This document shows, piece after piece, positions 1 through 64,000 of a stretch of 64,000 bases of DNA. Made by a program: the position numbers and the translations under genes. The notes below the pieces were generated by a model. The model searched no databases, was not told the DNA's origin, and saw nothing but the letters and a program-made list of their open reading frames with translations. The stretch spans positions 7,916 through 71,915 of the forward strand of contig JBBDOX010000007.1 in NCBI GenBank assembly GCA_040876835.1, in the 5' to 3' direction. This stretch comes from Candidatus Anderseniibacteriota bacterium (lineage in GTDB: Bacteria; Patescibacteriota; Andersenbacteria; UBA10190). The stretch's first letter is position 1; the number at the start of each line of letters is the position of its first letter.

Positions 1-950
1 ACATTGCTACGGCTGTAAGTGGAGCACAGTCTGTTCTTGTGGCCGCCCACGCTCGACCTGATGGAGATGCACTGGGATCCACCCTCGCTCTTTTCCATAC
101 TCTTTCAGAACAAGGCAAGCAAGTGACGATGTATATCCCTGACCCGGCTCCGGACTTTTTTGCTTTCCTGCCTAGTATTGAGCAGATCACTCACGTTAAA
201 CCAGACACTAGTGCTTTTGATGTGTTTTTTATTGTGGACTGCACCTCGGCTGCCAGGGCCCAGCTAGCAGAAGAGGTGGCAGCTCACCCGAATGTAATCA
301 ACATTGATCATCATCGCGGCAACGCCGAAGAGGGCATTATTAATCTCATCGTACCGGAAGCTGCTGCTACCACGTATATTCTCTTCGAACTGTTTCAGTC
401 TCTTGGATGGCCAATTAACAAGGATGTAGCCACAAGTCTGCTGACAGGCATATTCACAGACACGGGCTCCTTCATGCACGACTCGGTCACTCCTGACTTA
501 CTAGAAATTGCCGCCTTCCTGATGAAAAAAGGGGCTCGCTTATCTCACATCGCTCACGAAACATATCAGAAAAAGGAGCTTCCTGGTCTTAAGATCTGGG
601 GACGGGTACTGTCGGGCATTACTATTGATTCTAAAACAGAAACAGCTGTTTCTGTTGTTACCCAGCAAGATCTTAAAGAATGCAACGCTACAATAGATGA
701 CTTGGAAGGAGTCGTGAGTATGATCAATACGCTTCCCGATACCAAACTCGCTATGCTGCTTGTGCAGCTGGGACCAGGAATGATCAAGGGCAGCTTGCGA
801 TCGGAGCCCCACAAGGGAGTGGACGTCAGCAAGCTTGCCAAACGCCTCGGGGGAGGCGGGCACACCCTAGCCGCTGGATTTGAGATTGAAGGGGACATAG
901 TTCGCGAAAATGATACGTGGCGCGTTATCCCTCCGGCATCAACATCATGA
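1..950 (+). CDS. DHH-family phosphoesterase (NrnA-like oligoribonuclease/pAp phosphatase), truncated at the 5' end by the window edge
   Basis: The reading frame is open from position 3 ('IATAVSGAQSVLVAAHARPDGDALGS...'). It carries the DHH motif 'NIDHHRGN' and the DHHA1 motif 'GGGGHTLAAG'. The first ATG/GTG of the ORF track at 39 is internal to the domain. Confidence 0.8.
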   Translation, partial: IATAVSGAQSVLVAAHARPDGDALGSTLALFHTLSEQGKQVTMYIPDPAPDFFAFLPSIEQITHVKPDTSAFDVFFIVDCTSAARAQLAEEVAAHPNVINIDHHRGNAEEGIINLIVPEAAATTYILFELFQSLGWPINKDVATSLLTGIFTDTGSFMHDSVTPDLLEIAAFLMKKGARLSHIAHETYQKKELPGLKIWGRVLSGITIDSKTETAVSVVTQQDLKECNATIDDLEGVVSMINTLPDTKLAMLLVQLGPGMIKGSLRSEPHKGVDVSKLAKRLGGGGHTLAAGFEIEGDIVRENDTWRVIPPASTS

Positions 951-1750
951 GCACAGTACGATTTCTTGTTTTCGGAGACGTGATGGGACGTCTGGGACGT
1001 GCTGGTATTACCCGGATATTGCCGGCATTGCGTGAAGAGCACCATCCTGATGCTATTATCATCAACATTGAAAACATGGCTCACGGTAAAGGAGTCTCGC
1101 CAAGCACTCTCCAGGAAGCGCTGACATGGAAGGCTGATGTATACACGACAGGAGACCACGCCTGGGATTACAAAACAGCTGATGAGCTGCTGAATGACTC
1201 CAGGACCCCCATGATTCGTCCCGCCAATTACTCTGATAATTTTTCAGGGCGGGGGTATCACATATTTTCAATGGGCTTGGTTACGGTTGCTGTCATGCAA
1301 CTTCAGGGACAGGTTTTCATGAAGACGGAACCTGCTAATCCTTTTCGTGATCTTGATCGCTTGCTTAAAATTCCAGCAATCGCTGCCGCGGATATTCGTC
1401 TGCTCGACTTTCATGCCGAGGCCACCAGCGAAAAACGAGGTATGGGCTGGCATGGAGACGGGCGAATATCGGCGATGTGGGGAACTCACACACATATCCC
1501 CACAGCCGATGCTCAGATCCTGCCGGAAGGAACAGGCTATATCTCCGACGTTGGTATGAATGGTGCCTATTATTCAATTATTGGAATGGCACCCGACGGG
1601 CCACTATATCGCTTCCGTACTGATCACAAAGCCCGTCTAGAGCCCCCCAATGAGGGGCCAATTGAGATTAATGCTGTACGCTTTGATATTGATCCGACCA
1701 ATAGTAAAACAACTGACATTGCGTTTATTCGAAAAATCCTGAATGATTAA
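947..1750 (+). CDS. YmdB-like metallophosphoesterase (TIGR00282 family; 2',3'-cyclic nucleotide phosphodiesterase-like)
   Basis: The N-terminus 'MSTVRFLVFGDVMGRLGR...' and 'GDHAWD' are typical of YmdB. The ATG at 947 overlaps the upstream stop in an ATGA arrangement. The ORF track start at 917 is a longer alternative. Confidence 0.75.
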   Translation: MSTVRFLVFGDVMGRLGRAGITRILPALREEHHPDAIIINIENMAHGKGVSPSTLQEALTWKADVYTTGDHAWDYKTADELLNDSRTPMIRPANYSDNFSGRGYHIFSMGLVTVAVMQLQGQVFMKTEPANPFRDLDRLLKIPAIAAADIRLLDFHAEATSEKRGMGWHGDGRISAMWGTHTHIPTADAQILPEGTGYISDVGMNGAYYSIIGMAPDGPLYRFRTDHKARLEPPNEGPIEINAVRFDIDPTNSKTTDIAFIRKILND

Positions 1751-1795
1751 GAAGAAGTTTAGACGTTTATAAAGCCAATTGGAGGTGAACCATCT

Positions 1796-2074
1796 ATGTT
1801 AAACAAACAATCCCTGATTGACCGCGTTACAGATATTACCCGCCTGCCGCGCAAACATGTTGAAGAGGTTATCAATGCTTTTCTCGACCTCGTTATCGAA
1901 AAATTATCGATGGACCAAAAAATTAACTTGTCAGGATTTGGTATTTTTGAAGTAAAAGTCCGCAAAGGACGGCGGGGGGTTAACCCTCGAAATCCCGATG
2001 AAGAGATTCGTGTTCCTGATGTGCGAGTAGCCAAGTTCCGCGCTGGAAAAACTCTAAAAGAAGCAGTTAAATAA
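1796..2074 (+). CDS. hup: HU-family histone-like DNA-binding protein
   Basis: The 92 aa product 'MLNKQSLIDRV...GFGIFEVKVRKGRRGVNPRNPDEEIRVPDVRVAKFRAGKTLKEAV' matches the HU/IHF fold signature. The RBS is 'ggaggtgaacc'. Confidence 0.9.
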   Translation: MLNKQSLIDRVTDITRLPRKHVEEVINAFLDLVIEKLSMDQKINLSGFGIFEVKVRKGRRGVNPRNPDEEIRVPDVRVAKFRAGKTLKEAVK

Positions 2075-2100
2075 TTGCTTGACTTTATAGCCTGAAATTG

Positions 2101-2127
2101 ATTAACTGGCACAATCAGTTAATTTTT
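2101..2127 (+). terminator. Rho-independent terminator after the HU gene
   Basis: An 8 bp stem 'attaactg'/'cagttaat' with loop 'gcacaat' is followed by 'ttttt'. Confidence 0.55.
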
Positions 2128-2198
2128 CGGGGCGTCGTATACCGGTAGTACGCATGGTTTGGGACCATGTAGATTGGGTTCGATTCCCAACGCCCCGA
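2128..2198 (+). tRNA. tRNA-Pro (anticodon TGG)
   Basis: Hand-folded cloverleaf. The acceptor is cggggcg/cgccccg and the anticodon stem is catgg/ccatg. The loop 'tttggga' gives anticodon TGG with G37. The T-arm is ttggg-ttcgatt-cccaa. CCA is not encoded. Confidence 0.6.
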
Positions 2199-2227
2199 CA
2201 CATATTGTAGTGGTATACTTAAAGTAG

Positions 2228-2596
2228 ATGAATTCCACTGGCACCCTCGTCATACTACTGCTTGTCTTTTTGACAGCCATCCTTATTGCCCTTATTCGGG
2301 CTGAAGGTGGACTGCAGCCTACATTAGAGCGTGCTGCGGAGTTTAATATCCCAACACCCAAGCCTCGGCCTTCAACTTCACCTACTTCCAGTAGTGCTAA
2401 CCCGTTCACTTCTGGTAATTCGCGGTTTAGTCAGGGTCGGTGTACTACAGATACAGAATGCCGCCCCAGCGGTTGTGGTGGGGAAGTGTGTACGAGCACA
2501 GGAGATGTCATAACAACATGCGAATACAGTGATTCCTTTCCTGACGCTCAAGGACTGTCCTGTGGGTGTGTTAATACTGTTTGTGGGTGGAAATAG
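2228..2596 (+). CDS. Small secreted cysteine-rich protein (hypothetical)
   Basis: An N-terminal hydrophobic signal/anchor is followed by a Pro/Ser linker. The C-terminal module 'CTTDTECRPSGCGGEVCTSTGDVITTCEY...GLSCGCVNTVCGW' carries about 10 Cys. Confidence 0.45.
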   Translation: MNSTGTLVILLLVFLTAILIALIRAEGGLQPTLERAAEFNIPTPKPRPSTSPTSSSANPFTSGNSRFSQGRCTTDTECRPSGCGGEVCTSTGDVITTCEYSDSFPDAQGLSCGCVNTVCGWK

Positions 2597-2613
2597 GACG
2601 GGGAAGTAGTTTG

Positions 2614-2684
2614 AGCGAGTGAGGGGAATCGAACCCCTGGCATCAGCTTGGAAAGCTGAGGTATTACCATTATACGACACTCGC
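2614..2684 (-). tRNA. tRNA-Gly (anticodon TCC)
   Basis: Reverse-complement cloverleaf. The acceptor is gcgagtg/cactcgc, the D-stem gtat/atac, and the anticodon stem tcagc/gctga. The loop 'tttccaa' gives anticodon TCC. The T-arm is agggg-ttcgatt-cccct. Confidence 0.6.
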
Positions 2685-2730
2685 GTAGTATATCTTGTTT
2701 ACGGCAAATATTTCGGAGCGTCAACCTCTC

Positions 2731-2759
2731 TTGGGCTCTGGTTCTAGCATGATATAATA
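2731..2759 (+). promoter_or_regulatory. Sigma70-like promoter (TTGGGC-17 nt-TATAAT) for the downstream membrane-protein gene
   Basis: -35 'ttgggc' is at 2731-2736 and -10 'tataat' at 2754-2759, with a 17 nt spacer. Confidence 0.4.
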
Positions 2760-2764
2760 GTGAA

Positions 2765-3184
2765 ATGAAATACGGCCGATACGGATGGTCACATCTGTTT
2801 ATGAGCTGGGGGTTAGGAATAGTTTTTTTATGGATTGGTTTCGACATGCTGCGTCATCCAGAGTCCTGGATTGGTTTCCTGCCTCAGCGTATTCCTTTTG
2901 ATCTCTCCCGAGAAACCGCCCTGCAGATAAATGGAATTATGGATGCAGCTCTTGGTGCCCTTCTCATTCTGCGCTGGTGGCAGAAAATCGTCGCTATTAT
3001 TGCTGCTGGTCACCTGATTGGTGTTGTAGCATATAACGGTATTGATGCTGTTTTGATTCGAGACATCGGATTACTTGGTACAGCCATTGCGCTACTGCTC
3101 TGGCCAACCAAGTATCGCAAGCGCCGGTTTTCCAGAATCTTTACACGGTCCAGCAGATCGTCCGATGAGGGTGATACTGAATAA
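2765..3184 (+). CDS. Small integral membrane protein (hypothetical)
   Basis: The 139 aa product has several hydrophobic helices ('WGLGIVFLWIGF', 'ALGALLILRWW', 'LLGTAIALLLWP'). Confidence 0.45.
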   Translation: MKYGRYGWSHLFMSWGLGIVFLWIGFDMLRHPESWIGFLPQRIPFDLSRETALQINGIMDAALGALLILRWWQKIVAIIAAGHLIGVVAYNGIDAVLIRDIGLLGTAIALLLWPTKYRKRRFSRIFTRSSRSSDEGDTE

Positions 3185-3206
3185 CATAAAATATCTTTCA
3201 AGCCAG

Positions 3207-3238
3207 TAAAACAGCTCACAATACCGTGAGCTGTTTTT
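3207..3238. terminator. Bidirectional rho-independent terminator between convergent genes
   Basis: A perfect 11 bp stem 'aaacagctcac'/'gtgagctgttt' with loop 'aatacc' is flanked by an A-run upstream and a T-run downstream. Confidence 0.6.
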
Positions 3239-3257
3239 ACCTCTAACTTTCTAGACC

Positions 3258-4397
3258 TTAGAACACTGCCATTGGATTTGTCGGCTTGCCGTTACGTCGT
3301 ACTTCAAAGTGAACGTGGGGTCCAGTAGATCGTCCGGTTGAACCCATCTTTCCGATGGCATCCCCACTCGAGACTTTTTGACCCTTAGCTACATAGAATG
3401 CATCCAAGTGAGCGTAGTAGGTGGTAAGACCACCGCCGTGATTGATAATGATAAGATTGCCATATCCACCGAGCCAGCCACGGAATTCCACCACTCCACC
3501 CTGAGAGGCAAAGACTGACGGGCGAGAACGGTTATCAATATCAATACCGGTGTGACCGCCACGGAAGTACTGCGAGATGTGCTTGCTTGTTGTTGGCCAG
3601 ACCCATCCGCCGCCGGGAGATACCGGAGCCGGTTCTGGTGTGGGGCCTGATTCTTCTTCGCGGGCAATGCGAGTATTTCCAGAGACCACCGCAGGGGCGG
3701 AGCGTTGTTCAACATACCCATCAGGTACTATCAGTTTTTGACCAATCGAAAGACGTGATCCGTCTCCCAGGTTGTTGTAGGTTAGAACATCCGCAGCCTT
3801 AGCATCGTATTTGTTTGCAATACCCAACACCGTATCTCCGGAGGTAACCGTATGCAGTACCCCTGTCGTAGGCAGAATTGTTATATGGTCTCCAGCCTTA
3901 ATAACAGTCTTGCTATTAAGTCCGTTGGCCCATAGGACTGTATTAACACTGACATCAAACTTGGCGGCAATTCCGGCAATGGTATCGTCTTCCTGAACAG
4001 TATACACATGCGGCTTGCCGGGGGTAGAGGGGCGAGGATCACCTGCATCTCCACTGTCCTCACTCCCAGGCTCTGGGACTACCGGTTGCAGAGGCGCTAC
4101 CACGGCGTTACCACCTAGGGTTTGAGCAAATGTGACTTCAGGGTCATCAAAGGTAATGAGGTTAACGTCCGAGGCATCCACGACTGCTAAACGAGCACCG
4201 CCTGTACCCGGAGCATCAGTTTGGGCATAGGCGGAAGGATCGAGAGGGCCTTCAGTAATCTCTTCGCCGGAAATAAGAGAGTAGAGAAGTGAGCTACGAT
4301 CAATGGTAGTAGTTTGCTGACTTTGCCAGACAACGGCCGTCATTAAACCAAAAAAGGCAGCATGGACAGCTGACTTTTTCGTAAGTCCACCCCGCAC
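3258..4397 (-). CDS. LysM-domain M23 (LytM-type) peptidoglycan endopeptidase
   Basis: Two LysM motifs are present ('GDTIAGIAAKFDVSVNTVLWANGL' and 'GDTVLGIANKYDAKAADVLTYNNL'). The C-terminal M23 motifs are 'HTGIDI', 'GNLIIINHGGGLTTYYAHL' and 'GSTGRSTGPHVHFEV'. Confidence 0.85.
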   Translation of the reverse strand: MRGGLTKKSAVHAAFFGLMTAVVWQSQQTTTIDRSSLLYSLISGEEITEGPLDPSAYAQTDAPGTGGARLAVVDASDVNLITFDDPEVTFAQTLGGNAVVAPLQPVVPEPGSEDSGDAGDPRPSTPGKPHVYTVQEDDTIAGIAAKFDVSVNTVLWANGLNSKTVIKAGDHITILPTTGVLHTVTSGDTVLGIANKYDAKAADVLTYNNLGDGSRLSIGQKLIVPDGYVEQRSAPAVVSGNTRIAREEESGPTPEPAPVSPGGGWVWPTTSKHISQYFRGGHTGIDIDNRSRPSVFASQGGVVEFRGWLGGYGNLIIINHGGGLTTYYAHLDAFYVAKGQKVSSGDAIGKMGSTGRSTGPHVHFEVRRNGKPTNPMAVF

Positions 4398-4617
4398 CCG
4401 AGCAGCAATCTTGGTTGAAGAAGACTGCGCACGGTCCTTCCCATGCAGGTCATTGATATAGTTGCGGCGAAGCGAAGAAGTGAATCTACGCTTTAGTTGT
4501 CGCTTTGGTAAAATATATGGATTCCTTCGTCGAGATACGGCCCCCCTCTAAAGCCTTTCAAATCGCGCGTATCTACTGACAAAATGAGTATGTTTGTGTT
4601 GAATCCTTGTTTATATT

Positions 4618-4635
4618 TGTCAGGTTGCCCTGACA
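4618..4635. promoter_or_regulatory. Palindrome TGTCAGG-N4-CCTGACA in the divergent promoter region upstream of the UvrD/PcrA helicase gene
   Basis: 'tgtcaggttgccctgaca' is a perfect 7 bp inverted repeat. A second inverted repeat 'ctgacaaa' (4576-4583) / 'tttgtcag' (4616-4623) overlaps it. A TTGACA -35-like hexamer is at 4682-4687 and an exact DnaA box 'tgtggataa' at 4763-4771. Confidence 0.35.
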
Positions 4636-4793
4636 CTTATGACAAGAAGGCATTGTAGGCGACTACCGGGTGGGGTCAACATTGACATTATGCCACTTTA
4701 TTGTGAATTATGGCACATTTTGCCCTCTGCGGGTAAACACCCCTATATATTGATATTTTTCGTGTGGATAACCATTTCGAGTATACTTAGGGG

Positions 4794-6926
4794 ATGCAAA
4801 ATCCCCTTCATGGCCTCAACGAGCAGCAGCAGCAAGTCGTACAGGCCACCCACGGGCCACTGTTAGTACTAGCGGGCGCGGGATCAGGAAAAACCAAAGC
4901 CTTAACCCACCGGATCGCCTATTTACTAACCCAGGGTATCGCTGCCCCTCACCAGATTGCTGCCGTTACGTTTACTAATAAGGCGGCCAAGGAAATGAAG
5001 GAGCGCATAGGCAGACTCCTGCCATCCTCTGATTTATTACCTTCAGCTGTCAGCACCTTTCACAGCCTGGGAGTTAAGCTACTCCGGGAACAAGTAATTT
5101 ATACAGCCCGTGCAAAAGCCTTTACCATCATGGACAGCTCAGACAGTGAGAAGATTGTCCGCACGACCCTCAAGGAGCAAAATATCAGTTTACGCGACGT
5201 AAGCCCGCGCACCATGCGACAGCGTATCTCCACTGCTAAGAACGCAGGGCAGACTCCGCAGCATATTCTCACGCACGCTGAGAATCCATCCGACGAATTA
5301 CTAGGTCGATCGTTTGCCCGCTATGAAGAGCTGCTGGCTAAAAGTAATGCATACGATTTTGACGATCTATTACTGGAACCGGTTCGTCTCCTGGATCAGC
5401 ATCCGGAGGTTCGAGCGATGTATCAAGCCCGCTGGCGCTTTTTATCAGTCGATGAGTATCAGGATACAAACCCTATCCAGGATCGCTTACTGCGCCTACT
5501 GCTTGGTTCGGAGCAAAACATCTGCGTCGTAGGCGACGACTATCAGGCAATCTACTCTTGGCGAGGTGCTAATGTTGATCACATTCTGCGATTTGAGCAG
5601 CATTACCCCAACTGTCAGGTTATATACCTAACCCAGAATTACCGATCCACTCCTCAAATTCTGGAAGCGGCCAACGTCGTCATTGCCCATAATACGGAGC
5701 AAAAGCACAAGGAGTTATGGACGACAAATAAAACAGGTAACTCAGTACAATTAAATACTCTGGCATCCGACCGACAGGAAGCAGGCTGGGTGCGAGAACA
5801 AATCCAGGACCACGTACGCGAGGGAGGCCAGCTACGCGATTGTGCCATCTTGTATCGCACCAACGCTCAATCCCGTCTTTTTGAAGAAGAGTTTTTAACT
5901 CACCGGATGCCTTACACTATTGTTGGTGGATTCCGCTTCTATGATCGACGAGAAATTAAAGATGCCTTAGCTTTTCTTTATGCTTGGATAAATCCTTCAG
6001 CGCGACTGCCTCTCGAGCGCATCGCCAGCGCCCTATTGCAACGCATTGGACCTAAAACGATTGATCGATGGGAAAACGCAGCCCAGCAACAGGGCATTCC
6101 TCTGCGAACGTACATACTGCAGGAAGCAACCACAAAGCCGCAGCTCCGAGCGCTGGCCAAGGCCTTTCGGCAAGCTGAAGGAAAAGAGTATGAACATGTT
6201 TCAGATCTTTTACGTGACCTCCTAATCACAAGTGGGTATATAGATAGCCTAAAATCCGACCCCGAGGGAGAGGAGCGTGAACAGAATATCGAGGAACTAT
6301 ACACCGTCGCGTCAGCATATACCGATCTGGAAACCTTTCTGGAAGACGTCGCTCTCTTAAGTGACCTGGACACCATGGAGGAGTCTTCTGATCGCGTGAC
6401 CTGTATGACCCTCCACGCCTCCAAAGGCCTGGAGTTTCCAGTGGTATTTGTGGTCGGTCTGGAAGAAGGTCTACTGCCACACATTAATAGCTTTGACTCC
6501 CAGGCTTCAATGGAAGAAGAGCGCCGCCTGCTGTACGTGGGGATGACGCGCGCCCGACAGAAGCTAATGATTACTCACGCTGCCCAACGCTACCGCGCTG
6601 GAGAGATGACTCCCCAACTGCCTTCACGCTTTTTGGACCACTTACCCGAACAGGTTGAGCGCATCTCACACTCGTCGGCGCTATCTGGTCTTGCTTTTGA
6701 TAATGATGCGAGTGATGACCTTCATTCGTTCCTCCTACAAGCGACCCCCGCAGTGGTAACAAGCGGGGAACCCGTGATGACTCACGTAAGCGCGGGTGAA
6801 TTTGTAAACCATCCTCAGTTCGGTCGGGGAGTAGTGATTGACACAACTGGCCAATATATTACCTGCGTGTTCGAACGACATGGCGTAAAACAGGTAGAAA
6901 GCTCAACGGTTGCTCCCCCTCTGTGA
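4794..6926 (+). CDS. uvrD: UvrD/PcrA-family ATP-dependent DNA helicase
   Basis: The Walker A motif is 'GAGSGKTKALTHRIAYLL'. Other helicase motifs include 'DEYQDTNP', 'VVGDDYQAIYSWRGA', 'QNYRST' and 'VTCMTLHASKGLEFPVVFVVG'. The UvrD-type C-terminal tail is 'GEFVNHPQFGRGVV'. Confidence 0.9.
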   Translation: MQNPLHGLNEQQQQVVQATHGPLLVLAGAGSGKTKALTHRIAYLLTQGIAAPHQIAAVTFTNKAAKEMKERIGRLLPSSDLLPSAVSTFHSLGVKLLREQVIYTARAKAFTIMDSSDSEKIVRTTLKEQNISLRDVSPRTMRQRISTAKNAGQTPQHILTHAENPSDELLGRSFARYEELLAKSNAYDFDDLLLEPVRLLDQHPEVRAMYQARWRFLSVDEYQDTNPIQDRLLRLLLGSEQNICVVGDDYQAIYSWRGANVDHILRFEQHYPNCQVIYLTQNYRSTPQILEAANVVIAHNTEQKHKELWTTNKTGNSVQLNTLASDRQEAGWVREQIQDHVREGGQLRDCAILYRTNAQSRLFEEEFLTHRMPYTIVGGFRFYDRREIKDALAFLYAWINPSARLPLERIASALLQRIGPKTIDRWENAAQQQGIPLRTYILQEATTKPQLRALAKAFRQAEGKEYEHVSDLLRDLLITSGYIDSLKSDPEGEEREQNIEELYTVASAYTDLETFLEDVALLSDLDTMEESSDRVTCMTLHASKGLEFPVVFVVGLEEGLLPHINSFDSQASMEEERRLLYVGMTRARQKLMITHAAQRYRAGEMTPQLPSRFLDHLPEQVERISHSSALSGLAFDNDASDDLHSFLLQATPAVVTSGEPVMTHVSAGEFVNHPQFGRGVVIDTTGQYITCVFERHGVKQVESSTVAPPL

Positions 6927-7765
6927 TCCCGCGCTTATCCGACATCACGCAACTTCGAGATTTTCTGGATCATCACAACATATCCCCTTCAAAGTCGATG
7001 GGACAGAATTTTCTCGTATCCGAAGAAGTAGTTGAAAGTATCGTAGAGGTAGCCCAAACGGGACCTCGCACCGTCACCGAGCTCGGCTCAGGGGTTGGTG
7101 TGCTCACTCAGGCCCTTGTTGAAAGCGGTTTTATGCTTCGAGCGATTGAAAAAGACGATGAATTTGCAGCCCTGTTGCCCTCGGTTATCTCTCCCAAAAA
7201 ACGTTCCAAGCTCACAGTTATTCATGAAGACTTAAAGGACGTTTCCTGGTCCCACGAAGAGCCCTATCAACTGATCGGAAATATTCCCTATAACCTGTCA
7301 GGATATATTTTCCGAATGCTTACTCAACTTGAACCTGCTCCAGTGCAGGCGATGCTGTTAGTTCAAAAAGAGGTAGGGCAGAGAGCTGTTGCCATACCGC
7401 CTGACATGAACCTTTTGAGTCTGGCAATTTCTCTGTGGGGGACCGCTCAGAAAGTGCTTAACGTCCCACCGAACTGTTTCTGGCCTCAACCCACCATTCA
7501 CTCGCAAATACTTCTTTTAGCTCCGCACACTCCGCCGTATCTTCCGGTAGAAAAACGAGAAGCAACTATGGGTATTGCCCGAGTATTCTTCCAGCAAAAA
7601 CGAAAACAAATCGGCGGAACTTTAAAGCGAGCACTGCACGCCCCGGACACCCTGCTATTACAAATAGAATCAGCCGGTATTTCACTTGATAGCCGGCCGC
7701 AGGAGCTCTCTGCTGAACAGTGGTACACTATATCAAAGCTATGCAAAAACGCTGGATTAGGCTGA
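6923..7765 (+). CDS. rsmA: 16S rRNA (adenine1518/1519-N6)-dimethyltransferase RsmA/KsgA
   Basis: 'MGQNFLVSEEVVESIVE' and the SAM-binding 'ELGSGVGVLTQAL' are present, with 'IGNIPYNLS'. The start overlaps the uvrD stop by 4 nt. Confidence 0.9.
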   Translation: MIPRLSDITQLRDFLDHHNISPSKSMGQNFLVSEEVVESIVEVAQTGPRTVTELGSGVGVLTQALVESGFMLRAIEKDDEFAALLPSVISPKKRSKLTVIHEDLKDVSWSHEEPYQLIGNIPYNLSGYIFRMLTQLEPAPVQAMLLVQKEVGQRAVAIPPDMNLLSLAISLWGTAQKVLNVPPNCFWPQPTIHSQILLLAPHTPPYLPVEKREATMGIARVFFQQKRKQIGGTLKRALHAPDTLLLQIESAGISLDSRPQELSAEQWYTISKLCKNAGLG

Positions 7766-9147
7766 TCATCATCGCCCTCCTTGTGCTGCTAACGACCCTT
7801 GGGGCATGGTGGTTTTTTAGTCGTTCATCAGATATACCTGATGAAGATGGCTTATCTTTTTTTCAGTTTCCTACACCCGGGGATCGAACTGACCCTTTCG
7901 AACAAGAAGAAAGCCCCACAGCCGACGATACATCTAGCTCAGACACGCAGCCTCCACAATCTACGGACAACATCGCGGTAACCGTGCGCTATCAACGAGG
8001 GGACTCGTTTTCCTTGAGCATTACTGAGGCTACCTACAGCCCAAATCAACCAACAATTGCCCAGTACACCCCTCCAGGCGATAGCCCTTATTCTCAAGTT
8101 CAACTCCTTGATGCCAGCGGATCTGTTATTTCAGAGTACCGATTCGCTATTTCCACCCGCGGAATATTAGAAGGGCCCAATATTCAACATCAAACACTTG
8201 ATCTTCCCGAGAGCACTGCGTATCTCATTCTCCCTTCACCCCAGAAACAGGCGACCCATGTACGAATTATGGGCGCCAACGGGCAAGAGTTTGATAGGCA
8301 GGCGCTACCGGACATACCCATTACTAGTCTGCCTAACAATCCTTTGGCTTGGCTACGTCAGCTCGTTCCTGCAAATGTTTGGGCTCAATCAGGTTCTGAC
8401 AGCCGTTTCACTATTGTCGTTATTAACGAAACTACCGTATCGCCCAGCTCAGTGGATCCTGTCATAGTCGTCACAAGAGGCATCCTCGGTATTGATCCCT
8501 GGCGAATGTTCGCGGGGCAAGTCGACGTGGTACCGATCTATAACCAAAGTACGCTCCTGGGCTGCAATGTTGGATCGGGACAACCAATTTCATGTAAAGA
8601 CGATGCGCATGTAATGAAAACAGTCGCCAAGGAAGTTCCAGATTGGGACGCTATCCTAGTGGTAACTAACCTCGATTGCAACGACTGCGGGTACGTAGGT
8701 GAGACCTTCCCGCCAATTGCTGTGGTTGGAACTGCGGCTACTGTAAACTTAATAGTTCATGAGCTGGGACACGCCATTGGCAAATTACTGGACGAGTACT
8801 TATATCAACATGCCGATTTTCCAGACCAGCAGCCCCGCTACACCGGACCAAATTGTTTTAAAACTATTGATGAATGTCGCGCGGCTCTTGAGCCCTACCT
8901 AGGAGATCCACATGGAGAGTGCGCCGCTGGCTGTAACGGGGGCTCTAATGTAACCTTCCGTCCCGCCACCCGCATCATGCACAACACATTTATCCCGTTG
9001 GTGTTTGGTCCAGTTGAGCGATGTATTATGGGCAAAGCGATTGCCAAGGGTATTGGTCGAACATATGAGTGTACCCCTCAAACTTCGCCCGTACCTGATC
9101 CTACTCCCACCAACACCCCTGGAACATATTGGGGATGGTATCGGTAA
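7741..9147 (+). CDS. Membrane-anchored secreted zinc metallopeptidase (HExxH), hypothetical
   Basis: The N-terminal TM anchor is 'WIRLIIIALLVLLTTLGAWWFF'. The C-terminal region carries 'VNLIVHELGHAIGKLLDEYLY' plus several Cys. The start could be ATG 7741 or GTG 7720. Confidence 0.5.
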   Translation: MQKRWIRLIIIALLVLLTTLGAWWFFSRSSDIPDEDGLSFFQFPTPGDRTDPFEQEESPTADDTSSSDTQPPQSTDNIAVTVRYQRGDSFSLSITEATYSPNQPTIAQYTPPGDSPYSQVQLLDASGSVISEYRFAISTRGILEGPNIQHQTLDLPESTAYLILPSPQKQATHVRIMGANGQEFDRQALPDIPITSLPNNPLAWLRQLVPANVWAQSGSDSRFTIVVINETTVSPSSVDPVIVVTRGILGIDPWRMFAGQVDVVPIYNQSTLLGCNVGSGQPISCKDDAHVMKTVAKEVPDWDAILVVTNLDCNDCGYVGETFPPIAVVGTAATVNLIVHELGHAIGKLLDEYLYQHADFPDQQPRYTGPNCFKTIDECRAALEPYLGDPHGECAAGCNGGSNVTFRPATRIMHNTFIPLVFGPVERCIMGKAIAKGIGRTYECTPQTSPVPDPTPTNTPGTYWGWYR

Positions 9148-9171
9148 AGATGTGATATATTAAGAGGTAAT

Positions 9172-10122
9172 ATGTCTCGACGAGTTATAATCATCCTTCT
9201 CGGCATCCTAATCTTGGGAGTTATAGGCGGTACTATCTATCTGGTTGTGCAGCGCTTGAGCGACCCAGGGGAGTCAACTATAGCAACACCGGGATCTGGT
9301 TCACTTCAGGAATCTGGTAGTGGCAGCCAGCAGATTGTTGATCCGACCGGAGATGATGACAACGACGGGCTTACAAACGCAGATGAAGCCCTGTGGGGCA
9401 CCGCCCGGACTAATCCCGACACTGACGGAGATGGATTCCTAGACGGGGATGAGGTGGCGGCCAATCACAATCCAACCATCGCGGGACCCAACGATATTCT
9501 CCCGCCTGATTTTCAGTTAGGTAAAGATATTAACCCCATTGAAGGCACCCCCGATGAGCCCCTCGCCGTTGCACAATTCTTCGTGAATAACCTAGACCTT
9601 TCAGGACCAAAGGAAAATGTAACTGAAGCTTATCAAAGAGCTTACCCGCCGGATCAGCGAACTCCCGAGACATTAAAACAATATGTAAATGAGCAACCGA
9701 TTGTGACTCAGCTACCCGCAGCAACCAGTAATGCCCTGCGACTGGTTAACACCCCCCTCCAACAAACCACCTACCTCTCTACTGCCGATGAAACAGTATC
9801 CTTCTTTTCGAACCAACCGCTTTTTCAATCAGTCATTAACGACCTATTCGGTAAAAATAATACTTCAAGCGTAGAAGGGCTAGCACTAATGGCCCGGATT
9901 CAGCAGGAAGCTCTCATCACGACGGCTGTTCCCCCTGAAGCAGAGAACCTTCACCGCCTCCTGCTGGGATATACCGAACTGTTGGCAGCCACGTTTGATC
10001 AAATGGCCCAATACAACACTGACCGGGTACGGGCTGTGCTGGCAATACGCCAGTGGGAGCAAGCAGATGCTCGATATATCCCTCTCATAAATCAAGAATT
10101 CGATCGCCTGAATACACGTTAA
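9172..10122 (+). CDS. Membrane-anchored protein with thrombospondin-type-3/dockerin-like Ca-binding Asp repeats (paralog A)
   Basis: The N-terminal TM is 'VIIILLGILILGVIGGTIYLVV'. The repeats are 'DPTGDDDNDGLTNADEALWGTARTNPDTDGDGFLDGDEVAANHNPTIAGPND'. The N-terminal half is strikingly similar to the ORF at 12333-13211. Confidence 0.55.
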   Translation: MSRRVIIILLGILILGVIGGTIYLVVQRLSDPGESTIATPGSGSLQESGSGSQQIVDPTGDDDNDGLTNADEALWGTARTNPDTDGDGFLDGDEVAANHNPTIAGPNDILPPDFQLGKDINPIEGTPDEPLAVAQFFVNNLDLSGPKENVTEAYQRAYPPDQRTPETLKQYVNEQPIVTQLPAATSNALRLVNTPLQQTTYLSTADETVSFFSNQPLFQSVINDLFGKNNTSSVEGLALMARIQQEALITTAVPPEAENLHRLLLGYTELLAATFDQMAQYNTDRVRAVLAIRQWEQADARYIPLINQEFDRLNTR

Positions 10123-10131
10123 GGTAATGCG

Positions 10132-11382
10132 ATGATGCCGTATAAGTCATTCCTAGGCATTCTGCTTCTTCTCTCGGGCGCAGCGTTTGCTTACGCAGCT
10201 GATACGGCTACTATACCGCTACCAACCAACACGCACTATGACGCATACATAAGTGCCCGGATTTACGAGAATCCGTTTTCCACTGACCCCACTCAAAGAG
10301 GTCAGGGGCAGGTCAAAGCTGAAACTGATGAGCTTCCCGACGTCAGTATTTTTATCATAAACAAGGATACCTGTTTTGAATCTGCCGGAGACCGGCTATC
10401 ATATCGCATCCTGCTACGCAACAATACGGATTTTCCGGCCAGTCAGTTGTTTTTAACTGATATCTTTCCCGCTTCCGCTCGTGTCATCGAATCTGTACCG
10501 ATCGCGCTTAATCCTCCCGGAACAAATCGTCTGGAATGGAATCAACGAGACAGCGTGCTTCCTCCCCGCGGATTCCTGGAATACTTTTTCACCCTTGAAA
10601 CGGGCAGCACAGCTCCTGAATTTACCAACCAGGCCGAAATAGAGTATGTCACAAATTCCTTAAAGCGCGCCTCGACTACTCATAAAATCATTAATACGTG
10701 CGGAGTACCGGATGTTCCGACTCAACCGCTTCCCAATAAACTTGCAGCCATTGTCTGTGATCGAGCAGAATCGCTATGTGTAAACTTTTTTCCTGAGCTG
10801 GGGGCAAATTTCAAGAAAGCCCAAGATCCAATTAATCAAGCCCGGATTTGCTCGCAGCAACAATATCGTGATTCTGAGCTATGTGTACAAAATCTTCCTA
10901 CCCTAGGGGCGCGCTTTAATGAAGCCAAGCCGGTGATTAAACCCGGAGAGTGTCGAGTGCAAGAAGATCTCCAGCACGAATTTGATCCTCTTGCTATCGG
11001 ACCGCCGGTCGAAAGCACGATCTGCGAATCAAATGGGTATCCTGCCTCTGTGTTAGCTTCTGCTCCTGAGCCGATTAAGGCTACCCGTAACGAAATTCGA
11101 CTACCTGATACCAGCGTTCTTGCGCCTGGTGAAAATACAGTAATTAACGAAGCACTAACGCGCGGATCCGCCTGTTCTGGCGCACCCGGCGACCCGTACT
11201 GGGCCTTTGATTGCTCCTGTAGCTGTAACGACCTTCTGTTTGTGCCGGGGGGACGGTCCGAGGGACGTATTCTAAATTGTCAGCTCATCAAACAAATTAA
11301 TCGAGGAGATATCTATACTACTCAACTCGAGTGCCTGGCTGACATTCGTCATAACCAGGCTCCAACACGAACAAACTTATAA
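10132..11382 (+). CDS. Secreted protein with a DUF11-like beta-sandwich region and a Cys-rich C-terminal tail (hypothetical surface protein)
   Basis: The signal peptide is 'MMPYKSFLGILLLLSGAAFAYA'. 'SYRILLRNNTDFPASQLFLTDIFPASARVIESVP' resembles the DUF11 conserved repeat. The C-terminus has many Cys ('CSGAPGDPYWAFDCSCSCNDL'). Confidence 0.45.
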   Translation: MMPYKSFLGILLLLSGAAFAYAADTATIPLPTNTHYDAYISARIYENPFSTDPTQRGQGQVKAETDELPDVSIFIINKDTCFESAGDRLSYRILLRNNTDFPASQLFLTDIFPASARVIESVPIALNPPGTNRLEWNQRDSVLPPRGFLEYFFTLETGSTAPEFTNQAEIEYVTNSLKRASTTHKIINTCGVPDVPTQPLPNKLAAIVCDRAESLCVNFFPELGANFKKAQDPINQARICSQQQYRDSELCVQNLPTLGARFNEAKPVIKPGECRVQEDLQHEFDPLAIGPPVESTICESNGYPASVLASAPEPIKATRNEIRLPDTSVLAPGENTVINEALTRGSACSGAPGDPYWAFDCSCSCNDLLFVPGGRSEGRILNCQLIKQINRGDIYTTQLECLADIRHNQAPTRTNL

Positions 11383-11387
11383 CGTAA

Positions 11388-11412
11388 GAAAAAACCGCAT
11401 CCAAGAATGCGG
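11388..11412. terminator. Hairpin terminator shared by the convergent genes at 10132-11382 (+) and 11445-12200 (-)
   Basis: A-run 11388-11394, stem 'ccgcat'/'atgcgg', loop 'ccaaga'. On the minus strand the hairpin is followed by 'ttttttctt'. Confidence 0.5.
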
Positions 11413-11444
11413 GTGTGCGCTGCTGTGCTTCCTCTAAGGATGAG

Positions 11445-12200
11445 TCAGCGTCGCTGCGCGGTGCGAGCTACCTGGGTGAACTGCTTATTGGCCGGATCGA
11501 ATCCCACCATCACAGCCACCCGAGCCGGGCCTCGCACTTGTCCACTAAGCGTCGTCAGGCGAAGAGCAACGGTGCCGTCCTTGCCCTCCTCCCACTGAGG
11601 CACGCCCAACAGCAGCGCACCTCCCAAGTAGGGGATTTCGTCCCATTCCTGCTTGGTAGGTGAAAAGGCCAGAATGCCTCGAAACGCCGTGAGCTCTCCC
11701 ATGGGCTCGATGACAGCGAAGTAGTATTCCTGTCCCTCGATTGGCCGCAAGTACATCACCCCGCCCCGCCGACTCGAATTCTCCTTCAGGACGTAGGCAA
11801 GGTCCGAGATCTCAGTGGCGGGTTCGTAGTGGTAGGCGTTAACGCCCGTCACCACGTAGATGCGCGAACCCGACACGAACACTGCTCGCACGGGATCCGG
11901 AAAGCCCCTCAGCTGCCGCCCACCGGGCATCTTCATCAGCTCATGAAGCTGGAGCGGAGCCCGAGCCTGCCGACCAAAACCTGAGCTAGTGCGCAGTTTG
12001 GCCAGATTTTCTGCCTGTTCGCGCTCGGTTTCGGCGCGACCACCCCACGCGCGGATGAGGGTGCAAGTTCCCAGGCTGGTCTTGATCTCGGTGGCCTGAA
12101 ACTTTCCTTCAGCAGGAACGTCGGGCACCTCCGCCAGCAGGGGAACAGAGCAACACAGAAAAAGCGCTGCCGCCAGCACGATTGCAACGAGGATCTTCAT
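11445..12200 (-). CDS. Putative secreted lipoprotein encoded by a compositionally foreign gene (GC roughly 60%, high GC3)
   Basis: A 251 aa ORF with signal peptide 'MKILVAIVLAAALFLCCS' (lipobox-like LFLC). Codons are dominated by ctg/gcc/ggc/atc, whereas the window background is about 48% GC. The RBS 'ggaga' lies 5 nt upstream of the ATG. Confidence 0.55.
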   Translation of the reverse strand: MKILVAIVLAAALFLCCSVPLLAEVPDVPAEGKFQATEIKTSLGTCTLIRAWGGRAETEREQAENLAKLRTSSGFGRQARAPLQLHELMKMPGGRQLRGFPDPVRAVFVSGSRIYVVTGVNAYHYEPATEISDLAYVLKENSSRRGGVMYLRPIEGQEYYFAVIEPMGELTAFRGILAFSPTKQEWDEIPYLGGALLLGVPQWEEGKDGTVALRLTTLSGQVRGPARVAVMVGFDPANKQFTQVARTAQRR

Positions 12201-12282
12201 TGCGTTCTCCAGGTTTCCAAAGGAACAGGAGCCCTCGTGGCTTAATTACGCCCATCCTTTCTTCTCTCTACTATATAACATA

Positions 12283-12300
12283 TCTCCTGTCAACAGGAGA
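12283..12300. promoter_or_regulatory. 18 bp perfect palindrome TCTCCTGTCAACAGGAGA overlapping the promoter of paralog B
   Basis: Perfect dyad symmetry lies about 33 bp upstream of the start at 12333, next to the -10-like 'tatataac'. Confidence 0.4.
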
Positions 12301-12332
12301 AGCAATAGAATATCTCATGGTATGATTCATGA

Positions 12333-13211
12333 ATGAGCACTGCGAACGCTTTAGGAGTGAAGGTTGCCCTTATTACTACGATTGTCGTCCTGGCTATCTT
12401 TGGGATATTTATAGGAGCAAAAAAGCTGTTCTTTACTCCCGTGGAAGAACCAACTTTACCGTCAGTAAATTCTCCTGCAATTGAAGCTGAAGATCGGGAT
12501 AAAGACGGCCTCCCTGACCTCATTGAAAATATCTATAAATCAGACCCGGATAACCCCGACACTGACGGGGATGGTACATTAGATGGAGACGAGATCGCTC
12601 TTCAACGGGATCCGACACTACCCGGCCCGAACGACCAGTTTTCGGTTGATTTCATTACTCAATCAGGCATTTATTCTGATACTTTCACTTCTCGGTATCT
12701 TCAAACTCTCCCTCCGGATGTCTCTCGCCAAAGTATTTTAGATAAAAACCAAGTGGCCGCTTTCGTAGAAGCGAATAAAGGTATCCTCCTGCCGGACGTG
12801 GCTGTCACGATTGTTCCCGGGGAGGGGAAAGAAGTTGTTCAAGCCTACCTGGAAGCGATTTCTGCCACCCATAATACCGCTATAGTGCCTATCACCAGCA
12901 CCGACATTGATACAGCATTTCGACAGCACTACACATTAAATAATCCTGCTCCCTTAGAGGGAATTATCGCGCAACTTGAACAAAACGTAGGGACACTCGA
13001 GAACGTTGCTGCCCCCAGTGAGGTAGAGGAGCTGCATATTCAGCTTGTTTCAGCCTCTCAGGCCCTGCTTAACAACTCACAGCTTCTTCAAGGTATTCAC
13101 GAAGACTTTGTTGGTGGACTCATTGGAGCCCGTAATATAGAGGAGCTTGGTGCCGTATTCCAAGCTACAGCTGAAAAGATTATTGCTCTCGAACAACAGT
13201 ACGAGCTATAG
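12333..13211 (+). CDS. Membrane-anchored protein with thrombospondin-type-3/dockerin-like Ca-binding Asp repeats (paralog B)
   Basis: The TM is 'VALITTIVVLAIFGIFIGA'. The repeats are 'DRDKDGLPDLIENIYKSDPDNPDTDGDGTLDGDEIALQRDPTLPGPND', parallel to paralog A. Confidence 0.55.
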   Translation: MSTANALGVKVALITTIVVLAIFGIFIGAKKLFFTPVEEPTLPSVNSPAIEAEDRDKDGLPDLIENIYKSDPDNPDTDGDGTLDGDEIALQRDPTLPGPNDQFSVDFITQSGIYSDTFTSRYLQTLPPDVSRQSILDKNQVAAFVEANKGILLPDVAVTIVPGEGKEVVQAYLEAISATHNTAIVPITSTDIDTAFRQHYTLNNPAPLEGIIAQLEQNVGTLENVAAPSEVEELHIQLVSASQALLNNSQLLQGIHEDFVGGLIGARNIEELGAVFQATAEKIIALEQQYEL

Positions 13212-13231
13212 ATATATCTCGCGAGGAGAGT

Positions 13232-14629
13232 GTGATATACTATTTTCATATTAGAGGTCGTATGCAAAGCTATTTTCTGACTAGGGGAAACTCTTTTTTA
13301 GTAGGCATTCTTTTTTGCCTCATAGCATTTTTAGTTCCCCGAGCTGCTTTCGCCGACCCTCACGCTCTGTTCTACACCACCGTAGGGCAACAACAACTCT
13401 TCTTTAATACCCTGGCGGCTCTGGATCAGGCTGATTATGTCGAGCCAAATACTAACAGGCAGGAGCTAGTGCAACAACGGACTGCTACCGGATTCAGTGA
13501 AACGTCTGATCCGTCCATCACTGCCACACATACTGATCTGGCAAGTATTTTGACGCGCAGCATTACACTTGAAGGACAGGATCTCTGGACAGCATATATC
13601 CAATACCAGTTCGCCCTCGAGGATTTTCGACGAGATAACACGAGTGCGCTTGTAACATTGTTTTGTGAACGCGGTTTAGGAGTACTTGGCTGTAAACAGG
13701 GAGAAGAGAAGAATCCAAAGAATGCACAGTTGCGATTGGAGGCAGCATACAACAGTAATCCGTTGGCCGAGGAAGAATATAGACGTGACGCCGGCAATGC
13801 CGCTCTAGCTTCGGGTACGGCTGCCGATCAAGCTGACAGACGGGAGATTCTAAAAGGAAGCCCGGTAAATCCTAACGTATACAGACCATATAGCCCTGAT
13901 ATTGCCCAGTTGCGGAGCACTGCAAACACTTCCGAAAAAGCGGCGGCTGTTGATCGTCTCGTCGCGTCGGCAACTAGCTCTGATGGGAGCGTTTCAACAC
14001 TTTTTAAGGGCTTAGAGATTAATGGGGGTAGGGCATCTCTACCGCCGGGAGCTTCTTTAGACGCATACATGAGTAAAATGTCTGCCGCCATTAGCGCCCC
14101 CGCTCAAATTGACAACATTCGAGACCGAGCTGAGGCTAAGGCTAAAACTGTAAATGAAGAAGTCAATGTCGATGGAGCCTTAGCTGATGTCAGACCTAAG
14201 TTAAATGTTTACAGAGGAACAATCGGTACGATTGACAAGCAAATTGTCAGCCCGGCCTGGAACAAAAAGGCGGAAGGTGAGCAAGCAGTTGCAGCTGCCG
14301 CTGTCACAGAAACCAACTCTATTTATACTGATCCAAACACTGGCGCCGCAAGAGATCAGCGTCTTGTCAAGGAGGGTGAGCGCAGTGGTGTTGCCGGAGC
14401 TACCACGGATAAAACAATAGCAACGGGACAGGTATTAGCCGCTACCGACTTTCCCGACCCTACTCCTCAACCAAGAACACCCATAAATGACCCCGCTGCC
14501 TTTTTCCACGAAGTACCGATAAAACGTTTTTACTCTCTAAACCGAGGCGGAAATCAACGGGGGGGCTGCCAGTGTTCCCTTGATGGAATTGTTAGTGGTT
14601 TCGGGAACGATATTCTTAACAATCCGTGA
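13232..14629 (+). CDS. Secreted/surface protein, hypothetical (first gene of the T4SS-like locus)
   Basis: A 465 aa product with N-terminal signal/TM 'FLVGILFCLIAFLVPRAAFA' and a C-terminal 'GGCQCSLDG' motif. The ATG at 13262 with RBS 'agagg' is an alternative start. Confidence 0.45.
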   Translation: MIYYFHIRGRMQSYFLTRGNSFLVGILFCLIAFLVPRAAFADPHALFYTTVGQQQLFFNTLAALDQADYVEPNTNRQELVQQRTATGFSETSDPSITATHTDLASILTRSITLEGQDLWTAYIQYQFALEDFRRDNTSALVTLFCERGLGVLGCKQGEEKNPKNAQLRLEAAYNSNPLAEEEYRRDAGNAALASGTAADQADRREILKGSPVNPNVYRPYSPDIAQLRSTANTSEKAAAVDRLVASATSSDGSVSTLFKGLEINGGRASLPPGASLDAYMSKMSAAISAPAQIDNIRDRAEAKAKTVNEEVNVDGALADVRPKLNVYRGTIGTIDKQIVSPAWNKKAEGEQAVAAAAVTETNSIYTDPNTGAARDQRLVKEGERSGVAGATTDKTIATGQVLAATDFPDPTPQPRTPINDPAAFFHEVPIKRFYSLNRGGNQRGGCQCSLDGIVSGFGNDILNNP

Positions 14630-16794
14630 TGAGTAGCTCTTTTCTCAAACTCTCAGGAGTAGGCATAGGAACTTTTCTGATACTCGTACTGCCGCTGTAC
14701 GCTGATGCACAAGCAGTGCAAAGAACAAGAGTGGGGGACCTAGAAGCCCCTTTGGAGCTCGGAACAATCACTGGTCAACAGTTGAAAGATAAAGGATGTG
14801 TAGTCAAGGACCGGATTGATGTTGAGGGCGCCTCAACCGCTATAGATCTGGTTGATAGGCCTGTTGGTTGGAGATATGTGTACCCTGCGGATATCAGTGA
14901 CTATATCGACGATAGCATAGGAATTGACTTCGAGCATCCTGTTTTCTTTTTCTGTGAACCAGGGGTAGTAAGTAAAGACCTTGCTCCAGACGAAGACGCG
15001 GATGATGGTTGGTTGGGCGAAAAAACTCTTGTTCGCTGGGCAATAATGGAGATAGCTCGAGCTGTTGCCCAAGTTGGTTTATGGGTCCTGGCTTTAGGGG
15101 GCGCTCTTTTGGGCTGGTCTCTAGGTATTAGAAATTACGCCAGCAGCGATATTGTGCAAAATGGCTGGCCTTTTGTTCAAGGCATTGCGAACCTTGGATT
15201 TATTGTTGCCTTATTGGCTATTGCCCTTCTTATGACCTTGCGCATTGAAGTGGGTGGTGGGGTAAAGAGGTTGCTGCCACGCCTATTTATCGCAGCTCTC
15301 CTTATTAACTTTAGTCTTCTGTTTGGAGAAATCATTATTGATAGTACTCGTCTGCTAATGGCAATCATGATGAGGGCGATCACGGGCAGTAGAGGAGTGA
15401 CGTTTGTAAACTTAGGTACAGAGATTGTTCGAGGATCCGACCTTCTTAATGAATTATTTCACATTGGCACTGCTGGCCCCATCCCAGGATTTGCTTGGAA
15501 AGAAACAGTTGCCACTAATGATCAGAATGTGTTGCGTAGCATTCAAGCTGCAATTCTGGTCTGGGCTGTGGCTATTTCCGTTTTCTTTATTGCAGCCGCT
15601 TTAATAGTTCGCTTTATTATTCTTCTCATTTTACTGATCGCCTCTCCGGCCGCTTACTTAGGCATGGCGATTCCAGGAGCTAAACAGTTAACGGACAAAT
15701 GGTGGTCAAACTTTCTTAAGTGGGCCTTCTTCGGACCAATTTCTTTATTCTTCCTCCTTCTTCTTATTCGCACCACGAACTCTAGTATCGTATCAACGGG
15801 GGTAAAACCGGGCGCGCTTGAAGGGGGAATCATTCCGATTATATTCACAGTAGTAATGTCCGTTATTGCAGTTATAGGAGGATTTCAACTAGGCGGCGTG
15901 GGAAGTGCTGCGACTATGAATGCTATTAAAAAAGGTACCGGGAAGATGGGTCGCGGAGCATATATTGCCACGGGTGCCAGGGGTGGGGTGCGGCAAGTTC
16001 GCGACTTTAGTCGTGAACTAAAGAGCGATGTGGCGAAATCAGCTCGCTCCGGAAAGATGTTTGGTGAGGGCAGGGGCCAAGCAGCTCGTAGTTCCGCTTC
16101 CTGGGTAGCTCGCTTTGTTGCCGGTCCAAAACGTAATGCGGATGGCACACTCGCGAAGGGTGAAACATCTATGGGTACACGCGCGGGTAGCGCAATTGCA
16201 CGACGACTTCCAAGCGGCGCCGGGGATAGGGAATCTATTGCTGCAGCAAGAAAAATAGTCAGCAACAAGAGCAGTCGATCAAATCTACGAGAGGCGACCC
16301 GAACCGAAGAAGCTGCTAAGAAAGCTGAGGCAAGTGGTGATACGGCTGGGGCTCAATCTCTGAGAGATCAAGCTCAAGTTCATCGTGATGCAGGGTTAGG
16401 CGCCCTCTTGAAGCAAGCTGGTCTTGATCGCAATAATCCAGCTGATCAGGGCAAGATCATTGCAAAACTTTCAGACAGCAACTTTATCTTGAATGTACCG
16501 CCCGAGGCCTTAAAAGGCTTTATGGAACACGGCACCGATGGGGAGAAAAATGCTGTTGGAGCCGCCCTGGCTACAGCGGATATGTCTGCTGTGACGCCAA
16601 ATAAACGTAAGGAGGTAATTAAAGCTGTTGTTGACTCCGGCAACACGCAAATTCTGAAGACTGTAGTTAACAATGTTGATTTTGTTGAGCATATGGGTGG
16701 AAGCGATAAAGCAAAAGTCTTCCAGCTGGACGACCAAGCACTGACAACACGTCTTGTACGAACTATGCGTACTGCGGAGCAAAGAAAAAAATAG
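14626..16794 (+). CDS. VirB6/TrbL-like polytopic membrane protein (T4SS channel component candidate) with a long basic disordered C-terminal tail
   Basis: A signal peptide is followed by at least 6 hydrophobic helices (for example 'GLWVLALGGALLGWSLGI', 'LGFIVALLAIALLMTLRI', 'LFIAALLINFSLLFGEIIIDSTRLLMAIMM'). The last 300 aa or so are rich in K/R/A/G. Gene order matches PrgH-PrgI-PrgJ of Gram-positive T4SSs. Confidence 0.5.
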   Translation: MMSSSFLKLSGVGIGTFLILVLPLYADAQAVQRTRVGDLEAPLELGTITGQQLKDKGCVVKDRIDVEGASTAIDLVDRPVGWRYVYPADISDYIDDSIGIDFEHPVFFFCEPGVVSKDLAPDEDADDGWLGEKTLVRWAIMEIARAVAQVGLWVLALGGALLGWSLGIRNYASSDIVQNGWPFVQGIANLGFIVALLAIALLMTLRIEVGGGVKRLLPRLFIAALLINFSLLFGEIIIDSTRLLMAIMMRAITGSRGVTFVNLGTEIVRGSDLLNELFHIGTAGPIPGFAWKETVATNDQNVLRSIQAAILVWAVAISVFFIAAALIVRFIILLILLIASPAAYLGMAIPGAKQLTDKWWSNFLKWAFFGPISLFFLLLLIRTTNSSIVSTGVKPGALEGGIIPIIFTVVMSVIAVIGGFQLGGVGSAATMNAIKKGTGKMGRGAYIATGARGGVRQVRDFSRELKSDVAKSARSGKMFGEGRGQAARSSASWVARFVAGPKRNADGTLAKGETSMGTRAGSAIARRLPSGAGDRESIAAARKIVSNKSSRSNLREATRTEEAAKKAEASGDTAGAQSLRDQAQVHRDAGLGALLKQAGLDRNNPADQGKIIAKLSDSNFILNVPPEALKGFMEHGTDGEKNAVGAALATADMSAVTPNKRKEVIKAVVDSGNTQILKTVVNNVDFVEHMGGSDKAKVFQLDDQALTTRLVRTMRTAEQRKK

Positions 16795-16797
16795 CCT

Positions 16798-17259
16798 ATG
16801 CTTTTACCTCAGGATCCATACCTTAGTACTCCCGCCGGCTCCATCGCGATAATGACAGATGAAGCGCGAGAAGGAGCGTACATAGAAAAATTGCACGGGC
16901 TCCCTCCGCAATCGTTTGAACTTGCAACTTCGATGAAAACTGGAGCGTTTATACGCGGCGTGGTGAAGCAGTTCAATATTCCCGTTGAACGTTCTCCATT
17001 TGTTGCATTTGCTGTCTTACAAATTCTGGTGAAGGAAAGATCCTTAGCTGGATTGGCGCCCACCCTCTCTTCCACTGCCAACTTCCCACAGCAAATTTCG
17101 CAGCAAGTTGCTCGGGAAATTGAACGGGAGCTGTTTTCATTAATTGGATCGGAGTTATCTCAATCGTCAAACACCCAACAGCGCAACCCCCAAGTTAACC
17201 TGAACAATGTTTTGGATCTTAAACAAGCTCCTCCCAAACCTCCAGAAGTTCCTCGCTAG
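16798..17259 (+). CDS. Hypothetical protein inside the T4SS-like operon
   Basis: A 153 aa ORF tightly packed between the VirB6-like and PrgI-like genes. No recognisable motif. Confidence 0.4.
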   Translation: MLLPQDPYLSTPAGSIAIMTDEAREGAYIEKLHGLPPQSFELATSMKTGAFIRGVVKQFNIPVERSPFVAFAVLQILVKERSLAGLAPTLSSTANFPQQISQQVAREIERELFSLIGSELSQSSNTQQRNPQVNLNNVLDLKQAPPKPPEVPR

Positions 17260-17268
17260 AAGCAAGGC

Positions 17269-17721
17269 ATGCGCTTTCAAGTACCACAATTCGTATATGT
17301 TGAGGACAAGGTTATAGGACCTTTTACTCTGAAGCAGTTTTTTATGTACATCGGGGCAGCGATGGTGCTTGTCCCTGTATACATTTTCTCCGACCTGTCT
17401 CTCTTTATTACGGTTGCAATTCCGGTGGCCGGCACCGCTGCGGCATTTGCTCACTTTAAGATTAACAACAAAAGCCTGTTTACCGTCATCACGAATGCCC
17501 TGGGATACTACACATCTTCACCGGTTTATGTATGGCAACGTACGAATAAACTGCAGCCTTTGAAAATCACCGACCCGGCGTGGGATGAGATAGCCACCGC
17601 TAGCCAGCTGGGGGAAAAAGCATCCCCCCTAGCCGCACAATTGAGGGCCCTGGAGACGTCAGGTAACGTCGTTAATAGCGATGACGTTGCAGATGCGCTG
17701 GATCCGGAAGCAACCCCATAA
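17269..17721 (+). CDS. PrgI/VirB3-like small membrane protein
   Basis: The N-terminus 'MRFQVPQFVYVEDKVIGPFTLKQFFMYIGAAMVLVPVYIF' matches the PrgI-family pattern: a conserved VP...D.IfGplTlrQ segment followed by 2 TM helices. It sits immediately upstream of VirB4. Confidence 0.55.
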   Translation: MRFQVPQFVYVEDKVIGPFTLKQFFMYIGAAMVLVPVYIFSDLSLFITVAIPVAGTAAAFAHFKINNKSLFTVITNALGYYTSSPVYVWQRTNKLQPLKITDPAWDEIATASQLGEKASPLAAQLRALETSGNVVNSDDVADALDPEATP

Positions 17722-17745
17722 GCCATGCTATACTAGTCAGACGCT

Positions 17746-18441
17746 ATGGTAGAAGATATGAAGAGCAAGGAAAAGAAAGGAAAGCCGGCTCAGGACTTGG
17801 TGCGGATTTCCGAAATCCGGGAGGGGGTTGTTATCCTCTCAGATGCTGGCATGAGAGCTATTCTCCTAGTTTCATCGGTTAACTTTGCCCTCAAGTCCGA
17901 AGACGAGCAGAATGCCATCATCTATGCGTACCAGGAATTTATTAATTCCCTGGATTTTCCCATCCAGATCAGTATTTCTTCCCGTAAAATGGACATCACC
18001 CCATACCTAGAAGAAGTAAAGCACAAACGAGATACCCAGAAAAATGAACTATTGCGTCTGCAAATGAACGAATACATAGACTTCGTAGGAGGATTAGTAG
18101 AGAACAGCAATATCATGTCAAAAACATTCTTTGTTACGATTTCGTTCTCGGTAGTGCAAAACAAGAAAGAAAACTTTCTAGGCCGTATATTTAAAGGAGT
18201 TAAAAGCGCTACCGGGAAGCACACGTTTAACGACCAGGAATTCGAACATGCCCGTAATCAACTTTTTCAACGAGTAGAGCAGGTAGCTGTAGGCTTGCGT
18301 GGTATTGGACTGCGTGTTGTGCCTTTACAAACCCAGGAACTACTGGAACTTTTTTACAATATGTATAACCCCTCCACTTCTCGCAACCAGCGTCTGCGCG
18401 GTCTGGGAGAGCTTCACATCCAGGAAACCAGTTCCAGCTAG
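17746..18441 (+). CDS. VirB4/TraE-like conjugation ATPase, N-terminal domain fragment (split gene)
   Basis: 'LVRISEIREGVVILSDAGMRAILLVSSVNFALKSEDEQNAIIYAYQEFINSLDFPIQISISSRKMDITPYL' matches the N-terminal domain of Gram-positive VirB4 proteins (PrgJ/TcpF/Orf16 type). It ends at a TAG 20 nt before the next ATG, which is in a different frame. Confidence 0.6.
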   Translation: MVEDMKSKEKKGKPAQDLVRISEIREGVVILSDAGMRAILLVSSVNFALKSEDEQNAIIYAYQEFINSLDFPIQISISSRKMDITPYLEEVKHKRDTQKNELLRLQMNEYIDFVGGLVENSNIMSKTFFVTISFSVVQNKKENFLGRIFKGVKSATGKHTFNDQEFEHARNQLFQRVEQVAVGLRGIGLRVVPLQTQELLELFYNMYNPSTSRNQRLRGLGELHIQETSSS

Positions 18442-18463
18442 TGTGGTGTGCTATTATTAGCTC

Positions 18464-20299
18464 ATGGGGATTTTTCAAGATACATTCGCTTTCCTGCGCG
18501 GCTCTAAAAAGAAGGGGCAGCAAACAGAGGCAGAGGAGGATGCAACGCTCAAAAATTACAACGAGGGCGTAGCTTCTGTGCGGGACATTATTGCTCCCGC
18601 CGGATTTAAGGTAAACCCCAAGTCCATTGAAATTGACGGAAAGTATGCGTCAACGCTGTTTGTAATAACATACCCGCGCTACCTCGACACCAACTGGTTC
18701 TCTCCAATTGTAAACTTTGACATTGAATTTGACGTAGGGATGTTTATTTACCCTCAGGACTCCGCCGCTATTTTAAAACAGCTGAGAAAGCAGGTTACCC
18801 GGGTATCGGCTTCTCTTTCTATGCAGGCGGAGGGAGGCAAGGTCCGTGATCCCCAACTGGAAACTGCCTATCAGGACATTGAAGAGCTGCGGGATCGCCT
18901 CGTGCAGGGGACGGAGCGTTTTTACCAGTACGGGCTATACATAACGCTGTACGCGAATTCAGAAATAGAGCTAGAACAAACCGTCTCTCAAGTGGAAGTT
19001 TTACTTGAAGGGCGCCTGGTGTATGCAAAGCCAGCTCTCTTTCAAGCCCTGCAAGGATTCACCTCCACATTGCCTTTAGGTCACGACCGTCTAGGAGTTT
19101 CAACAAACATGAATACTTCGCCGCTTTCTACGACGTTTCCTTTTGTCAGCTCAGACCTTACCAGCAACAGCGGGGTTCTGTATGGTATTAACCTTCATAA
19201 TAACAGCCTGGTGCTCTTTGATCGGTTCAGCTTAGAAAATGCCAACATGGTTATTTTTGCTAAATCTGGTGCGGGTAAAAGCTACACCGTGAAACTTGAG
19301 ATTTTGCGTAGTCTAATGTTCGGCACTGAGGTAATCGTCATTGATCCAGAGCAGGAGTATAAATATTTGTCGGAGGCGGTAGGTGGCAGTTACCTGCGTA
19401 TTGCTATCGCGTCTGATCACCGCATCAATCCTTTCGATTTACCAGAGCTTGGGGAAGATGAAAACCCTGAGGCAGTATTAAGGGAGAATATAACCCGTTT
19501 AATCGGACTTGTTTCCTTGATGGCCAACGGCGTGTCTCCCGAAGAAGAATCGCTCGTGGATAAAGCGCTATGGGAATCTTACGCTATTAAAGATATTACT
19601 CCCGGTGCCCGATGGGCAAAGCCGGAGGTGCCGACCTTACAGGATTTTTACAATATCCTGCGCGACATGCAGGGGGGACAGAGTATTGCTTTACGTATCC
19701 AGCGGTATGTGGAAGGAACATTCGCCGGCGTATTTAACCGCCCTACGAATATTGACCTGGATAACCAGCTCATTGTCTTTAACATTCGGGACATGGAAGA
19801 AGAGCTGCGACCGATCGCCATGTATGTGGTACTTGGATTTATCTGGAATCGGGTGCGCAGCCAGCTTAAGCGACGCATTCTGGCCGTGGATGAGGCCTGG
19901 ATCATGATGCAAAACGAAGAGTCAGCCAAGTTTTTGTTTTCGATGGCCAAGCGAGCTCGCAAATATTACCTGGGGGTTACCACAATCACTCAGGACATTA
20001 CGGACTTTTTAGGCTCCAAATATGGCAAGCCTATTGTCACCAACTCTTCAATTCAGCTACTTCTTCGTCAGTCACCGGCGGCTATCGATCTTCTTTCGGA
20101 GGTATTTTACTTAACTGACCATGAGAAGTTTCGTCTACTTGAAAGCGACGTGGGAGAAGGTATCTTCTTTGCCGGACTCAAGCACGTAGCAATTAAAGTG
20201 GTTGCCAGTTACGCTGAAGATCAGGTGATTACCTCTGATCCGCAGCAAATTCTAGCTATTGAAGCAGCTAAAAAAGAATTAGCGCAGATAGAAACCTAG
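18464..20299 (+). CDS. VirB4/TrbE/CagE-like T4SS ATPase, central and C-terminal ATPase domains
   Basis: Walker A is 'MVIFAKSGAGKSYTVK' and Walker B 'ILAVDEAW'. 'IDGKYASTLFVITYPRYLDTNWFSPIVNFDIEFDVGMFIYPQD' is typical of the VirB4 middle domain. Confidence 0.8.
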   Translation: MGIFQDTFAFLRGSKKKGQQTEAEEDATLKNYNEGVASVRDIIAPAGFKVNPKSIEIDGKYASTLFVITYPRYLDTNWFSPIVNFDIEFDVGMFIYPQDSAAILKQLRKQVTRVSASLSMQAEGGKVRDPQLETAYQDIEELRDRLVQGTERFYQYGLYITLYANSEIELEQTVSQVEVLLEGRLVYAKPALFQALQGFTSTLPLGHDRLGVSTNMNTSPLSTTFPFVSSDLTSNSGVLYGINLHNNSLVLFDRFSLENANMVIFAKSGAGKSYTVKLEILRSLMFGTEVIVIDPEQEYKYLSEAVGGSYLRIAIASDHRINPFDLPELGEDENPEAVLRENITRLIGLVSLMANGVSPEEESLVDKALWESYAIKDITPGARWAKPEVPTLQDFYNILRDMQGGQSIALRIQRYVEGTFAGVFNRPTNIDLDNQLIVFNIRDMEEELRPIAMYVVLGFIWNRVRSQLKRRILAVDEAWIMMQNEESAKFLFSMAKRARKYYLGVTTITQDITDFLGSKYGKPIVTNSSIQLLLRQSPAAIDLLSEVFYLTDHEKFRLLESDVGEGIFFAGLKHVAIKVVASYAEDQVITSDPQQILAIEAAKKELAQIET

Positions 20300-20305
20300 G
20301 CTCTT

Positions 20306-20701
20306 ATGGCTCTCGGACAAGAACAAGTAAATAAGGCGGAACTAAGCAAGGGTCAAAACTCTCGAGGCGGCTCTTCTCATCACCTCAGTCCAAAGACGTC
20401 CGGAATGGCCGGCAATAACCCCAAAGATAGGCTCGCCTTGGCGCGCAATATACAGCAACAACCTGTTGTAGAAGCTAAGGCAGCAGCGGGAAAATGGGCA
20501 GGCCGAGCACTGGGAGCGTACCTTCTTCCCGGAGTAGGCGGCCTCCCCGGGGGTATGATCGGTGAAAAAGTGGGGCGAATGAGCACTCCAAAACAAATTC
20601 TTCTCTTCGGGTTACTGGGAGTATACGCGCTTATACAACCTCTTATACCAATAGTAATTCTCCTTATCATGGTCGTTCTTATTGTCTCCTCTATTGCATG
20701 A
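20306..20701 (+). CDS. Small C-terminally anchored membrane protein (hypothetical T4SS accessory)
   Basis: A hydrophilic N-terminus is followed by the C-terminal TM 'ILLFGLLGVYALIQPLIPIVILLIMVVLIVSSIA'. It overlaps the next gene by 4 nt. Confidence 0.4.
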   Translation: MALGQEQVNKAELSKGQNSRGGSSHHLSPKTSGMAGNNPKDRLALARNIQQQPVVEAKAAAGKWAGRALGAYLLPGVGGLPGGMIGEKVGRMSTPKQILLFGLLGVYALIQPLIPIVILLIMVVLIVSSIA

Positions 20702-21135
20702 GCTTCCGTAACATCACATTATTTTTCGCATTCCTTTCCCTGCTGGGCAGTACTTTCTTTGGAGCAGGTCAGTACGCGCTCGCTCAAGCACCTTGCCCTC
20801 CCGGTTCTTTGTACGGATGTCTGGAAGCGCCTCTGCCTGGCCAAAAAAGCACTAACATTGATGATTTGGTACGAGCAAATTCGCCCTTGCTGACGTATAT
20901 AGATATAGTCGTTAAATTTGTTATTGCCATCATCGTGGTGATCAGCGTTATCTCTGTTATCGCCGGCGGGTTTGTGTATATGACAGCCGGGGGAGATGCC
21001 AGCAAAGTCGCTCTCGCGAAAACTATAATACTGTCTGCTTTGGGAGGATTAGCCCTCGCTCTCTTGTCATGGGTTCTCCTTAATACAATCAGTCCTCAGT
21101 TTGCCTCACAGCTCCGTGATCCGACCGCTCCGTAG
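20698..21135 (+). CDS. VirB2/TrbC-like pilin candidate
   Basis: A signal peptide 'MSFRNITLFFAFLSLLGSTFFGAGQYALA' is followed by two hydrophobic segments ('IVVKFVIAIIVVISVISVIAGGFVYM', 'IILSALGGLALALLSWVLL'), the architecture of conjugative pilins. It is the last gene of the locus. Confidence 0.4.
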   Translation: MSFRNITLFFAFLSLLGSTFFGAGQYALAQAPCPPGSLYGCLEAPLPGQKSTNIDDLVRANSPLLTYIDIVVKFVIAIIVVISVISVIAGGFVYMTAGGDASKVALAKTIILSALGGLALALLSWVLLNTISPQFASQLRDPTAP

Positions 21136-22294
21136 GTCTCCTAACTAAAAAGCCTATTAACATCCACCACAAAATGGCGAGATCGTTTTTCCAGTAGACA
21201 GTATCAACCAGTCCCAGCAGGAGTATTGCTATCAAAGCCAAGCAAATAGCAGTTTGATTTTTCCAGGATTTTCTTACAACTACTGCTGCCAGGGTTGCGA
21301 AGCTTAGCAGTCCAGTTAGCCCAAGGTTGAGCCAGAAAGATAGCACCCAGTTGTGGGGATCGCGAAAGACAAACTCCGGCAGCGGCTCGCTTAGTAAGAC
21401 TCCGCTGTGAAAAGAGGAGAATCGTTCATGAAGGTGTTGTTGGTAGGCAGGCTCAAAGGTGCCCAACCCGATACCAAGCAGGGGGTGTTCTGTAACGATT
21501 TCCCAGGAAATGCTCCACAGCTGCAGCCGCACAGCAGCGCTACTATCCAGCTGGAACAAATACGATATTTTATCCTGCAGGAGAATGCCGCTCCCTAGAA
21601 GTGTGAGTATACCTGCCGCTATCAGTCCGCGTCTGGCTGTTAAGGAAACAACTTTCGGAAAAAACAACATGCCAAGCACGAAGGTAAACACCACCGCAAT
21701 AATTGCGCCTACTGTTTGAGCAGCAAGCAGGGCAGCCGCCATAATTGCGCTCGCGGTCCACAACGCGCCCGGACGTATCCCTTGCAGCGCCCTCCAGGTT
21801 GCCATAGTAAGGATAGGAGCAATATACAGCGCAAGAGAGTTGGGTACGTCATACACACTTCTGACCCGATCCAGCGAGTCCAGCTGAGTCAGCCCGATCA
21901 GTGCAACTGCGGTGCCGGAAATAACCAGCGCGTTTACTATAACCGCCTGCCGGCTGTTCTGGGTAAAGACCATCCAGCCATACAGGACAGGCAAAATAAT
22001 CCAGCCTTTTAAAATCCCCAGACTAGTCTCCAGGTGAGGGGAGATAAGTGTCGATAGAGCAGCCGAGAGCACCAAAACGAGGACCAGTATTTTTACTTCC
22101 CACACCAATCCCTGCGTTGCTCTTCTCCAGCTTGTTCGGATTCCATGATCTATCGCTCCCGTCGCGAACGTAGCAATAATAAGCACTTCAAGAACATTCG
22201 TGGGGATACCAGCTACAGAAAACCGCCATAGGTAGGCCGGCAACAGCACCGCCGTCGCAGTCAGCAGAAAAATGTGTAACTTACCGACGGTCAT
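21089..22294 (-). CDS. O-antigen ligase/polymerase-like (Wzy_C family) membrane protein
   Basis: A polytopic protein with 'LGIGLGTFEPAYQQHLHERF...HNWVLSFWLNLGLTGL'. Its 3' end overlaps the convergent VirB2-like gene by 47 nt. Confidence 0.5.
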   Translation of the reverse strand: MTVGKLHIFLLTATAVLLPAYLWRFSVAGIPTNVLEVLIIATFATGAIDHGIRTSWRRATQGLVWEVKILVLVLVLSAALSTLISPHLETSLGILKGWIILPVLYGWMVFTQNSRQAVIVNALVISGTAVALIGLTQLDSLDRVRSVYDVPNSLALYIAPILTMATWRALQGIRPGALWTASAIMAAALLAAQTVGAIIAVVFTFVLGMLFFPKVVSLTARRGLIAAGILTLLGSGILLQDKISYLFQLDSSAAVRLQLWSISWEIVTEHPLLGIGLGTFEPAYQQHLHERFSSFHSGVLLSEPLPEFVFRDPHNWVLSFWLNLGLTGLLSFATLAAVVVRKSWKNQTAICLALIAILLLGLVDTVYWKNDLAILWWMLIGFLVRRPTERSDHGAVRQTED

Positions 22295-23642
22295 AAGGCT
22301 GCATTGAGATTGTCACGATAGCGACAAGAATAACCAAAAGGTGGGCATATAGAAAACTATTTACAAACTGCGAGTGGATAAACAAACCAGCCAGAGCCAG
22401 AACCCCTGCTCCTGCCTGCAAATCCAAGCCCTTAACTGCTTTTCTTCCTAACCATATACCAGCTGCTATCCAGGGCCAGGCAAAAAGAAGGACGCCAATT
22501 AAACCCGTCGTAGCCCATAGCGTCAACCAGCTGTTGTCAGCCCCCGCTCGGGAGTGAAGCGAGAACTGCCCGATAAGGCCTGCATCCACGGCAGCAAACT
22601 GATACGCATTGTAACCCACGCCTACAAGCGCATTCGGCTGAATGATGTGACTCCAAGCCAATGCGAGCGAATCAGTGCGAAGGGTGACTGTGGGATCATA
22701 CTGCACAAACCCTGCCAGACGATCCCCCAATAGCCCCGCAGCTAAAGCTCCCCACACTACGCACATGCCAATAATCCCCACCAAGCGCAGGAGACGGGCA
22801 TGATCACTGCGTATCCGTGCTGCCATTTTCCAGGTGATGTACGGCACAGCGATCGCAAAAATACCCAGGAAAGCTACCAGGCTGCTGCGGGACTGAGTTA
22901 AGGCAATCGCAAGTATTTGTAACACGACTAGTGATGTATACCCCGAGCGCCACAAGACATTTTTTTTCACCGTGCTCCACTGTGCTAATACCCACGGTAG
23001 AGCGACTACCAAAAACGCACCGATAAAGTTGGGATCGAGCCAGGTAGAAACTAGTCGTCGCTGATGGGGATCCCAGCCATATTGCGATAGAAAAGATAAG
23101 TCAGAAAGTAGTATTACCTGTACGATCCCCAGCATTACTAGTCCCGCTACAGTAAAAAACAGCCCGTGCCGTATAGTCGTTCGGTTTATCGGATCAAGCA
23201 TTAAAATAGCCAGGGCAGGGAAGAGCAGAAGGTATGCACTGGTGCGCACCCAGTATAGTCCGGCAATAACGAGCTGGTGCGACTCTAAAGAAAACGCATG
23301 TATAACTAGCGTGAACAAGCTCCAGCCAATGAACGGAAGAACCAGCCAGGCTAGCTGAGCTCCCTTTTGCTGAAAAGGATCCGCAAAACGATTTTTGTAC
23401 CGACGCCAAGATACCACTCCAGCTATAATCGTAAATCCAACCGCCAGATCGCTCGCAAGCAGCCCTCCGCCCTGACCGGCGACCTGAATACGTATCAGCT
23501 GACCCGCTACCACTGAACCAAACAGAAGCCACAGAGCTAGTCGAGGCAGCATCACACTCCACCAGGCAGCCGCAAGCAGCCCTATTGCACCCGAGAGGAG
23601 AACAAGCGGTAGATTTGTCGCAGCAAGCGATGCAAGAGCCAT
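22281..23642 (-). CDS. O-antigen ligase/polymerase-like (Wzy_C family) membrane protein
   Basis: 'LTQSRSSLVAFLG' and 'HSRAGADNSWLTLWATTGLIG' resemble Wzy_C motifs. At least 10 TM helices. Confidence 0.55.
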   Translation of the reverse strand: MALASLAATNLPLVLLSGAIGLLAAAWWSVMLPRLALWLLFGSVVAGQLIRIQVAGQGGGLLASDLAVGFTIIAGVVSWRRYKNRFADPFQQKGAQLAWLVLPFIGWSLFTLVIHAFSLESHQLVIAGLYWVRTSAYLLLFPALAILMLDPINRTTIRHGLFFTVAGLVMLGIVQVILLSDLSFLSQYGWDPHQRRLVSTWLDPNFIGAFLVVALPWVLAQWSTVKKNVLWRSGYTSLVVLQILAIALTQSRSSLVAFLGIFAIAVPYITWKMAARIRSDHARLLRLVGIIGMCVVWGALAAGLLGDRLAGFVQYDPTVTLRTDSLALAWSHIIQPNALVGVGYNAYQFAAVDAGLIGQFSLHSRAGADNSWLTLWATTGLIGVLLFAWPWIAAGIWLGRKAVKGLDLQAGAGVLALAGLFIHSQFVNSFLYAHLLVILVAIVTISMQPYDRR

Positions 23643-24358
23643 ATAGATGTAGCGTAGTGTTTTCGGAAGTATCTGTCAGCTGACTGGTCGTAGAGGTACG
23701 TCTTGCGTCCTATATCCGTCAGACTCATTCCCCGCCGGTGAGTGACCGCGACCAGGGGATAGAGTGTAATACTTTTGCCTTTGGCATGAATTCGCCGGCA
23801 CAGGTCAACATCTTCCCAGTAGAGGAAAAACGTTTCATCAAACCCCCCAACTGCTCGGAATTGCCCAGTATCAACCAGCATGGCCCCTCCCGACACCCAG
23901 CCCACCTGTAACGGTACCGCATCGTCAATAGGCGCCTTACTAATACGACGCCCAAATAGGGACAAGAGCGAAACGGCATCTCCATAAGAACCTTTTTCAG
24001 GGTGGCCCTCAGTATCTTGAAGCCTAAATCCCAACACGGCGACGCTGGCGTGACTGCTAATATATTGCACTGCCTGGTGAATGCTTCCGCTCGCAAGGAA
24101 AGCGTCTGGGTTTAGGAAAATAATATATGGCTTGTCCAGACACTTACTGCCGACATTTGCAGCAGCACCAAATCCTCTGTTCTGATCAAGAGTAACAACC
24201 TGTACAGGGAATTCCCGCACGATATCCAATGTGCTATCAACTGACGCACTGTCCACAACACAAATACTCTGAATTTTCTGGGCCAGCAGAGAGCGAATAC
24301 AATCGGCGATTGTATCTTCGCTGTTATGCGTTACAACAACCGCTCCTACGGCATTCAT
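23582..24358 (-). CDS. Family 2 glycosyltransferase
   Basis: 'MNAVGAVVVTHNSEDTIADCIRSLLAQ' and 'YIIFLNPDA' are present. The ATG at 24358 overlaps the upstream stop as ATGA. The ORF track start at 24409 is a longer alternative. Confidence 0.7.
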   Translation of the reverse strand: MNAVGAVVVTHNSEDTIADCIRSLLAQKIQSICVVDSASVDSTLDIVREFPVQVVTLDQNRGFGAAANVGSKCLDKPYIIFLNPDAFLASGSIHQAVQYISSHASVAVLGFRLQDTEGHPEKGSYGDAVSLLSLFGRRISKAPIDDAVPLQVGWVSGGAMLVDTGQFRAVGGFDETFFLYWEDVDLCRRIHAKGKSITLYPLVAVTHRRGMSLTDIGRKTYLYDQSADRYFRKHYATSIWLLHRLLRQIYRLFSSRVQ

Positions 24359-25173
24359 AGTGAAATTCGACCCATATGATTCTTGCGACTGTCCCGCAAG
24401 GCCCGCCAAACTACGTCCTTTCTGGATACAAAGCGGTGATAGATGAATCTACCCCAGTTAAGCACCTGCCAATATCCTCCCCATGCACCACTTTCCCATG
24501 TCAGCGCCCGAGCTCCATTACGGGCCAGGTAGTACAGTTGGGAAGAAGTAAGATCCTTTCGCATATCATTGTGCTTCACTACGACTTGCGGCAAAGACAC
24601 CAACTGAACTCCCTGCGCAGATAACCGCCAACTCCACGCCACATCTTCCCAATACAAGAAATAGCTAACCGGCAGTCGAGCACGAGTAAATACGTCGAAG
24701 GTTGTGGCAAACAACGACCCGTGAATATACGGCTTTCGATACCAGGCGGCGCGGGTTCTATCTTCGATATGTGCCCGTCCAGAAAACATGTTGACCGAGC
24801 CGCTGCGGGCACCAACAAGAAGGGGAGTTGTCGCGTCCTTAAACATTGCATATATTTTCTCCAATACATCGATTCCCACTTCAGCGTCGTTGTTCATACA
24901 CACCACCACGTCGTCGGGCTGGGCTCCACGTGCTGCCAAAAAGCTCACCCCCACTAAAATACCACCGCTATACCCCGTGTTTGCTGCGGGACGGATAATC
25001 GTTACGGAGTCGCTGATAGCAGAGAGCCTTAAGGGCACATCCGCATGATCCACTATCACTACCGCGTCTGGCAGGCGCCTGCTTCTCATAAGAGCAGATA
25101 GCGCCTGCTGAGTAGGGGTGGCGCTTCCATAATGGACAAGAATGACAAAAATCTTTGGTATTTGTGGAATCAT
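24355..25173 (-). CDS. Family 2 glycosyltransferase
   Basis: 'MIPQIPKIFVILVHYGSATPTQQALSAL' and 'VVVCMNNDAEV' are present. The internal ATG at 25173 is the preferred start. Confidence 0.65.
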   Translation of the reverse strand: MIPQIPKIFVILVHYGSATPTQQALSALMRSRRLPDAVVIVDHADVPLRLSAISDSVTIIRPAANTGYSGGILVGVSFLAARGAQPDDVVVCMNNDAEVGIDVLEKIYAMFKDATTPLLVGARSGSVNMFSGRAHIEDRTRAAWYRKPYIHGSLFATTFDVFTRARLPVSYFLYWEDVAWSWRLSAQGVQLVSLPQVVVKHNDMRKDLTSSQLYYLARNGARALTWESGAWGGYWQVLNWGRFIYHRFVSRKDVVWRALRDSRKNHMGRISL

Positions 25174-25242
25174 TGTGGATAAGTATGTGGAAAAGCGTAG
25201 GTAATATGTGCACAAAACGTCCTTAAACCATTTTTCTGCTCT

Positions 25243-26190
25243 TTATACAGCATCATTCGAACGATTGAGGATTTTCTTTTCTCCGGTATACCAACCCACC
25301 CAGAATTCAGCAGCTGTAGCGTAGAGAAATAGCCGAGGCAGACTGTATATACCCCCTAGTACTGTAACAGTCTTCCACGCTATCCACCTGATTCCAAGGT
25401 ACTGATACACGAGCGTTTTCAGGCGCCGTAAAGTGGTAGGAGGGGGCAAAAGCGCTATATGAGGATACCGACGCTGATATATAGTTGCTCCCTGACCAAC
25501 CTCATACTGCCGCCGCTGAATGGCGGGGGCAGTATATGCATGGCGATGCAGTCCCACCGCCTTATGAAGAACAGCAAGAGTGAGACCGCGAGGAGCCAAC
25601 ATGCGCCCCAGGTCTAAATCCTCCCAGCCATAGCGAGTATATATGGTTGGAAACTCCTGGCCACGCAGGGCTCTCCGTTTTATAGAAAGGTGAGAACCAT
25701 AAAAAAAGTGCGCCGAGTCTGCCTGATATATACCCAGTAGTGCATCAAAGTTATTTTGTGGGCCACCATGCACCATCCACTCCATTAAAGGTGTGGGCTT
25801 AAGGCGCGGATCCCACACAACCATACCAAGAGCAGCGTTCATTTCATCCGGAAACTTGGTATGAAAGCAGCCGTGCTCTTTGAGCGCGCCGGCACGCAGT
25901 ATAATGTCCGCTCCTAAGAAGATCACTATATCCGCGTCAGAAACTGCCAAGCCCCGATTCCGGGCTCCGGCGCCGCCGATGTGCTGTCCGGTTACAACAA
26001 CAGGCTCCCGCCAAGGAGAAGACCACGCAAGCGCATGTACGACAGACTGCGGACTAGTGCGTGAACCATCATCAGACACAATTACCCGGGGCTGCCACCC
26101 TTCATTAATAACTTGGTCGCGCAACGCCGCTAATGTATGCGACAAAACACCTTCGCTATTGTAGGTAGGGATGATAATGTCGATCTTCAT
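25243..26190 (-). CDS. Family 2 glycosyltransferase
   Basis: 'MKIDIIIPTYNSEGVLSHTLAALRDQ' and 'VIVSDDGS' are present. It overlaps the flippase gene by 4 nt. Confidence 0.75.
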   Translation of the reverse strand: MKIDIIIPTYNSEGVLSHTLAALRDQVINEGWQPRVIVSDDGSRTSPQSVVHALAWSSPWREPVVVTGQHIGGAGARNRGLAVSDADIVIFLGADIILRAGALKEHGCFHTKFPDEMNAALGMVVWDPRLKPTPLMEWMVHGGPQNNFDALLGIYQADSAHFFYGSHLSIKRRALRGQEFPTIYTRYGWEDLDLGRMLAPRGLTLAVLHKAVGLHRHAYTAPAIQRRQYEVGQGATIYQRRYPHIALLPPPTTLRRLKTLVYQYLGIRWIAWKTVTVLGGIYSLPRLFLYATAAEFWVGWYTGEKKILNRSNDAV

Positions 26191-27635
26191 ATGATGTGCT
26201 TTTTTTGTAGCAATAAAGACATGCTCCGCGGATCAAGAGTCCTGACAAAAACCGCAATTGCCACGTATAGCACAGCTAACACACAGAGCCGCACAAGAAT
26301 GTGCCAGGTGTCCGATAGTAACAGGGCAACACCGCCAGATACAGCCGCTATTGCTAGTGAGCTAATAATTACTATAACGGGTACTCGAAAGCGTATTTCC
26401 TTCCACACTAGCCACCCGGCGGTAAGCGTTGCCGCCCCTTCAGTGACTAGCGTTGTCCAGGCAGCCGCTATTGCTCCATACAAAGGAACAAAGATCAGAT
26501 TAGCCGCTACGTTTCCTGCTACCAGTGCCGCATACAGTAAAAGGAGCTGCTTTTGTTTGTGGAGAGATACTAACGCAAAACCAAATATGTTACCGACGAA
26601 CATGAATGCCAGCGCCCCGGCAAGAATTTGGACAATGGGAGCGGCGGCAGCAAACTCAACACCTGATAAAAATATGAGGATATCTGAGGCAAAAATCGCC
26701 AGCGATCCGGCGGCTAAAACTCCAACTATAACCATAAAACGCAGCGCCTGCTCCAGTAAACGCTGCACCACCGAGTAGGCCTGACGAGAGTAGAGCACAG
26801 CCAGCTGTGGTAATAAGAGACCACCGAACATTGCGGGAAAGAAGAGTCCGCTTTCTATAATGCGGTAAGCTAGGCCATACAACCCCACCTCATCCGATGA
26901 ACGAAATAAGGAAATAATTACAATATCAGTTCTGAAGTAGATAACATTAAGAACCAACAGTAAACCTAACGGCCAAGAGGATTTAAGTAATACCCACCAG
27001 CGAGCCGGGGAGACCTGGAAGCGCCAGGGCTGTATTGCTGGCACTAATAGCACATGCACCCCGTACGCAACTACCGCACCAGCTAAGAATGCTCCAGCCA
27101 TATATAGCACTGCCGTGGTCGCAGATACAGACGAGATCGGTACCTGCCTTACAATCAAAAATACAATGCCAAACTGTAATAATCGCCCTATTACATCTCC
27201 AAACGTTGCCTTCCATACCTCTTTGTACTTCTGATATACCCCCATTAGCAGCTGGCTAAACGATTGAGCTACTAGCCCTAGCGCAATGATGACAAACACG
27301 GGAAGCAGGGCACGGTATTGTGGAAGCAGTGTAATAACAACTGCGGCTGTGCCTATCCATGCAACCAGCAAAGCTGCACGCAGAGACGATATTATCCCAA
27401 ACAACTCCTGCTCTTTCTTTTCCTGCTCAGCGATATCGCGAGTCAAAGTGAGATATAGCCCAAAGTCGGCGGCAATCTGTACCATCGTTCCCACCGAAAG
27501 CAGGAGAGCGTATGAGCCATACCCAGCCGCTCCTAAATACCTGGTTACCAGTGCGGTGGTGGCTATACCTAAAACGATCGTACCGATACGGCCAGCACCC
27601 GAAATAAGCGTGTTAGAAAAAATAGATTGCGCCAT
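26187..27635 (-). CDS. Wzx-type polysaccharide/oligosaccharide flippase (MOP superfamily)
   Basis: A 482 aa polytopic protein. The N-terminus is 'MAQSIFSNTLISGAGRIGTIVLGIATTALVTRYLGAAGYGSYALLLS'. Confidence 0.7.
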   Translation of the reverse strand: MAQSIFSNTLISGAGRIGTIVLGIATTALVTRYLGAAGYGSYALLLSVGTMVQIAADFGLYLTLTRDIAEQEKKEQELFGIISSLRAALLVAWIGTAAVVITLLPQYRALLPVFVIIALGLVAQSFSQLLMGVYQKYKEVWKATFGDVIGRLLQFGIVFLIVRQVPISSVSATTAVLYMAGAFLAGAVVAYGVHVLLVPAIQPWRFQVSPARWWVLLKSSWPLGLLLVLNVIYFRTDIVIISLFRSSDEVGLYGLAYRIIESGLFFPAMFGGLLLPQLAVLYSRQAYSVVQRLLEQALRFMVIVGVLAAGSLAIFASDILIFLSGVEFAAAAPIVQILAGALAFMFVGNIFGFALVSLHKQKQLLLLYAALVAGNVAANLIFVPLYGAIAAAWTTLVTEGAATLTAGWLVWKEIRFRVPVIVIISSLAIAAVSGGVALLLSDTWHILVRLCVLAVLYVAIAVFVRTLDPRSMSLLLQKKHII

Positions 27636-27667
27636 GAAAATGGGGCGAGACGTTGCCCCTGTCTGGA

Positions 27668-28210
27668 CTAGAGAAAAACAGGACGAACAACGACTCGCCG
27701 ATTTGGTTCTTCGCCAAGGCTTTCTGTCTGAATATCTTTGTGCCGCGCCAAAGCCGTGTGAACCGAACGTCGGTCAGAAGCAGACATAGGTTGTAGAACA
27801 ACGGTTCTACCCGTTCGCACCGCCTTACGAGCTACTTCTTCAGCCAAGCCCAGCAGACTTCTTTCTCGTCGGGCCCGGTATCCGTTCACATCAACCGATA
27901 CGCGCAATCCAGCAGGAAGCTGCTTGCGCAATACACACCGCATAGTGTGCTGTAAAGCATTTAGGTGAGCTCCTTGAGTACCAATAAGCATTCTGCCGGC
28001 TTCTCCCGCCTCAATAGCAATTTGAAGGGCCTCATCTTCACCATATTGACAGCTAACCTGAACATCTTCGAAGCCCATAATCTCAAGCACTCGGCGGACA
28101 TGCTCAGCAAGCAAAAGCACTGCTGGCTGGTCAAATGTCACGCCCTGCTGAGTGTGCTGTGCGGTTTCCATACTGTGAATGCTACGCAGGATCGACCCAA
28201 ATGGCAACAT
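27668..28210 (-). CDS. jag: Jag/KhpB-like RNA-binding protein (KH plus R3H domains)
   Basis: The R3H motif is 'VVLQPMSASDRRSVHTALARHKDIQTESLGEEPNRRVVVRP'. It sits in the conserved yidC-jag position. Confidence 0.8.
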   Translation of the reverse strand: MLPFGSILRSIHSMETAQHTQQGVTFDQPAVLLLAEHVRRVLEIMGFEDVQVSCQYGEDEALQIAIEAGEAGRMLIGTQGAHLNALQHTMRCVLRKQLPAGLRVSVDVNGYRARRERSLLGLAEEVARKAVRTGRTVVLQPMSASDRRSVHTALARHKDIQTESLGEEPNRRVVVRPVFL

Positions 28211-28237
28211 TTGTGCCCCGGCACTTAAAATTGTGCC

Positions 28238-28996
28238 CTACACAGCCGGCGGATTACCTTCAAGGTGAAGAGTACGCTTGAGAATATATTGCTGTACCAT
28301 TCCGAATATAGTAGAAGTAGCCCAGTACAGCGCCAAAGCTCCAGGTAGTTGGAGGGAAATAAAGATAGTCATTACGGGAAAGATATACATCATATTTTTT
28401 TGCATTGAGGCCATCATTGCTGCCGCGTCTTCGTTTGCCCCCGGTTGGGCGCCGACTGGAGGAGTGGGACTCAACCATTTCATCTGAGTAAACTGCGCTA
28501 CTGCAGCCACGACTCCTAAAAGCAAACTTGGTTCGTCTAAGGCTAATCCAAAAAACATTGTCTGGATGACAGTCGGCTCTGAGACAAAGCCGTACAAAAA
28601 GTGAAATGTATCTGGAGAAAGTCCGGTCAAGAAAACACGGTACAGAGCAATTAGTATAGGAAGTTGAATTAAGAGCGGCAGACAACCACTAGCGGGGTTA
28701 ATGCCTGCCTCCCGGTAAAGGCGCATGGTTTCCTCGGCCTGCTTAGCCTTATCATCTTTGTGTTTTTCCTTGATCTTCACTAGGTCTTTTTTAACTCCAT
28801 CCATTTTCCCCTGATTCGCTCGCATCTGCCGCGCATGATGAAGGGAAGAGGGTAGTAGGACTAAACGAACCAAAAAGGTCACTGCAATGATTGCGAAACC
28901 TATGCTGTGCCCAGGAAGAACATTCGTAATCCCCACCAGCAAGTTAAGCAGGGGGCGGTAGAGAACTTCGGTATAAAGAAAACTAAATGGGTTCAT
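28238..28996 (-). CDS. yidC: Membrane protein insertase YidC (short form)
   Basis: 'GFAIIAVTFLVRLVLLPSSL', 'MRLYREAGINPASGCLPLLIQLPILIALY' and 'ALALYWATSTIFGMVQQYI' are present. Confidence 0.9.
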   Translation of the reverse strand: MNPFSFLYTEVLYRPLLNLLVGITNVLPGHSIGFAIIAVTFLVRLVLLPSSLHHARQMRANQGKMDGVKKDLVKIKEKHKDDKAKQAEETMRLYREAGINPASGCLPLLIQLPILIALYRVFLTGLSPDTFHFLYGFVSEPTVIQTMFFGLALDEPSLLLGVVAAVAQFTQMKWLSPTPPVGAQPGANEDAAAMMASMQKNMMYIFPVMTIFISLQLPGALALYWATSTIFGMVQQYILKRTLHLEGNPPAV

Positions 28997-28999
28997 ATA

Positions 29000-29248
29000 T
29001 TAATGCCTAGGAACAGGATCGTGCCCACCAGCAGCAAAGGGATGACACCTACCGATTCGCTTAACCACCATACCAATTCCACGCCAGCCGTACTGCTCAA
29101 TAGCCTGAGTGGCATACTGTGAGCAAGTAGGTGTAAACCTACACACCGGCCCCAAGGCAGACCGAAGCAGCCCATGGTCAGGGGAAACCGTCTTTTGATA
29201 GATACGAATAACGAAAACAAGAATTGTTACAAAGCGAGAGTGAGTCAT
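29000..29248 (-). CDS. yidD: Membrane protein insertion efficiency factor YidD
   Basis: '[15 protein letters not shown]...[19 protein letters not shown]' is present. Confidence 0.8.
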
Positions 29249-29255
29249 GTGTCCT

Positions 29256-29582
29256 CTATTGTAGTTTGCTTACGGCTGAGATGATAGCCTGCTTCAAGAT
29301 TGTATAAGATTCAACAGTCTTTGCAGGAGGGAGGGCTACCGCCACAATATCAACCGGGGTCGAAAAAGAAGGAGCCACCTCCCGCAGTATTTCCCGCAGC
29401 TGACGCTGTATTCGATGGCGCTGAACTGCCAACCTGGATACTTTCTTTCCCACAACACAAGCCATGCGCAGGTTCTTACTGGGTTGAATATATATTAAAG
29501 CATAAGGTGTGCGAGCTTTTTTCCCATGCCGGATAACCGCCAGTACATCGTCTTTGTGGCGGAGGCGCCCTATGCGAGCCAT
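29256..29582 (-). CDS. rnpA: RNase P protein component RnpA
   Basis: '[30 protein letters not shown]...[26 protein letters not shown]' is present. Confidence 0.85.
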
Positions 29583-29586
29583 ACCT

Positions 29587-29733
29587 TTATTGTACCGGGG
29601 TCAGCCGAGCACGACCCCGCTGTCGACGCCGAGCAAGAACACCTGCGCTCTTCCTTTTTCGAGCCAAAAAACCAAGACGCCGCGCTCTGCGCCGCTTACT
29701 TGGTTGATACGTACGTTTTGTTCTATGGGCCAT
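29587..29733 (-). CDS. rpmH: 50S ribosomal protein L34
   Basis: Hand-translated 48 aa ORF absent from the ORF track: 'MAHRTKRTYQPSKRRRARRLGFLARKRKSAGVLARRRQRGRARLTPVQ'. It lies directly upstream of rnpA. Confidence 0.85.
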   Translation of the reverse strand: MAHRTKRTYQPSKRRRARRLGFLARKRKSAGVLARRRQRGRARLTPVQ

Positions 29734-29824
29734 ACATCAAAAAGCTAATGCAATGCCATTGATGATGCCCTAAAAACACCTTTCCCGTCAAGCGCCTCTC
29801 CTGCCAGTAGTATCTCCCTCTCTT

Positions 29825-29891
29825 TATCAACACCTTATCAACATGTTATCCACATTTTGCACAACCCACCCCGTGCACACTTGTGGATAAC
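29825..29891. promoter_or_regulatory. DnaA-box cluster upstream of dnaA (oriC / dnaA autoregulatory region)
   Basis: TTATCAACA is at 29825-29833 and 29836-29844. An exact TTATCCACA is at 29847-29855, and an exact inverted box TGTGGATAA at 29883-29891. Confidence 0.6.
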
Positions 29892-29950
29892 TATGATATG
29901 ATCACTTGTGCGTTAGGTTTCTGTTTGTATTTAGTGCTCTCACGTACCCC

Positions 29951-31363
29951 ATGAAGACAGATCAGCTATGGAAAGCAGCCTTAGGTCAACTCGAGCTTCG
30001 TGTAAGCCAGGGAAATTTTCTGACGTGGTTTCGCAATACTAAAATCAAGGAGCGCAAAAAACAAACCGTTGTTATTGAAACCGACAACCCCTTTGCATAC
30101 GAGTGGCTATCAAAGAAGTACCGGCCCATTATTTTGGAAGTTCTTCAAAAGATTGATACTTCGGTTACTGGAATTGAGTTTTCAGTTCCGTCCCAAGCTC
30201 ACGGAAAACGGACGGCTCGTAAAAATCTGCGGGTTATTGCCCAAAAACAACGAGTAACTCAACCTCCTGTCGCTTCCGCCCCTCAAGCAGTCTCCATCCA
30301 CACATCTATACCACGAGCATCTTTTGCCTCACACCAATCGCCAATTCCTTTTAACCCTAAAAACACCTTTGAAAATTTTGTTGTTGGGCCAAGTAATGAG
30401 GTAGCCCATGCTGCCTGTCGTGCAGTCGTGGACAACCCAGGGGAAAGCTATAATCCATTATTTGTGTATGGCGGCGTAGGGTTAGGGAAGACCCACTTAT
30501 TACAGGCCGTTGGGAATGCCTTACTTAGTAAAAACCCCAACTTCAGGATCCTCTATGTTGCTTCCGAGAAATTTATGACGGAGTTTGTTGAAGCTCTTCG
30601 GCACAAAAAGATGCATGAATTTAAAAAAACATACCGAGATATTGATATGTTTATCATCGACGACGTCCAGTTTGTGGCCGGAAAAGACAAAATACAGGAA
30701 GAGCTTTTCCATACTTTTAACACCCTCCATAGTCAAAACAAGCAGGTAATACTAAGTAGCGACCGTCCTCCAGGAGCGATTTCTGCCCTCCAGGAGCGTC
30801 TTAGCTCACGCTTAGGGGCAGGGATGGTAGTGGATATTAAAAAACCGGATTACGAAACCCGTCTAGCCATCCTAGAGGAGAAGTTAAGTCGCCGCGGTGC
30901 TAGTATCGATTCTGAAGCCCTTTCTTTCCTTGCAAAAAATATCCAGAGCAACGTTCGAGAGTTAGAAGGAGCTTTAAACCGCGTTATTGGTCACAGCGAG
31001 GTCCATAACGAAAAGATAACTATTGATTTCGTGAAGCGTGTTCTTCACGACTTACTAGAACAGTCACAAAAGAAAACAATAAACACCCGGGAAATTATTG
31101 AAGCAGTGAGTTCGTACTACAACCTACCTCAAGAGGAAATTTGCGGGCAGCGTAGAAATAAAGAAATTGTTCGTCCTCGCCAAATCGCCATGTACCTCCT
31201 CCGCAAAGAAAGCTCAATGTCATTTCCATCAATTGGGGAATTCTTTGGAGGACGAGATCACACCACCGCCATGCACGCCTGTGAGAAGATTGAAAAACTC
31301 CTTGAACATGATGAAGAATTATCCCAGGAAATAAGTTTCTTAAAAGAACGATTGTACGCGTAG
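29951..31363 (+). CDS. dnaA: Chromosomal replication initiator DnaA
   Basis: The N-terminus is 'MKTDQLWKAALGQLE'. Walker A is 'GGVGLGKTHLLQAVGN', with 'IDDVQF'. The C-terminal DNA-binding motif is 'IAMYLLRKESSMSFPSIGEFFGGRDHTTAMHACEKI'. Confidence 0.95.
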   Translation: MKTDQLWKAALGQLELRVSQGNFLTWFRNTKIKERKKQTVVIETDNPFAYEWLSKKYRPIILEVLQKIDTSVTGIEFSVPSQAHGKRTARKNLRVIAQKQRVTQPPVASAPQAVSIHTSIPRASFASHQSPIPFNPKNTFENFVVGPSNEVAHAACRAVVDNPGESYNPLFVYGGVGLGKTHLLQAVGNALLSKNPNFRILYVASEKFMTEFVEALRHKKMHEFKKTYRDIDMFIIDDVQFVAGKDKIQEELFHTFNTLHSQNKQVILSSDRPPGAISALQERLSSRLGAGMVVDIKKPDYETRLAILEEKLSRRGASIDSEALSFLAKNIQSNVRELEGALNRVIGHSEVHNEKITIDFVKRVLHDLLEQSQKKTINTREIIEAVSSYYNLPQEEICGQRRNKEIVRPRQIAMYLLRKESSMSFPSIGEFFGGRDHTTAMHACEKIEKLLEHDEELSQEISFLKERLYA

Positions 31364-31623
31364 TGTGTGGATAGGGTGGGGGAAACCGTGAAAAACCTGT
31401 GCACTACATTACCACTTCTTAACACCCTTACAAGAATACCTAAAACACTGTGTATATACCCCCTACTTATCCTCACAATACCCACACCTCATCCTTATAA
31501 AGCGCACATGTTTTCCACCTTAATATATAACTACATAAGGAGAATAATAGTTAGATATCCCCAAAACATGCCTCACCAACAACTACAACAACAATCTTAT
31601 ATATATTGTTATTACTGTAACGT
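31364..31623. promoter_or_regulatory. dnaA-dnaN intergenic region: candidate DNA-unwinding element / second oriC module
   Basis: A 260 bp AT-rich stretch whose + strand is almost G-free (for example 'ccccctacttatcctcacaatacccacacctcatccttataaagc'). It contains degenerate DnaA boxes ('tgtggatag', 'ttttccacc'). The + strand turns G-rich immediately downstream in dnaN. Confidence 0.4.
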
Positions 31624-32724
31624 ATGAAGTTCACCTGTACACAGGAAAACCTTCTACGAGGATTATCGCGAGTGTCTCCTATTGCCGGGAGGGGTTCGCA
31701 GCTTCCTGTGTTGCAACACGTGTTACTTCAGGGAAAGGGAGGGGCGCTCCACTTAACGGCGACCGACTTAGAGGTGGGGGTACATACGGTTGTTGGTGGA
31801 AAGCTGGATGGGGAGGGCGCGTTTGCTGTGCCGGCGCGTGGGTTATTAGAGTATGTTCAGCAGCTTCCACGGAATAACCCGGTGGTTATAAGTGCTGAAG
31901 GTGGTGGTGTGGTGGTGAAAACTGAGGGATTTCGTGCAAGGTTTTCTAGTAGTGATGCGGAGGAGTTTCCTCTCTTACCTCAAGGTAGTGAAGATGACTC
32001 ATTTGAACTACCGGCAGATGTGCTATGTAACGCTTTAACACGCGTAGTGTTTGCTGCGGCACGTGAGGAGACGCGTCCGGAGATCCGTAGTGTGTTTATT
32101 AAAAGCGATGGAGGGCGCGTATATATTGCGGCAACTGATAGTTTTAGATTAGCAGAAGAAATTATTACCGTTGATAATCTTGAGGAGTTTTCTTTTCTCC
32201 TTCCTTTACCAGCTGCTCAGGAGCTAGCTCGTTTATTTACTGATCAGAAAGTGATCAAAGTATCTCCTCATGACAATCACGTACTGTTTTATGGGGATGA
32301 CATTGAGCTCTCTTCTCGCTTAGTCGATGGTCGATATCCGGATTATCAACAGATTATCCCAACCACTCATACTTCGAGTGTCACTGTAGCTAAGGATGAA
32401 TTAGTTCGCGCTCTTAAGACGCTTACTATTTTTCTTCCTCGCGATTCTCGTCGGGTGGAGTTGGAAGTAGCTCCTAAAACTGGAAAAATAGTGGCTCAAG
32501 TGGTGGGAAGTGAGGCTGGGCAAGGGGATGTGGTGCTTTCGGTGGATGGTGATGGAGAGGATGTCCAGGTGTTGGTGAATATTAACTACATCCTAGAAGG
32601 AGTACAGCATTTTTCGAGCGCGGATTGTGAAATTCAATTTTTAGGAGCGGTTGATCCAATTGTCTTTAGACCCAAGGGTGGTGACCAGTATCTTTATATT
32701 GTTATGCCTATTCAATCTCAATAA
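31624..32724 (+). CDS. dnaN: DNA polymerase III beta sliding clamp
   Basis: 'MKFTCTQENLLRGLSRVSPIAGRGSQLPVLQHVLL' and the three-domain length (366 aa) fit DnaN. Confidence 0.9.
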   Translation: MKFTCTQENLLRGLSRVSPIAGRGSQLPVLQHVLLQGKGGALHLTATDLEVGVHTVVGGKLDGEGAFAVPARGLLEYVQQLPRNNPVVISAEGGGVVVKTEGFRARFSSSDAEEFPLLPQGSEDDSFELPADVLCNALTRVVFAAAREETRPEIRSVFIKSDGGRVYIAATDSFRLAEEIITVDNLEEFSFLLPLPAAQELARLFTDQKVIKVSPHDNHVLFYGDDIELSSRLVDGRYPDYQQIIPTTHTSSVTVAKDELVRALKTLTIFLPRDSRRVELEVAPKTGKIVAQVVGSEAGQGDVVLSVDGDGEDVQVLVNINYILEGVQHFSSADCEIQFLGAVDPIVFRPKGGDQYLYIVMPIQSQ

Positions 32725-33869
32725 TGAATATTCAAGAACTCACAATTCATAATTTTCGTAATATTCGCGGAGCTCGAGAAATTGAATTTCCCCAAGCAAA
32801 CCTCCTTGTTGCAGCTGCGCCAAATGCCACTGGGAAGACGAACTTTCTTGAAGCGTTAATGGTGCTTCTGCGTGGAAAGTCATTCCGCGCTTCCCATGAA
32901 GAGTGTGTGAGTTGGGGTGAGGAGTACTTTTTAGTACGAGGAGTGGTTAGAAATGATGCTGAAATAAAAAACCTAGCAGTGCAGTATCATGTTCCAACTA
33001 AAAAACTGCGAATAGAAGAAGATGGTGAGCCGGTTTCTCCAGTAACGTTTTATAGTCAGTATCCAGTTATTTTGTTTTTACCGGAAGATACTTTTATTTT
33101 CTACCGTGGGCCTGCAGCCCGCAGAAATCTCTTAAACACCACCCTAGTATCGTCGTCTCAGTATTTATCAGCAGTAGTGCAGTATCAGCGGGCTCTGCGT
33201 CAGCGTAATAGTGCGCTCAAGGCAGCGCGAAAACGAGAAGATGTGTTGGTGTGGAGTGATGTTATGGTGGGGTATGCGCAGGAGGTGTGGCAAGGGAGAC
33301 AGGGGTTAATACAGTATCTAAATACTCACGTAAGTGATTTATATAACGCGCTTTTTGGTGAAGAGTATGCGTTTAATATAAAGCTAGTGAGTGGGGCTCC
33401 AGACATTACTACATACGCCACACTTCTAGCTGATTCATGGGAGTATGAACAGCGCTATAAATACACTCTATACGGCCCTCACCGCGACGATGTGGAGATT
33501 ACGGTTGATGGACGGGATGTGGCCTCGGTGTTATCTCGTGGACAAATGAGGAGCTTAGTTATTGCCCTGAAAGTTGCGGCTTTTGGGTATGTCCGTAAGA
33601 CGCTCAGTATTACACCTTTGCTATTATTTGACGAAGTGTTAAGTGAGCTCGATGAGAAGCGTCAGAGAACGCTCCTGACACACCTTCCTGAAGCGCAAAT
33701 CCTTCTTACCTGCACAGCTGTTCCTGACGGAATAAAAAACCAGGAGGGCGCACACGTGCTTGACCTACGAAGTATTATTGGCGAACCCGTGGAAACTGCT
33801 TCTCCTATACCAGAGCGTGTGGTGGTGGCTCAGGAAGAGGGAAGTGAAGTTATAGCTGTGCGCTCATGA
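32724..33869 (+). CDS. recF: DNA replication/repair protein RecF
   Basis: 'IHNFRNIRGAREIEF' and Walker A 'GKTNFLEAL' are present, with the signature 'LSRGQMRSLVIALKVA' and 'LLFDEVLSELD'. The start overlaps the dnaN stop (taATG). Confidence 0.9.
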   Translation: MNIQELTIHNFRNIRGAREIEFPQANLLVAAAPNATGKTNFLEALMVLLRGKSFRASHEECVSWGEEYFLVRGVVRNDAEIKNLAVQYHVPTKKLRIEEDGEPVSPVTFYSQYPVILFLPEDTFIFYRGPAARRNLLNTTLVSSSQYLSAVVQYQRALRQRNSALKAARKREDVLVWSDVMVGYAQEVWQGRQGLIQYLNTHVSDLYNALFGEEYAFNIKLVSGAPDITTYATLLADSWEYEQRYKYTLYGPHRDDVEITVDGRDVASVLSRGQMRSLVIALKVAAFGYVRKTLSITPLLLFDEVLSELDEKRQRTLLTHLPEAQILLTCTAVPDGIKNQEGAHVLDLRSIIGEPVETASPIPERVVVAQEEGSEVIAVRS

Positions 33870-34135
33870 CCCTCGAAGTTCTTTCGACAATTTTTTCTGA
33901 TAAAAAATCTCTCACTTGGCAGGATGAGGACATCCGTTTTTTTGTGGAAAGGCATATTGCTGAGCATATGAAGCAAATTGGAGCGTATTGTCAGGTTGTA
34001 AATGAATCAACGATCACGGTTCGAGTTCCTACTCCCGTGGCGTACCAGGAAGTCTCTTTAGGGATATATGATATACAAGAGGCAATAAAGCACGCATGTG
34101 GGCGTAGTTTTCACACTATTCGCGTAACCTTGTAG
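33866..34135 (+). CDS. DUF721-like small protein (DciA-like?) downstream of recF
   Basis: An 89 aa ORF in the conserved post-recF position: 'SLTWQDEDIRFFVERHIAEHMKQIGAYCQVVNESTITVRVPTPVAYQE'. Assignment is by position and rough pattern only. Confidence 0.45.
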   Translation: MTLEVLSTIFSDKKSLTWQDEDIRFFVERHIAEHMKQIGAYCQVVNESTITVRVPTPVAYQEVSLGIYDIQEAIKHACGRSFHTIRVTL

Positions 34136-34242
34136 GGTGATCGGGCGTGAGATTGCCACCACTGCTCTTGCGGGTGGTGATTTTATATGGTTAACTTTTG
34201 ATAATTTGCGAGTCATCTCGTTCTTTTCAAGGGAGTAGGGTC

Positions 34243-34548
34243 ATGCCGGCTGTGGACCAGGAAGTGTCCGTGGAGGATGTGGTGGAAGTGTTTAGGGGAT
34301 ACCCACCACGTACATCCATGACAGTGGAGGAGGCGTTGCAGGTTGTGTATGACGAGAGACGGACAGTGGAGTCGTACTCCGCTGGACTCACGCTGATCCT
34401 TACGGAAGGAGTCTCGAAAGAACAGCTGATCCACGGGTGCGCTCTTTTGAGGAGCGTGTTGGAGGGGTGGAAGGAGAACACCTCAGAAGAGGAAGACAGA
34501 CGGCGGTATAGCAGAGCCTTGGTCACACTTGAAAAGATGATGACATAA
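34243..34548 (+). CDS. Hypothetical small protein
   Basis: The ATG at 34243 is preceded by 'agggagtagggtc'. The product is about 101 aa and acidic. Confidence 0.4.
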   Translation: MPAVDQEVSVEDVVEVFRGYPPRTSMTVEEALQVVYDERRTVESYSAGLTLILTEGVSKEQLIHGCALLRSVLEGWKENTSEEEDRRRYSRALVTLEKMMT

Positions 34549-34552
34549 GGCT

Positions 34553-34586
34553 CTAACCGGAAACGTGCTCCGGTTTTTCTTTTTCC
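34553..34586. terminator. Rho-independent terminator between convergent genes
   Basis: Stem 'aaccgg'/'ccggtt' with a 9 nt loop, followed by 'tttttctttttc'. Confidence 0.6.
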
Positions 34587-34595
34587 GGACTCGAG

Positions 34596-37424
34596 CTATT
34601 TAATTGTTACAGTGTGGCGCTCTGATTCAGTGAAGTTACCAGTTTTATCGTACGCCACCGCGTATACAGTGTAAGTGCCTAGTCCGGGAGAATCTTGCCA
34701 GACAGCTTCGTATCGGTCAGGAGCAGTTGGTGCTTGAGTGTTGGTGCGGGCAATACGCTTGGTTCCAGGTTGACCTTCTTTGATGTACAGCATATCTACG
34801 AAATCAACCCCACTGCTATCTTTGGCAGTTACTTTTACAGTGTAGGGGAAGTTGGTCTCGGCTAAAGTGAGGTTGTTTTGAGGAGTGTGAATGGTGATTG
34901 TCGGGCTGGAGTCGTCCGGGTTGATAATGAAGGTGCGATGAGCCTGGCCGATGAAGTTGTTTTCGGTAATTGCCATAACAATAAGTGTTTTGCGGCCCGA
35001 GAAGTTCTTGTCAAAAGTGATTGTCGCACTATGGGTGCCATCTGGCCCCTTGCGAGCAATTTCTTGTCCATCCAAAACGAAGCGCACTTCCCGTAGGCGG
35101 TGAGGGGAGTCAATTTCCACTGTAACTTGTGTAGGGCTATCGCGCAGAACGGTGGTATTTGGTTCGATAATTTTAACTTTTGGTAACTCTTCTTCGCTAC
35201 CTACGTTACAGCTAGGTTCTGGTAGTGACCCAAAGTAAAGCGGCTCTTCTGCAACGTCTTTGTTCTTTTCATTATGTTTATCACGCCACTGAGCAATACC
35301 GGCCTCCCAGTTGTTGAACTGAGGGTCAGCCTCGGCTCGTGCTGGGGGGTCCCCTAAGGGATTAGTGCGTCGTACGTAGAAGAGGATGCTGTGTAGCTCC
35401 TTCAAGGTGCGGGGCTGACCTTGGGCGACTGGGCACTCGTTGGTATAGAGCGTATTCGTCTCGCTTACCCACTTGCCCTTTACTTCTCTAATTTGCCCTC
35501 GAAGAATACCGTGTGCCGTATCAGGAAGAGGTGCGGGTTTTGTAAACTGCTCGATGGGGGTGCCATCAAGGGCTCCTTTCATGAATGTATTCCAGAGAAA
35601 AGCTGCAGTGTTGCTTCCAGCTGCTCCCTTACCCATAGGGGAGTTATCGTTATTGCCTACCCATACACCGGCTGCTAGGGAGGGGGTAAATCCAATTGTC
35701 CAACCATCACGAGAGTCCTGAGTGGTGCCCGTCTTGGCGCCTACGGGGCGACTCCCGAGCTGGAGGAAGCTGCGAGTACCAAAGACGGCAGCGCGGGCAT
35801 TGTTATCCGATAATACGTCAGTTGTTAGGCGGGCTACTTGTGGATCTAGGACTTGAGTTCCCTGGGGTTGCTCCGCTGTTGCGTCAAATAGCACCTCTTT
35901 TGCATCTTCGACTTTTAACACAGCGCGGGCGGGATAGCGAGTTCCCTCTGCTGCAAAGACTCCATACGCAGATGTAATATCAACCAGCCGCACCTCTCCA
36001 CCACCCAATACTAATGACAGACCATATCGGTCGGGGTCGCTTAATGATGTCATTCCCATGCGCTGGGCCAGGTCAGTAGCGGTCCGCACCCCTACTAAGT
36101 ACAGTGCTTTGACTGCAGGGATGTTATACGAGTTTGCGAGAGCACTCCGCATGGTAACGGGGCCATGCTCAGCTAGGTCGTAGTTCTTGGGGATATATCC
36201 TTGACCAAAATCTGTTTCAGCATCTACGAGAATTGTTTCTGGAGCAAATCCTTTTTCGAATGCAGCGGCATATATGAAAGGTTTAATAGAAGACCCAGGG
36301 GAGCGATGACGGATAGACACGTTCACATTCCCATCAATGTCTTCATTGAAATAATCAATTGATCCGACCATGGCTAAGATATTACCGGTAACGGGGTGAA
36401 TGGCGACAAGAGAACTGTTAGATGCTCCCTGACTGACCAGGCGCTCCTGAGCGTTCTTTAGGGTGTCCTCGGCGACTGATTGTAGACGGGCGTCCAGGGT
36501 AGTTATAACTCTCAGGCCTCCTTGTTCCACTACTCGCTCCCCGTACTCTTCTTCGAGGAGTTCTTTAACATAAAAAACAAAATGAGGAGCCTCAATGTTT
36601 TCATGAGGAGGAGAGAATGTCAGTGTTTCACTTTTGGCCGCCTCCGCTTCTTCCTTGCTGACCATGTTTAGATCAGCCATGCGATTTAAGATGTGTTCTT
36701 GGCGAAACTTTAGATCTTCAAAGTGAGACCCGTAAGGGGAGTAATAGCTAGGTGCTTGAGGAAGAGCCGCTAGGATTGTTGCTTGAGCCAAGGATACATT
36801 TTTAGCCGAGGTTCCAAAAAATATTTGAGCAGCAGCTTCCACTCCGTACGCTCTGCTGCCGTAAGGAATAGCATTTAAATACATCTCTAGAATCTCGTCT
36901 TTTCCAAAGCGCTGTTCTAGCTCCAATGCCAAGACTGCCTCTTTCGCCTTGCGTCGGATAGTGCGCTCGGGAGTGAGGATGGAGTTTTTGATCAGCTGTT
37001 GGGTAATAGTTGATCCGCCCTGGACCCTTCGTCCGCTCAGGGGCTTCAGTATTACACCACGCAAGATGCCACCAAAATCGAGTCCGTGATGGGCGTAGAA
37101 TTGATCATCCTCGGCAGCGAGAGTGGCCTGGGTGATAAGGGGGGAGATTTCTCCAATAGAGGTATACGTGCGACGCGCTTCCCCAATCTCATAAAGAAGA
37201 TGAGTGCCAGTAGAGTCGTAAATTTTAGTTGATTCACCTATGCCAGTTTCCTGAATTTGCTGGGGATCGGGCAGGTCTCGGCTCCACCACAAAACCGTAC
37301 CGGCCATCACTAGAAAACCAGCCCCTGCTACTGCCAGAAGGCGTGGAATTATACGGCGGTTTAGAGTAGTGGAGCGTAGCTGATGCAGCCACGAACTCTG
37401 CCGCTTATAACGACGAGTAGCCAT
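34596..37424 (-). CDS. Class A penicillin-binding protein (PBP1A-type transglycosylase/transpeptidase) with a C-terminal Ig-like extension
   Basis: The GT51 motifs are 'EDDQFYAHHGLD' and 'GGSTITQQLIKN'. The transpeptidase motifs are 'SPGSSIKPF' and 'KTGTTQDSRDGW'. About 250 extra C-terminal residues are present. Confidence 0.9.
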   Translation of the reverse strand: MATRRYKRQSSWLHQLRSTTLNRRIIPRLLAVAGAGFLVMAGTVLWWSRDLPDPQQIQETGIGESTKIYDSTGTHLLYEIGEARRTYTSIGEISPLITQATLAAEDDQFYAHHGLDFGGILRGVILKPLSGRRVQGGSTITQQLIKNSILTPERTIRRKAKEAVLALELEQRFGKDEILEMYLNAIPYGSRAYGVEAAAQIFFGTSAKNVSLAQATILAALPQAPSYYSPYGSHFEDLKFRQEHILNRMADLNMVSKEEAEAAKSETLTFSPPHENIEAPHFVFYVKELLEEEYGERVVEQGGLRVITTLDARLQSVAEDTLKNAQERLVSQGASNSSLVAIHPVTGNILAMVGSIDYFNEDIDGNVNVSIRHRSPGSSIKPFIYAAAFEKGFAPETILVDAETDFGQGYIPKNYDLAEHGPVTMRSALANSYNIPAVKALYLVGVRTATDLAQRMGMTSLSDPDRYGLSLVLGGGEVRLVDITSAYGVFAAEGTRYPARAVLKVEDAKEVLFDATAEQPQGTQVLDPQVARLTTDVLSDNNARAAVFGTRSFLQLGSRPVGAKTGTTQDSRDGWTIGFTPSLAAGVWVGNNDNSPMGKGAAGSNTAAFLWNTFMKGALDGTPIEQFTKPAPLPDTAHGILRGQIREVKGKWVSETNTLYTNECPVAQGQPRTLKELHSILFYVRRTNPLGDPPARAEADPQFNNWEAGIAQWRDKHNEKNKDVAEEPLYFGSLPEPSCNVGSEEELPKVKIIEPNTTVLRDSPTQVTVEIDSPHRLREVRFVLDGQEIARKGPDGTHSATITFDKNFSGRKTLIVMAITENNFIGQAHRTFIINPDDSSPTITIHTPQNNLTLAETNFPYTVKVTAKDSSGVDFVDMLYIKEGQPGTKRIARTNTQAPTAPDRYEAVWQDSPGLGTYTVYAVAYDKTGNFTESERHTVTIK

Positions 37425-37486
37425 AGGAAATCAGGGAAGATACGTAAGAGAGTATATCATGGGGGGAGGGTCCCTGCCTGTCAATA

Positions 37487-38803
37487 CTATTTAATCGTCT
37501 TGTCACGCGGGGTTTTGGTAGGGTCTACAAGAAAGCCTTTGAGATCCCGACGACCCACAATCATGTCGTAGTTCATATGGGTGCGGTCTGCTAAAAATGC
37601 TTCAGTTTTTACCGGGCGATCGCGAATAACCATGTTAAGGTTAATGATTGGGCGGGTTTGTTCGCCCAAGGCTCCGCGGACGTCTTTGTGCTCCACGACA
37701 GGTTTGTCGAGCTTAAGTTTTTTAGCCAGGTTTTCATCAATAGTTGTTCGGTATGCGCCGGTATCGATCTTGGCCAGAATGGGATGCTGCGCTTGTTCAT
37801 TATCAAGAATAATGACTTCTTCTTCTATACCTAAAATAGTTCTGCCAGTCATGTCTTCTACTTCCTGTTCAAGCTCATTTCCAAAAAGATTCTTTGCTAA
37901 TCTAATTTTCTTCTCCAAACTGCTCATTTTCAAGTCTTCCACTCGGCGGAGACGGGATCGTAGTGGAGCTAGGTTGGCGTATTGAATATCCAGCCCCGGA
38001 CGAGCATTGATTTCTAGAACTAGTGGACCATCATCACGATCGATAGCAATATCTACCCCCACATAGTTCAGGTTAGAGGCGGCGGCGGTGCGTACGGCAA
38101 GGAGGAGAAGGTCGTTCCAGTGCGGAACGGTAATACCCGACAGGCTTAATCGCTTATGGGGCAGGGTATCTAGTAGGTGTCCATGCTGTACGGCTGTTGT
38201 TGTGATGCCTTGTGACAGATCAATGCCCACTCCAATGCCCCCAGCATGCAAGTTCGCTTTTCCGCCTGATTCCTCGGTGGGTAAACGCAACATAGCCATA
38301 ACCGGTACCTGATTGTACAGCAGAACGCGAACGTCGGGAACTCCCTTAACACTGTATTGTTTTAAGACAGCATCTACTTTAACGCGCTGTTCGAAAAAGG
38401 CGACATCTGGGATGTTCCCATTAGAAAAGTTTCCGTCGAGGATATCTATAATATGATTCCGGAGCTCGGGAATAAATACTTCTGTTTTGTCTGCTTTAAC
38501 CCAGTTTCCTTTTTTGTTTCGTCCAAAGATAACTATAATTCCACCGCCTCCAGAAGAGGAGTTTGGTTTTAGCACAAAGGAACCAGGAAGTTTGGTCCAA
38601 CGAAATTTCTTGAGTTCCTCACGAGTACGAATGACACCAAATAGCCGGGGAGTGGCCAGGCCGGCTTTTTGCAAAACTTTCTTGGTTTTTAATTTATTGT
38701 TAGCAAGGCGAATTGCCTCGGAAGAGTTTACCTTCGCAATATACTCGAGCATCCTTGCATTCATCCCAAGCACGTTTTTCCATTGCTTGCTTCGCAGAGC
38801 CAT
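37487..38803 (-). CDS. ATP-grasp (RimK-like peptide ligase) fused to a C-terminal retropepsin-like aspartic protease domain
   Basis: The N-terminal half has an ATP-grasp layout ('KLKTKKVLQKAGLATPRLFGV...'). The C-terminal approximately 120 aa carry 'ILAKIDTGAYRTTID', a DTGA aspartyl protease motif of the Zn_protease/PF05618 type. Confidence 0.65.
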   Translation of the reverse strand: MALRSKQWKNVLGMNARMLEYIAKVNSSEAIRLANNKLKTKKVLQKAGLATPRLFGVIRTREELKKFRWTKLPGSFVLKPNSSSGGGGIIVIFGRNKKGNWVKADKTEVFIPELRNHIIDILDGNFSNGNIPDVAFFEQRVKVDAVLKQYSVKGVPDVRVLLYNQVPVMAMLRLPTEESGGKANLHAGGIGVGIDLSQGITTTAVQHGHLLDTLPHKRLSLSGITVPHWNDLLLLAVRTAAASNLNYVGVDIAIDRDDGPLVLEINARPGLDIQYANLAPLRSRLRRVEDLKMSSLEKKIRLAKNLFGNELEQEVEDMTGRTILGIEEEVIILDNEQAQHPILAKIDTGAYRTTIDENLAKKLKLDKPVVEHKDVRGALGEQTRPIINLNMVIRDRPVKTEAFLADRTHMNYDMIVGRRDLKGFLVDPTKTPRDKTIK

Positions 38804-38818
38804 AAAAGAGAGTCGAAT

Positions 38819-40348
38819 TTACTGAACGTATCGCAGTAAGCGACGGAACCGAAAGTATTCTGTTAGGCGCAACCCACTCCATCGACCCAGAGCGATATTA
38901 ACAGGAATAGCCAGCAGGACAATCTCGGGGTAGGAGACAATAATCGAACGAACAATTTCCCAGCTTACAATGAAGTAAGAAGCAATAGACAGCCCCAGTG
39001 TCCAGGCGGTAATGGTGGCAGCACGTCGCGCACCGGATTTAAACTGCACGGCAATGAATTCTTCGGCCAAGAGCACAAGAATGAGAATAGGGAAAATGGA
39101 GAATGACAAGATGGCCGTGTTGTCGAGTGCTACTCCTAGGCCAAAGAGCATAAGAATCGCTACGCTGGCCATGGTGAGCACCAGAGCCATGCGAGGAAGG
39201 TATAAAAGATGAAGTTTGCGGAGCACTAGACGTGTTAAAGTTCCGGCTAGCAAGATAACAGAGAACATTACTAATCCATACTTAAGGCCTAGTACTAAAA
39301 AGCTAAGCGTCGTCATCGCGGGAGTGATAATACCAAAGGCCTTAATACCGATTACCTGTCGGGCAAAAGAAAGAATTGTTGCGATTACAGGCAAAATCAA
39401 GATGAGCGTGATGTTATTAACAGGCACTCCACGGTTAATAAGAAAGTTGATGCCAAATGATAGGAAGTTGGTAATGCCAATGTCAGTGATCGCGCGAGCA
39501 CTAAATGTGCCGAATAAACGGTGGGACAGCGGAGAGTCAAAGATGGCTCGCTCGGCTTCTTCGGAGCTGATGGGTTCTAGTAGTAGATCGATTGCTTGAG
39601 GGCGGGTGAGTAGTACGTAACTAGGATTCAGTTGGGTGAATGTGGATTGAGCAGAAGGGGCTAAAACACCAAAAGGGGTTTCAGATAGGATGACAACGCC
39701 TTTGCTCTCCATGTTGAGATCAGCAAAAGATAGCTCGCCCGCTTGGCGTATGTGCTGGGCAAATTTCGATAAAATAGTGGGCCCGACACTACCGGATGTC
39801 CATGTAGCAATAATTTCTGCTTTAGCTACAACATCACGGGCATCAACTAACTGGTTGGCAAGCTCTTCTTCCACCACAACCTCGGGGCCTCCCTTAGAGC
39901 GCAGTACTAATAATAGGAGATCGTTTCTAGCTGCCTGTTGACGCTTAAGCTCAACTTGATCCTCTGGAGCACTACCATCGGTCAGTAAAATCATAGTGTG
40001 TTCAAACACAGTAATTTCAGCAGTGTCTTCAGCTATACTTTGTTCAGTCCGAATTGTTACCTGGATAGTATAGTTACCAGGGTTTGCATAGGCATGAGTA
40101 ACTTTCTCTCCAGTACTGCGAATTCCATCCCCAAAACTCCAGACCACTTCACGAATAGCGTCTCCTTCGGGGATAAATGATCCGGTAATGTCAAAAGAGA
40201 CTGTTCGGCCAATAAGTACTTGATTGGTAGTAATTGTAGCGTTGGCGGTGGGACGGGGGCTCTCTTCGGGGGGCTCCTCCTGAGCTAGAGTAAGCCAAGG
40301 GGCGACTAATAAGACTAGAAGAAAAAGAAGTGATTTTATGGATATCAT
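38819..40348 (-). CDS. Secreted PKD-domain protein fused to a C-terminal polytopic membrane domain (7TM inactive-transglutaminase-like partner of the ATP-grasp/protease gene)
   Basis: A signal peptide is followed by the PKD motif 'VVWSFGDGIRSTGEKVTHAYANPGNYTIQVTI' and then about 7 hydrophobic helices. It is adjacent to and co-oriented with the ATP-grasp gene. The ATG at 40348 is preferred over the GTG at 40372. Confidence 0.5.
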   Translation of the reverse strand: MISIKSLLFLLVLLVAPWLTLAQEEPPEESPRPTANATITTNQVLIGRTVSFDITGSFIPEGDAIREVVWSFGDGIRSTGEKVTHAYANPGNYTIQVTIRTEQSIAEDTAEITVFEHTMILLTDGSAPEDQVELKRQQAARNDLLLLVLRSKGGPEVVVEEELANQLVDARDVVAKAEIIATWTSGSVGPTILSKFAQHIRQAGELSFADLNMESKGVVILSETPFGVLAPSAQSTFTQLNPSYVLLTRPQAIDLLLEPISSEEAERAIFDSPLSHRLFGTFSARAITDIGITNFLSFGINFLINRGVPVNNITLILILPVIATILSFARQVIGIKAFGIITPAMTTLSFLVLGLKYGLVMFSVILLAGTLTRLVLRKLHLLYLPRMALVLTMASVAILMLFGLGVALDNTAILSFSIFPILILVLLAEEFIAVQFKSGARRAATITAWTLGLSIASYFIVSWEIVRSIIVSYPEIVLLAIPVNIALGRWSGLRLTEYFRFRRLLRYVQ

Positions 40349-40359
40349 AGAGGGTGAGG

Positions 40360-40815
40360 TTAGACTACACACAAGGCGGCCGCAAGTGCATCTGCAGCAT
40401 CGTCTGGTTGGGGGATATCTGCAAGGTGAAGCTGTTGAGTGACAGCGGCCTGAATCTGCTCTTTACGAGCGGCCCCGTACCCCGTGATTCTCGATTTAAT
40501 TTGCAGTGGAGTCAGAGATTCTACAGTTATGTGATGCTTACGTAGAATATACACCAACACCCCTCGTGCTTGTGCTGTGATCATAGCGGTTTTGCTGTTA
40601 TTCCCAAAGTATACTCGTTCTACTACGGCTATATCAGGGTGAGTATCGTTAATAAGGTGTTCTAAGTCTTCTCCTAACATAAGTAGTCGGTCTTCGTCGC
40701 TTTGGTGTTTAGGGGTAGTAAGACAGCCACAGCGGACAAACAAATGCTGGCTGCTGGTGTTGATAACACCAAAGCCAGTGCGCGCAATACCTGGGTCTAA
40801 TCCTAAAACGATCAT
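40360..40815 (-). CDS. ruvC: Holliday junction resolvase RuvC
   Basis: 'MIVLGLDPGIARTGFGVI' and 'AVVERVYFGNNSKTAMITAQARGV...DAADALAAAL' are present. Confidence 0.9.
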   Translation of the reverse strand: MIVLGLDPGIARTGFGVINTSSQHLFVRCGCLTTPKHQSDEDRLLMLGEDLEHLINDTHPDIAVVERVYFGNNSKTAMITAQARGVLVYILRKHHITVESLTPLQIKSRITGYGAARKEQIQAAVTQQLHLADIPQPDDAADALAAALCVV

Positions 40816-40860
40816 GCGGATAGTATATCAATACTCGGACATCAACGGCAGCACGTTTTG

Positions 40861-41373
40861 TCAGGCAGCGTCGGTGTGAATTTCTTCTACGTCCTCTAGC
40901 TCCTCTAAGGCAGCAAGAAAAGCACCCAACGCGGCAGTGTCGGTAGGTGAAAGTGAAACAGGAAATTGAGGGGAAAGATCGTGAGTGAATTTCCAGCGAA
41001 CGCTGTTGGGCCCTCCAAGTTCGAAACCATGCATTTTAAATATGGTCCGAATTTGTCCTACGGCTCGGTTGGGGTTATCGGTTCTGGTGTTAATTAGAAT
41101 ACCTACCCCACCCGGCCCAAAACCCTCGTATACAATCTCAGCAAGATTGCTATTGTCTCTTTCTCGTAAAAGTCGATCAATATTACTTTGAGGCATGTTT
41201 GCTTTCTTGGCCCGTTCAATAGCATCGCGTAAAGCAGCATTCTTGGTAGGATCGCGCTCCTGTCTGGCGGCAACTTTAACATCACGAGCCAGGCGGCCAA
41301 ATGCCTTACTTTTCTTTTGGTCATTTACGGCTTTTTGGTGGCGAATTTTATGCCACTTTGAATGTCCAGACAT
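40861..41373 (-). CDS. YebC/PmpR-family DNA-binding protein (short, 170 aa)
   Basis: 'MSGHSKWHKIRHQKAVNDQKKSKAFGRLARDVKVAARQ' is present. It is shorter than the usual 240 aa or so. Confidence 0.75.
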   Translation of the reverse strand: MSGHSKWHKIRHQKAVNDQKKSKAFGRLARDVKVAARQERDPTKNAALRDAIERAKKANMPQSNIDRLLRERDNSNLAEIVYEGFGPGGVGILINTRTDNPNRAVGQIRTIFKMHGFELGGPNSVRWKFTHDLSPQFPVSLSPTDTAALGAFLAALEELEDVEEIHTDAA

Positions 41374-41383
41374 GAGTGTTGGT

Positions 41384-42064
41384 TTATAGGCGAAGAATAT
41401 CGAGTTTACGAGCGACTATTTGAAGGTTAGACATAAGCGGTTCGTGACCAAGGGCGACAATGCCATACAGTGGTCCTTGAATAGTAGTATTACTGATACT
41501 GCAATTTGTCGTTTGGCTATAAACACCCACATTCCCATTAGAAATAATACTATCGTGGACTTCAGCCGCACTCCCTGACAAGCACGAGATCGCTGGGTCG
41601 CCATGCTTAAGCAGGGTATATTCGATTGTAGCCTTTCCTCCTGAAGCAATTTCAATACCATTCCAGGTTTGGTTGTCAGGATGGGATTCATTGGACACAA
41701 ATCGTATTCTTCGGGTAGGGGTTCCAATGGCCACCAGCGTACCTTCTACGACGAGCTTACTATGTTCATGAAAAGCGATAGTGGTTCCGGCGGGAATGGT
41801 TAGGTTTGAATTAGGGGGAATGATGACAGTGCCGGCTATGGCAATGACCTTTTGAGAAGAATCTATGACGGTGTTATTTGTAATACGGGAAGGTAGATAT
41901 TGGGCAGTGGGAAAGAGGGGTGTGTGACGATTTGGCTCAGTAACAAAGCTTGGATGAGCTAAACGCTCAGTCCAGGTAGTTGCCTCTATTTTTTCGAATA
42001 GGAGAATAAACGGCACTATTAAAAGCGCAATAGTAGCAATAATTGTAGGAGTCTGAAATTGCAT
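41384..42064 (-). CDS. Membrane-anchored protein with right-handed beta-helix-like repeats (hypothetical)
   Basis: An N-terminal TM is followed by repeats rich in N/T/I/G ('IIPPNSNLTIPAGTTIAFHEHSKLVVEGT', 'ISNGNVGVYSQTTNCSISNTTIQG'). Confidence 0.4.
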   Translation of the reverse strand: MQFQTPTIIATIALLIVPFILLFEKIEATTWTERLAHPSFVTEPNRHTPLFPTAQYLPSRITNNTVIDSSQKVIAIAGTVIIPPNSNLTIPAGTTIAFHEHSKLVVEGTLVAIGTPTRRIRFVSNESHPDNQTWNGIEIASGGKATIEYTLLKHGDPAISCLSGSAAEVHDSIISNGNVGVYSQTTNCSISNTTIQGPLYGIVALGHEPLMSNLQIVARKLDILRL

Positions 42065-42426
42065 GTGACCACTATACCAAAAATCCCCTCACAAAGCTGT
42101 AGGCGTGAGAAAGGCAAAGACCGAGGAGCGGGGTAGTCGTGAAACCGCCTCGTCCGATCTGGGTCAATACCCCACAAAAGCAACGCCTACAGTTCTGTAA
42201 GGGAACAGAACACTATATATGTTCTGGAGCCATTGGTCAATGTGATTGTCGGAGGAGGATATAGAAGTAGTCCGCAAGGGGTTGCTTGGGTGTTTATTTC
42301 TTTGAGTAAAACTCTTGCTATATAAGCAGTTATAGCGCATCTCGAAGGTGTTAATCGGTATCGCTGTAGAGAGAAACTCTTCTGTTTTACTTTCTGCTTT
42401 TCGTTTTTCGTTTTACTATAAAAGGT

Positions 42427-43455
42427 ATGGCTATTGAGGAAGCAAAGACCTCTATCGTGGCTCCTTCTGTGATTCCGGAGGATGAGTCGCTTGATGCTAC
42501 CCTGCGTCCACAGCGTTTGTTTGATTTCATTGGTCAGCGTCAAATGAAACAAAGCTTGTCAGTATTCTTAAAGGCAGCACAACAGCGAGGTGAATCTCTC
42601 GAGCATGTCCTATTGGCTGGTCCTCCTGGTTTGGGCAAAACAAGTTTGGCCCATATTATAGCTCGAGAGCTGGGAACAAACATTCGAATCACAGCGGGTC
42701 CCGTATTAACTAAAGTGGCTGATCTAGCGGCAATCTTAACAAATCTTCAAGAGGGAGATGTGCTTTTTATAGATGAGATTCATCGTTTAGGTCGCACTAT
42801 TGAAGAAGTTCTCTACCCGGCAATGGAGAGTTTTGCCTTAGATCTTGTGGTTGGGCAGGGGCCTGGTGCCAAGACGCTACGCATCGATCTTCCACAGTTT
42901 ACTTTAGTGGGAGCTACAACAAGAGTGGGTATGTTAGGATCGCCCTTGCGTGACCGCTTTGGCATGACATACCGATTTACGTTTTATGAAGAAGAAGAGA
43001 TGAAGCAGATTGTGAACAGATCTGCTCGGCTGCTTAAATTAGAAATTGATGATTACTCCTTAACTGAAATTGCTCGCCGATGCCGACGAACTCCTCGTAT
43101 TGCTAATCGACTATTGAAACGGGTGCGGGACTATGCGCAGGTTCATGGCCACGATGTGGTTATTAAGGACGTAGTAAACGAAACACTAGACTTGTTAGAA
43201 GTGGACCGTTTAGGCCTAGATGCTGCCGATCGACGAATACTGCAAGTAATGGCTGATAAATTCAATGGTGGACCCGTAGGCTTACAAACACTAGCGGCCA
43301 TAAGCGCTGAGGAGGAGCGTACTCTAGAAGAAGTCATTGAACCGTTTTTGCTTCAGATGGGTCTCATTGAGCGTACGCCTCGAGGGCGTGAGGTAACTCG
43401 GGCAGGCTTTGACCACCTAGGGGCTATAGAGCACGAGCGCATGGAGGCGGAGTAG
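42427..43455 (+). CDS. ruvB: Holliday junction branch-migration helicase RuvB
   Basis: Walker A '[18 protein letters not shown]' and 'LFIDEIHRL' are present, with '[20 protein letters not shown]'. Confidence 0.95.
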
Positions 43456-43463
43456 GTATACGT

Positions 43464-43988
43464 ATGAAAGGAAAATACCTGACAGCAGCCAACGGTGTGA
43501 CGATTTTCCGTTTAGTGCTGTTTCTGCTTTTCTTGATCTATCTTTACCTTCAACAGCCTATTGTGGCTGGTGCTCTTCTCCTCGCTGCCTGGGGACTGGA
43601 TGCCATTGATGGGTTTGTAGCTCGAATATTTCATCAACAGAGCGATATAGGATCATGGCTTGATAAAACTATTGATCGGGCGGTTATTGGATTGGGTGTG
43701 CTAGCCTTAATTGCTGGTGGATACATACCACCCAAGGCACTTCTTCTATTAACAAAAGATATTGGCTTATTTCCTTTATTTACGATTCAGCCGCCAGGTG
43801 CTTGGTGGGTCCAGGGGTTGGGGTGGACTGGCAAAGGAATGACCTTTCTACAAGGAATAGGAATACTATGGCTGCTTCTGGATCTGCGGTATGCAAACTA
43901 TTTATTGGGAATCGTGGCAGTAGCAGGGGGTGCAGTTGCTGTTTGGCACTTAAATTGCGTGGTTCGCAAGTATGAACAAAGGAACTAA
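43464..43988 (+). CDS. CDP-alcohol phosphatidyltransferase family protein
   Basis: The motif 'DAIDGFVARIFHQQSDIGSWLDKTIDR' fits D-x2-DG-x2-AR...G-x3-D-x3-D. A polytopic protein. Confidence 0.6.
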   Translation: MKGKYLTAANGVTIFRLVLFLLFLIYLYLQQPIVAGALLLAAWGLDAIDGFVARIFHQQSDIGSWLDKTIDRAVIGLGVLALIAGGYIPPKALLLLTKDIGLFPLFTIQPPGAWWVQGLGWTGKGMTFLQGIGILWLLLDLRYANYLLGIVAVAGGAVAVWHLNCVVRKYEQRN

Positions 43989-46431
43989 ACACCTTATCGC
44001 CCTCTGTGGAAAACATGTGGATGGATTGTGGAAATCTGGAGATAACGGTTATGGACTAAGTATTTTAGGGTTTCTGGGAGCACTCCTGGTGGTCTTGTTC
44101 ACACCTAGTGTGTTGACGGCCGAAGGTGAGGGTGGGGTGATTATATCTGAAATAATGTGGGCCGGAGGGGAATATGTTGAGATATATAATAATAGTCAGG
44201 TCGCGGTGAGCCTGAAGGGTTGGAAAATTACTCGCCAGAAAAACGAGAGTGAGGAGGAAAAAACGGTTGCTCAGCTTACTTCTGACCGTATAGTGCAGCC
44301 TGGTGCCTTCTTTCTGTTGCAGGAAGTAGGGGCAACAACAGTTTCTCCAGACGAGGAACGTTCTTCTATAACACTTGTGGATACGGGAGAAGTGCTGCGT
44401 TTATATACCAAAGATGGAGTACTAGTTGATATAGCGGGGCGGTTTGAAAGTGAAGGAAGTTGGTTTGCGGGAGTGAATACTAGTGGCGGAGTATCGATGG
44501 AAAGAGTCTTATATGACGCCGATGGTGAAATAGCTGAAAGTTGGATTGATTCCCTGGGAGTTGGTGGAGGAAGGCAAGGCACGCCTGCTGAAGCCTCAAT
44601 TCAAATTACTCCCTCTCCTCCCTCCATATCCCCGTCTTCTGCGCCCTCGAGTGCGCCGGTAGCATCGCCTAGCGTTATTCCTACCCCTTATTTATCTACA
44701 GTCATTGTGAACGAGTTTCTTCCAGACCCGACGGGGGATGATACTTTGGGTGAGTTTATTGAGCTGAAAAACACTGGAACGGCTGCTGCTAACCTTGATG
44801 GCTGGCAACTGGACGATGAAGAGGGCGGCAGCCTGCCATACGGCATCCCTACAGGAACATTGATTCCAGCTGGGGAGACTATGCTGTTCATGCGCCCAGA
44901 TACAAAAATTTCCTTGAACAATGATGGTGATCAAGTGAGGTTTTTGTCTCCAGATGGAGTACTTCAGTCGAGCGTTGCTTACGATGACGCAACGTCAGGG
45001 TATGCGTATGCATACGACACCCAAACAAAAACCTACCGACAAACCACAACCCCTACTCCAGGATCGGAAAACGTCTTTACTATTCCCCCCGTACCCACTC
45101 CAAAAATTAGTAGCACTGAGAACGCTACTGGCACAGAAGAAGAGGAGGAAGTCGGTCAGTTGTCTGATGCAATTGTGATTAGCGAGGTGTTGCCCAACCC
45201 TATTGGGTCTGACACGGAAGGAGAGTTTATAGAACTCTATAACTCTGGTTCAAGTGAAATAAATCTTGTCGGATGGAGACTTGATGATGTACTGGATGGT
45301 GGAAGTATCCCATATCGTATTCCGGTTGGTACAAGGATTGGAGGCGGTAAGTTTTTAGTGTTTGAGCGAGCACAGACAAAACTAGCGCTTAACAATAGCA
45401 ATGAAACTGTCCATCTTCTTGACCCTGCTGGGACAGTAAAATCTCTAGTCTCGTTTACGGATTCGATCGCCGAAGGTGTGTCGCTAGCTCGCGCGATGGA
45501 TGGTTCTTATGTGCTGACAACTACCGTTACAAAAGGAGCTGATAACCTCATCACTGCACCAGGGAGTCTACTATTTGGAGCTGTGGGAGGGGTAAGCAGA
45601 AGGGTGCTTAGTATAGAGCAATCTAGGCAGATGCCCCAAGGTTCAATAGTGAATTTGGAAGGAGTTGTGAGTGCTGCGCCAGGAATCTTAGGAAAGGGAA
45701 TTGTCTATCTGTCCGGGTCGGGAATACAGCTGTATCTAGGAAAAGGGGAGTGGCCCCTTGTAGAGCTAGGAGAGCGGATTCGTGTTACTGGCAAGCTCTC
45801 GTCAATTGCAGGCGAAGCGCGTATTCTTGTTTCTGCTGTAAGCGACGTAGAGCGAATAAGTACTGATGAACCACCTGAACCTCATATTGTAAAAACCAGT
45901 GACATACGCGAGGAACTCGAAGGGTTTTTAGTTGAAGTTCAAGGATTGATAACGCGTTCTAGCGGATCAACTTTTTATATTGACGATGGTAGTGGCGAGG
46001 CACGGATTACTGTTAAAGATTCAACAGGAATAAAAAAGCCTCGTACTTCCAAAGGGATGGCAGTGCGGATAACCGGAATAGTTTCACAAACCGCTGGTGG
46101 GTACCGGATCCTCCCTCGTTTCCAGGGCGACTTGGTTATAGGAGGCGGAGTTGTATCTTCTACAAAAGTAACAACCCGATCTTCTTCTGCGTCTGCTCCT
46201 GCGGATTTATCAGCCGAATCTACTGCTGATCCTATCAATGTATTTGAAGCGGGGGATGTTTCGTATGCAGTGGAATGGGCACAAGGGGGCGGAGCAGCGA
46301 CAAAGTCAAAGCAGAACATATTTGTTGTTTTTGGAGTTGGCGCCGCTTTATTTCAGGCTGCAGGTGCTGCCGCCGCAGGAGAGCCATTGCTAAGGAGCCG
46401 CAGGCTTGCTACAAAAGAACAATGGCAGTAG
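43972..46431 (+). CDS. Lamin-tail-domain (LTD) repeat surface protein
   Basis: An N-terminal TM is followed by three LTD-like modules ('VIISEIMWAGGEYVEIYN...LKGWKI', 'VIVNEFLPDPTGDDTLGEFIELKNTGTAAANLDGWQLDD', 'IVISEVLPNPIGSDTEGEFIELYNSGSSEINLVGWRLDD'). The C-terminus has a hydrophobic tail. Confidence 0.6.
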   Translation: MNKGTKHLIALCGKHVDGLWKSGDNGYGLSILGFLGALLVVLFTPSVLTAEGEGGVIISEIMWAGGEYVEIYNNSQVAVSLKGWKITRQKNESEEEKTVAQLTSDRIVQPGAFFLLQEVGATTVSPDEERSSITLVDTGEVLRLYTKDGVLVDIAGRFESEGSWFAGVNTSGGVSMERVLYDADGEIAESWIDSLGVGGGRQGTPAEASIQITPSPPSISPSSAPSSAPVASPSVIPTPYLSTVIVNEFLPDPTGDDTLGEFIELKNTGTAAANLDGWQLDDEEGGSLPYGIPTGTLIPAGETMLFMRPDTKISLNNDGDQVRFLSPDGVLQSSVAYDDATSGYAYAYDTQTKTYRQTTTPTPGSENVFTIPPVPTPKISSTENATGTEEEEEVGQLSDAIVISEVLPNPIGSDTEGEFIELYNSGSSEINLVGWRLDDVLDGGSIPYRIPVGTRIGGGKFLVFERAQTKLALNNSNETVHLLDPAGTVKSLVSFTDSIAEGVSLARAMDGSYVLTTTVTKGADNLITAPGSLLFGAVGGVSRRVLSIEQSRQMPQGSIVNLEGVVSAAPGILGKGIVYLSGSGIQLYLGKGEWPLVELGERIRVTGKLSSIAGEARILVSAVSDVERISTDEPPEPHIVKTSDIREELEGFLVEVQGLITRSSGSTFYIDDGSGEARITVKDSTGIKKPRTSKGMAVRITGIVSQTAGGYRILPRFQGDLVIGGGVVSSTKVTTRSSSASAPADLSAESTADPINVFEAGDVSYAVEWAQGGGAATKSKQNIFVVFGVGAALFQAAGAAAAGEPLLRSRRLATKEQWQ

Positions 46432-47456
46432 CAAATACATCAGTTGAGGGCGCTCGAGTAGTAGTATTGGGTGGAGGAAACGGAACCTCCCGTTTACTGC
46501 AAGGGCTTATGCCTTTATTAGAGGAGGGGCAAATTGCTTCGCTTCATGCGTTAGTGCAAATGGCTGACGACGGAGGATCAACTGGCAGGCTGCGAGAACA
46601 ATATGAAGTAGGGGCGATGGGAGATTTATCTAAGTGTATGCTGGCTTTATCGGGCTTACGTGGAGATATCCGAGGAGAAAAATTCCTAAAAGCCCTTGAA
46701 TATAGGTTTTCAGATGGGGATTTCAAAGGGCATACCTTGCGCAATGCGTTGTTGGCAGCGCTTGAACTGACAAGCGATCTCGATAGTGCAATCGCTACAT
46801 TTGCCCGTGTATTGCAGATCCCCAAATATGCAGGCGTGGTTCCCACCACTCTGGTACCGTTAACGCAACAGGTGAAACGAGGGCAGGAAGTACTTGGCGA
46901 AGGCGAGCATTTTATTGCCCATAACGTTGATATGCAGAAACAAGGCGAGCAGCCAGGGGATGTTAAGGCAGCTTTTAAAGAAAAGGATATCTCACTTAAT
47001 CCCCGAGCTAGGAACGTTTTATCGAATGCCACACACATTATCGTAGCTCCCGGTCATACCTACGGCACGATTCTGCCGGCCTTGGCGTCACTACAAATAG
47101 ATTCCAATTTTGCCTTTAAAGAGTTGCAGGCTCATATTCTGGTTGTAATGACGCTTTTGACAACCCCTAGACAGACTGAGGACTGGAGTGGAGAAGATTT
47201 TGTAACGGTGTATGAGGAGTGTTTAGGACGACCAGTCGATACAGTTATTGCCAATACTGGGCGTGCAAGCGTAAGTATGGTGGAAGGACAGGAGTGGGTG
47301 ACTTTTGAAGAGCAGACACATCCTTACCAGCTAATCAAGGCAGATTTAGTTGATACAGAACGACAGGTATCTCCGGCAGGGGACATGGTACCGCGCGCCA
47401 TTGTTATTCACGATGCAGCCAAGATCCAACAAATTCTTACCCCTCTTCTAATTTAA
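46422..47456 (+). CDS. YvcK/UPF0052 (CofD-like) family protein
   Basis: 'ARVVVLGGGNGTSRLLQGL' and 'MADDGGSTGRLRE' are present. The ATG at 46422 overlaps the end of the LTD gene. Confidence 0.75.
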   Translation: MAVANTSVEGARVVVLGGGNGTSRLLQGLMPLLEEGQIASLHALVQMADDGGSTGRLREQYEVGAMGDLSKCMLALSGLRGDIRGEKFLKALEYRFSDGDFKGHTLRNALLAALELTSDLDSAIATFARVLQIPKYAGVVPTTLVPLTQQVKRGQEVLGEGEHFIAHNVDMQKQGEQPGDVKAAFKEKDISLNPRARNVLSNATHIIVAPGHTYGTILPALASLQIDSNFAFKELQAHILVVMTLLTTPRQTEDWSGEDFVTVYEECLGRPVDTVIANTGRASVSMVEGQEWVTFEEQTHPYQLIKADLVDTERQVSPAGDMVPRAIVIHDAAKIQQILTPLLI

Positions 47457-47497
47457 ATACACTCACAGATTACCGATCATGTGTCATACTAAGGAGC

Positions 47498-49177
47498 ATG
47501 GTTGTGAATTCCAATACAGGTGAAGATATAGGCGAAGAGTTGTCGGCACGTCTACACCGACTAGAATATGAACAGCAGGAAAGGCTTGCTCAGCATCGAG
47601 CTGAGCAAGCTCAGTTGCCGTACCTTAGCCTGGTAATATTTCCTATCAATTCTGAGGTAGTGGAGATGATACCTAAATCACAGGCTGAGGCTGCTGGAGC
47701 AGTACTGTTTTATAAGCAAGGACAGGATATTCGTTTGGGGGTTGTGAATCCAGGAACGGCGGCCGTAGAAGAGATAGTGCAGTATTTAACCCAGCGCTTT
47801 GGTATTCCTCCTCAGCTATATGTTATATCTCATCGCAGTTTAATAAGTGTTTTGGCGCGGTACCGTCGTGAGCACGAGGAGGAAGTAGTGCCACAGGGCG
47901 AAGTTCGAATTGCTCAGGAGGAAGTTGCAGCCTTCGAAGAAGTGCTACAGAATTTGGAGGATCTCGGTCGCCGGATTACATCTTTGCCACCAACGGAAAT
48001 TCTTAACACGATCGTTGTTGGGGCTGTCAAAGTAGGAGCGTCTGATATCCATATTGAACCCCATGAGAAAGATGCACGCTTGAGGTTTCGTATTGATGGA
48101 GTGCTGCAGGACGTGACTTCATTCGATCGCGAGGGATGGTCGCTGCTCTTGTCGCGTGTAAAGGTCCTTGCCCAGCTTAAACTCAATGTGCGTGACGTGC
48201 CCCAGGATGGCAGTTTTGTACTGCGCGTGGCGGAAGAAGTGTATGACATGCGCTTGTCGGTGCTCCCCGGTGGATATGGTGAAAACATCGTGGTTCGAGT
48301 CTTGGATCGGAAAAGTCAGGCAGTTCGAATAACCGATTTAGGAATGAAAGATCGTGATTTTAATTTAGTTAAACAAGAGCTTAGAAAAGTAAACGGAATG
48401 ATACTAGTGACTGGTCCTACGGGGTCAGGGAAAACGACAACCCTAGCTTCATTTATATCCGAGGTTAACAAGCCCGAACTGAAGGTCATTACTTTAGAGG
48501 ATCCAATTGAGTATCGCTTGGCGGGAGTAGAGCAGACGCAGATTGACGTGGATGCCGGCTATACATTTGCCAAGGGCCTACGATCTATTTTGCGTCAAGA
48601 TCCTGACATTATCATGATTGGGGAGATGCGCGACACAGAGACGGCGGAAACAGCTGTTCACGCTGCCTTAACCGGACATTTGGTTTTCTCCACTTTGCAT
48701 ACCAACAACGCAGCAGGTGCTATCCCGCGTCTGGTTGATATTGGGATTAAGCCGTTTGTATTGGGGCCAGCTCTTAATATGGTTATTGCCCAACGCTTGG
48801 TGCGAGTAGTGTGCTTACAGTGTGCACAAGAGTATGTTCCCGGTAATGACGAACGAGAAAGCATCCGAAATGTTATGCGGGGAATACGGAAAGATATCTT
48901 CGACCCAGCAGTCCTTGATAACAAGACCCTGACTTTTAAAAAGGCCGTGGGCTGTGCAGCTTGCGGTAAGACAGGGTATAAAGGCCGAAAAGGTGTATTC
49001 GAAATTTTCTCTATTGAAGGCAGTATGGAGGAACTAGTACTCCAAGGCGCTGATGCTGGGCATATTCAGGAAGAGGCGCTTAAGCAGGGTATGACAACTA
49101 TTGCTCAGGATGGATACTTAAAAGTTATTGAGCATATCACTACTACTGAAGAAGTCGCACGTATTTCAGAAGAATAA
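47498..49177 (+). CDS. GspE/PilB-family secretion ATPase (type IV pilus assembly ATPase-like)
   Basis: Walker A 'VTGPTGSGKTTTLASFI', 'ITLEDPIEY', 'ILRQDPDIIMIGEMRD' and the tetracysteine motif 'CLQC...CAAC' are present. Confidence 0.85.
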   Translation: MVVNSNTGEDIGEELSARLHRLEYEQQERLAQHRAEQAQLPYLSLVIFPINSEVVEMIPKSQAEAAGAVLFYKQGQDIRLGVVNPGTAAVEEIVQYLTQRFGIPPQLYVISHRSLISVLARYRREHEEEVVPQGEVRIAQEEVAAFEEVLQNLEDLGRRITSLPPTEILNTIVVGAVKVGASDIHIEPHEKDARLRFRIDGVLQDVTSFDREGWSLLLSRVKVLAQLKLNVRDVPQDGSFVLRVAEEVYDMRLSVLPGGYGENIVVRVLDRKSQAVRITDLGMKDRDFNLVKQELRKVNGMILVTGPTGSGKTTTLASFISEVNKPELKVITLEDPIEYRLAGVEQTQIDVDAGYTFAKGLRSILRQDPDIIMIGEMRDTETAETAVHAALTGHLVFSTLHTNNAAGAIPRLVDIGIKPFVLGPALNMVIAQRLVRVVCLQCAQEYVPGNDERESIRNVMRGIRKDIFDPAVLDNKTLTFKKAVGCAACGKTGYKGRKGVFEIFSIEGSMEELVLQGADAGHIQEEALKQGMTTIAQDGYLKVIEHITTTEEVARISEE

Positions 49178-49182
49178 AAAAG

Positions 49183-49203
49183 AGATCGCGGGTTGCGCGA
49201 TCT
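49183..49203 (-). terminator. Rho-independent terminator (minus-strand orientation)
   Basis: Stem 'agatcgcg'/'cgcgatct' with loop 'ggttg'. The plus-strand A-run at 49176-49182 becomes a T-run after the hairpin on the minus strand. Confidence 0.5.
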
Positions 49204-49218
49204 GGGTGGGTGAGAGGA

Positions 49219-49365
49219 TTATCGAGCAGGTTCAGCAGGAACCAGCACCTTTTCGTGCTTCTCCTTATCGAACTCCGGGCCTCCCTCGGCAGTCATTCTG
49301 CCCTTCGCCTCTTCCTCTGCCCTCTGCTCCTCTTCTTGAGTGTTGTGGCTAGTATGGTCGCGCAC
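49219..49365 (-). CDS. Small acidic protein (hypothetical, about 49 aa)
   Basis: A GTG start is preceded by a strong SD 'aaggagg' 8 nt upstream. The product is 'VRDHTSHNTQEEEQRAEEEAKGRMTAEGGPEFDKEKHEKVLVPAEPAR'. A terminator follows 16 nt downstream. The ORF track shows the longer version 49219-49407. Confidence 0.3.
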   Translation of the reverse strand: MRDHTSHNTQEEEQRAEEEAKGRMTAEGGPEFDKEKHEKVLVPAEPAR

Positions 49366-49437
49366 GGCGCACCTCCTTGTACTGAAAGGACGTAAGCAGA
49401 ATATCACTATAAATCAGCCCGCTTGGACTCTGCAAGC

Positions 49438-50583
49438 TTACGGCAGGATTGATCGAACTCGTCCTAGTGTTATTTGTTCTGCCTCGTTCAGGGATGCTGC
49501 CTGCAGAGTGAAAGTTAAAGCCCCGTTTTCCTTTTGGGCCTCGAGTTGTTCCTGAATCTCTCGCTTTCTCTTGATGAGTCCTTTACCAACCAAGACATAC
49601 ACCCGATACGCACCCGGATCAGTTTCGTGGAGTAAAAAGGCGACGTTGTAGCCCGAAATATTATTAGTTAGCTCATGCATTGCCTCGGGGATATGTTCGG
49701 GGGTAGCGCCGCTCTCCTGGAAATCAGTTGAACGTAACAGGCTCCAGAAGAGTTTTCCGTGTTCGTCGTGTCGCAGGCGAGCGTATAGGCGGCCGGTGAG
49801 TTTTAATAAGTAAAGAGGCTTAGTTTTGACCAGGTTTTGAATCACGGTTTCCTTGTCAGCCTCCTGTTCCATCAATTTAGCGGCTATTTCAAATGCATGC
49901 GGGTTGGTTGACGGTTTTTGAAACGATTCGGTAGCTCCAACAATTCCTGCATACAGCGCAGTAGCAATATTCCCTCCAATGGTGACCTCAGGCATCTCGG
50001 TAACGAGCTCGTAGACAATTTCTGCTATAGAAGAGCGAGTGATATCGATTAGGTTGACCATCCCAAAGTGCTCATTATCAGCGCGATGGTCAATATTGAT
50101 GACAGGGATGTTGTAGAAAAAATCTGCGTGATTAGTAAAAAGATCCCCCAACGTTTCTAAATCTGAGGCTCCGCATATAACAACTGCGTCGTATGCCATC
50201 TGCCGTACGTGGACTTCAATGTCGTCCTTATTTAAAACAGAGCCGGCAGGTAGGGTGAGGTGCAGGCGAAGCCCTCCTGTGAGAGTTTCGGTACGAGTAT
50301 CGGCAATGAGTTCCGGTCCGGCAATGTCTAAGACAATTTCTGGAGTGATATTAGGCTGTGTTTGAACCTGAGAAGATCCTGGAAGGAACTGGAGGTGTGC
50401 GGGGACGTGGGAAGAGCTAACGGCGTCTATGGTGCCTTTGTGGGACTCCAGCAAGGCAAGATAAAGAGCAACCATGGAGGAAAAAGCGTCTGTCGTAGGT
50501 TTCTCTGGGACCAGGAGTAGAACGCTTGTGGCTTTCTGGAGAACATGAATTGCTTGTTGAGTTTCGGCCAAGGCCATGGGCAA
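49438..50583 (-). CDS. DHH/DHHA1-family phosphoesterase (second NrnA-like paralog)
   Basis: 'VVICGASDLE' and 'INIDHRADNEHFG' form a DHH-type motif with R in place of the second H. The C-terminal region is DHHA1-like. Confidence 0.7.
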   Translation of the reverse strand: MPMALAETQQAIHVLQKATSVLLLVPEKPTTDAFSSMVALYLALLESHKGTIDAVSSSHVPAHLQFLPGSSQVQTQPNITPEIVLDIAGPELIADTRTETLTGGLRLHLTLPAGSVLNKDDIEVHVRQMAYDAVVICGASDLETLGDLFTNHADFFYNIPVINIDHRADNEHFGMVNLIDITRSSIAEIVYELVTEMPEVTIGGNIATALYAGIVGATESFQKPSTNPHAFEIAAKLMEQEADKETVIQNLVKTKPLYLLKLTGRLYARLRHDEHGKLFWSLLRSTDFQESGATPEHIPEAMHELTNNISGYNVAFLLHETDPGAYRVYVLVGKGLIKRKREIQEQLEAQKENGALTFTLQAASLNEAEQITLGRVRSILP

Positions 50584-50682
50584 ACGTTATTATATGTGAA
50601 AATCTAACCATTCTATCGCCTGGAGAAAGGAAAAGAAAGTGTGAATATGTGGACAAGAGCGGAAAGCGACAGCAGGCACTAG

Positions 50683-51135
50683 TTATGTGACCTGTTTGAA
50701 GCCAAATTTGCTATAGAATGCTGGCAACTGCCCATTATTTTTATCTGGATCGCAATTGAGAATTACCCACTCTATCTGCTGAATTTTGGCTTCCGTCATG
50801 ATGCGATTCATAATGGCAGATCCAACGCCTTTCCCTTGTTTAGCGGGGTCAGTCATGACGTATTCTATAAGCCACTTACGGCCGACTTCTATCACAAAAG
50901 CTGATGCAATGTAGTGCCCATCTTCGTTTGTTGCTACTGCAAACCAGGTCGCGTGTTGTACGACGCGCTGGTATTTTCCGTGAGTGTTAAATGATTGCCA
51001 TAATACACTGTCGTGTACTTTCACGAGTTCTTCTTGTTGCCAGAAATCTACAGCTGATAGCCATTGCATCTGAGTCGACAATGGTTGCTTGGTGTACTGA
51101 CTAGGATTTGCCACCATTAAAATATCTTGAGACAT
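50683..51135 (-). CDS. GNAT-family N-acetyltransferase
   Basis: 'IEYVMTDPAKQGKGVGSAIMNRIMTEA' is the acetyl-CoA binding motif (Q/R-x-x-G-x-G/A). Confidence 0.7.
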   Translation of the reverse strand: MSQDILMVANPSQYTKQPLSTQMQWLSAVDFWQQEELVKVHDSVLWQSFNTHGKYQRVVQHATWFAVATNEDGHYIASAFVIEVGRKWLIEYVMTDPAKQGKGVGSAIMNRIMTEAKIQQIEWVILNCDPDKNNGQLPAFYSKFGFKQVT

Positions 51136-51140
51136 ATTCT

Positions 51141-51839
51141 TTAGTTTAATCTTCGGTAACTTTTTGTTTCCTTCAATTCTTCTACAACGTGAGCTGCTGC
51201 ACCAACCATTCGAGAAATCACAAAAAGCGCCTTTCCGTAAGCGGGATCAAGCTTAACTTCTAGCATGCCAGCGGCCATAGCTCCATCCACGTTAAGGGGG
51301 AGTTTTTTGCCTTTCTTCTCTCTAAACTGCTCCTCAATTTTGTAGGCTTTTTCAAAGAAGAGACAAGAGAATCCAAGTGCTTGCGCTTTGCTGTATAAAG
51401 CGGTTGCTCGAGGATCTTCCTCTTTATAAACTTTATGCCCTAGTCCTGGAATAATTTGTTTCTGTTCCAATCGTTCAGCCACAATTTCCTCAGCCGACTT
51501 ATCATTGGCGATCATTCTAGCAGCGGCTTCAATAGCGCCGCCGTGTTTTTCACCAACGGTCAGAGCACTAGCTGCCAAGGCAACATTCATAGCATTACCT
51601 GTGCTGGTCACAACCCGTGGTACAAAAATCGATGGAGCTTCAATACCATGCTCTACTGTAGCAATCATCATTGCTTCAAGGAGCATTTTCTCGTTCTGTG
51701 TTGGTAAATCTTCTCGCCATAGCAAAAACAGCGTGTCAGTAAGTGAATGCTGCTTGATGAGATCAACTATTCGATGTCCACGAATACTATGCTGGCCATC
51801 CTCGTTACTGCTAATAGAAGTTTCAATATCGAGTGTCAT
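51141..51839 (-). CDS. Citrate-synthase-family small protein (citryl-CoA lyase-like)
   Basis: 'PGLGHKVYKEEDPRA', 'LNVDGAMAAG' and 'ALFVISRMVGAAAHVVEE' match the citrate synthase C-terminal catalytic region. It overlaps the SucD-like gene by 4 nt. Confidence 0.6.
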   Translation of the reverse strand: MTLDIETSISSNEDGQHSIRGHRIVDLIKQHSLTDTLFLLWREDLPTQNEKMLLEAMMIATVEHGIEAPSIFVPRVVTSTGNAMNVALAASALTVGEKHGGAIEAAARMIANDKSAEEIVAERLEQKQIIPGLGHKVYKEEDPRATALYSKAQALGFSCLFFEKAYKIEEQFREKKGKKLPLNVDGAMAAGMLEVKLDPAYGKALFVISRMVGAAAHVVEELKETKSYRRLN

Positions 51840-52735
51840 AAAACCTTTTTTAATAATACAGGAATATCTTCAGGGGTTGTGGCGATTTGAACGCCAGCTT
51901 TCTTGAGAGCATTAATCTTGGATTTGGCGGATCCTTTCCCTTTGCTTACGATGGCACCGGCGTGGCCAAGTACCGTGCCTTGAGGAAGGCTACGAGAAAA
52001 ATCCCCGGCGATTAAGGCAACTATGGGTTTGGTAATTTCTTTTTTTAGGATGGCGTCAGCTAGTTCTTCTTCGTAGGTTCCTCCAACCTCTCCAAATACA
52101 ACTATGGCTTTAGTTTGGCTATCCTTCTCGAACAGATGGGCACAGTCCACAAAAGTTGTTCCTAGTAATACGTCACCTCCGATTCCGATGGCAGTACTTT
52201 GACCGAGACCGGCGGCGGTAATGATACGAGAAAGTTCCGCAGTCATACCACCGCTTTTAGAGATAATCCCGATTGCTCCTTTCTTAAATACGCGATCCAC
52301 GAGCTCAGAGGCACCTATGGCTCCAATTTTAGCTTTGGCTGGGGATATAATCCCAACCGAACTTGGACCTACTACCCGTACATTTCGTTCTTTGCCCAAA
52401 GCAATAACTTTAGCCACGTCAGCTACGGGGATTTTTTCGGTGAGTATATTTACCAAAGGAATGTCGTTCCAGATTGCTTCCATGGCAGCATCCGCTGCAA
52501 ATTGAGCGGGGACAGCAACTAGGCTGGTGTTAACAGTTGGATGGTAGTGAAGCGCCTCTTTAATAGAATTATAAACCGGAATTCCATGTTTGGTCTTTTG
52601 CCCTCCCTTGCCTGGAGTTACACCCGCAACAACGGCAGTTTTGTAGTGCAGCATCTCAGATGCGGCACGGGATCCTTCATGGCCGGTAATGCCTTGAATC
52701 AAAGAAATGGTATTTTGGTCGACAAGAATACTCAT
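51836..52735 (-). CDS. Succinyl-CoA synthetase alpha-subunit-like CoA-binding protein (SucD / citryl-CoA synthetase small subunit-like)
   Basis: 'IQGITGHEGSRAA', 'GVTPGKGG', 'GIISKSGGMTAE', 'GQSTAIGIGGD' and the phospho-His loop 'LGHAGAIV' are present. Confidence 0.85.
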   Translation of the reverse strand: MSILVDQNTISLIQGITGHEGSRAASEMLHYKTAVVAGVTPGKGGQKTKHGIPVYNSIKEALHYHPTVNTSLVAVPAQFAADAAMEAIWNDIPLVNILTEKIPVADVAKVIALGKERNVRVVGPSSVGIISPAKAKIGAIGASELVDRVFKKGAIGIISKSGGMTAELSRIITAAGLGQSTAIGIGGDVLLGTTFVDCAHLFEKDSQTKAIVVFGEVGGTYEEELADAILKKEITKPIVALIAGDFSRSLPQGTVLGHAGAIVSKGKGSAKSKINALKKAGVQIATTPEDIPVLLKKVL

Positions 52736-52737
52736 AG

Positions 52738-53805
52738 TTATTTCTTATGATAGGCAAGTTTAACAATAGTGGCAGCAGATTCACTCATGGGTGTATCAGG
52801 GCCAAATAGATGAAAATCAAAACCCTCTTTTTTGGCTACTTCTTCTAACATGGCAAAGGCTTCTTTCTGACGTGGTCCGTCACGACGAATAACGATAGGG
52901 TATAGAGGCTTTGGTTTGACTGAGCGAAGACCCTCTACAAACCCCAACAATGTCTCATAAATATCAGTGAAATTTGCCGTACCCCCCACTACCCAGCAAC
53001 CCTTCAGGTTAGGCTGGCTTAATACTTGTTTTGTTAGAGCACGAACTACACCAGACTTTGGGTTGCCAGAGTATTCAACATAATTAGCTGGTTTGCCACC
53101 TACTTTCATCAGCGCATCAAGATTAATCATAGAGGCTCCGCCTCCGGAAGCTAGAACGGCAATATCACCCCCGAGCTCTACGTATGGACGTGCTTCAGGG
53201 GTAACTACGTGATCATCAAGGACGATCTTGGCGTCTCCGGCAACGAAACTACCATCTTGAAGTTCAAAAAGAGGGTTTATTTCTACCAGCAGAGCTTTTT
53301 CAGAAATAAAGAGCCTCCACATGTTTTGTAGAATGGTGATTAGCGTTGGGTTTGGAGCAAGGTCGGCTGCTATTAAAGCCTGGCGAGCAAGAAAATCAGG
53401 TAGACCAACAAATATGTTCAGAGTGGTTAGCTGTGCCTTTGCTGTGCCACTTCCTCCTTTTGCATTTATTGCCAGGACGGGACTGCGAGTACTGGTATCA
53501 TAACTTAGACTCATATATCGTTCTGCTTTGGCTGTAACTGCCTGCTCCACCAAGAGGACTTGGGGAGTATGCCCATCGATAGGGGTATTCCAGATTTTCT
53601 GGGCCGCTGAAGCAAAATCAGCTTTCTTTTGCACTAATTTGATACCTCCTTTACGTCCTCGATCACCCACTGGAACTTGAGATTTAATAATGGCCGGAAC
53701 GGCAATAGGACAGCTTTTGGTTCGAGGTGTAATAAGTTTCCTCTTAGGAATAGGGATACTGTATTTAACGAATAATGCTTTTCCTTCGTGTTCTAGTAGG
53801 TTCAT
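52738..53805 (-). CDS. Succinyl-CoA synthetase beta-subunit-like ATP-grasp protein (SucC / citryl-CoA synthetase large subunit-like)
   Basis: 'MNLLEHEGKALFVKYSIPIP' is present, with an ATP-grasp N-terminus and a CoA-ligase C-terminal half. The 355 aa length is slightly short for SucC. Confidence 0.75.
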   Translation of the reverse strand: MNLLEHEGKALFVKYSIPIPKRKLITPRTKSCPIAVPAIIKSQVPVGDRGRKGGIKLVQKKADFASAAQKIWNTPIDGHTPQVLLVEQAVTAKAERYMSLSYDTSTRSPVLAINAKGGSGTAKAQLTTLNIFVGLPDFLARQALIAADLAPNPTLITILQNMWRLFISEKALLVEINPLFELQDGSFVAGDAKIVLDDHVVTPEARPYVELGGDIAVLASGGGASMINLDALMKVGGKPANYVEYSGNPKSGVVRALTKQVLSQPNLKGCWVVGGTANFTDIYETLLGFVEGLRSVKPKPLYPIVIRRDGPRQKEAFAMLEEVAKKEGFDFHLFGPDTPMSESAATIVKLAYHKK

Positions 53806-53819
53806 AGAAGGTCTTTACC

Positions 53820-55678
53820 TTACTCTACGGTAACGGATTTTGCCAAATTTCGCGGTTTGTCTACGTCGCAACCTCGCAAGATAGCCATGTGGTAGGCCAG
53901 GAGCTGTAAGGGAATTACAGTTAGTAAAGGTTGAAGAAAGTCATCAACGTGGGGGATTGAAATAATGTCATCAGCTTTCTTGGCAATCTGAGTATCTCCT
54001 TCACTAGCAATAGCGATAACTGGGCCCTTGCGGGCTTTTATCTCTTCTAAGTTATTCATCACCTTATCGTAGAGTGCACTCTTGGGGTTGATGACAACGC
54101 TAGGCGTATCTTCGTCTACTAGAGCAATGGGGCCATGCTTCATTTCTGCGGCAGGATAACCTTCAGCATGAATGTAGCTCACCTCTTTAAGCTTTAGGGC
54201 GCCTTCGAGAGCAACAGGAAAGTTGTAACCCCGACCAAGGTAGAGCATGTTGTGAACATCTTTGTACTTGAGAGCAATAGCCTTGATCTGCTCCTCGGTT
54301 TGTAAAGTTTTTTCTACAAGGGCAGGTATTTGCTCAAGTTTCTTGATCATTTTTGCACCCTCTGTGGCTGACAGGTTGTGTAAGCGGCCAAAATATATTC
54401 CTAGGAGAATCAAAATAGTCAGTTGGGAAGTGAACGCCTTAGTTGATGCCACTCCAATTTCAGGTCCTGCATGCAGATATATACCGCCCGTAGCCTCGCG
54501 AGCGATTGTACTACCCACAACGTTAACAATGCCCAGGGTAGGAATTTCTTTCCCTTTAAATTCTTGGAGAGCGGCTAGGGTATCAGCTGTTTCCCCTGAT
54601 TGGCTGATGCAGAAAAACAATGTGTTGTCCTCAATGGGGGAGTTGCGATATCGAAGCTCGCTGGCGTATTCAACCTCGACGGGTAGGCGGGAAAATTCCT
54701 CCAATAGGTATTCGCCAAAGAGGGCGGAATGCCAGCTGGTGCCACAGGCAGTAAAAATAACGCGCTTTATCTCGGCGAGCTCCTTTGAGTCCAAGTTTAA
54801 TCCGCCAAAACGGGCAGAGTCTCTGGTTTCGTTAACATGTCCTCGCATGGCATTGCGAATTGTCTGAGTCTGCTCGTGTATTTCTTTGTGCATGTAATGC
54901 TCAAAATCTCCTTTAGAGACGTCGTCAGGGGACCAAGTAATATCCTGGATGTTTGGCGTGACTGCGCCTCCCTTGAGCTGCCGGATGGTAAGGGAGGATG
55001 GGGTGGCAACCGCCACCTCTCCGTCTTTTAGGTAGACAACCTTGTTTGTATAGGGCAGGAGGGCGCTAGGGTCACTGGCGATATAGTGCTCCTCAAGACC
55101 TATTCCCAGTACCAGTGGACTACCCAACTTAGCACTAATGATGGTGTCGGGATGCTTGCTGTGCAGCACGGCGATACCGTAAGCCCCGGTAAGTTGTTTG
55201 ACGGCTGTCTCTACTGCTAGGACGAACAGTTCATCGAAGGGCGTGTTGTGTGCGCTTAGACGACCATACTCTTGGGCAATGAGGTGGGCAATGACTTCGG
55301 TGTCAGTGTCGCTTCGGAAGGTTATGCCAGCCTTTTTAAGATTTTCTCGCAGTTCATCATAGTTTTCGATTACTCCGTTATGAACAACAGCTACTTCATT
55401 ATTTAGGCTGACGTGGGGATGGGCATTAATGTCATTTGCGGGCCCGTGAGTAGCCCAGCGGGTATGGCTAATACCGCATGTGCCAGCTAAGCCAGTGCCC
55501 TGCAGTGCTGTTTCAAGGTCTGCTACACGGCCAGCCTTTTTACTTACCTGGATTGTTTGATTCTGAATGGTAGCGATTCCAGCACTGTCATATCCTCTAT
55601 ATTCAAGCTGCTTTAAGCCGGCCAGTAGTATGGGCTGCGCCTGTTTATGACCAACGTATCCAACGATACCGCACATAG
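53820..55678 (-). CDS. glmS: Glutamine--fructose-6-phosphate aminotransferase GlmS
   Basis: The N-terminal nucleophile is 'MCGIVGYVGHK', followed by two SIS domains. The C-terminus is '...KPRNLAKSVTVE'. The internal ATG at 55676-55678 is the true start. Confidence 0.95.
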
Positions 55679-55730
55679 ATATATAAGTATGTTGCTTGTC
55701 GCGCCTATCTGCTAGCCTTAGGCTTAACGT

Positions 55731-56513
55731 ATGGAATTCATTGATATCATCATCCTCGGTCTTGTACAAGGATTAACCGAATTTCTTCCGGTTAGCTCAA
55801 GCGGACACTTGATCTTAACTCGCAATCTCTTTGGTATATCCGACATATCTGGCAATGCTATTGATGCCTTCTTACACTTAGGCACCTTATGCGCAGTTCT
55901 TGTCTACTACTGGAAAACCTGGCGAGAGCTTTTTGCGGGGGCTTTATCATCTGACGGAAGACAGCAGAAGGATATGTTAGGAAAACTGGCATTGGCGACT
56001 GTTCCGGCAGCGATTCTGGGATATTTTCTTCAGGGTTGGATTGAGGATTTTCTTCGTGATCCCCGATATGTAGCGGTGGCTTTGCTGGTAACAGCTAGTA
56101 TTTTGTTTATAGCTGATAGATATGCCAAACATGTTTCGGAAAAGAAAGAACCAAGTTACAAAGATGCACTTTTGATAGGCTTAGCGCAGGTGGCGGCTCT
56201 CTTACCGGGAATTTCTCGTTCCGGGGTAACAATGGCAGCTGGCCGCGGACGAGGGCTTTCTCGGCAAGAAGCGGCTCGATTTTCTTTCCTTATGTCGGCT
56301 CCTATTATTGCCGGGGCAGGGTTAACCAGTGTTGCAGATTTAGTTTCTGCAGCAACAATACCGGCTCCTGAGCTAATAGTAGGGTTTATTGCTTCATTCC
56401 TTGCAGGACTTCTGGCCATTTTTGGGATCTTTAAGATTTTGGAGAAATCTTCTTTTACACCATTTATAATCTACCTAGTGGCTGCTTCTGTGTTACTGTT
56501 TTTAACTTTGTAA
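55731..56513 (+). CDS. uppP: Undecaprenyl-diphosphate phosphatase UppP/BacA
   Basis: 'GLVQGLTEFLPVSSSGHLIL' and 'SRSGVTMAAG' are present. Confidence 0.9.
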   Translation: MEFIDIIILGLVQGLTEFLPVSSSGHLILTRNLFGISDISGNAIDAFLHLGTLCAVLVYYWKTWRELFAGALSSDGRQQKDMLGKLALATVPAAILGYFLQGWIEDFLRDPRYVAVALLVTASILFIADRYAKHVSEKKEPSYKDALLIGLAQVAALLPGISRSGVTMAAGRGRGLSRQEAARFSFLMSAPIIAGAGLTSVADLVSAATIPAPELIVGFIASFLAGLLAIFGIFKILEKSSFTPFIIYLVAASVLLFLTL

Positions 56514-56514
56514 T

Positions 56515-56979
56515 ATGGAGAATCTGGAAGGAGAAATAGTATTGCCTGATCTACAAGCACTGGAGATGATCGCAATTCGTTTAGCAGAACAGCTTACTGG
56601 AGGTGATGTAGTGTTGCTTAAGGGGGAGCTAGGGGCAGGGAAAACAACGTTTACTCAAATGCTGGCTCACGCTCTGGGGGCGCAGGAGAGGGTGCCCTCT
56701 CCTACGTTTACTATAGAGGCTCGGTATCCACTTTCAGGAGCACAGGCCCAAGAATTAGTGCATATTGATCTTTACCGGCTATCGTCTTTGCAGGGCGGTA
56801 GTGAGGACACATTGCACTTTCAGGAATTGTTTGATGGTAGTAGGGAGCAAGGACGAATAGTTGTAGTTGAATGGGCAGAGCGTCTAGGCTCTACTGCACC
56901 ACCTTCGTTCTGGGAGCTTCAATTCAAGCATGGGTCGTCAGGGAACTCTCGAACCGTTATTGTTACTCATCATGTCTAA
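56515..56979 (+). CDS. tsaE: tRNA t6A37 biosynthesis ATPase TsaE
   Basis: 'GDVVLLKGELGAGKTTFTQ' and 'HIDLYRL' are present. Confidence 0.8.
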   Translation: MENLEGEIVLPDLQALEMIAIRLAEQLTGGDVVLLKGELGAGKTTFTQMLAHALGAQERVPSPTFTIEARYPLSGAQAQELVHIDLYRLSSLQGGSEDTLHFQELFDGSREQGRIVVVEWAERLGSTAPPSFWELQFKHGSSGNSRTVIVTHHV

Positions 56980-59698
56980 GCGACAAAAACTAGCACTTAT
57001 TGACGCTAACGCCCTCATCCACCGGGCTTATCACGCGTTGCCGCCCATGAGTACCTCTGACGGCACACCAACTAACGCCGTATATGGATTTACGACGATG
57101 TTGTTAAAGATGTTTGCAACCATTAAACCTACACATATCGTGGCGGCATTTGACGTGAAGGGGCCTACCTTTAGAAAAGAGGCATATGCAAAGTATAAGG
57201 CTCATCGCAAAGCTACCCCCGATGATCTCGTTGAGCAGTTTGCGTTAGTGAAAGAAGTGTTGAAGGCATTTAACATTCCTATGATAGAAAAACAGGGTTT
57301 TGAGGCAGACGACGTTATTGGAACTCTTGTTGAAGAAGTAAATGGTAATGTTCAAAAAATAATTGTGACCGGAGATATGGATACGCTTCAGCTTATTGAT
57401 GATGATACGTCCGTGTTTACTCTTAAGCGCGGTTTAACCGATACGGTATTGTATGACGCTCGGATGGTACAGGAGAAGTTCGGATTTAGCCCGGAGTACG
57501 TTGTCGACTACAAAGGATTGCGAGGCGATCCGTCAGATAATATTCCGGGCGTGGCCGGAGTTGGTGACAAAACAGCGCGAGAGCTTATCATCCAGTTTGG
57601 GTCAATCGAAGAGGTTTACAAGCACCTTGATGAGGTATCTCCCCGAGTAAAATCTCGCCTGGAAGGAGGTAAGAAAGAAGCTCTACTTAGCAAAGAGCTG
57701 GCTACGATTCGTAGGGATGTACCGATACAATTTTCTCTCGCAGACGCTGAAGCTGAGGATTTCAATCCGGAAGCTGTGCGTGACGTATTTGTAAAAATGA
57801 ACTTTAATAGTTTACTTAATCGTTTGCCTAGCGGAGCTTCCAGCATTCAACCAACCCTTTTTACCAACAACAGTAATGCACTAGCAACAAATGCTAACCT
57901 GCCAGAACATTATTACCTAGTGCAGAGTGCGAAAGGTAAAAAAGATTTACAGGTGTTGTTACGCAAGCAAACCTTAATTGCGTTTGATACCGAGACAGAT
58001 CAGCTTGGCCCGCGTCAACACCCTATCTTAGGGATGAGTTTTGCTATTCGAGACGATAAGAAAAATATTACTGCCTGGTACGTTCCGGTGACTCCTGCTG
58101 AACTCGAAGAGTGGCGAGATATTTTAGAGAGTCCAAAGATTAAAAAAACTGGCCATAATCTTAAGTATGACTACGAGGTCTTGCTGCAGACTGGTATCTT
58201 AATGGAGGGTATCGAATTTGATTCAATGATTGCCGCTTATTTACTTAACCCGGGAGCTCGGCAGTTCGGTATGGATGCTTTAGCGATTCAGGAGCTGTCG
58301 TATCATCCGATTCCCCTTACGGACCTGATCGGCTCCGGCGCACAGCAAAAGAGGCTGTCGGAAGTGTCTGTGCCAGAGCTAGCCCGGTACGCTTGTGAGG
58401 ATGCGGATATTTCTCTTCAATTATACGAAACGTTCGCACCACGTATTGAAAAAGAAGGTCTTAAAAGAGTGTTTGTGGAGCTTGAATTGCCCCTAATACC
58501 TATTTTGGCGCGGATAGAAAACAACGGTATTAGTGTAGATACAACAATATTGAGCAAGTTGAACATAAAAGTTACCCATAGACTTCAACAACTTGAGAAG
58601 AGCATTTGGAAAGAGGCGGGAGAAGAGTTCAACATCAATTCGACTCAGCAGTTGAGGGTGATCTTATTCGAGAGGCTGCAGTTACCGACTGACGATATTA
58701 AGCGAACCCAAACTGGATATTCCACAGCTGCCTCGGAACTGGAGAAGCTTCATGGCAAGCATCCAATCATTATATTATTGGAAGAGTACCGTGAGCTGAG
58801 CAAGCTCAAAAACACCTACATTGATACCTTGCCAACATTGGTTGATCCTGAGACGAGTCGCATTTATGCTTCATTCAATCAAACCGTTGCTGCAACGGGC
58901 CGTCTCAGTTCTTCTGATCCGAATCTGCAGAATATTCCGGTTCGCACCGAGATGGGACAGGAAATCCGCAAAGCGTTTGTGGCTGAGAAGGGAAATGTTT
59001 TAGTAAAAGCTGATTACTCACAAATAGAGCTGCGGTTGGCTGCTCATATGTCCCGAGATGAAAAAATGATGGGTGTGTTTCGAGCGGGTAAAGATATTCA
59101 CAGTGCTACTGCAGCGTGGGTGTATGGAATTGATATCGATAGCGTGACATCTAGTCAGCGGCGGGAAGCTAAGACTTTGAATTTTGGAGTTTTATATGGA
59201 ATGGGACCGCAAAGCTTTGCGCGGGCAGCAGGGATCAGTGTCGAGGAAGCGCGATCATTTATTGGCCGCTATAGAAAGCAATATGCAGGACTGGCTGGAT
59301 ACATCGAAGAGACTATTGAATTTGCTCGGGAACATGAAGAGGTAAGTACGCTTTTCGGACGCAAGCGATATCTTCCCGAAATCCACTCTCGTGCTCCGGC
59401 GATCGCAGCTCAAGCGGAACGAATGGCATTTAATTTTCCATTACAAGGAACAGCCGCAGATCTTCTGAAAAAGGCAATGATTGAGTTGCATAATTTCATT
59501 CAACATAAATACCCTGATGCCCGAATGGTATTAACGGTACATGATGAATTGGTGTGTGAAGTTTCAAAAGAAGATGCACAAGAATTTGCACAGGAAATGA
59601 AACATATTATGGAGCAGGTGATTACGTTAGATGTCCCAATTGTGGTAGATGTAGCGCTGGGAGGAAACTGGCAGGATGTGGAAGAATTAAAATTATAA
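56972..59698 (+). CDS. polA: DNA polymerase I
   Basis: The 5'-3' exonuclease N-terminus is 'LALIDANALIHRAYHALP'. The polymerase motifs are 'DYSQIELRLAAHMS', 'RREAKTLNFGVLYGMG' and 'VHDELVCEV'. The ATG at 56972 overlaps the tsaE end. Confidence 0.95.
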   Translation: MSKRQKLALIDANALIHRAYHALPPMSTSDGTPTNAVYGFTTMLLKMFATIKPTHIVAAFDVKGPTFRKEAYAKYKAHRKATPDDLVEQFALVKEVLKAFNIPMIEKQGFEADDVIGTLVEEVNGNVQKIIVTGDMDTLQLIDDDTSVFTLKRGLTDTVLYDARMVQEKFGFSPEYVVDYKGLRGDPSDNIPGVAGVGDKTARELIIQFGSIEEVYKHLDEVSPRVKSRLEGGKKEALLSKELATIRRDVPIQFSLADAEAEDFNPEAVRDVFVKMNFNSLLNRLPSGASSIQPTLFTNNSNALATNANLPEHYYLVQSAKGKKDLQVLLRKQTLIAFDTETDQLGPRQHPILGMSFAIRDDKKNITAWYVPVTPAELEEWRDILESPKIKKTGHNLKYDYEVLLQTGILMEGIEFDSMIAAYLLNPGARQFGMDALAIQELSYHPIPLTDLIGSGAQQKRLSEVSVPELARYACEDADISLQLYETFAPRIEKEGLKRVFVELELPLIPILARIENNGISVDTTILSKLNIKVTHRLQQLEKSIWKEAGEEFNINSTQQLRVILFERLQLPTDDIKRTQTGYSTAASELEKLHGKHPIIILLEEYRELSKLKNTYIDTLPTLVDPETSRIYASFNQTVAATGRLSSSDPNLQNIPVRTEMGQEIRKAFVAEKGNVLVKADYSQIELRLAAHMSRDEKMMGVFRAGKDIHSATAAWVYGIDIDSVTSSQRREAKTLNFGVLYGMGPQSFARAAGISVEEARSFIGRYRKQYAGLAGYIEETIEFAREHEEVSTLFGRKRYLPEIHSRAPAIAAQAERMAFNFPLQGTAADLLKKAMIELHNFIQHKYPDARMVLTVHDELVCEVSKEDAQEFAQEMKHIMEQVITLDVPIVVDVALGGNWQDVEELKL

Positions 59699-59959
59699 AG
59701 GGGTATACTAGAAAGATTGCTTGAGCGCGAACGCTGGGTAATCACCTGTTCGTTGCCTTGGTCAACTTGGGTAGTCGCGCGTAGCGGCTTCCAGGAAGAT
59801 CGCACTTTATCAGGAGTGCAGACATGTTGTCGACACTCGCGGGACGGTCCCGACGGAGCCATGGGAGGGAGGTGGTCACCCTTGTTGTCCACCGTTGATT
59901 CCCATACCAAGGAGATGCCTATCGAAGAGCCCATCTCGTGAGTAGTGCTTCTGTCACTA

Positions 59960-59983
59960 GGGGCATATCGCAAGATATGCCCC
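59960..59983 (+). terminator. Strong GNRA-capped hairpin (possible terminator / 3' end of a candidate ncRNA)
   Basis: A perfect 10 bp stem 'ggggcatatc'/'gatatgcccc' with GCAA tetraloop is followed by 'gcatttcatt'. Confidence 0.4.
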
Positions 59984-59988
59984 GCATT

Positions 59989-61065
59989 TCATTCGAACTG
60001 ATTTATGCACTCGTTGAAGGTACGAACTTGCTGATTATATTTTTCTGCAGCAGCCTGGGTGCCAGAATCGCTCATGCCGTACTGTTTTATAAGCTCATTG
60101 TATTGCTGCTTGAGAGAATTGAGTTGATCGTTGGCAGTCTGAGCCTCAGTTTGTTTTTCCTCTGCCTCTTGTAGTAGTACATTTCCCTCTGCATGTAGTC
60201 GTTCGCCTTCGTCCCAATAGGGTTGAGCTTGTTCGCGCGAACCAGTCTCCTGATAGATATTATTGCCTTTTTCGATGTTTTCATTCCCTTTTTTAATTTT
60301 TGAGTTTCCCTCCTTTGCTAAGAACTTTGTTTCTTCAATTAAATCTTCAACGATGATGGTTTGTTCGGTGATTTGAGTATCAAGATCAGATAGTTCCTGC
60401 TCGATTTGTCGGATTAAAAACTCTTTGTTCTCGAAGTTCTGCAAGAAGCTACTGTCTGGGCTGGGACATGCGGACAGGGGGGTTCCAAATGTTTGAACTG
60501 CCAACCAAGTAGTCCGTCCTTCAAATTCTCCTTTTTCAACCGCAATTCCAAGTTCACGAAAGTTGTTCGATAGGATATTGGCGCGATGGCCTGGACTATC
60601 CATCCAGGCTTGTACCAACGCTTCGTCTGAACTGAAGTTCCCTAGGGCCAGGTTTTCACCAACAGTGATGTATTCGTATTTCGCGGCTTCTACAACATCA
60701 GAAGGTCCTCGTCCGTCAGGAGAAATATGCTCAAAGTATTGTTGGTTAAACATATCTTCAAGTTTCAGCTGAGCTGCCTTATTAAGCGCGTTGTTACGCA
60801 GTAAAGGTGGAAGGCCGTTGCCTTGTCGTTGGCTGTTAGTGGCACTGAATACCCCATCTGTTGTAAGAATGCCAGCTGCTTCACTGCCTGAATGGCGAAG
60901 AGGCTCTGGGGTACTAAGAATTTTTTGCAAGGACTTAAGTTGCTCTGTGGGCAATGCTGAGGAAGGTATAACGAGTGGTGAAGCGTCAGACATATATAAA
61001 AGAATCCCAGCTGCTCCGAGGCAGAGGACAATAAGCGCGATGGGTAGTGTGTAACGACCGGTCAT
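59989..61065 (-). CDS. CAP/SCP (PR-1-like) domain secreted protein with a C-terminal coiled-coil region
   Basis: 'LVQAWMDSPGHRANIL' and 'GIAVEKGEFEGRTTWLAVQTFG' match the CAP domain. The last 150 aa or so are E/Q/K-rich heptads. It has an N-terminal TM/signal. Confidence 0.6.
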   Translation of the reverse strand: MTGRYTLPIALIVLCLGAAGILLYMSDASPLVIPSSALPTEQLKSLQKILSTPEPLRHSGSEAAGILTTDGVFSATNSQRQGNGLPPLLRNNALNKAAQLKLEDMFNQQYFEHISPDGRGPSDVVEAAKYEYITVGENLALGNFSSDEALVQAWMDSPGHRANILSNNFRELGIAVEKGEFEGRTTWLAVQTFGTPLSACPSPDSSFLQNFENKEFLIRQIEQELSDLDTQITEQTIIVEDLIEETKFLAKEGNSKIKKGNENIEKGNNIYQETGSREQAQPYWDEGERLHAEGNVLLQEAEEKQTEAQTANDQLNSLKQQYNELIKQYGMSDSGTQAAAEKYNQQVRTFNECINQFE

Positions 61066-61186
61066 AACATCTTGTGTAATAGTACCTTATATAGTTTCGT
61101 GATGAGCATGCTCGTCTGCACAAAATAAATAAAGAAAACTGTTTGGGCGTTGGGAGAAGACGCAGTTTCGACGTACAATATAAGGC

Positions 61187-61663
61187 ATGGCTCAATCCTT
61201 TGAACGCACGCCCCAGGAGCGCGAAACACTGATTTTCTCCCAGCCGGAACAGGCGCAGGAGTTCTCTGAGAGGGTGGCTGAGCGTATAACTACACCCACT
61301 GGCCAGCGATCTAAAAAAGAATCTTTAGCTCAAGAGTTGGCTGAGGAGTTTGATCGTCAGGGAGAAGGGGTGGGTAAGGTACTGCATCCGTGGGAACATA
61401 CTGCCGAAGAGCACCAGGAGGTCCAACAGCTTGTTAATGTCGCTTTTGAGAAAGATCTGCCAGCAGCCTTGAAGCTGGCTCGATCAAGCAATCATTACCC
61501 TCGAAACATCGATCTGTTGCATGATGTGTTAACGACCGAGATGTACGAGTTAGTCAGAGAGTCTCATCTTAACCACCAACCAACAGGCGTAGTGTGGCTT
61601 GTAACGGCAGTCTTGATTTTACTGGCAGGCGTTGGCGTTATTCTTTTTATCTTCATAAGTTGA
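61187..61663 (+). CDS. Hypothetical C-terminally anchored membrane protein preceding the coupling-protein gene
   Basis: A 158 aa acidic N-terminal region is followed by the C-terminal TM 'VVWLVTAVLILLAGVGVILFIFI'. Its stop lies 1 nt before the next ATG. Confidence 0.4.
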   Translation: MAQSFERTPQERETLIFSQPEQAQEFSERVAERITTPTGQRSKKESLAQELAEEFDRQGEGVGKVLHPWEHTAEEHQEVQQLVNVAFEKDLPAALKLARSSNHYPRNIDLLHDVLTTEMYELVRESHLNHQPTGVVWLVTAVLILLAGVGVILFIFIS

Positions 61664-61664
61664 T

Positions 61665-64000
61665 ATGTCTTTCTTAGGTTTGATTGTAGTTGTCGTTATA
61701 GTTGCCGGCGTCGCTGTGGCATTGTGGATGCTATGGAAGTTGATACTCGAGCAGGCGCGGCTGAGACGTACTCTTGATATACAAATGCTCCAAGTGCTTT
61801 TGCCGAAGGACTTGGACCCGCAAGAGCGAGAAGAGGGTTTAGGAGATCAAACCAAAGAACGAATTTCCGTGGCTGAGCAATTATTATCAACGCTCTCGCA
61901 CTTACCAACGCGCTTATGGGATCAGTTGCTCTATGGCCAGCCGATTATCGTGTTGGAAATTATTGCCCGCTCTGATGATAAAATTGTTTTTTATGCTGGG
62001 ACAGAGCGTCGTTACCTTGACCACCTGGAGAAGCAAATCTACGCTCACTATCCTGAATCGGAAGTAACACTTGCCTCTGATTTCACCATCTTTGAGCCCG
62101 GGGATACTATTTTAACAGGAGTGCTTCGTTTGGGTCGCAAGCAGCATTTACCGCTCGCTACCTACAAGGAACTAGAAGCTGATCCGATGCAGGCACTAAC
62201 GGGAGCATTGGCTAAAATTCGAGACGGAGATGCGGCAGTAATTCAACTTGTATTGCAGCCCGCGTCCAAACGGGCTAGTAAAAAAGCAGCTCTGGCTACT
62301 CGGCGGACTGTCCGGGGTCGACAATCAGATGTCGGAGGTAGAGGAGCTATTGGTTTGTTAACTGATCTTAAGACTGCTACTAAGAGTGCTCAGGAAAAAC
62401 AGGAGGCACGTCAGGAAAGCACGCAGCTAACTCAGCGTATGCAACAGCGGGTGGAGCTTGTTGAGCAGAAAATGGTACAGCAGCAGTTTAATGTCAATAT
62501 TCGTCTGGGAGTCTCTACTCGAGGTGCGGATGAAGCAGAGAGGGTATTTAATGCGATTGTGGGGGCATTTTCCCAATACGATTTACCGGATCTTAATATG
62601 CTGCGGCTTAAGCGCCCTACCCGTCCGTCCGGATTTCTGAGAGATCTTATCTTCCGTGTGCCACGCTCTGGAACAGCAAATGTCTTAAGTACAACAGAAA
62701 TTGCTTCCCTTTTTCACTTCCCGTTACCGACTACTGGTACGCCAAATATTTTGTGGCGTGGTGCGAAGATAGCGCCAGCTCCGCCTGACTTGCCAACTGC
62801 GGGTGTGCTGCTTGGGTATAACAAATATCGAGGAGTTGATCAGCCTGTATACCTAGCTGATGAAGATCGTCGCCGTCATCTGTATATGATTGGTCAAACA
62901 GGAACCGGCAAAACCACACTATTTCTGAATATGATTGTGCAAGACATTCAGGCTGGTCGGGGAGTGGGTGTGGTAGATCCTCATGGGGATCTGATCGAAG
63001 ACATCCTGCTTCATATTCCCCCCGAGCGTTTGAAAGACGTAGTGCTGTTTGATCCTCGTGATAAAGATAGGCCACTCGGATTTAACATTTTGGAGACTAA
63101 AGACGAGGGGCAAAAAGATCTAGTCGTTAATGAGGTGGTACAGATTCTGCAAAAACTGGCCGCCCGTCTCAATCCTGAATCGGTGGGACCTATGTTTGAA
63201 CACTACTTACGTAATGCGTTGTTAGCCTTGGTAGAAGACCCTAACGCAACCTTGATCGATATACCGCGGATGTTTGTAGATGAAGAGTTTCGGCAGTCAA
63301 TTATTAAGAAGAACACTAACCCGACTGTTCTGCAGTTTTGGGAAAAAGAATTTGCGCAATCACAACGGGGGCAAATGTCGGCTGATATGCTTAGCTACGT
63401 GATCAGTAAGTTAGGGCGGTTCATAAGCAATGAAACAGTGCGTAATCTGATTGGACAGGCTAAATCGTCCTTTGATGTCCGGACTGTAATGGATGAGCAG
63501 AAAATTTTGCTTTGTAACCTTTCGAAGGGAATATTAGGAGACATCAATTCAGACTTATTGGGATTTGTGTTGGTATCAAAAATTCAGATTGCTGCTTTAG
63601 GGCGGGCGAATATGCCGGAAGACCAGCGCAAGGATTTTTATCTGTATCTTGATGAGTTTCAGAACTTTACAACTGACAGCATCTCAACTATTTTATCCGA
63701 GGCGAGAAAATATAAGCTTAACTTGAACCTGGCCCATCAGTTTATTCAGCAACTTGAAGAAGGAATTAGAGATGCAGTGTTTGGCAACGTAGGAACGCTG
63801 GTCAGTTATCGTATTGGAGTTGATGATACGGAGTTTATGGCCAAGCAGTTTCAACCTGTCTTCAAAGAATATGACCTGCTTAATCTGAACCGGTTTACAG
63901 CAATTCTTCGCTTATTAGTCCACGGCACACCGCAGCGACCGTTCAGCTTAGCTGTTCCGGCACCCCCTATGAGCGGCGATACGCAAACACGGGAAGCGGT
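61665..64000 (+). CDS. VirD4/TraD/TraG-like type IV coupling protein ATPase (3' partial, runs off window)
   Basis: Hand-translated ORF absent from the track because it has no in-window stop. The N-terminal TM is 'MSFLGLIVVVVIVAGVAVALWMLW'. Walker A is 'MIGQTGTGKTTLFLNMI', followed by 'VVDPHGDLIEDIL' (TrwB_AAD_bind-like D-P-x-G-D). The Walker B region is 'FYLYLDEFQNF'. Confidence 0.65.
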   Translation, partial: MSFLGLIVVVVIVAGVAVALWMLWKLILEQARLRRTLDIQMLQVLLPKDLDPQEREEGLGDQTKERISVAEQLLSTLSHLPTRLWDQLLYGQPIIVLEIIARSDDKIVFYAGTERRYLDHLEKQIYAHYPESEVTLASDFTIFEPGDTILTGVLRLGRKQHLPLATYKELEADPMQALTGALAKIRDGDAAVIQLVLQPASKRASKKAALATRRTVRGRQSDVGGRGAIGLLTDLKTATKSAQEKQEARQESTQLTQRMQQRVELVEQKMVQQQFNVNIRLGVSTRGADEAERVFNAIVGAFSQYDLPDLNMLRLKRPTRPSGFLRDLIFRVPRSGTANVLSTTEIASLFHFPLPTTGTPNILWRGAKIAPAPPDLPTAGVLLGYNKYRGVDQPVYLADEDRRRHLYMIGQTGTGKTTLFLNMIVQDIQAGRGVGVVDPHGDLIEDILLHIPPERLKDVVLFDPRDKDRPLGFNILETKDEGQKDLVVNEVVQILQKLAARLNPESVGPMFEHYLRNALLALVEDPNATLIDIPRMFVDEEFRQSIIKKNTNPTVLQFWEKEFAQSQRGQMSADMLSYVISKLGRFISNETVRNLIGQAKSSFDVRTVMDEQKILLCNLSKGILGDINSDLLGFVLVSKIQIAALGRANMPEDQRKDFYLYLDEFQNFTTDSISTILSEARKYKLNLNLAHQFIQQLEEGIRDAVFGNVGTLVSYRIGVDDTEFMAKQFQPVFKEYDLLNLNRFTAILRLLVHGTPQRPFSLAVPAPPMSGDTQTREA

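Follow-up and report, generated by a model that had tools for sequence, protein, structure and literature searches.

Three tightly packed open reading frames lie on the minus strand at this locus of Candidatus Andersenbacteria, a member of the CPR, within a 64-kb window (the whole 64,000-nucleotide stretch that was analysed). They encode a beta-type (CcsA/AclB-like) subunit of 355 aa (52738..53805), made of an N-terminal ATP-grasp domain and a C-terminal citrate-binding domain of the ATP-citrate lyase (ACL) type; an alpha-type (SucD/CcsB-like) CoA-binding subunit of 299 aa (51836..52735); and a predicted stand-alone citryl-CoA lyase (CCL) of 232 aa (51141..51839), which is a citrate-synthase-family domain devoid of its N-terminal part. 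This triad is preceded, in the same orientation, by glmS (glutamine--fructose-6-phosphate transaminase, 53820..55676, minus strand) and followed by a gene for a GNAT acetyltransferase of 150 aa (50683..51135, minus strand; Pfam Acetyltransf_7, 1.8e-10, and Acetyltransf_1). The packing is very dense: glmS ends 14 nt before the beta gene, 2 nt separate beta from alpha, alpha and CCL overlap by 4 nt (the TGA stop of alpha being shared with the CCL start in ATGA), and 5 nt separate CCL from the GNAT gene. The original prediction of minus-strand genes that overlap by 4 nt or abut, with products of 355, 299 and 232 aa and a GNAT gene directly downstream, is thus borne out by the coordinates. Since all three proteins are strong family matches and the same gene order recurs in related loci, the triad is not a chance arrangement.

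The upstream gene is a bona fide glmS, with 811 bits against a TIGR01135 cut-off of 418. Its alignment to this model begins at residue 33 of the longest ORF and an ATG-TGC (Met-Cys) candidate start is found at 55676, so that M32, at this position, is probably the true start. Rfam detected neither a glmS ribozyme nor any other RNA element near the operon; its matches in the window are two tRNAs, both away from the operon. In a scan of the coding strand inside the operon, the one site resembling a terminator was a weak stem of 5 pairs, located in the coding sequence of CCL, and promoter-like sites were fewer than in shuffled sequences. The GNAT, a predicted acetyl-CoA consumer, is 61% identical to the one found in the equivalent place in two related loci (L001 and L005); no specific solved relative of this 150-aa protein was found. 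A 142-aa GNAT that follows CCL in 8 loci gave profile matches to the GNA1 enzymes of worm, human, plant and yeast (1e-9 to 1e-12), with unrelated GNATs scoring equally well or better. On the opposite strand, 3.7 kb past the operon, lies a gene for a protein of the YvcK/CofD family, a UDP-GlcNAc-binding family (46422..47456, plus strand; Pfam CofD, 150 bits). It matches the YvcK homologue of another locus (L002) by tblastn at 1e-26, and that homologue passes the TIGR01826 YvcK model (331 bits, cut-off 196). We count the protein of the window as a member of the system only tentatively.

The beta subunit appears to be of the citrate type and stands apart from bona fide SucC. Indeed, it matches ATP-grasp_2 (1.5e-21) and Citrate_bind (PF16114, 2.6e-23) in Pfam, its C-terminal half being covered by the latter, and gives no Pfam match to Ligase_CoA (PF00549). 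It fails both SucC models (147.7 bits for a cut-off of 370, and 136 bits for a cut-off of 375), and its best full-length PDB match is the large subunit of the Hydrogenobacter citryl-CoA synthetase (CCS; 6hxq_B, 1.3e-41). When the substrate domain is taken separately, Chlorobium AclB (6hxj_A) comes first with 93 bits, ahead of CcsA (67), human ACLY (57) and SCS-beta (44 at most), and this domain joins ACL in 89 of 100 bootstraps of a tree built by neighbour-joining only, with four reference fragments. The substrate site carries the ACL-type 'ANYxEYSG' where CCS and SCS have 'ANFxDIGG'. K41, E175, N177, D191, S246-G247, A277-N278-F279-T280 and R307-R308 are conserved at 96-100% in 78 homologues, and among these the residues S246-G247, N278-F279-T280 and R307-R308 align with S308-G309, N346-F347-T348 and R378-R379 of human ACLY, which we take to be its citrate site. 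The citrate-contact roles of these ACLY residues reportedly come from the work of Sun et al. in 2010. The ACLY numbering used here is consistent with PMC9504748. The AlphaFold model (pLDDT 88) has a complete two-domain fold, on which Foldseek does not separate the families, with TM scores of 0.6-0.7 to SCS, CCS and ACL alike.

The alpha subunit is more ambiguous as to subfamily. It contains the CoA_binding and Ligase_CoA domains of Pfam and the expected phospho-histidine loop GHAGA, with the histidine at H258; G257-H258-A259-G260 are conserved at 97% or more in 77 homologues. With 300.5 bits (cut-off 336) and 295.2 bits (cut-off 353.2), it falls just short of the SucD models of NCBIfam, and its PDB matches rank SCS-alpha (5e-83) before CcsB (2e-58) and AclA (2e-48). 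Of the two subunits, beta thus lies apart from SucC and alpha is nearer to SucD. The organic-acid substrate is not set by the alpha subunits of these enzymes; the SucD likeness of alpha hence leaves the CCS/CCL reading standing.

The third protein scores 218.3 bits with NF004869, the citryl-CoA lyase model of NCBIfam, above its cut-off of 212, and in the PDB it is nearer to the Hydrogenobacter CCL (6hxp_A, 1.2e-48) than to the best citrate synthase (8.8e-27), as had been anticipated. It fails all citrate synthase and 2-methylcitrate synthase models (29-105 bits for cut-offs of 332-594), and its match to Pfam Citrate_synt (PF00285) spans profile positions 167-355 of 357 only. The catalytic His/His/Asp residues (H99, H135 and D185), as well as R144, are conserved at 99% or more in 71 homologues, and the motif GHKVYKEEDPRA, noted at the outset, is found at residues 134-145. 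We also considered that this ORF could be a fragment of citrate synthase. This was ruled out by its full CCL length, its passing of the CCL model and the maintenance of both its size and its catalytic residues in 71 genomes.

Taken with the Citrate_bind domain, the NF004869 match and the citrate-site residues, the claim that the triad represents CCS plus CCL, or a split ATP-citrate lyase, and not an ordinary SucCD, is supported; from sequence, we consider it very probable that the triad is an unfused ATP-citrate lyase. Both the substrate and the direction of the reaction are inferred. In the mechanism that we propose by analogy with family chemistry, beta (ATP-grasp and citrate-binding domain) and alpha (CoA-binding, phospho-histidine) would form the citryl-CoA synthetase. 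The alpha-subunit histidine would be phosphorylated by ATP, the phosphate would then move to the citrate held on beta, and attack by CoA would yield citryl-CoA. The separate 232-aa lyase would finally cleave citryl-CoA into acetyl-CoA and oxaloacetate, through the His/His/Asp machinery of citrate synthases.

Among characterised systems, the triad resembles the CcsA/CcsB and Ccl proteins of Hydrogenobacter thermophilus (PDB 6hxq, 6hxp) in the way the work is split between three separate polypeptides, in its phospho-histidine alpha subunit and in its His/His/Asp lyase site; this system provides the best full-length PDB match for beta and by far the best one for the lyase. However, CcsA has 'ANFTDIGG' and 'ANNT' where our beta subunit has the more ACL-like 'ANYxEYSG' and 'ANFT', both subunits are shorter here (355 against 429 aa for beta, 299 against 353 aa for alpha), alpha is nearer to SucD than to CcsB, and the three genes form one collinear operon, unlike those of Hydrogenobacter. 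The beta, alpha, CCL order is collinear with the aclB-aclA genes (Chlorobium limicola, 6hxj; Methanothrix, 6hxi), and the citrate-binding domain of beta is most similar to that of Chlorobium AclB, with the same citrate-site residues. In contrast to AclA, which is an alpha-CCL fusion, alpha and CCL are separate ORFs here, divided by the TGA stop in the 4-nt overlap, and the lyase is far nearer to free CCL (169 bits) than to the CCL module of ACL (51-60 bits). With eukaryotic ACLY (human, PDB 3mwd/6qfb) the triad shares the citrate-site residues and, presumably, the overall chemistry, although ACLY is a single chain of 1101 aa, against three small proteins here, and the identity is only 21-22%. 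Finally, superfamilies and folds are shared with SucCD and citrate synthase, alpha being nearly SucD-like. The substrate domain, model scores and key residues of beta nevertheless differ from those of SucC, and the N-terminal half of citrate synthases has no counterpart in the third protein.

The beta-alpha-CCL operon is found in at least 178 species genomes of Parcubacteria, Microgenomates and DPANN. We examined 80 related loci: the order is kept in all 75 complete ones, in every one of which alpha and CCL are separate ORFs, and extra ORFs are inserted within the triad in 18 related loci. JGI labels some of the homologues 'succinyl-CoA synthetase beta subunit'. This clade combines an ACL-type beta with a free SucD-like alpha and a free CCL, in an order collinear with aclBA, and ATP-citrate lyase may have arisen from such an unfused state. 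A 2022 preprint had already placed CPR sequences with CCS/CCL, and Parcubacteria and Microgenomates often have the triad, so that the original qualification of the locus as metabolically surprising has to be softened. Apart from the triad, we found no TCA gene or other central-metabolism gene in the 64-kb window.

CPR bacteria make peptidoglycan while missing most of central metabolism, and to our knowledge the origin of their acetyl-CoA is rarely addressed. They are described as fermenters producing acetate and lactate, and the TCA cycle is reported absent from them (PMC7143001, PMC12114108); some of their genomes encode another acetyl-CoA source, pyruvate:ferredoxin oxidoreductase (PMC7143001). 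We searched all loci for PEP carboxylase (PEPC), aconitase, isocitrate dehydrogenase (IDH), malic enzyme and ADP-forming acyl-CoA synthetase (Acd), and only a DPANN locus has them. In this archaeon, the triad stands between PEPC-aconitase-IDH on one side and malic enzyme on the other, with an Acd gene adjoining. These neighbours are enzymes of citrate, oxaloacetate and acetyl-CoA, and we count them in favour of the citrate identity. The other 83 loci, from CPR bacteria and archaea, have no aconitase, IDH or PEPC nearby. Characterised CCS/CCL enzymes, on the contrary, serve the reductive TCA cycle, Hydrogenobacter being an autotroph that uses it, whereas the host here is a presumably TCA-less heterotrophic symbiont and the genomic context is one of amino-sugar synthesis.

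This context recurs. Directly upstream of beta, glmS is found in 19 of the 80 related loci; a yvcK homologue comes after the triad in 16; and one of glmS, yvcK or a gene for a glmU-like nucleotidyltransferase/acetyltransferase lies beside the triad in 44, leaving 36 loci with none of the three nearby. An unbiased census of neighbours ranked GlmU-like proteins (31 loci), GlmS (24) and YvcK (17) at the top. When any amino-sugar or acetyl-sugar gene is counted (e.g. DegT, NeuB, epimerase, GNAT or MBOAT), the figure reaches 66 of 80 loci, and 41 of the 47 with full flanks. CPR genomes often carry genes for sugar modification, so that this wider figure has a non-trivial background; the loci are, besides, phylogenetically non-independent. 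Two gene orders link the triad to this partner pathway, glmS-triad-yvcK-glmU in Parcubacteria and glmU-triad in Daviesbacteria. From these arrangements we infer that, in the Andersenbacteria genome as in many other CPR bacteria, the triad is co-operonic with amino-sugar genes. Among the loci examined, the surroundings of the CPR triads showed neither a citrate transporter nor an enzyme that consumes oxaloacetate. The enzyme type is known, but its wiring to amino-sugar genes appears not to have been described before; the literature that we searched, which was limited, contained nothing that connects citrate cleavage to the synthesis of amino sugars in CPR.

The explanation that we favour, as a whole and with moderate confidence, is an unfused ATP-citrate lyase supplying acetyl-CoA to amino-sugar acetylation. 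Citrate taken from the host or the environment would be converted to acetyl-CoA by the triad, and this acetyl-CoA would serve the N-acetylation of glucosamine phosphate and of other envelope sugars, in an organism with neither a TCA cycle nor fatty-acid synthesis. For the physiological role taken alone, i.e. acetyl-CoA made from citrate for amino-sugar acetylation, gene context leads us to put the chances at about even. The identity evidence would fit just as well a general citrate catabolism, in which citrate is a carbon and energy source, acetyl-CoA goes to acetate and ATP, oxaloacetate goes to pyruvate and lactate, and the glmS/glmU neighbourhood is an inherited order without functional meaning. 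The 36 loci devoid of glmS, glmU and yvcK, the fermentation of CPR to acetate and lactate, and the Acd and malic enzyme genes adjoining the DPANN triad are in keeping with it. We nevertheless find it rather unlikely: the amino-sugar link exists in at least two gene orders and two CPR classes, with NeuB/DegT/GNAT and MBOAT acetyl-sugar clusters elsewhere, and no acetate-forming or oxaloacetate-decarboxylating gene was found near the CPR triads. Furthermore, ACL followed by Acd is ATP-neutral, and the citrate route would therefore have little energetic value. The triad could also run in reverse as a substitute for citrate synthase, CCL condensing acetyl-CoA with oxaloacetate and CCS freeing citrate with the production of ATP. 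Both reactions are near equilibrium, according to values from the 2022 preprint, and the DPANN layout is that of an oxidative branch to 2-oxoglutarate missing only citrate synthase. This direction seems improbable, as the triad neighbours consume acetyl-CoA and do not produce it; moreover, with no aconitase, IDH or PEPC near the other 83 loci and the reported lack of a TCA cycle, citrate would be a dead end in CPR.

The two remaining readings bear on the enzyme itself. The same fold could act on a different acid, a citrate analogue such as 2-methylcitrate, isocitrate, malate or itaconate-type acids. In its favour, beta is unusually compact, with 355 aa where others have 398-429, the identity of the clade to characterised enzymes is only about 30%, and 2-methylcitrate synthases belong to the citrate-synthase family. 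We hold this to be slightly more improbable still than reverse operation, since the residues matching the citrate site of ACLY all show little or no variation, the malate--CoA ligase model gives only 79 bits for a cut-off of 604, and the archaeal triad stands among citrate and isocitrate enzymes. The idea of an ordinary SucCD followed by a citrate synthase in truncated or degenerate form, as TCA-cycle remnants, draws on the proximity of alpha to SucD (5e-83), on the ATP-grasp domain of beta, which is equally near SCS-beta and CcsA, on the first rank of SCS-beta in Foldseek and on the JGI labels. It is largely refuted, and very improbable, given the 148 bits of beta for a SucC cut-off of 370, the presence of Citrate_bind in place of Ligase_CoA, substrate-site residues of the ACL and not of the SCS type, and a 232-aa protein with the full length of a CCL, whose catalytic residues are intact in 71 genomes.

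Going further with the unfused ATP-citrate lyase, we suggest, with a confidence just short of even, that the cell envelope of ultra-small symbionts has in the triad its own dedicated source of acetyl-CoA: co-transcribed with glmS, yvcK, glmU-like or GNAT genes, the triad would draw on host citrate for the acetyl groups carried by GlcNAc, MurNAc and other sugars with N- or O-acetylation. Such a role would recall that established for ACLY, in which imported citrate serves acetylation and biosynthesis in a compartment unable to make acetyl-CoA, with the difference that lipogenesis is not expected in CPR bacteria.

In conclusion, this compact three-protein enzyme, with its mixed ACL, CCS and SCS features, is informative about the evolutionary path that has been proposed, from SCS through CCS/CCL and ACL to citrate synthase. 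If our reading is right, many of the 'SucCD/citrate synthase TCA remnants' of CPR genomes would have to be reinterpreted, and widespread annotations corrected. The triad would then be a bacterial parallel to the eukaryotic axis leading from ACLY to hexosamines and acetylation. Cross-feeding of citrate would be obligatory for a sizeable fraction of Parcubacteria and Microgenomates, and citrate could be named as a metabolite that uncultured episymbionts must get from their partners, which would be useful for the design of cultivation media.

The three genes lie adjoining or overlapping on the minus strand, as the original prediction had placed them: beta at 52738..53805 (355 aa ORF), alpha at 51836..52735 (299 aa ORF) and CCL at 51141..51839 (232 aa ORF). 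They are flanked upstream by glmS (53820-55676, minus strand; TIGR01135, 811 bits against a cut-off of 418) and, as also predicted, immediately downstream by a GNAT gene (50683..51135, minus strand). The packing reads glmS-14 nt-beta-2 nt-alpha-(4-nt overlap)-CCL-5 nt-GNAT, the overlap being between the alpha TGA stop and the CCL ATG. The coding strand of the operon shows a single terminator-like site, a weak stem of 5 pairs lying within CCL; after GNAT, a 99-nt gap containing a TATAAT-like box precedes a DHH gene. The longest glmS ORF, which opens with a TTG at 55769 (649 aa), would run into the divergent uppP start (55731). Since GlmS models align to it from residue 32-33, translation most likely starts at the Met-Cys (ATG-TGC) at 55676, leaving a divergent intergenic region of 54 nt to uppP. 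No glmS ribozyme was found upstream of glmS by Rfam, run on the whole window.

In Pfam, the beta subunit combines an ATP-grasp_2 domain at its N-terminus with the 'ATP citrate lyase citrate-binding' domain (PF16114, 82.9 bits) at its C-terminus and has no match to Ligase_CoA, the SucC domain; the SucC model itself reaches 148 bits against a cut-off of 370. Its closest solved full-length relative is the large CCS subunit of Hydrogenobacter thermophilus (6hxq_B, 1.3e-41). When the C-terminal domain was searched alone, Chlorobium AclB scored highest (93 bits), ahead of CcsA (67), human ACLY (57), Methanothrix ACL (51) and SCS-beta (44 or less). The residue-level alignments comprised 78 homologues of beta, 77 of alpha and 71 of CCL, drawn from 80 species-representative genomes. 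The ATP-grasp residues K41, E175, N177 and D191 of beta are 96-100% conserved, and S246-G247, A277-N278-F279-T280 and R307-R308 align with human ACLY S308-G309, A345-N346-F347-T348 and R378-R379, which we take to be the crystallographic citrate site, reportedly that of Sun and colleagues in 2010. The ACLY numbering used here is consistent with PMC9504748. The beta clade of the Candidate Phyla Radiation (CPR) reads 'ANYxEYSG' and 'ANFT' at the diagnostic positions, against 'ANFTDIGG' and 'ANNT' in Hydrogenobacter CcsA and 'ANFLDIGG' in Thermus SucC, where the second Arg is absent. The check for ACL-specific citrate-binding residues suggested with the original prediction thus points to a putative ACLY-like site in beta, of ACL type at these positions.

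The comparison of subunits with SCS, ACL and CCS, also called for at the outset, favours the prediction on balance. The citrate-binding domain of the CPR clade groups with Chlorobium AclB and human ACLY, leaving CcsA outside, in 89/100 bootstraps of a neighbour-joining tree rooted on Thermus SucC; the tree uses four reference fragments and is only indicative. Alpha (CoA_binding and Ligase_CoA in Pfam) matches SCS-alpha (5e-83) better than CcsB (2e-58) or AclA (2e-48), and scores 300.5 bits with the SucD model, slightly below the cut-off of 336; its phospho-His, H258, is conserved in the 77 homologues. Both motifs named in the original prediction occur, 'GHAGA' in alpha and 'GHKVYKEEDPRA' in the third protein. 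The AlphaFold model of beta (pLDDT 88) shows a complete two-domain fold, with which Foldseek did not tell SCS, CCS and ACL apart. In this otherwise confident model, pLDDT drops below 50 in a single segment, the invariant T-A-N-F-T loop (residues 276-280, window 52966-52980), the predicted citrate-binding loop, where the low value may indicate ligand-dependent ordering.

The third ORF is of the citryl-CoA lyase type that had been proposed, not a citrate synthase fragment. Its match to the citrate-synthase profile is confined to the C-terminal half (positions 167-355/357). It passes the NCBIfam citryl-CoA lyase model NF004869 (218.3 against 212) and falls far under the cut-offs of all citrate and methylcitrate synthase models. 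Its match to Hydrogenobacter CCL (1.2e-48) is far stronger than that to the best citrate synthase (8.8e-27) or to the CCL modules of ACL (about 1e-15). H99, H135, D185 and R144, equivalent to citrate synthase His274, His320, Asp375 and Arg329, are at least 99% conserved among the 71 homologues.

Taken together, domains, models, solved relatives and residue tests support the originally proposed unfused ATP-citrate lyase rather than SucCD, and we consider it very likely, judging from sequence, that the triad encodes CCS/CCL, i.e. a two-step ATP-citrate lyase. The direct evidence here is sequence homology, with catalytic and citrate-site residues intact, and a conserved operon structure. By family chemistry, ATP would phosphorylate the alpha-subunit histidine, citrate on beta would receive the phosphate, CoA attack would form citryl-CoA, and free CCL would split it into acetyl-CoA and oxaloacetate. 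The competing view of a true SucCD next to a decaying citrate synthase is contradicted by the model cut-offs and residue tests, and by a 232-aa lyase that is intact and conserved in 71 genomes; despite the SucD-like alpha, we find it hardly credible.

The triad differs from Hydrogenobacter CCS/CCL in its ACL-like beta substrate domain, its smaller, SucD-like alpha, its single collinear operon mirroring aclB-aclA, and its non-autotrophic host without a TCA cycle; unlike in ACL, where alpha and CCL are fused, these are separate ORFs. The enzyme belongs to a known kind, since a 2022 preprint (10.1101/2022.10.25.513756) found that sequences from CPR and DPANN with SCS or CS annotations are monophyletic with CCS and CCL, aclAB is listed among the genes enriched in Saccharimonadia (PMC12577380), and the NCBI record identical to beta (Candidatus Andersenbacteria MAG) is named 'ATP citrate lyase citrate-binding domain-containing protein'. 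Its enzymology is ordinary; its physiological wiring is moderately interesting.

A scan with one genome per species confirmed at least 178 relatives, the best 80 of which come from many Parcubacteria candidate phyla, Daviesbacteria/Microgenomates and one DPANN archaeon. The best 120 homologues of beta, all of about 345-407 aa with both Pfam domains, belong to Parcubacteria lineages. All 75 loci of sufficient length keep the three genes on one strand in the order beta-alpha-CCL, and 18 of them have unrelated small ORFs between the subunit genes (e.g. L067:9263-9556, L022:9183-9962, L042:10105-12067 and L076:10076-12502, in locus coordinates). Between beta and alpha, five Daviesbacteria loci carry a gene for a 97-aa GIY-YIG-like protein, and some loci have toxin-antitoxin-sized ORF pairs between alpha and CCL.

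Unbiased clustering of all genes within 6 kb of the triad in the 80 loci placed a GlmU-like bifunctional sugar-1-P nucleotidylyltransferase/acetyltransferase first (31 loci; TIGR03992, 254 bits, slightly below the cut-off of 292), followed by GlmS (24) and the UDP-GlcNAc-binding protein YvcK (17; TIGR01826, 331 bits against 196). LeuRS (16), TrpRS (13), Sua5 (12), SHMT, NAD-epimerase and DegT aminotransferase (11 each), Nramp (10), GNAT (9), MBOAT and NeuB (5 each) come next. At least one of glmS, the glmU-like gene or yvcK lies near the triad in 44/80 loci, and some amino-sugar or acetyl-sugar gene in 66/80 (41 of the 47 flanked by at least 4 kb on each side); as a rough expectation, a given single-copy gene would fall in such a neighbourhood in about 2% of genomes of about 800 genes. 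As the loci are phylogenetically non-independent, what counts is that the linkage recurs in two or more distinct gene orders: leuS-glmS-[beta-alpha-CCL]-(GNAT)-yvcK-glmU-like-sua5, usual in Parcubacteria, and a glmU-like gene immediately upstream of beta in Daviesbacteria/Microgenomates (15 loci).

After CCL, a 142-aa GNAT and the GlmU-like gene tend to stand in for one another (L020, L025, L026 and L028 compared with L008, L010, L013, L019, L022 and L034); loci with GNAT retain yvcK-sua5 without a glmU-like gene between, and only L011 and L021 have both. GNAT could substitute for the GlmU-like acetyltransferase, or the pattern could be a phylogenetic artefact. Ten Daviesbacteria/Microgenomates loci (within L065-L084, e.g. 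L072:4837-6207) have an Nramp-family metal transporter gene just 5' of the glmU-like gene and triad. The glmS upstream of the triad contains an intein with a LAGLIDADG homing endonuclease in some Parcubacteria (L008:4622-7978; Intein_splicing, LAGLIDADG_3 and Hint in Pfam), as do the glmS ORFs of about 1118 aa in L015 and L016.

In the window, a YvcK/CofD-family gene (46422..47456, plus strand) lies 3.7 kb from the operon on the opposite strand; its longest ORF (from 46275) overlaps the preceding gene for a Lamin-tail-domain protein, so it probably starts at M50 (46422). A PilB/GspE-type secretion ATPase gene (47498..49177, plus strand) follows directly. The 64-kb window holds no other central-metabolism genes, the remainder being housekeeping and envelope genes. 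yidC (28238..28996, minus strand), dnaA (29906..31363), dnaN (31624..32724) and a recF-like gene (32724..33869) form a chromosomal origin-type set (28238-33869), and GC skew switches sign near 30-32 kb. On the plus strand at 12333-20299, several large ORFs that match nothing in Pfam (292, 465, 722 and 231 aa) follow one another up to a TraG/VirB4-like P-loop ATPase (18464..20299, plus strand); together they may encode the kind of type IV secretion or competence-like machinery that is typical of CPR. At 37487-40372 (minus strand), a fusion of an ATP-grasp 'sugar-transfer associated' protein with a Zn-protease-like domain adjoins a PKD and 7TM-transglutaminase-type membrane protein, and the two look like a candidate peptide-modification or ligase pair. 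The only Rfam matches are tRNA genes at 2128-2198 (plus) and 2614-2684 (minus).

In the DPANN locus (L075:3142-14501, Candidatus Iainarchaeum), beta-alpha-CCL is preceded by PEP carboxylase, aconitase and isocitrate dehydrogenase and followed by malic enzyme and, further on, an ADP-forming acyl-CoA synthetase; none of the five occurs in any other triad locus. As all of them handle citrate/isocitrate, oxaloacetate/malate or acetyl-CoA, they support citrate as the likely substrate, whichever way the reaction runs in that organism, and we consider action on another acid improbable. The cluster resembles a partial TCA branch, with the triad perhaps standing in for citrate synthase. Running in reverse, as an ATP-conserving citrate synthesis, is plausible at this archaeal locus, and unlikely at any that lacks aconitase and IDH; across the family we hold it to be a minor prospect. 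General citrate catabolism with no dedicated link is a somewhat stronger contender, still rather unlikely beside the recurrent amino-sugar context. From that context, the product that matters may well be acetyl-CoA for the GlmU-like and GNAT acetyltransferases of hexosamine and envelope-sugar pathways, a reading in which our confidence is evenly balanced.

In the literature searched, we found no earlier report of the consistent embedding of the triad in amino-sugar operons, nor of the citrate dependence of CPR that it implies. CPR are reported to be without a TCA cycle, yet 'several genes encoding key components' are widespread among them (PMC7143001, PMC12114108); these components may be the triad under SucCD and CS names.

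Follow-up and report, generated by a model that had tools for sequence, protein, structure and literature searches.

A membrane-anchored coupling-protein-like ATPase with a VirB4-type N-terminal domain fold, encoded far from virB4 on an Andersenbacteria chromosome

The window, a stretch of 64,000 nucleotides from an Andersenbacteria genome, ends inside a long open reading frame whose product was likened in the initial annotation to the coupling proteins (T4CPs) of type IV secretion systems (T4SSs), and which lies about 40 kb from a VirB4 locus. The locus raises two questions. First, is the frame a real gene, and to which ATPase family does its product belong? Second, what might a coupling-type ATPase do when it is encoded so far from the rest of a secretion apparatus? 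The features of the frame are as follows.

61665–64000, + strand: T4CP-family ATPase gene, codons 1–778 of 819; the window end cuts the gene, and the stop is expected near 64124
61671–61736, + strand: single N-terminal transmembrane (TM) helix, residues ~3–24, followed by a basic stretch, RLRR
61773–62714, + strand: DUF8128 region, residues about 37–350, an alpha/beta domain with the VirB4 N-terminal-domain fold
62892–62918, + strand: Walker A, GQTGTGKTT, residues 410–418
62970–62990, + strand: T4CP-type VVDPHGD strand, residues 436–442
63105–63494, + strand: all-alpha domain inside the nucleotide-binding domain, residues about 481–610
63645–63668, + strand: Walker B, YLDEFQNF, residues 661–668, with the LNLAHQFIQQL strand next

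Translation of the window gives 778 stop-free codons from the ATG at 61665 through 64000, and the full-length protein of 819 aa (P0001) is 100% identical across all 778 window-encoded residues, which bears out the initial description of a frame of at least 778 codons running past the window end. The complete gene is held by Logan contig L001. It had been described as missed by the ORF track; the frame is indeed absent from the ORF list, but solely because such lists leave out frames running off the window end. P0001 already bears the NCBI name type IV conjugative DNA transfer family protein, Candidatus Andersenbacteria.

Three T4CP profiles score above their Pfam gathering thresholds (GA) on the ATPase, namely T4SS-DNA_transf (29.5 bits, GA 20.1), TrwB_AAD_bind (28.8 bits, GA 20.5) and TraG-D_C (22.3 bits, GA 22); the matches cover residues 401–722 and, at 22–30 bits, their margins are weak. 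DUF87 (20.4 bits, GA 23.2) and FtsK_SpoIIIE (14.7 bits, GA 24) remain below theirs. The HMMER comparison proposed with the initial VirD4/TrwB/TraD-like assignment thus upheld it, the best profiles being those of T4CP families and not of FtsK/SpoIIIE or HerA/DUF87. Among NCBIfam models, TraD and the VirD4-like family CD1115 score best, with the NCBIfam T4CP equivalogs far under their cut-offs. Precomputed Pfam matches on P0001 are DUF8128 (PF26449), TrwB_AAD_bind and T4SS-DNA_transf, and DUF8128 is also matched on all 120 listed relatives. A family profile run against PDB sequences matches TrwB and DotL only, and no VirB4. Neither the Pfam gathering score nor the closest fold places the ATPase with FtsK/SpoIIIE; no gathering-level score, N-terminal HAS-barrel or NurA-type partner places it with HerA/DUF87.

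The motifs point the same way. Walker A and VVDPHGD are both present, although separated by 17 residues and so not strictly "immediately" consecutive as first described; this stretch aligns with GATGTGKS...IVDPNGD of TrwB and shows no variation across 49 orthologues, and Walker A is kept in 80 genome loci. YLDEFQNF follows Walker A at about 250 aa, close to the 240 or so first estimated, and the pattern FYLY[ILVM]DEFQNF, found in nearly all relatives, aligns with the Walker B region of TrwB. The ATPase therefore possesses the RecA-like domain with Walker A, DPxGD/E strand and Walker B by which T4CPs are recognised. In an AF2 model (pLDDT 85.7), the helices inserted at residues 481–610 likewise answer to the all-alpha domain of T4CPs, but this insert cannot tell a T4CP from a VirB4, because VirB4 C-terminal domains have a similar one. 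Structural alignment pairs 357 of the 420 TrwB residues with the ATPase. Sequence identity to TrwB is only about 16%.

The predicted N-terminal TM helix corresponds to a hydrophobic helix at residues 3–24, and a TM segment is found at the N-terminus of every full-length relative within the 80 genome loci. Given the RLRR stretch behind it, the positive-inside rule predicts an N-out, C-in topology. Compared with canonical TrwB (R388), VirD4 and TraD/TraG (PF10412, PF02534, PF12696), the ATPase has a single TM helix where they have two, lacks the two-TM membrane domain directly before the motor, carries an additional 350-aa cytoplasmic domain between membrane anchor and motor, and is encoded without adjacent relaxase or T4SS genes. 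Taken together, these comparisons confirm the open frame as a real gene for a membrane-anchored T4CP-like ATPase.

Directly upstream lies a second gene, preceded by a possible promoter.

61150–61179, + strand: weak sigma-70-like promoter match (TTGGGA-18-TACAAT, 9/12 matches), just 5′ of the two-gene unit
61187–61663, + strand: ORF of a 158-aa partner protein, with a C-terminal TM tail at residues about 131–158 (nt about 61577–61660)

The promoter match is suggestive at most, because chance alone would account for the number of sites of this kind. As initially noted, the 158-aa product appears tail-anchored, its sole hydrophobic segment, from residue 131, being at the extreme C-terminus. Its stop codon (TGA, 61661–61663) stands 1 nt ahead of the ATPase ATG, and no promoter-like or terminator-like site was found between the two genes. 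The N-terminal part of the protein is charged and varies widely among homologues, whereas the helical core behind it is conserved and contains the motif P(Y/F)xLDxFHDxL; Pfam, NCBIfam and PADLOC searches gave no match. Homologues are encoded immediately 5′ of the ATPase gene and on the same strand in 53 of 83 loci, with small gaps in most. The TM tail is restricted to Andersenbacteria and one further locus (L067), and the partners of most lineages are without a TM segment.

The secretion genes of the same window, a candidate functional partner for the ATPase, are these.

12333–21135, + strand: MPF-FATA-like T4SS cluster, including the five entries below
14626–16794, + strand: 8-TM VirB6-like protein
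17269–17721, + strand: PrgI/VirB3
17746–18441, + strand: TraC/TrsD-like protein
18464–20299, + strand: VirB4 (P-loop_TraG)
20306–21135, + strand: pilin-like proteins (T4SS_pilin at 20698–21135)

The VirB4 locus described at this distance is therefore real, with genes for PrgI, a TraC/TrsD-like protein, VirB4 and T4SS_pilin, and the replication-origin region said to separate it from the ATPase does so: the intervening DNA includes dnaA (29906–31363), dnaN and recF. Extension downstream of the ATPase gene, as the initial annotation had proposed, uncovered no relaxase or vir gene within 10 kb; the genes there are DUF3048, holA, rpsT and truB, housekeeping in character, and the order partner-ATPase-DUF3048-holA-rpsT-truB is common to three Andersenbacteria loci (L001, L003 and L004). 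DUF3048 and holA are conserved neighbours within Andersenbacteria only. The GC content of the ATPase gene (0.471) is native to the window (0.480 ± 0.018). Neither the window ORFs scanned nor the flanks of related loci yielded a homologue of a relaxase or of Replic_Relax. The gene is thus chromosomal and vertically inherited and is not part of an integrative conjugative element (ICE), in line with the earlier suggestion of a dispersed secretion system domesticated on the chromosome and no intact ICE; flanks of housekeeping genes in conserved order, native GC and the lack of a relaxase match all speak against an ICE. By eye, other recurrent neighbours of the relatives also look like housekeeping genes, for example dnaX-, EF-P- and aminoacyl-tRNA-synthetase-like ones.

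How far is this arrangement peculiar to one genome? Relatives of the ATPase occur in no fewer than 591 species genomes, it is matched by 7,850 cluster representatives at E ≤ 1e-30, and five loci (L032, L043, L047, L070 and L071) hold tandem paralogues of the family. According to Quinonero-Coronel et al. 2025 (Microb Genom 11:001409, PMC12102498), 2,918 of 3,035 Patescibacteria genomes (96%) encode VirD4-like T4CPs; these are without a relaxase, only 148 of 5,713 homologues are near virB4, and the T4SS is near dnaA. In the accessible text of that report, its homologues share with our ATPase a chromosomal location far from virB4, the lack of a relaxase, an MPF-FATA-like T4SS near dnaA/dnaN/ksgA in the same genome, and near-universal presence in the phylum, with about two copies to a genome. 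As the pattern has been in print since 2025, the finding is for the most part an ordinary one: the exact protein is already annotated as T4CP-family, the locus is one more example of the pattern, and the importance of what follows beyond it is modest. The same text treats its homologues as HMM matches only, and within it the DUF8128 domain with its VirB4-like N-terminal fold, the partner and the Replic_Relax-linked plasmid relatives are undescribed. In the literature that we searched, neither the 158-aa partner family nor plasmid relatives in T4SS clusters beside Replic_Relax were found, a search for DUF8128 returned nothing, and one for coupling proteins linked to Replic_Relax yielded nothing of use.

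Full-length relatives are also found on 490 plasmids. Those compared were from Bacillus (for instance pBM69 and, in B. subtilis, plasmids with sizes near 25 and 64 kb), Embleya (Streptomycetaceae) and haloarchaea; they carry names such as "DUF87 domain-containing" or "type IV secretory system conjugative DNA transfer family" protein and share 22–30% identity with the ATPase over residues about 70–800, its N-terminal domain included (E 2e-44 for the B. subtilis protein over this range). Unlike the chromosomal ATPase, the plasmid versions lie inside T4SS operons. On the four bacterial plasmids examined (L085, L086, pBM69 and the Embleya plasmid), a Replic_Relax gene directly follows the relative and a separate canonical VirB4 is encoded in the same cluster, with PrgI/TcpE-type genes in most; on a haloarchaeal plasmid, the relative sits in a pilin/T4SS cluster. 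There are also differences in build, as the relative in L085 is without an obvious N-terminal TM helix and without a small upstream partner, and in Natrinema pNATPE02 the N-terminal domain is encoded as a separate ORF.

As to the second question, we consider it probable that an ATPase of the T4CP branch and its partner together feed substrate to the chromosomal T4SS. The ATPase would belong to the VirD4/TrwB branch of the FtsK/HerA superfamily, would be membrane-anchored and presumably hexameric, and would comprise one TM helix, the cytoplasmic DUF8128 domain with its VirB4-type fold and a RecA-like motor with an all-alpha insert, being co-transcribed with a small conserved partner that in Andersenbacteria is tail-anchored. 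The family would descend from coupling ATPases that served conjugation in monoderms and archaea. It sits beside a Replic_Relax protein within T4SS operons on bacterial plasmids, and in Patescibacteria it would have become a vertically inherited chromosomal gene, with the relaxase-like neighbour gone and virB4 unlinked. With the partner as a putative adaptor, the ATPase would recruit substrate, either protein or relaxase-independent DNA, at the cytoplasmic face of the membrane, might dock on the apparatus via its VirB4-like domain, and would use ATP to feed substrate to the VirB4/VirB6/PrgI/pilin machinery encoded near oriC. We infer that the protein forms hexamers, hydrolyses ATP, binds its partner and docks on the T4SS, and we assume that it works together with the VirB4 locus.

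That assumption is what the foremost alternative denies. The ATPase and its partner might be an exapted translocase independent of the T4SS, engaged for instance in handling DNA or nucleoprotein at the membrane, with no functional tie to the VirB4 locus. T4SS genes lie within 8 kb of none of the 80 genome-scan loci, and VirB4, PrgI, pilin and the other T4SS genes of the window have no match near relatives elsewhere save one pilin-like match (L027), which accords with the scarcity of T4CP homologues near virB4 reported in PMC12102498. The relaxase-like neighbour of the plasmid type is gone, and HerA and DptH-type ATPases match the structure of the ATPase strongly. PMC12102498 also reports, from a Tn-seq comparison, that the t4cp homologue of Southlakia epibionticum, which may not be of the DUF8128 type, is dispensable while the T4SS genes are essential, and its authors themselves raise exaptation. 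Yet according to the same source T4CP genes are often unlinked from virB4, those of conjugative elements included; no NurA, nuclease or division gene is a conserved partner, the small protein being the sole conserved neighbour; and T4CP homologues in nearly all genomes of a phylum in which T4SSs are described as broadly ubiquitous fit a shared role. On balance, exaptation seems to us rather unlikely, though worth keeping in view beside a role in T4SS substrate delivery.

Could the protein instead be a second, divergent VirB4-type ATPase, a motor of assembly or pilus biogenesis and not a substrate receptor? It does show the N-terminal-domain fold and the C-terminal ATPase fold by which a VirB4 is recognised, its size of about 820 aa and two-domain layout equal those of VirB4, and a small membrane protein is encoded just 5′, as VirB3 is for VirB4. 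Nevertheless, no VirB4 sequence family matches it (none of CagE_TrbE_VirB, AAA_10 and P-loop_TraG in Pfam at E ≤ 1, and TIGR00929 at 16.3 bits against a cut-off of 643), hhalign with the VirB4 of the window recovers the P-loop only, at probability 3, and the likeness of its N-terminal domain to that of VirB4 is structural only, no sequence-level link having been found. In contrast to VirB4 proteins such as TrwK of R388 and the Thermoanaerobacter protein known from its C-terminal domain (4ag5), it bears the T4CP-type motif DPHGD, and the PDB sequences reached by its family profile are T4CPs. It coexists with a canonical VirB4 in its own genome, as its relatives do on the bacterial plasmids examined, where they hold the T4CP position beside Replic_Relax; and the partner has no PrgI/VirB3 match and in most lineages no TM segment. 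A VirB4-type motor is thus quite improbable. It is very improbable indeed that the gene is what remains of an integrated element, conjugative or mobilisable, or was carried in as its cargo, or that the ATPase serves in anti-phage defence of the MADS or Dnd/Dpt type: plasmid relatives are abundant and a weak PADLOC match to mad8 (44 bits) is the sole basis of the defence reading, but the housekeeping synteny is kept across Andersenbacteria, the scanned ORFs include no integrase, relaxase or repeat-flanked structure, the sole tRNAs of the window (at 2128 and 2613) are 59 kb from the gene, GC is native, the family is near-universal in the phylum, and there are no defence partner genes, the small partner being without a PADLOC match.

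Returning to a T4CP-branch ATPase that serves the chromosomal T4SS, its mixed architecture invites a further reading, which we offer tentatively as possible but doubtful, that the family is intermediate in evolution between VirB4 and VirD4, with a motor of the coupling type and an N-terminal domain kept from VirB4. If true, this would support an origin of T4CPs from a VirB4-like ancestor, and would suggest that coupling proteins dock in the inner-membrane complex of the T4SS through contacts of the VirB4-like N-terminal domain, which gives a testable placement of the coupling protein on the machine, at least in the systems of monoderms, archaea and Patescibacteria. The Patescibacterial module would then have been domesticated with a lineage-specific small adaptor after loss of its Replic_Relax partner.

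Cultivated Saccharibacteria cannot live as epibionts without their T4SS, and the VirB4-type N-terminal domain, the dedicated partner and the Replic_Relax-linked plasmid relatives provide concrete experimental handles. The plasmid relatives also indicate a coupling-protein architecture among plasmids of Bacillus and Actinomycetota that typing tools at present rate as "non-mobilizable". Within the window, the ATPase gene has no paralogue, since a phmmer search at E ≤ 10 matched only the gene itself. As a separate observation, the window encodes at 43972–46431 an LTD protein, likewise of 819 aa.

As the initial annotation had described, an open frame runs from ATG 61665 past the window end for at least 778 codons; 778 sense codons were translated (region 61000–64000 read), and the frame was missing from the ORF list because that list leaves out frames that run off the window end. 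Each of the features ascribed to the protein was found in the translation, namely a hydrophobic N-terminal helix (residues 3–24, the single anchor) and the motifs GQTGTGKTT (residues 410–418), VVDPHGD (436–442) and YLDEFQNF (661–668). Since basic residues come after the transmembrane (TM) helix, an N-out, C-in topology is predicted. In a database search the full-length entry, P0001 (819 aa, 100% identity across the entire query), was found on a 114-kb NCBI contig under the name 'type IV secretory system conjugative DNA transfer family protein [Candidatus Andersenbacteria]', together with more than 100 orthologues of nearly equal length at 64–86% identity. PF26449 (DUF8128) is precomputed on all of these orthologues, and PF10412 and PF02534 also on most.

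By sequence, the ATPase is placed in the type IV coupling protein (T4CP) family. Three T4CP models of Pfam, T4SS-DNA_transf (29.5 bits, GA 20.1), TrwB_AAD_bind (28.8 bits, GA 20.5) and TraG-D_C (22.3 bits, GA 22), score above their cut-offs, and their alignments together cover residues about 401–722. DUF87 (20.4 bits, GA 23.2) and FtsK_SpoIIIE (14.7 bits, GA 24) stay below theirs, with matches confined to the P-loop region. Therefore, the coupling-protein-like reading of the initial annotation stands, and neither FtsK/SpoIIIE nor HerA/DUF87 is the best match. Among NCBIfam models, TraD-type ones and that of the VirD4-like CD1115 family score highest, and a profile of 49 orthologues matches TrwB (E 1.4e-4) and DotL (E 9.4e-4) among PDB sequences. 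In structure comparisons the ATPase scores 29.4 with the VirB4 C-terminal domain (4ag5), 27.9 with the DptH C-domain, 26.4 with TrwB (357/420 residues aligned), 24.2 with HerA, 23.7 with DotL, 21.9 with Cagbeta, 17.1 with TcpA and 16.3 with FtsK, and thus VirB4 and T4CP are not separable by the fold alone. The N-terminal domain, in the model, has a VirB4-like fold, a likeness undetectable in sequence comparisons. Hence the ATPase joins the overall architecture of VirB4 to a motor that is T4CP-like in its sequence.

The 158-aa partner (ORF 61187–61663) is located directly upstream, with its TGA stop ending 1 nt ahead of the ATPase ATG, and its one hydrophobic segment at the extreme C-terminus accords with the tail-anchored protein noted there before. 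In a neighbourhood census of the 80 best loci and further loci of relatives, a small same-strand gene directly upstream is the sole broadly conserved neighbour of the ATPase relatives; it is homologous to the partner in 53 of 83 loci, with the common core P(Y/F)xLDxFHDxL. The ATPase and this conserved small protein form an operon-like pair. Among the loci surveyed, the TM tail of the partner occurs only in Andersenbacteria and one further relative, L067. Divergently transcribed from the pair is a CAP/YkwD-domain gene (59989–61065, minus strand), kept at that position in close relatives only (L003, L005), whose product is anchored at its N-terminus and has a long C-terminal region, rich in Q and E, that is probably a coiled coil.

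Relatives of the ATPase were present in at least 591 genomes in a scan with one genome per species, and an exhaustive representative search gave 7,850 clusters at E ≤ 1e-30. The best 80 of the former share about 40–70% identity over residues about 1–801 and, by record titles, belong to many Patescibacteria lineages and a few MAGs labelled otherwise. In the census loci, all full-length relatives have the N-terminal TM segment and nearly all have Walker A and B. Several of these loci contain a tandem paralogue of 900–990 aa (L032 3904–6873; L043 5154–7850; L047 10945–13890; L070 11074–13905; L071 3679–6528), apparently built like the ATPase and ending in a long C-terminal tail of low complexity. 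Four of these five paralogues have their own small gene (166–191 aa) just upstream, which the partner profile does not match.

Full-length relatives are also carried by 490 plasmids (tblastn), including those of Bacillus (168), Streptomyces (108), Staphylococcus (27), Clostridium (21), Natrinema (12) and Sulfolobus (12). With one of them, encoded on a plasmid of B. subtilis, the BLASTP alignment has E 2e-44 and spans residues 71–790. The relative is the first gene of a conjugation operon on pBM69 of B. methanolicus and on two plasmids of B. subtilis. A Replic_Relax (PF13814) gene comes directly after it, and further along are conjugal transfer genes and a distinct VirB4-like ATPase, whose AAA_10 domain was confirmed in L085; the B. 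subtilis operons include a TcpE-type protein. An Embleya plasmid has the order PrgI, XF1762, an ATP-binding protein (taken as VirB4), the relative, Replic_Relax and NlpC/P60. On Natrinema pellirubrum pNATPE02 (L087, 7758–11937), a separate 375-aa DUF8128-like ORF lies directly before a 1019-aa T4CP-family ATPase, in a cluster that includes another T4CP-family protein (1085 aa) and a pilin gene. The N-terminal domain is therefore a separable module, as seen on haloarchaeal plasmids. These plasmid contexts argue for a coupling ATPase as the ancestral role of the family; no Replic_Relax homologue was detectable in the window or the related loci. The Bacillus and Embleya plasmids L085, L086, L088 and L089, each with a T4SS cluster, a DUF8128-type ATPase and Replic_Relax, are typed 'non-mobilizable' by MOB-suite, and their conjugative potential is probably under-called.

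The ATPase shares its genome with a T4SS, and the rest of the window is Patescibacterial chromosome around oriC:

6923–7765: ksgA
about 12.3–21.1 kb: T4SS cluster (8-TM VirB6-like protein, PrgI, TrsD/TraC-like protein, VirB4, pilin-like proteins)
29906–31363: dnaA, near oriC
also in the window: dnaN, recF, YidC, PBP1a, ruvB, polA
61665 to past the window end: ATPase

The VirB4 locus is thus far from the ATPase, with replication-origin genes between them, as stated initially. The T4SS region (7720–21135) begins directly after ksgA with six unannotated proteins of 475, 316, 416, 251 (encoded on the minus strand), 292 and 465 aa, all of which have a single hydrophobic segment at the N-terminus. 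These are followed by the VirB6-like protein (722 aa), a protein of 153 aa, PrgI, the two parts of a split VirB4 (the TrsD/TraC-like protein of 231 aa and an ATPase of 611 aa) and two pilin-like proteins. The region ends ~9 kb ahead of dnaA, in agreement with the published Patescibacteria layout.

Quinonero-Coronel et al. 2025 (PMC12102498) reported 5,713 VirD4-like T4CP homologues, distributed over 2,918 of 3,035 genomes of Patescibacteria; just 148 of the homologues lie close to virB4, relaxases are nearly absent, and virB4 clusters are close to dnaA, dnaN and ksgA. Therefore, the dispersed, chromosomally domesticated system proposed in the initial annotation is correct but was published before, and the present ATPase is a further member of a group already catalogued. 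No description of the conserved partner or of the VirB4-like N-terminal domain was found in the literature searched, nor any paper naming DUF8128; these two features lift the interest of the ATPase somewhat above routine.

We propose that the ATPase would form a hexamer and, with the partner as a putative adaptor at the membrane, deliver a substrate to the oriC-proximal T4SS, possibly docking on it through the VirB4-like domain. The main alternative is an exapted translocase acting independently of the T4SS. In S. epibionticum the t4cp homologue is not essential whereas the T4SS genes are, for which reason exaptation 'cannot be ruled out' according to the authors (PMC12102498). Wang et al. 2023 (PMC10633639) recognised neither a coupling protein nor a relaxase in the T4SS locus of this species. 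A 2025 FEMS review (PMC12857230) stresses that the place of T4CPs on the machine is unknown. Within 8 kb of the relatives in the census loci, no homologue of VirB4, PrgI, the VirB6-like protein or other members of the window cluster was found, and one locus has a pilin-like match near the relative. It is less likely that the ATPase is a divergent VirB4, as its fold might suggest; VirB4_CagE reaches 16 bits only (NCBIfam), and the 49-orthologue profile matched no VirB4 among PDB sequences.

An element remnant is likewise a less likely explanation. A Logan contig with the full gene (L001) reaches 10 kb beyond the window end, where DUF3048, holA, rpsT, truB, two epimerases and more housekeeping genes follow the ATPase, with no relaxase or vir gene in these 10 kb. 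Two other Andersenbacteria, with ATPases at about 70% and 64% identity, share the order partner–ATPase–DUF3048–holA–rpsT–truB, and the GC content of 61187–64000 is 0.471 against 0.480 ± 0.018 for the window. The gene is native to the chromosome and inherited vertically, and the earlier view that it is chromosomal and not part of an intact ICE holds. A defence ATPase, to which a weak mad8 match points, is also less likely.

Several other loci of the window were also observed. Three adjoining genes at 51141–53805 (minus strand), with Citrate_synt, CoA_binding/Ligase_CoA and ATP-grasp_2/Citrate_bind domains, resemble a gene set for ATP-citrate lyase or citryl-CoA synthetase; in a Patescibacterium with a reduced genome, such a set seems unusual. 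A protein of 819 aa (43972–46431) contains three lamin-tail domains and weakly matches the OB fold; it and a nearby PilB-type T2SSE ATPase (47498–49177) may belong to a type IV pilus or a DNA-binding surface apparatus. At 37487–40372 (minus strand), an ATP-grasp (ATPgrasp_ST)–Zn_protease fusion adjoins a PKD and 7TM_transglut membrane protein, and the two resemble a peptide-modification gene pair.
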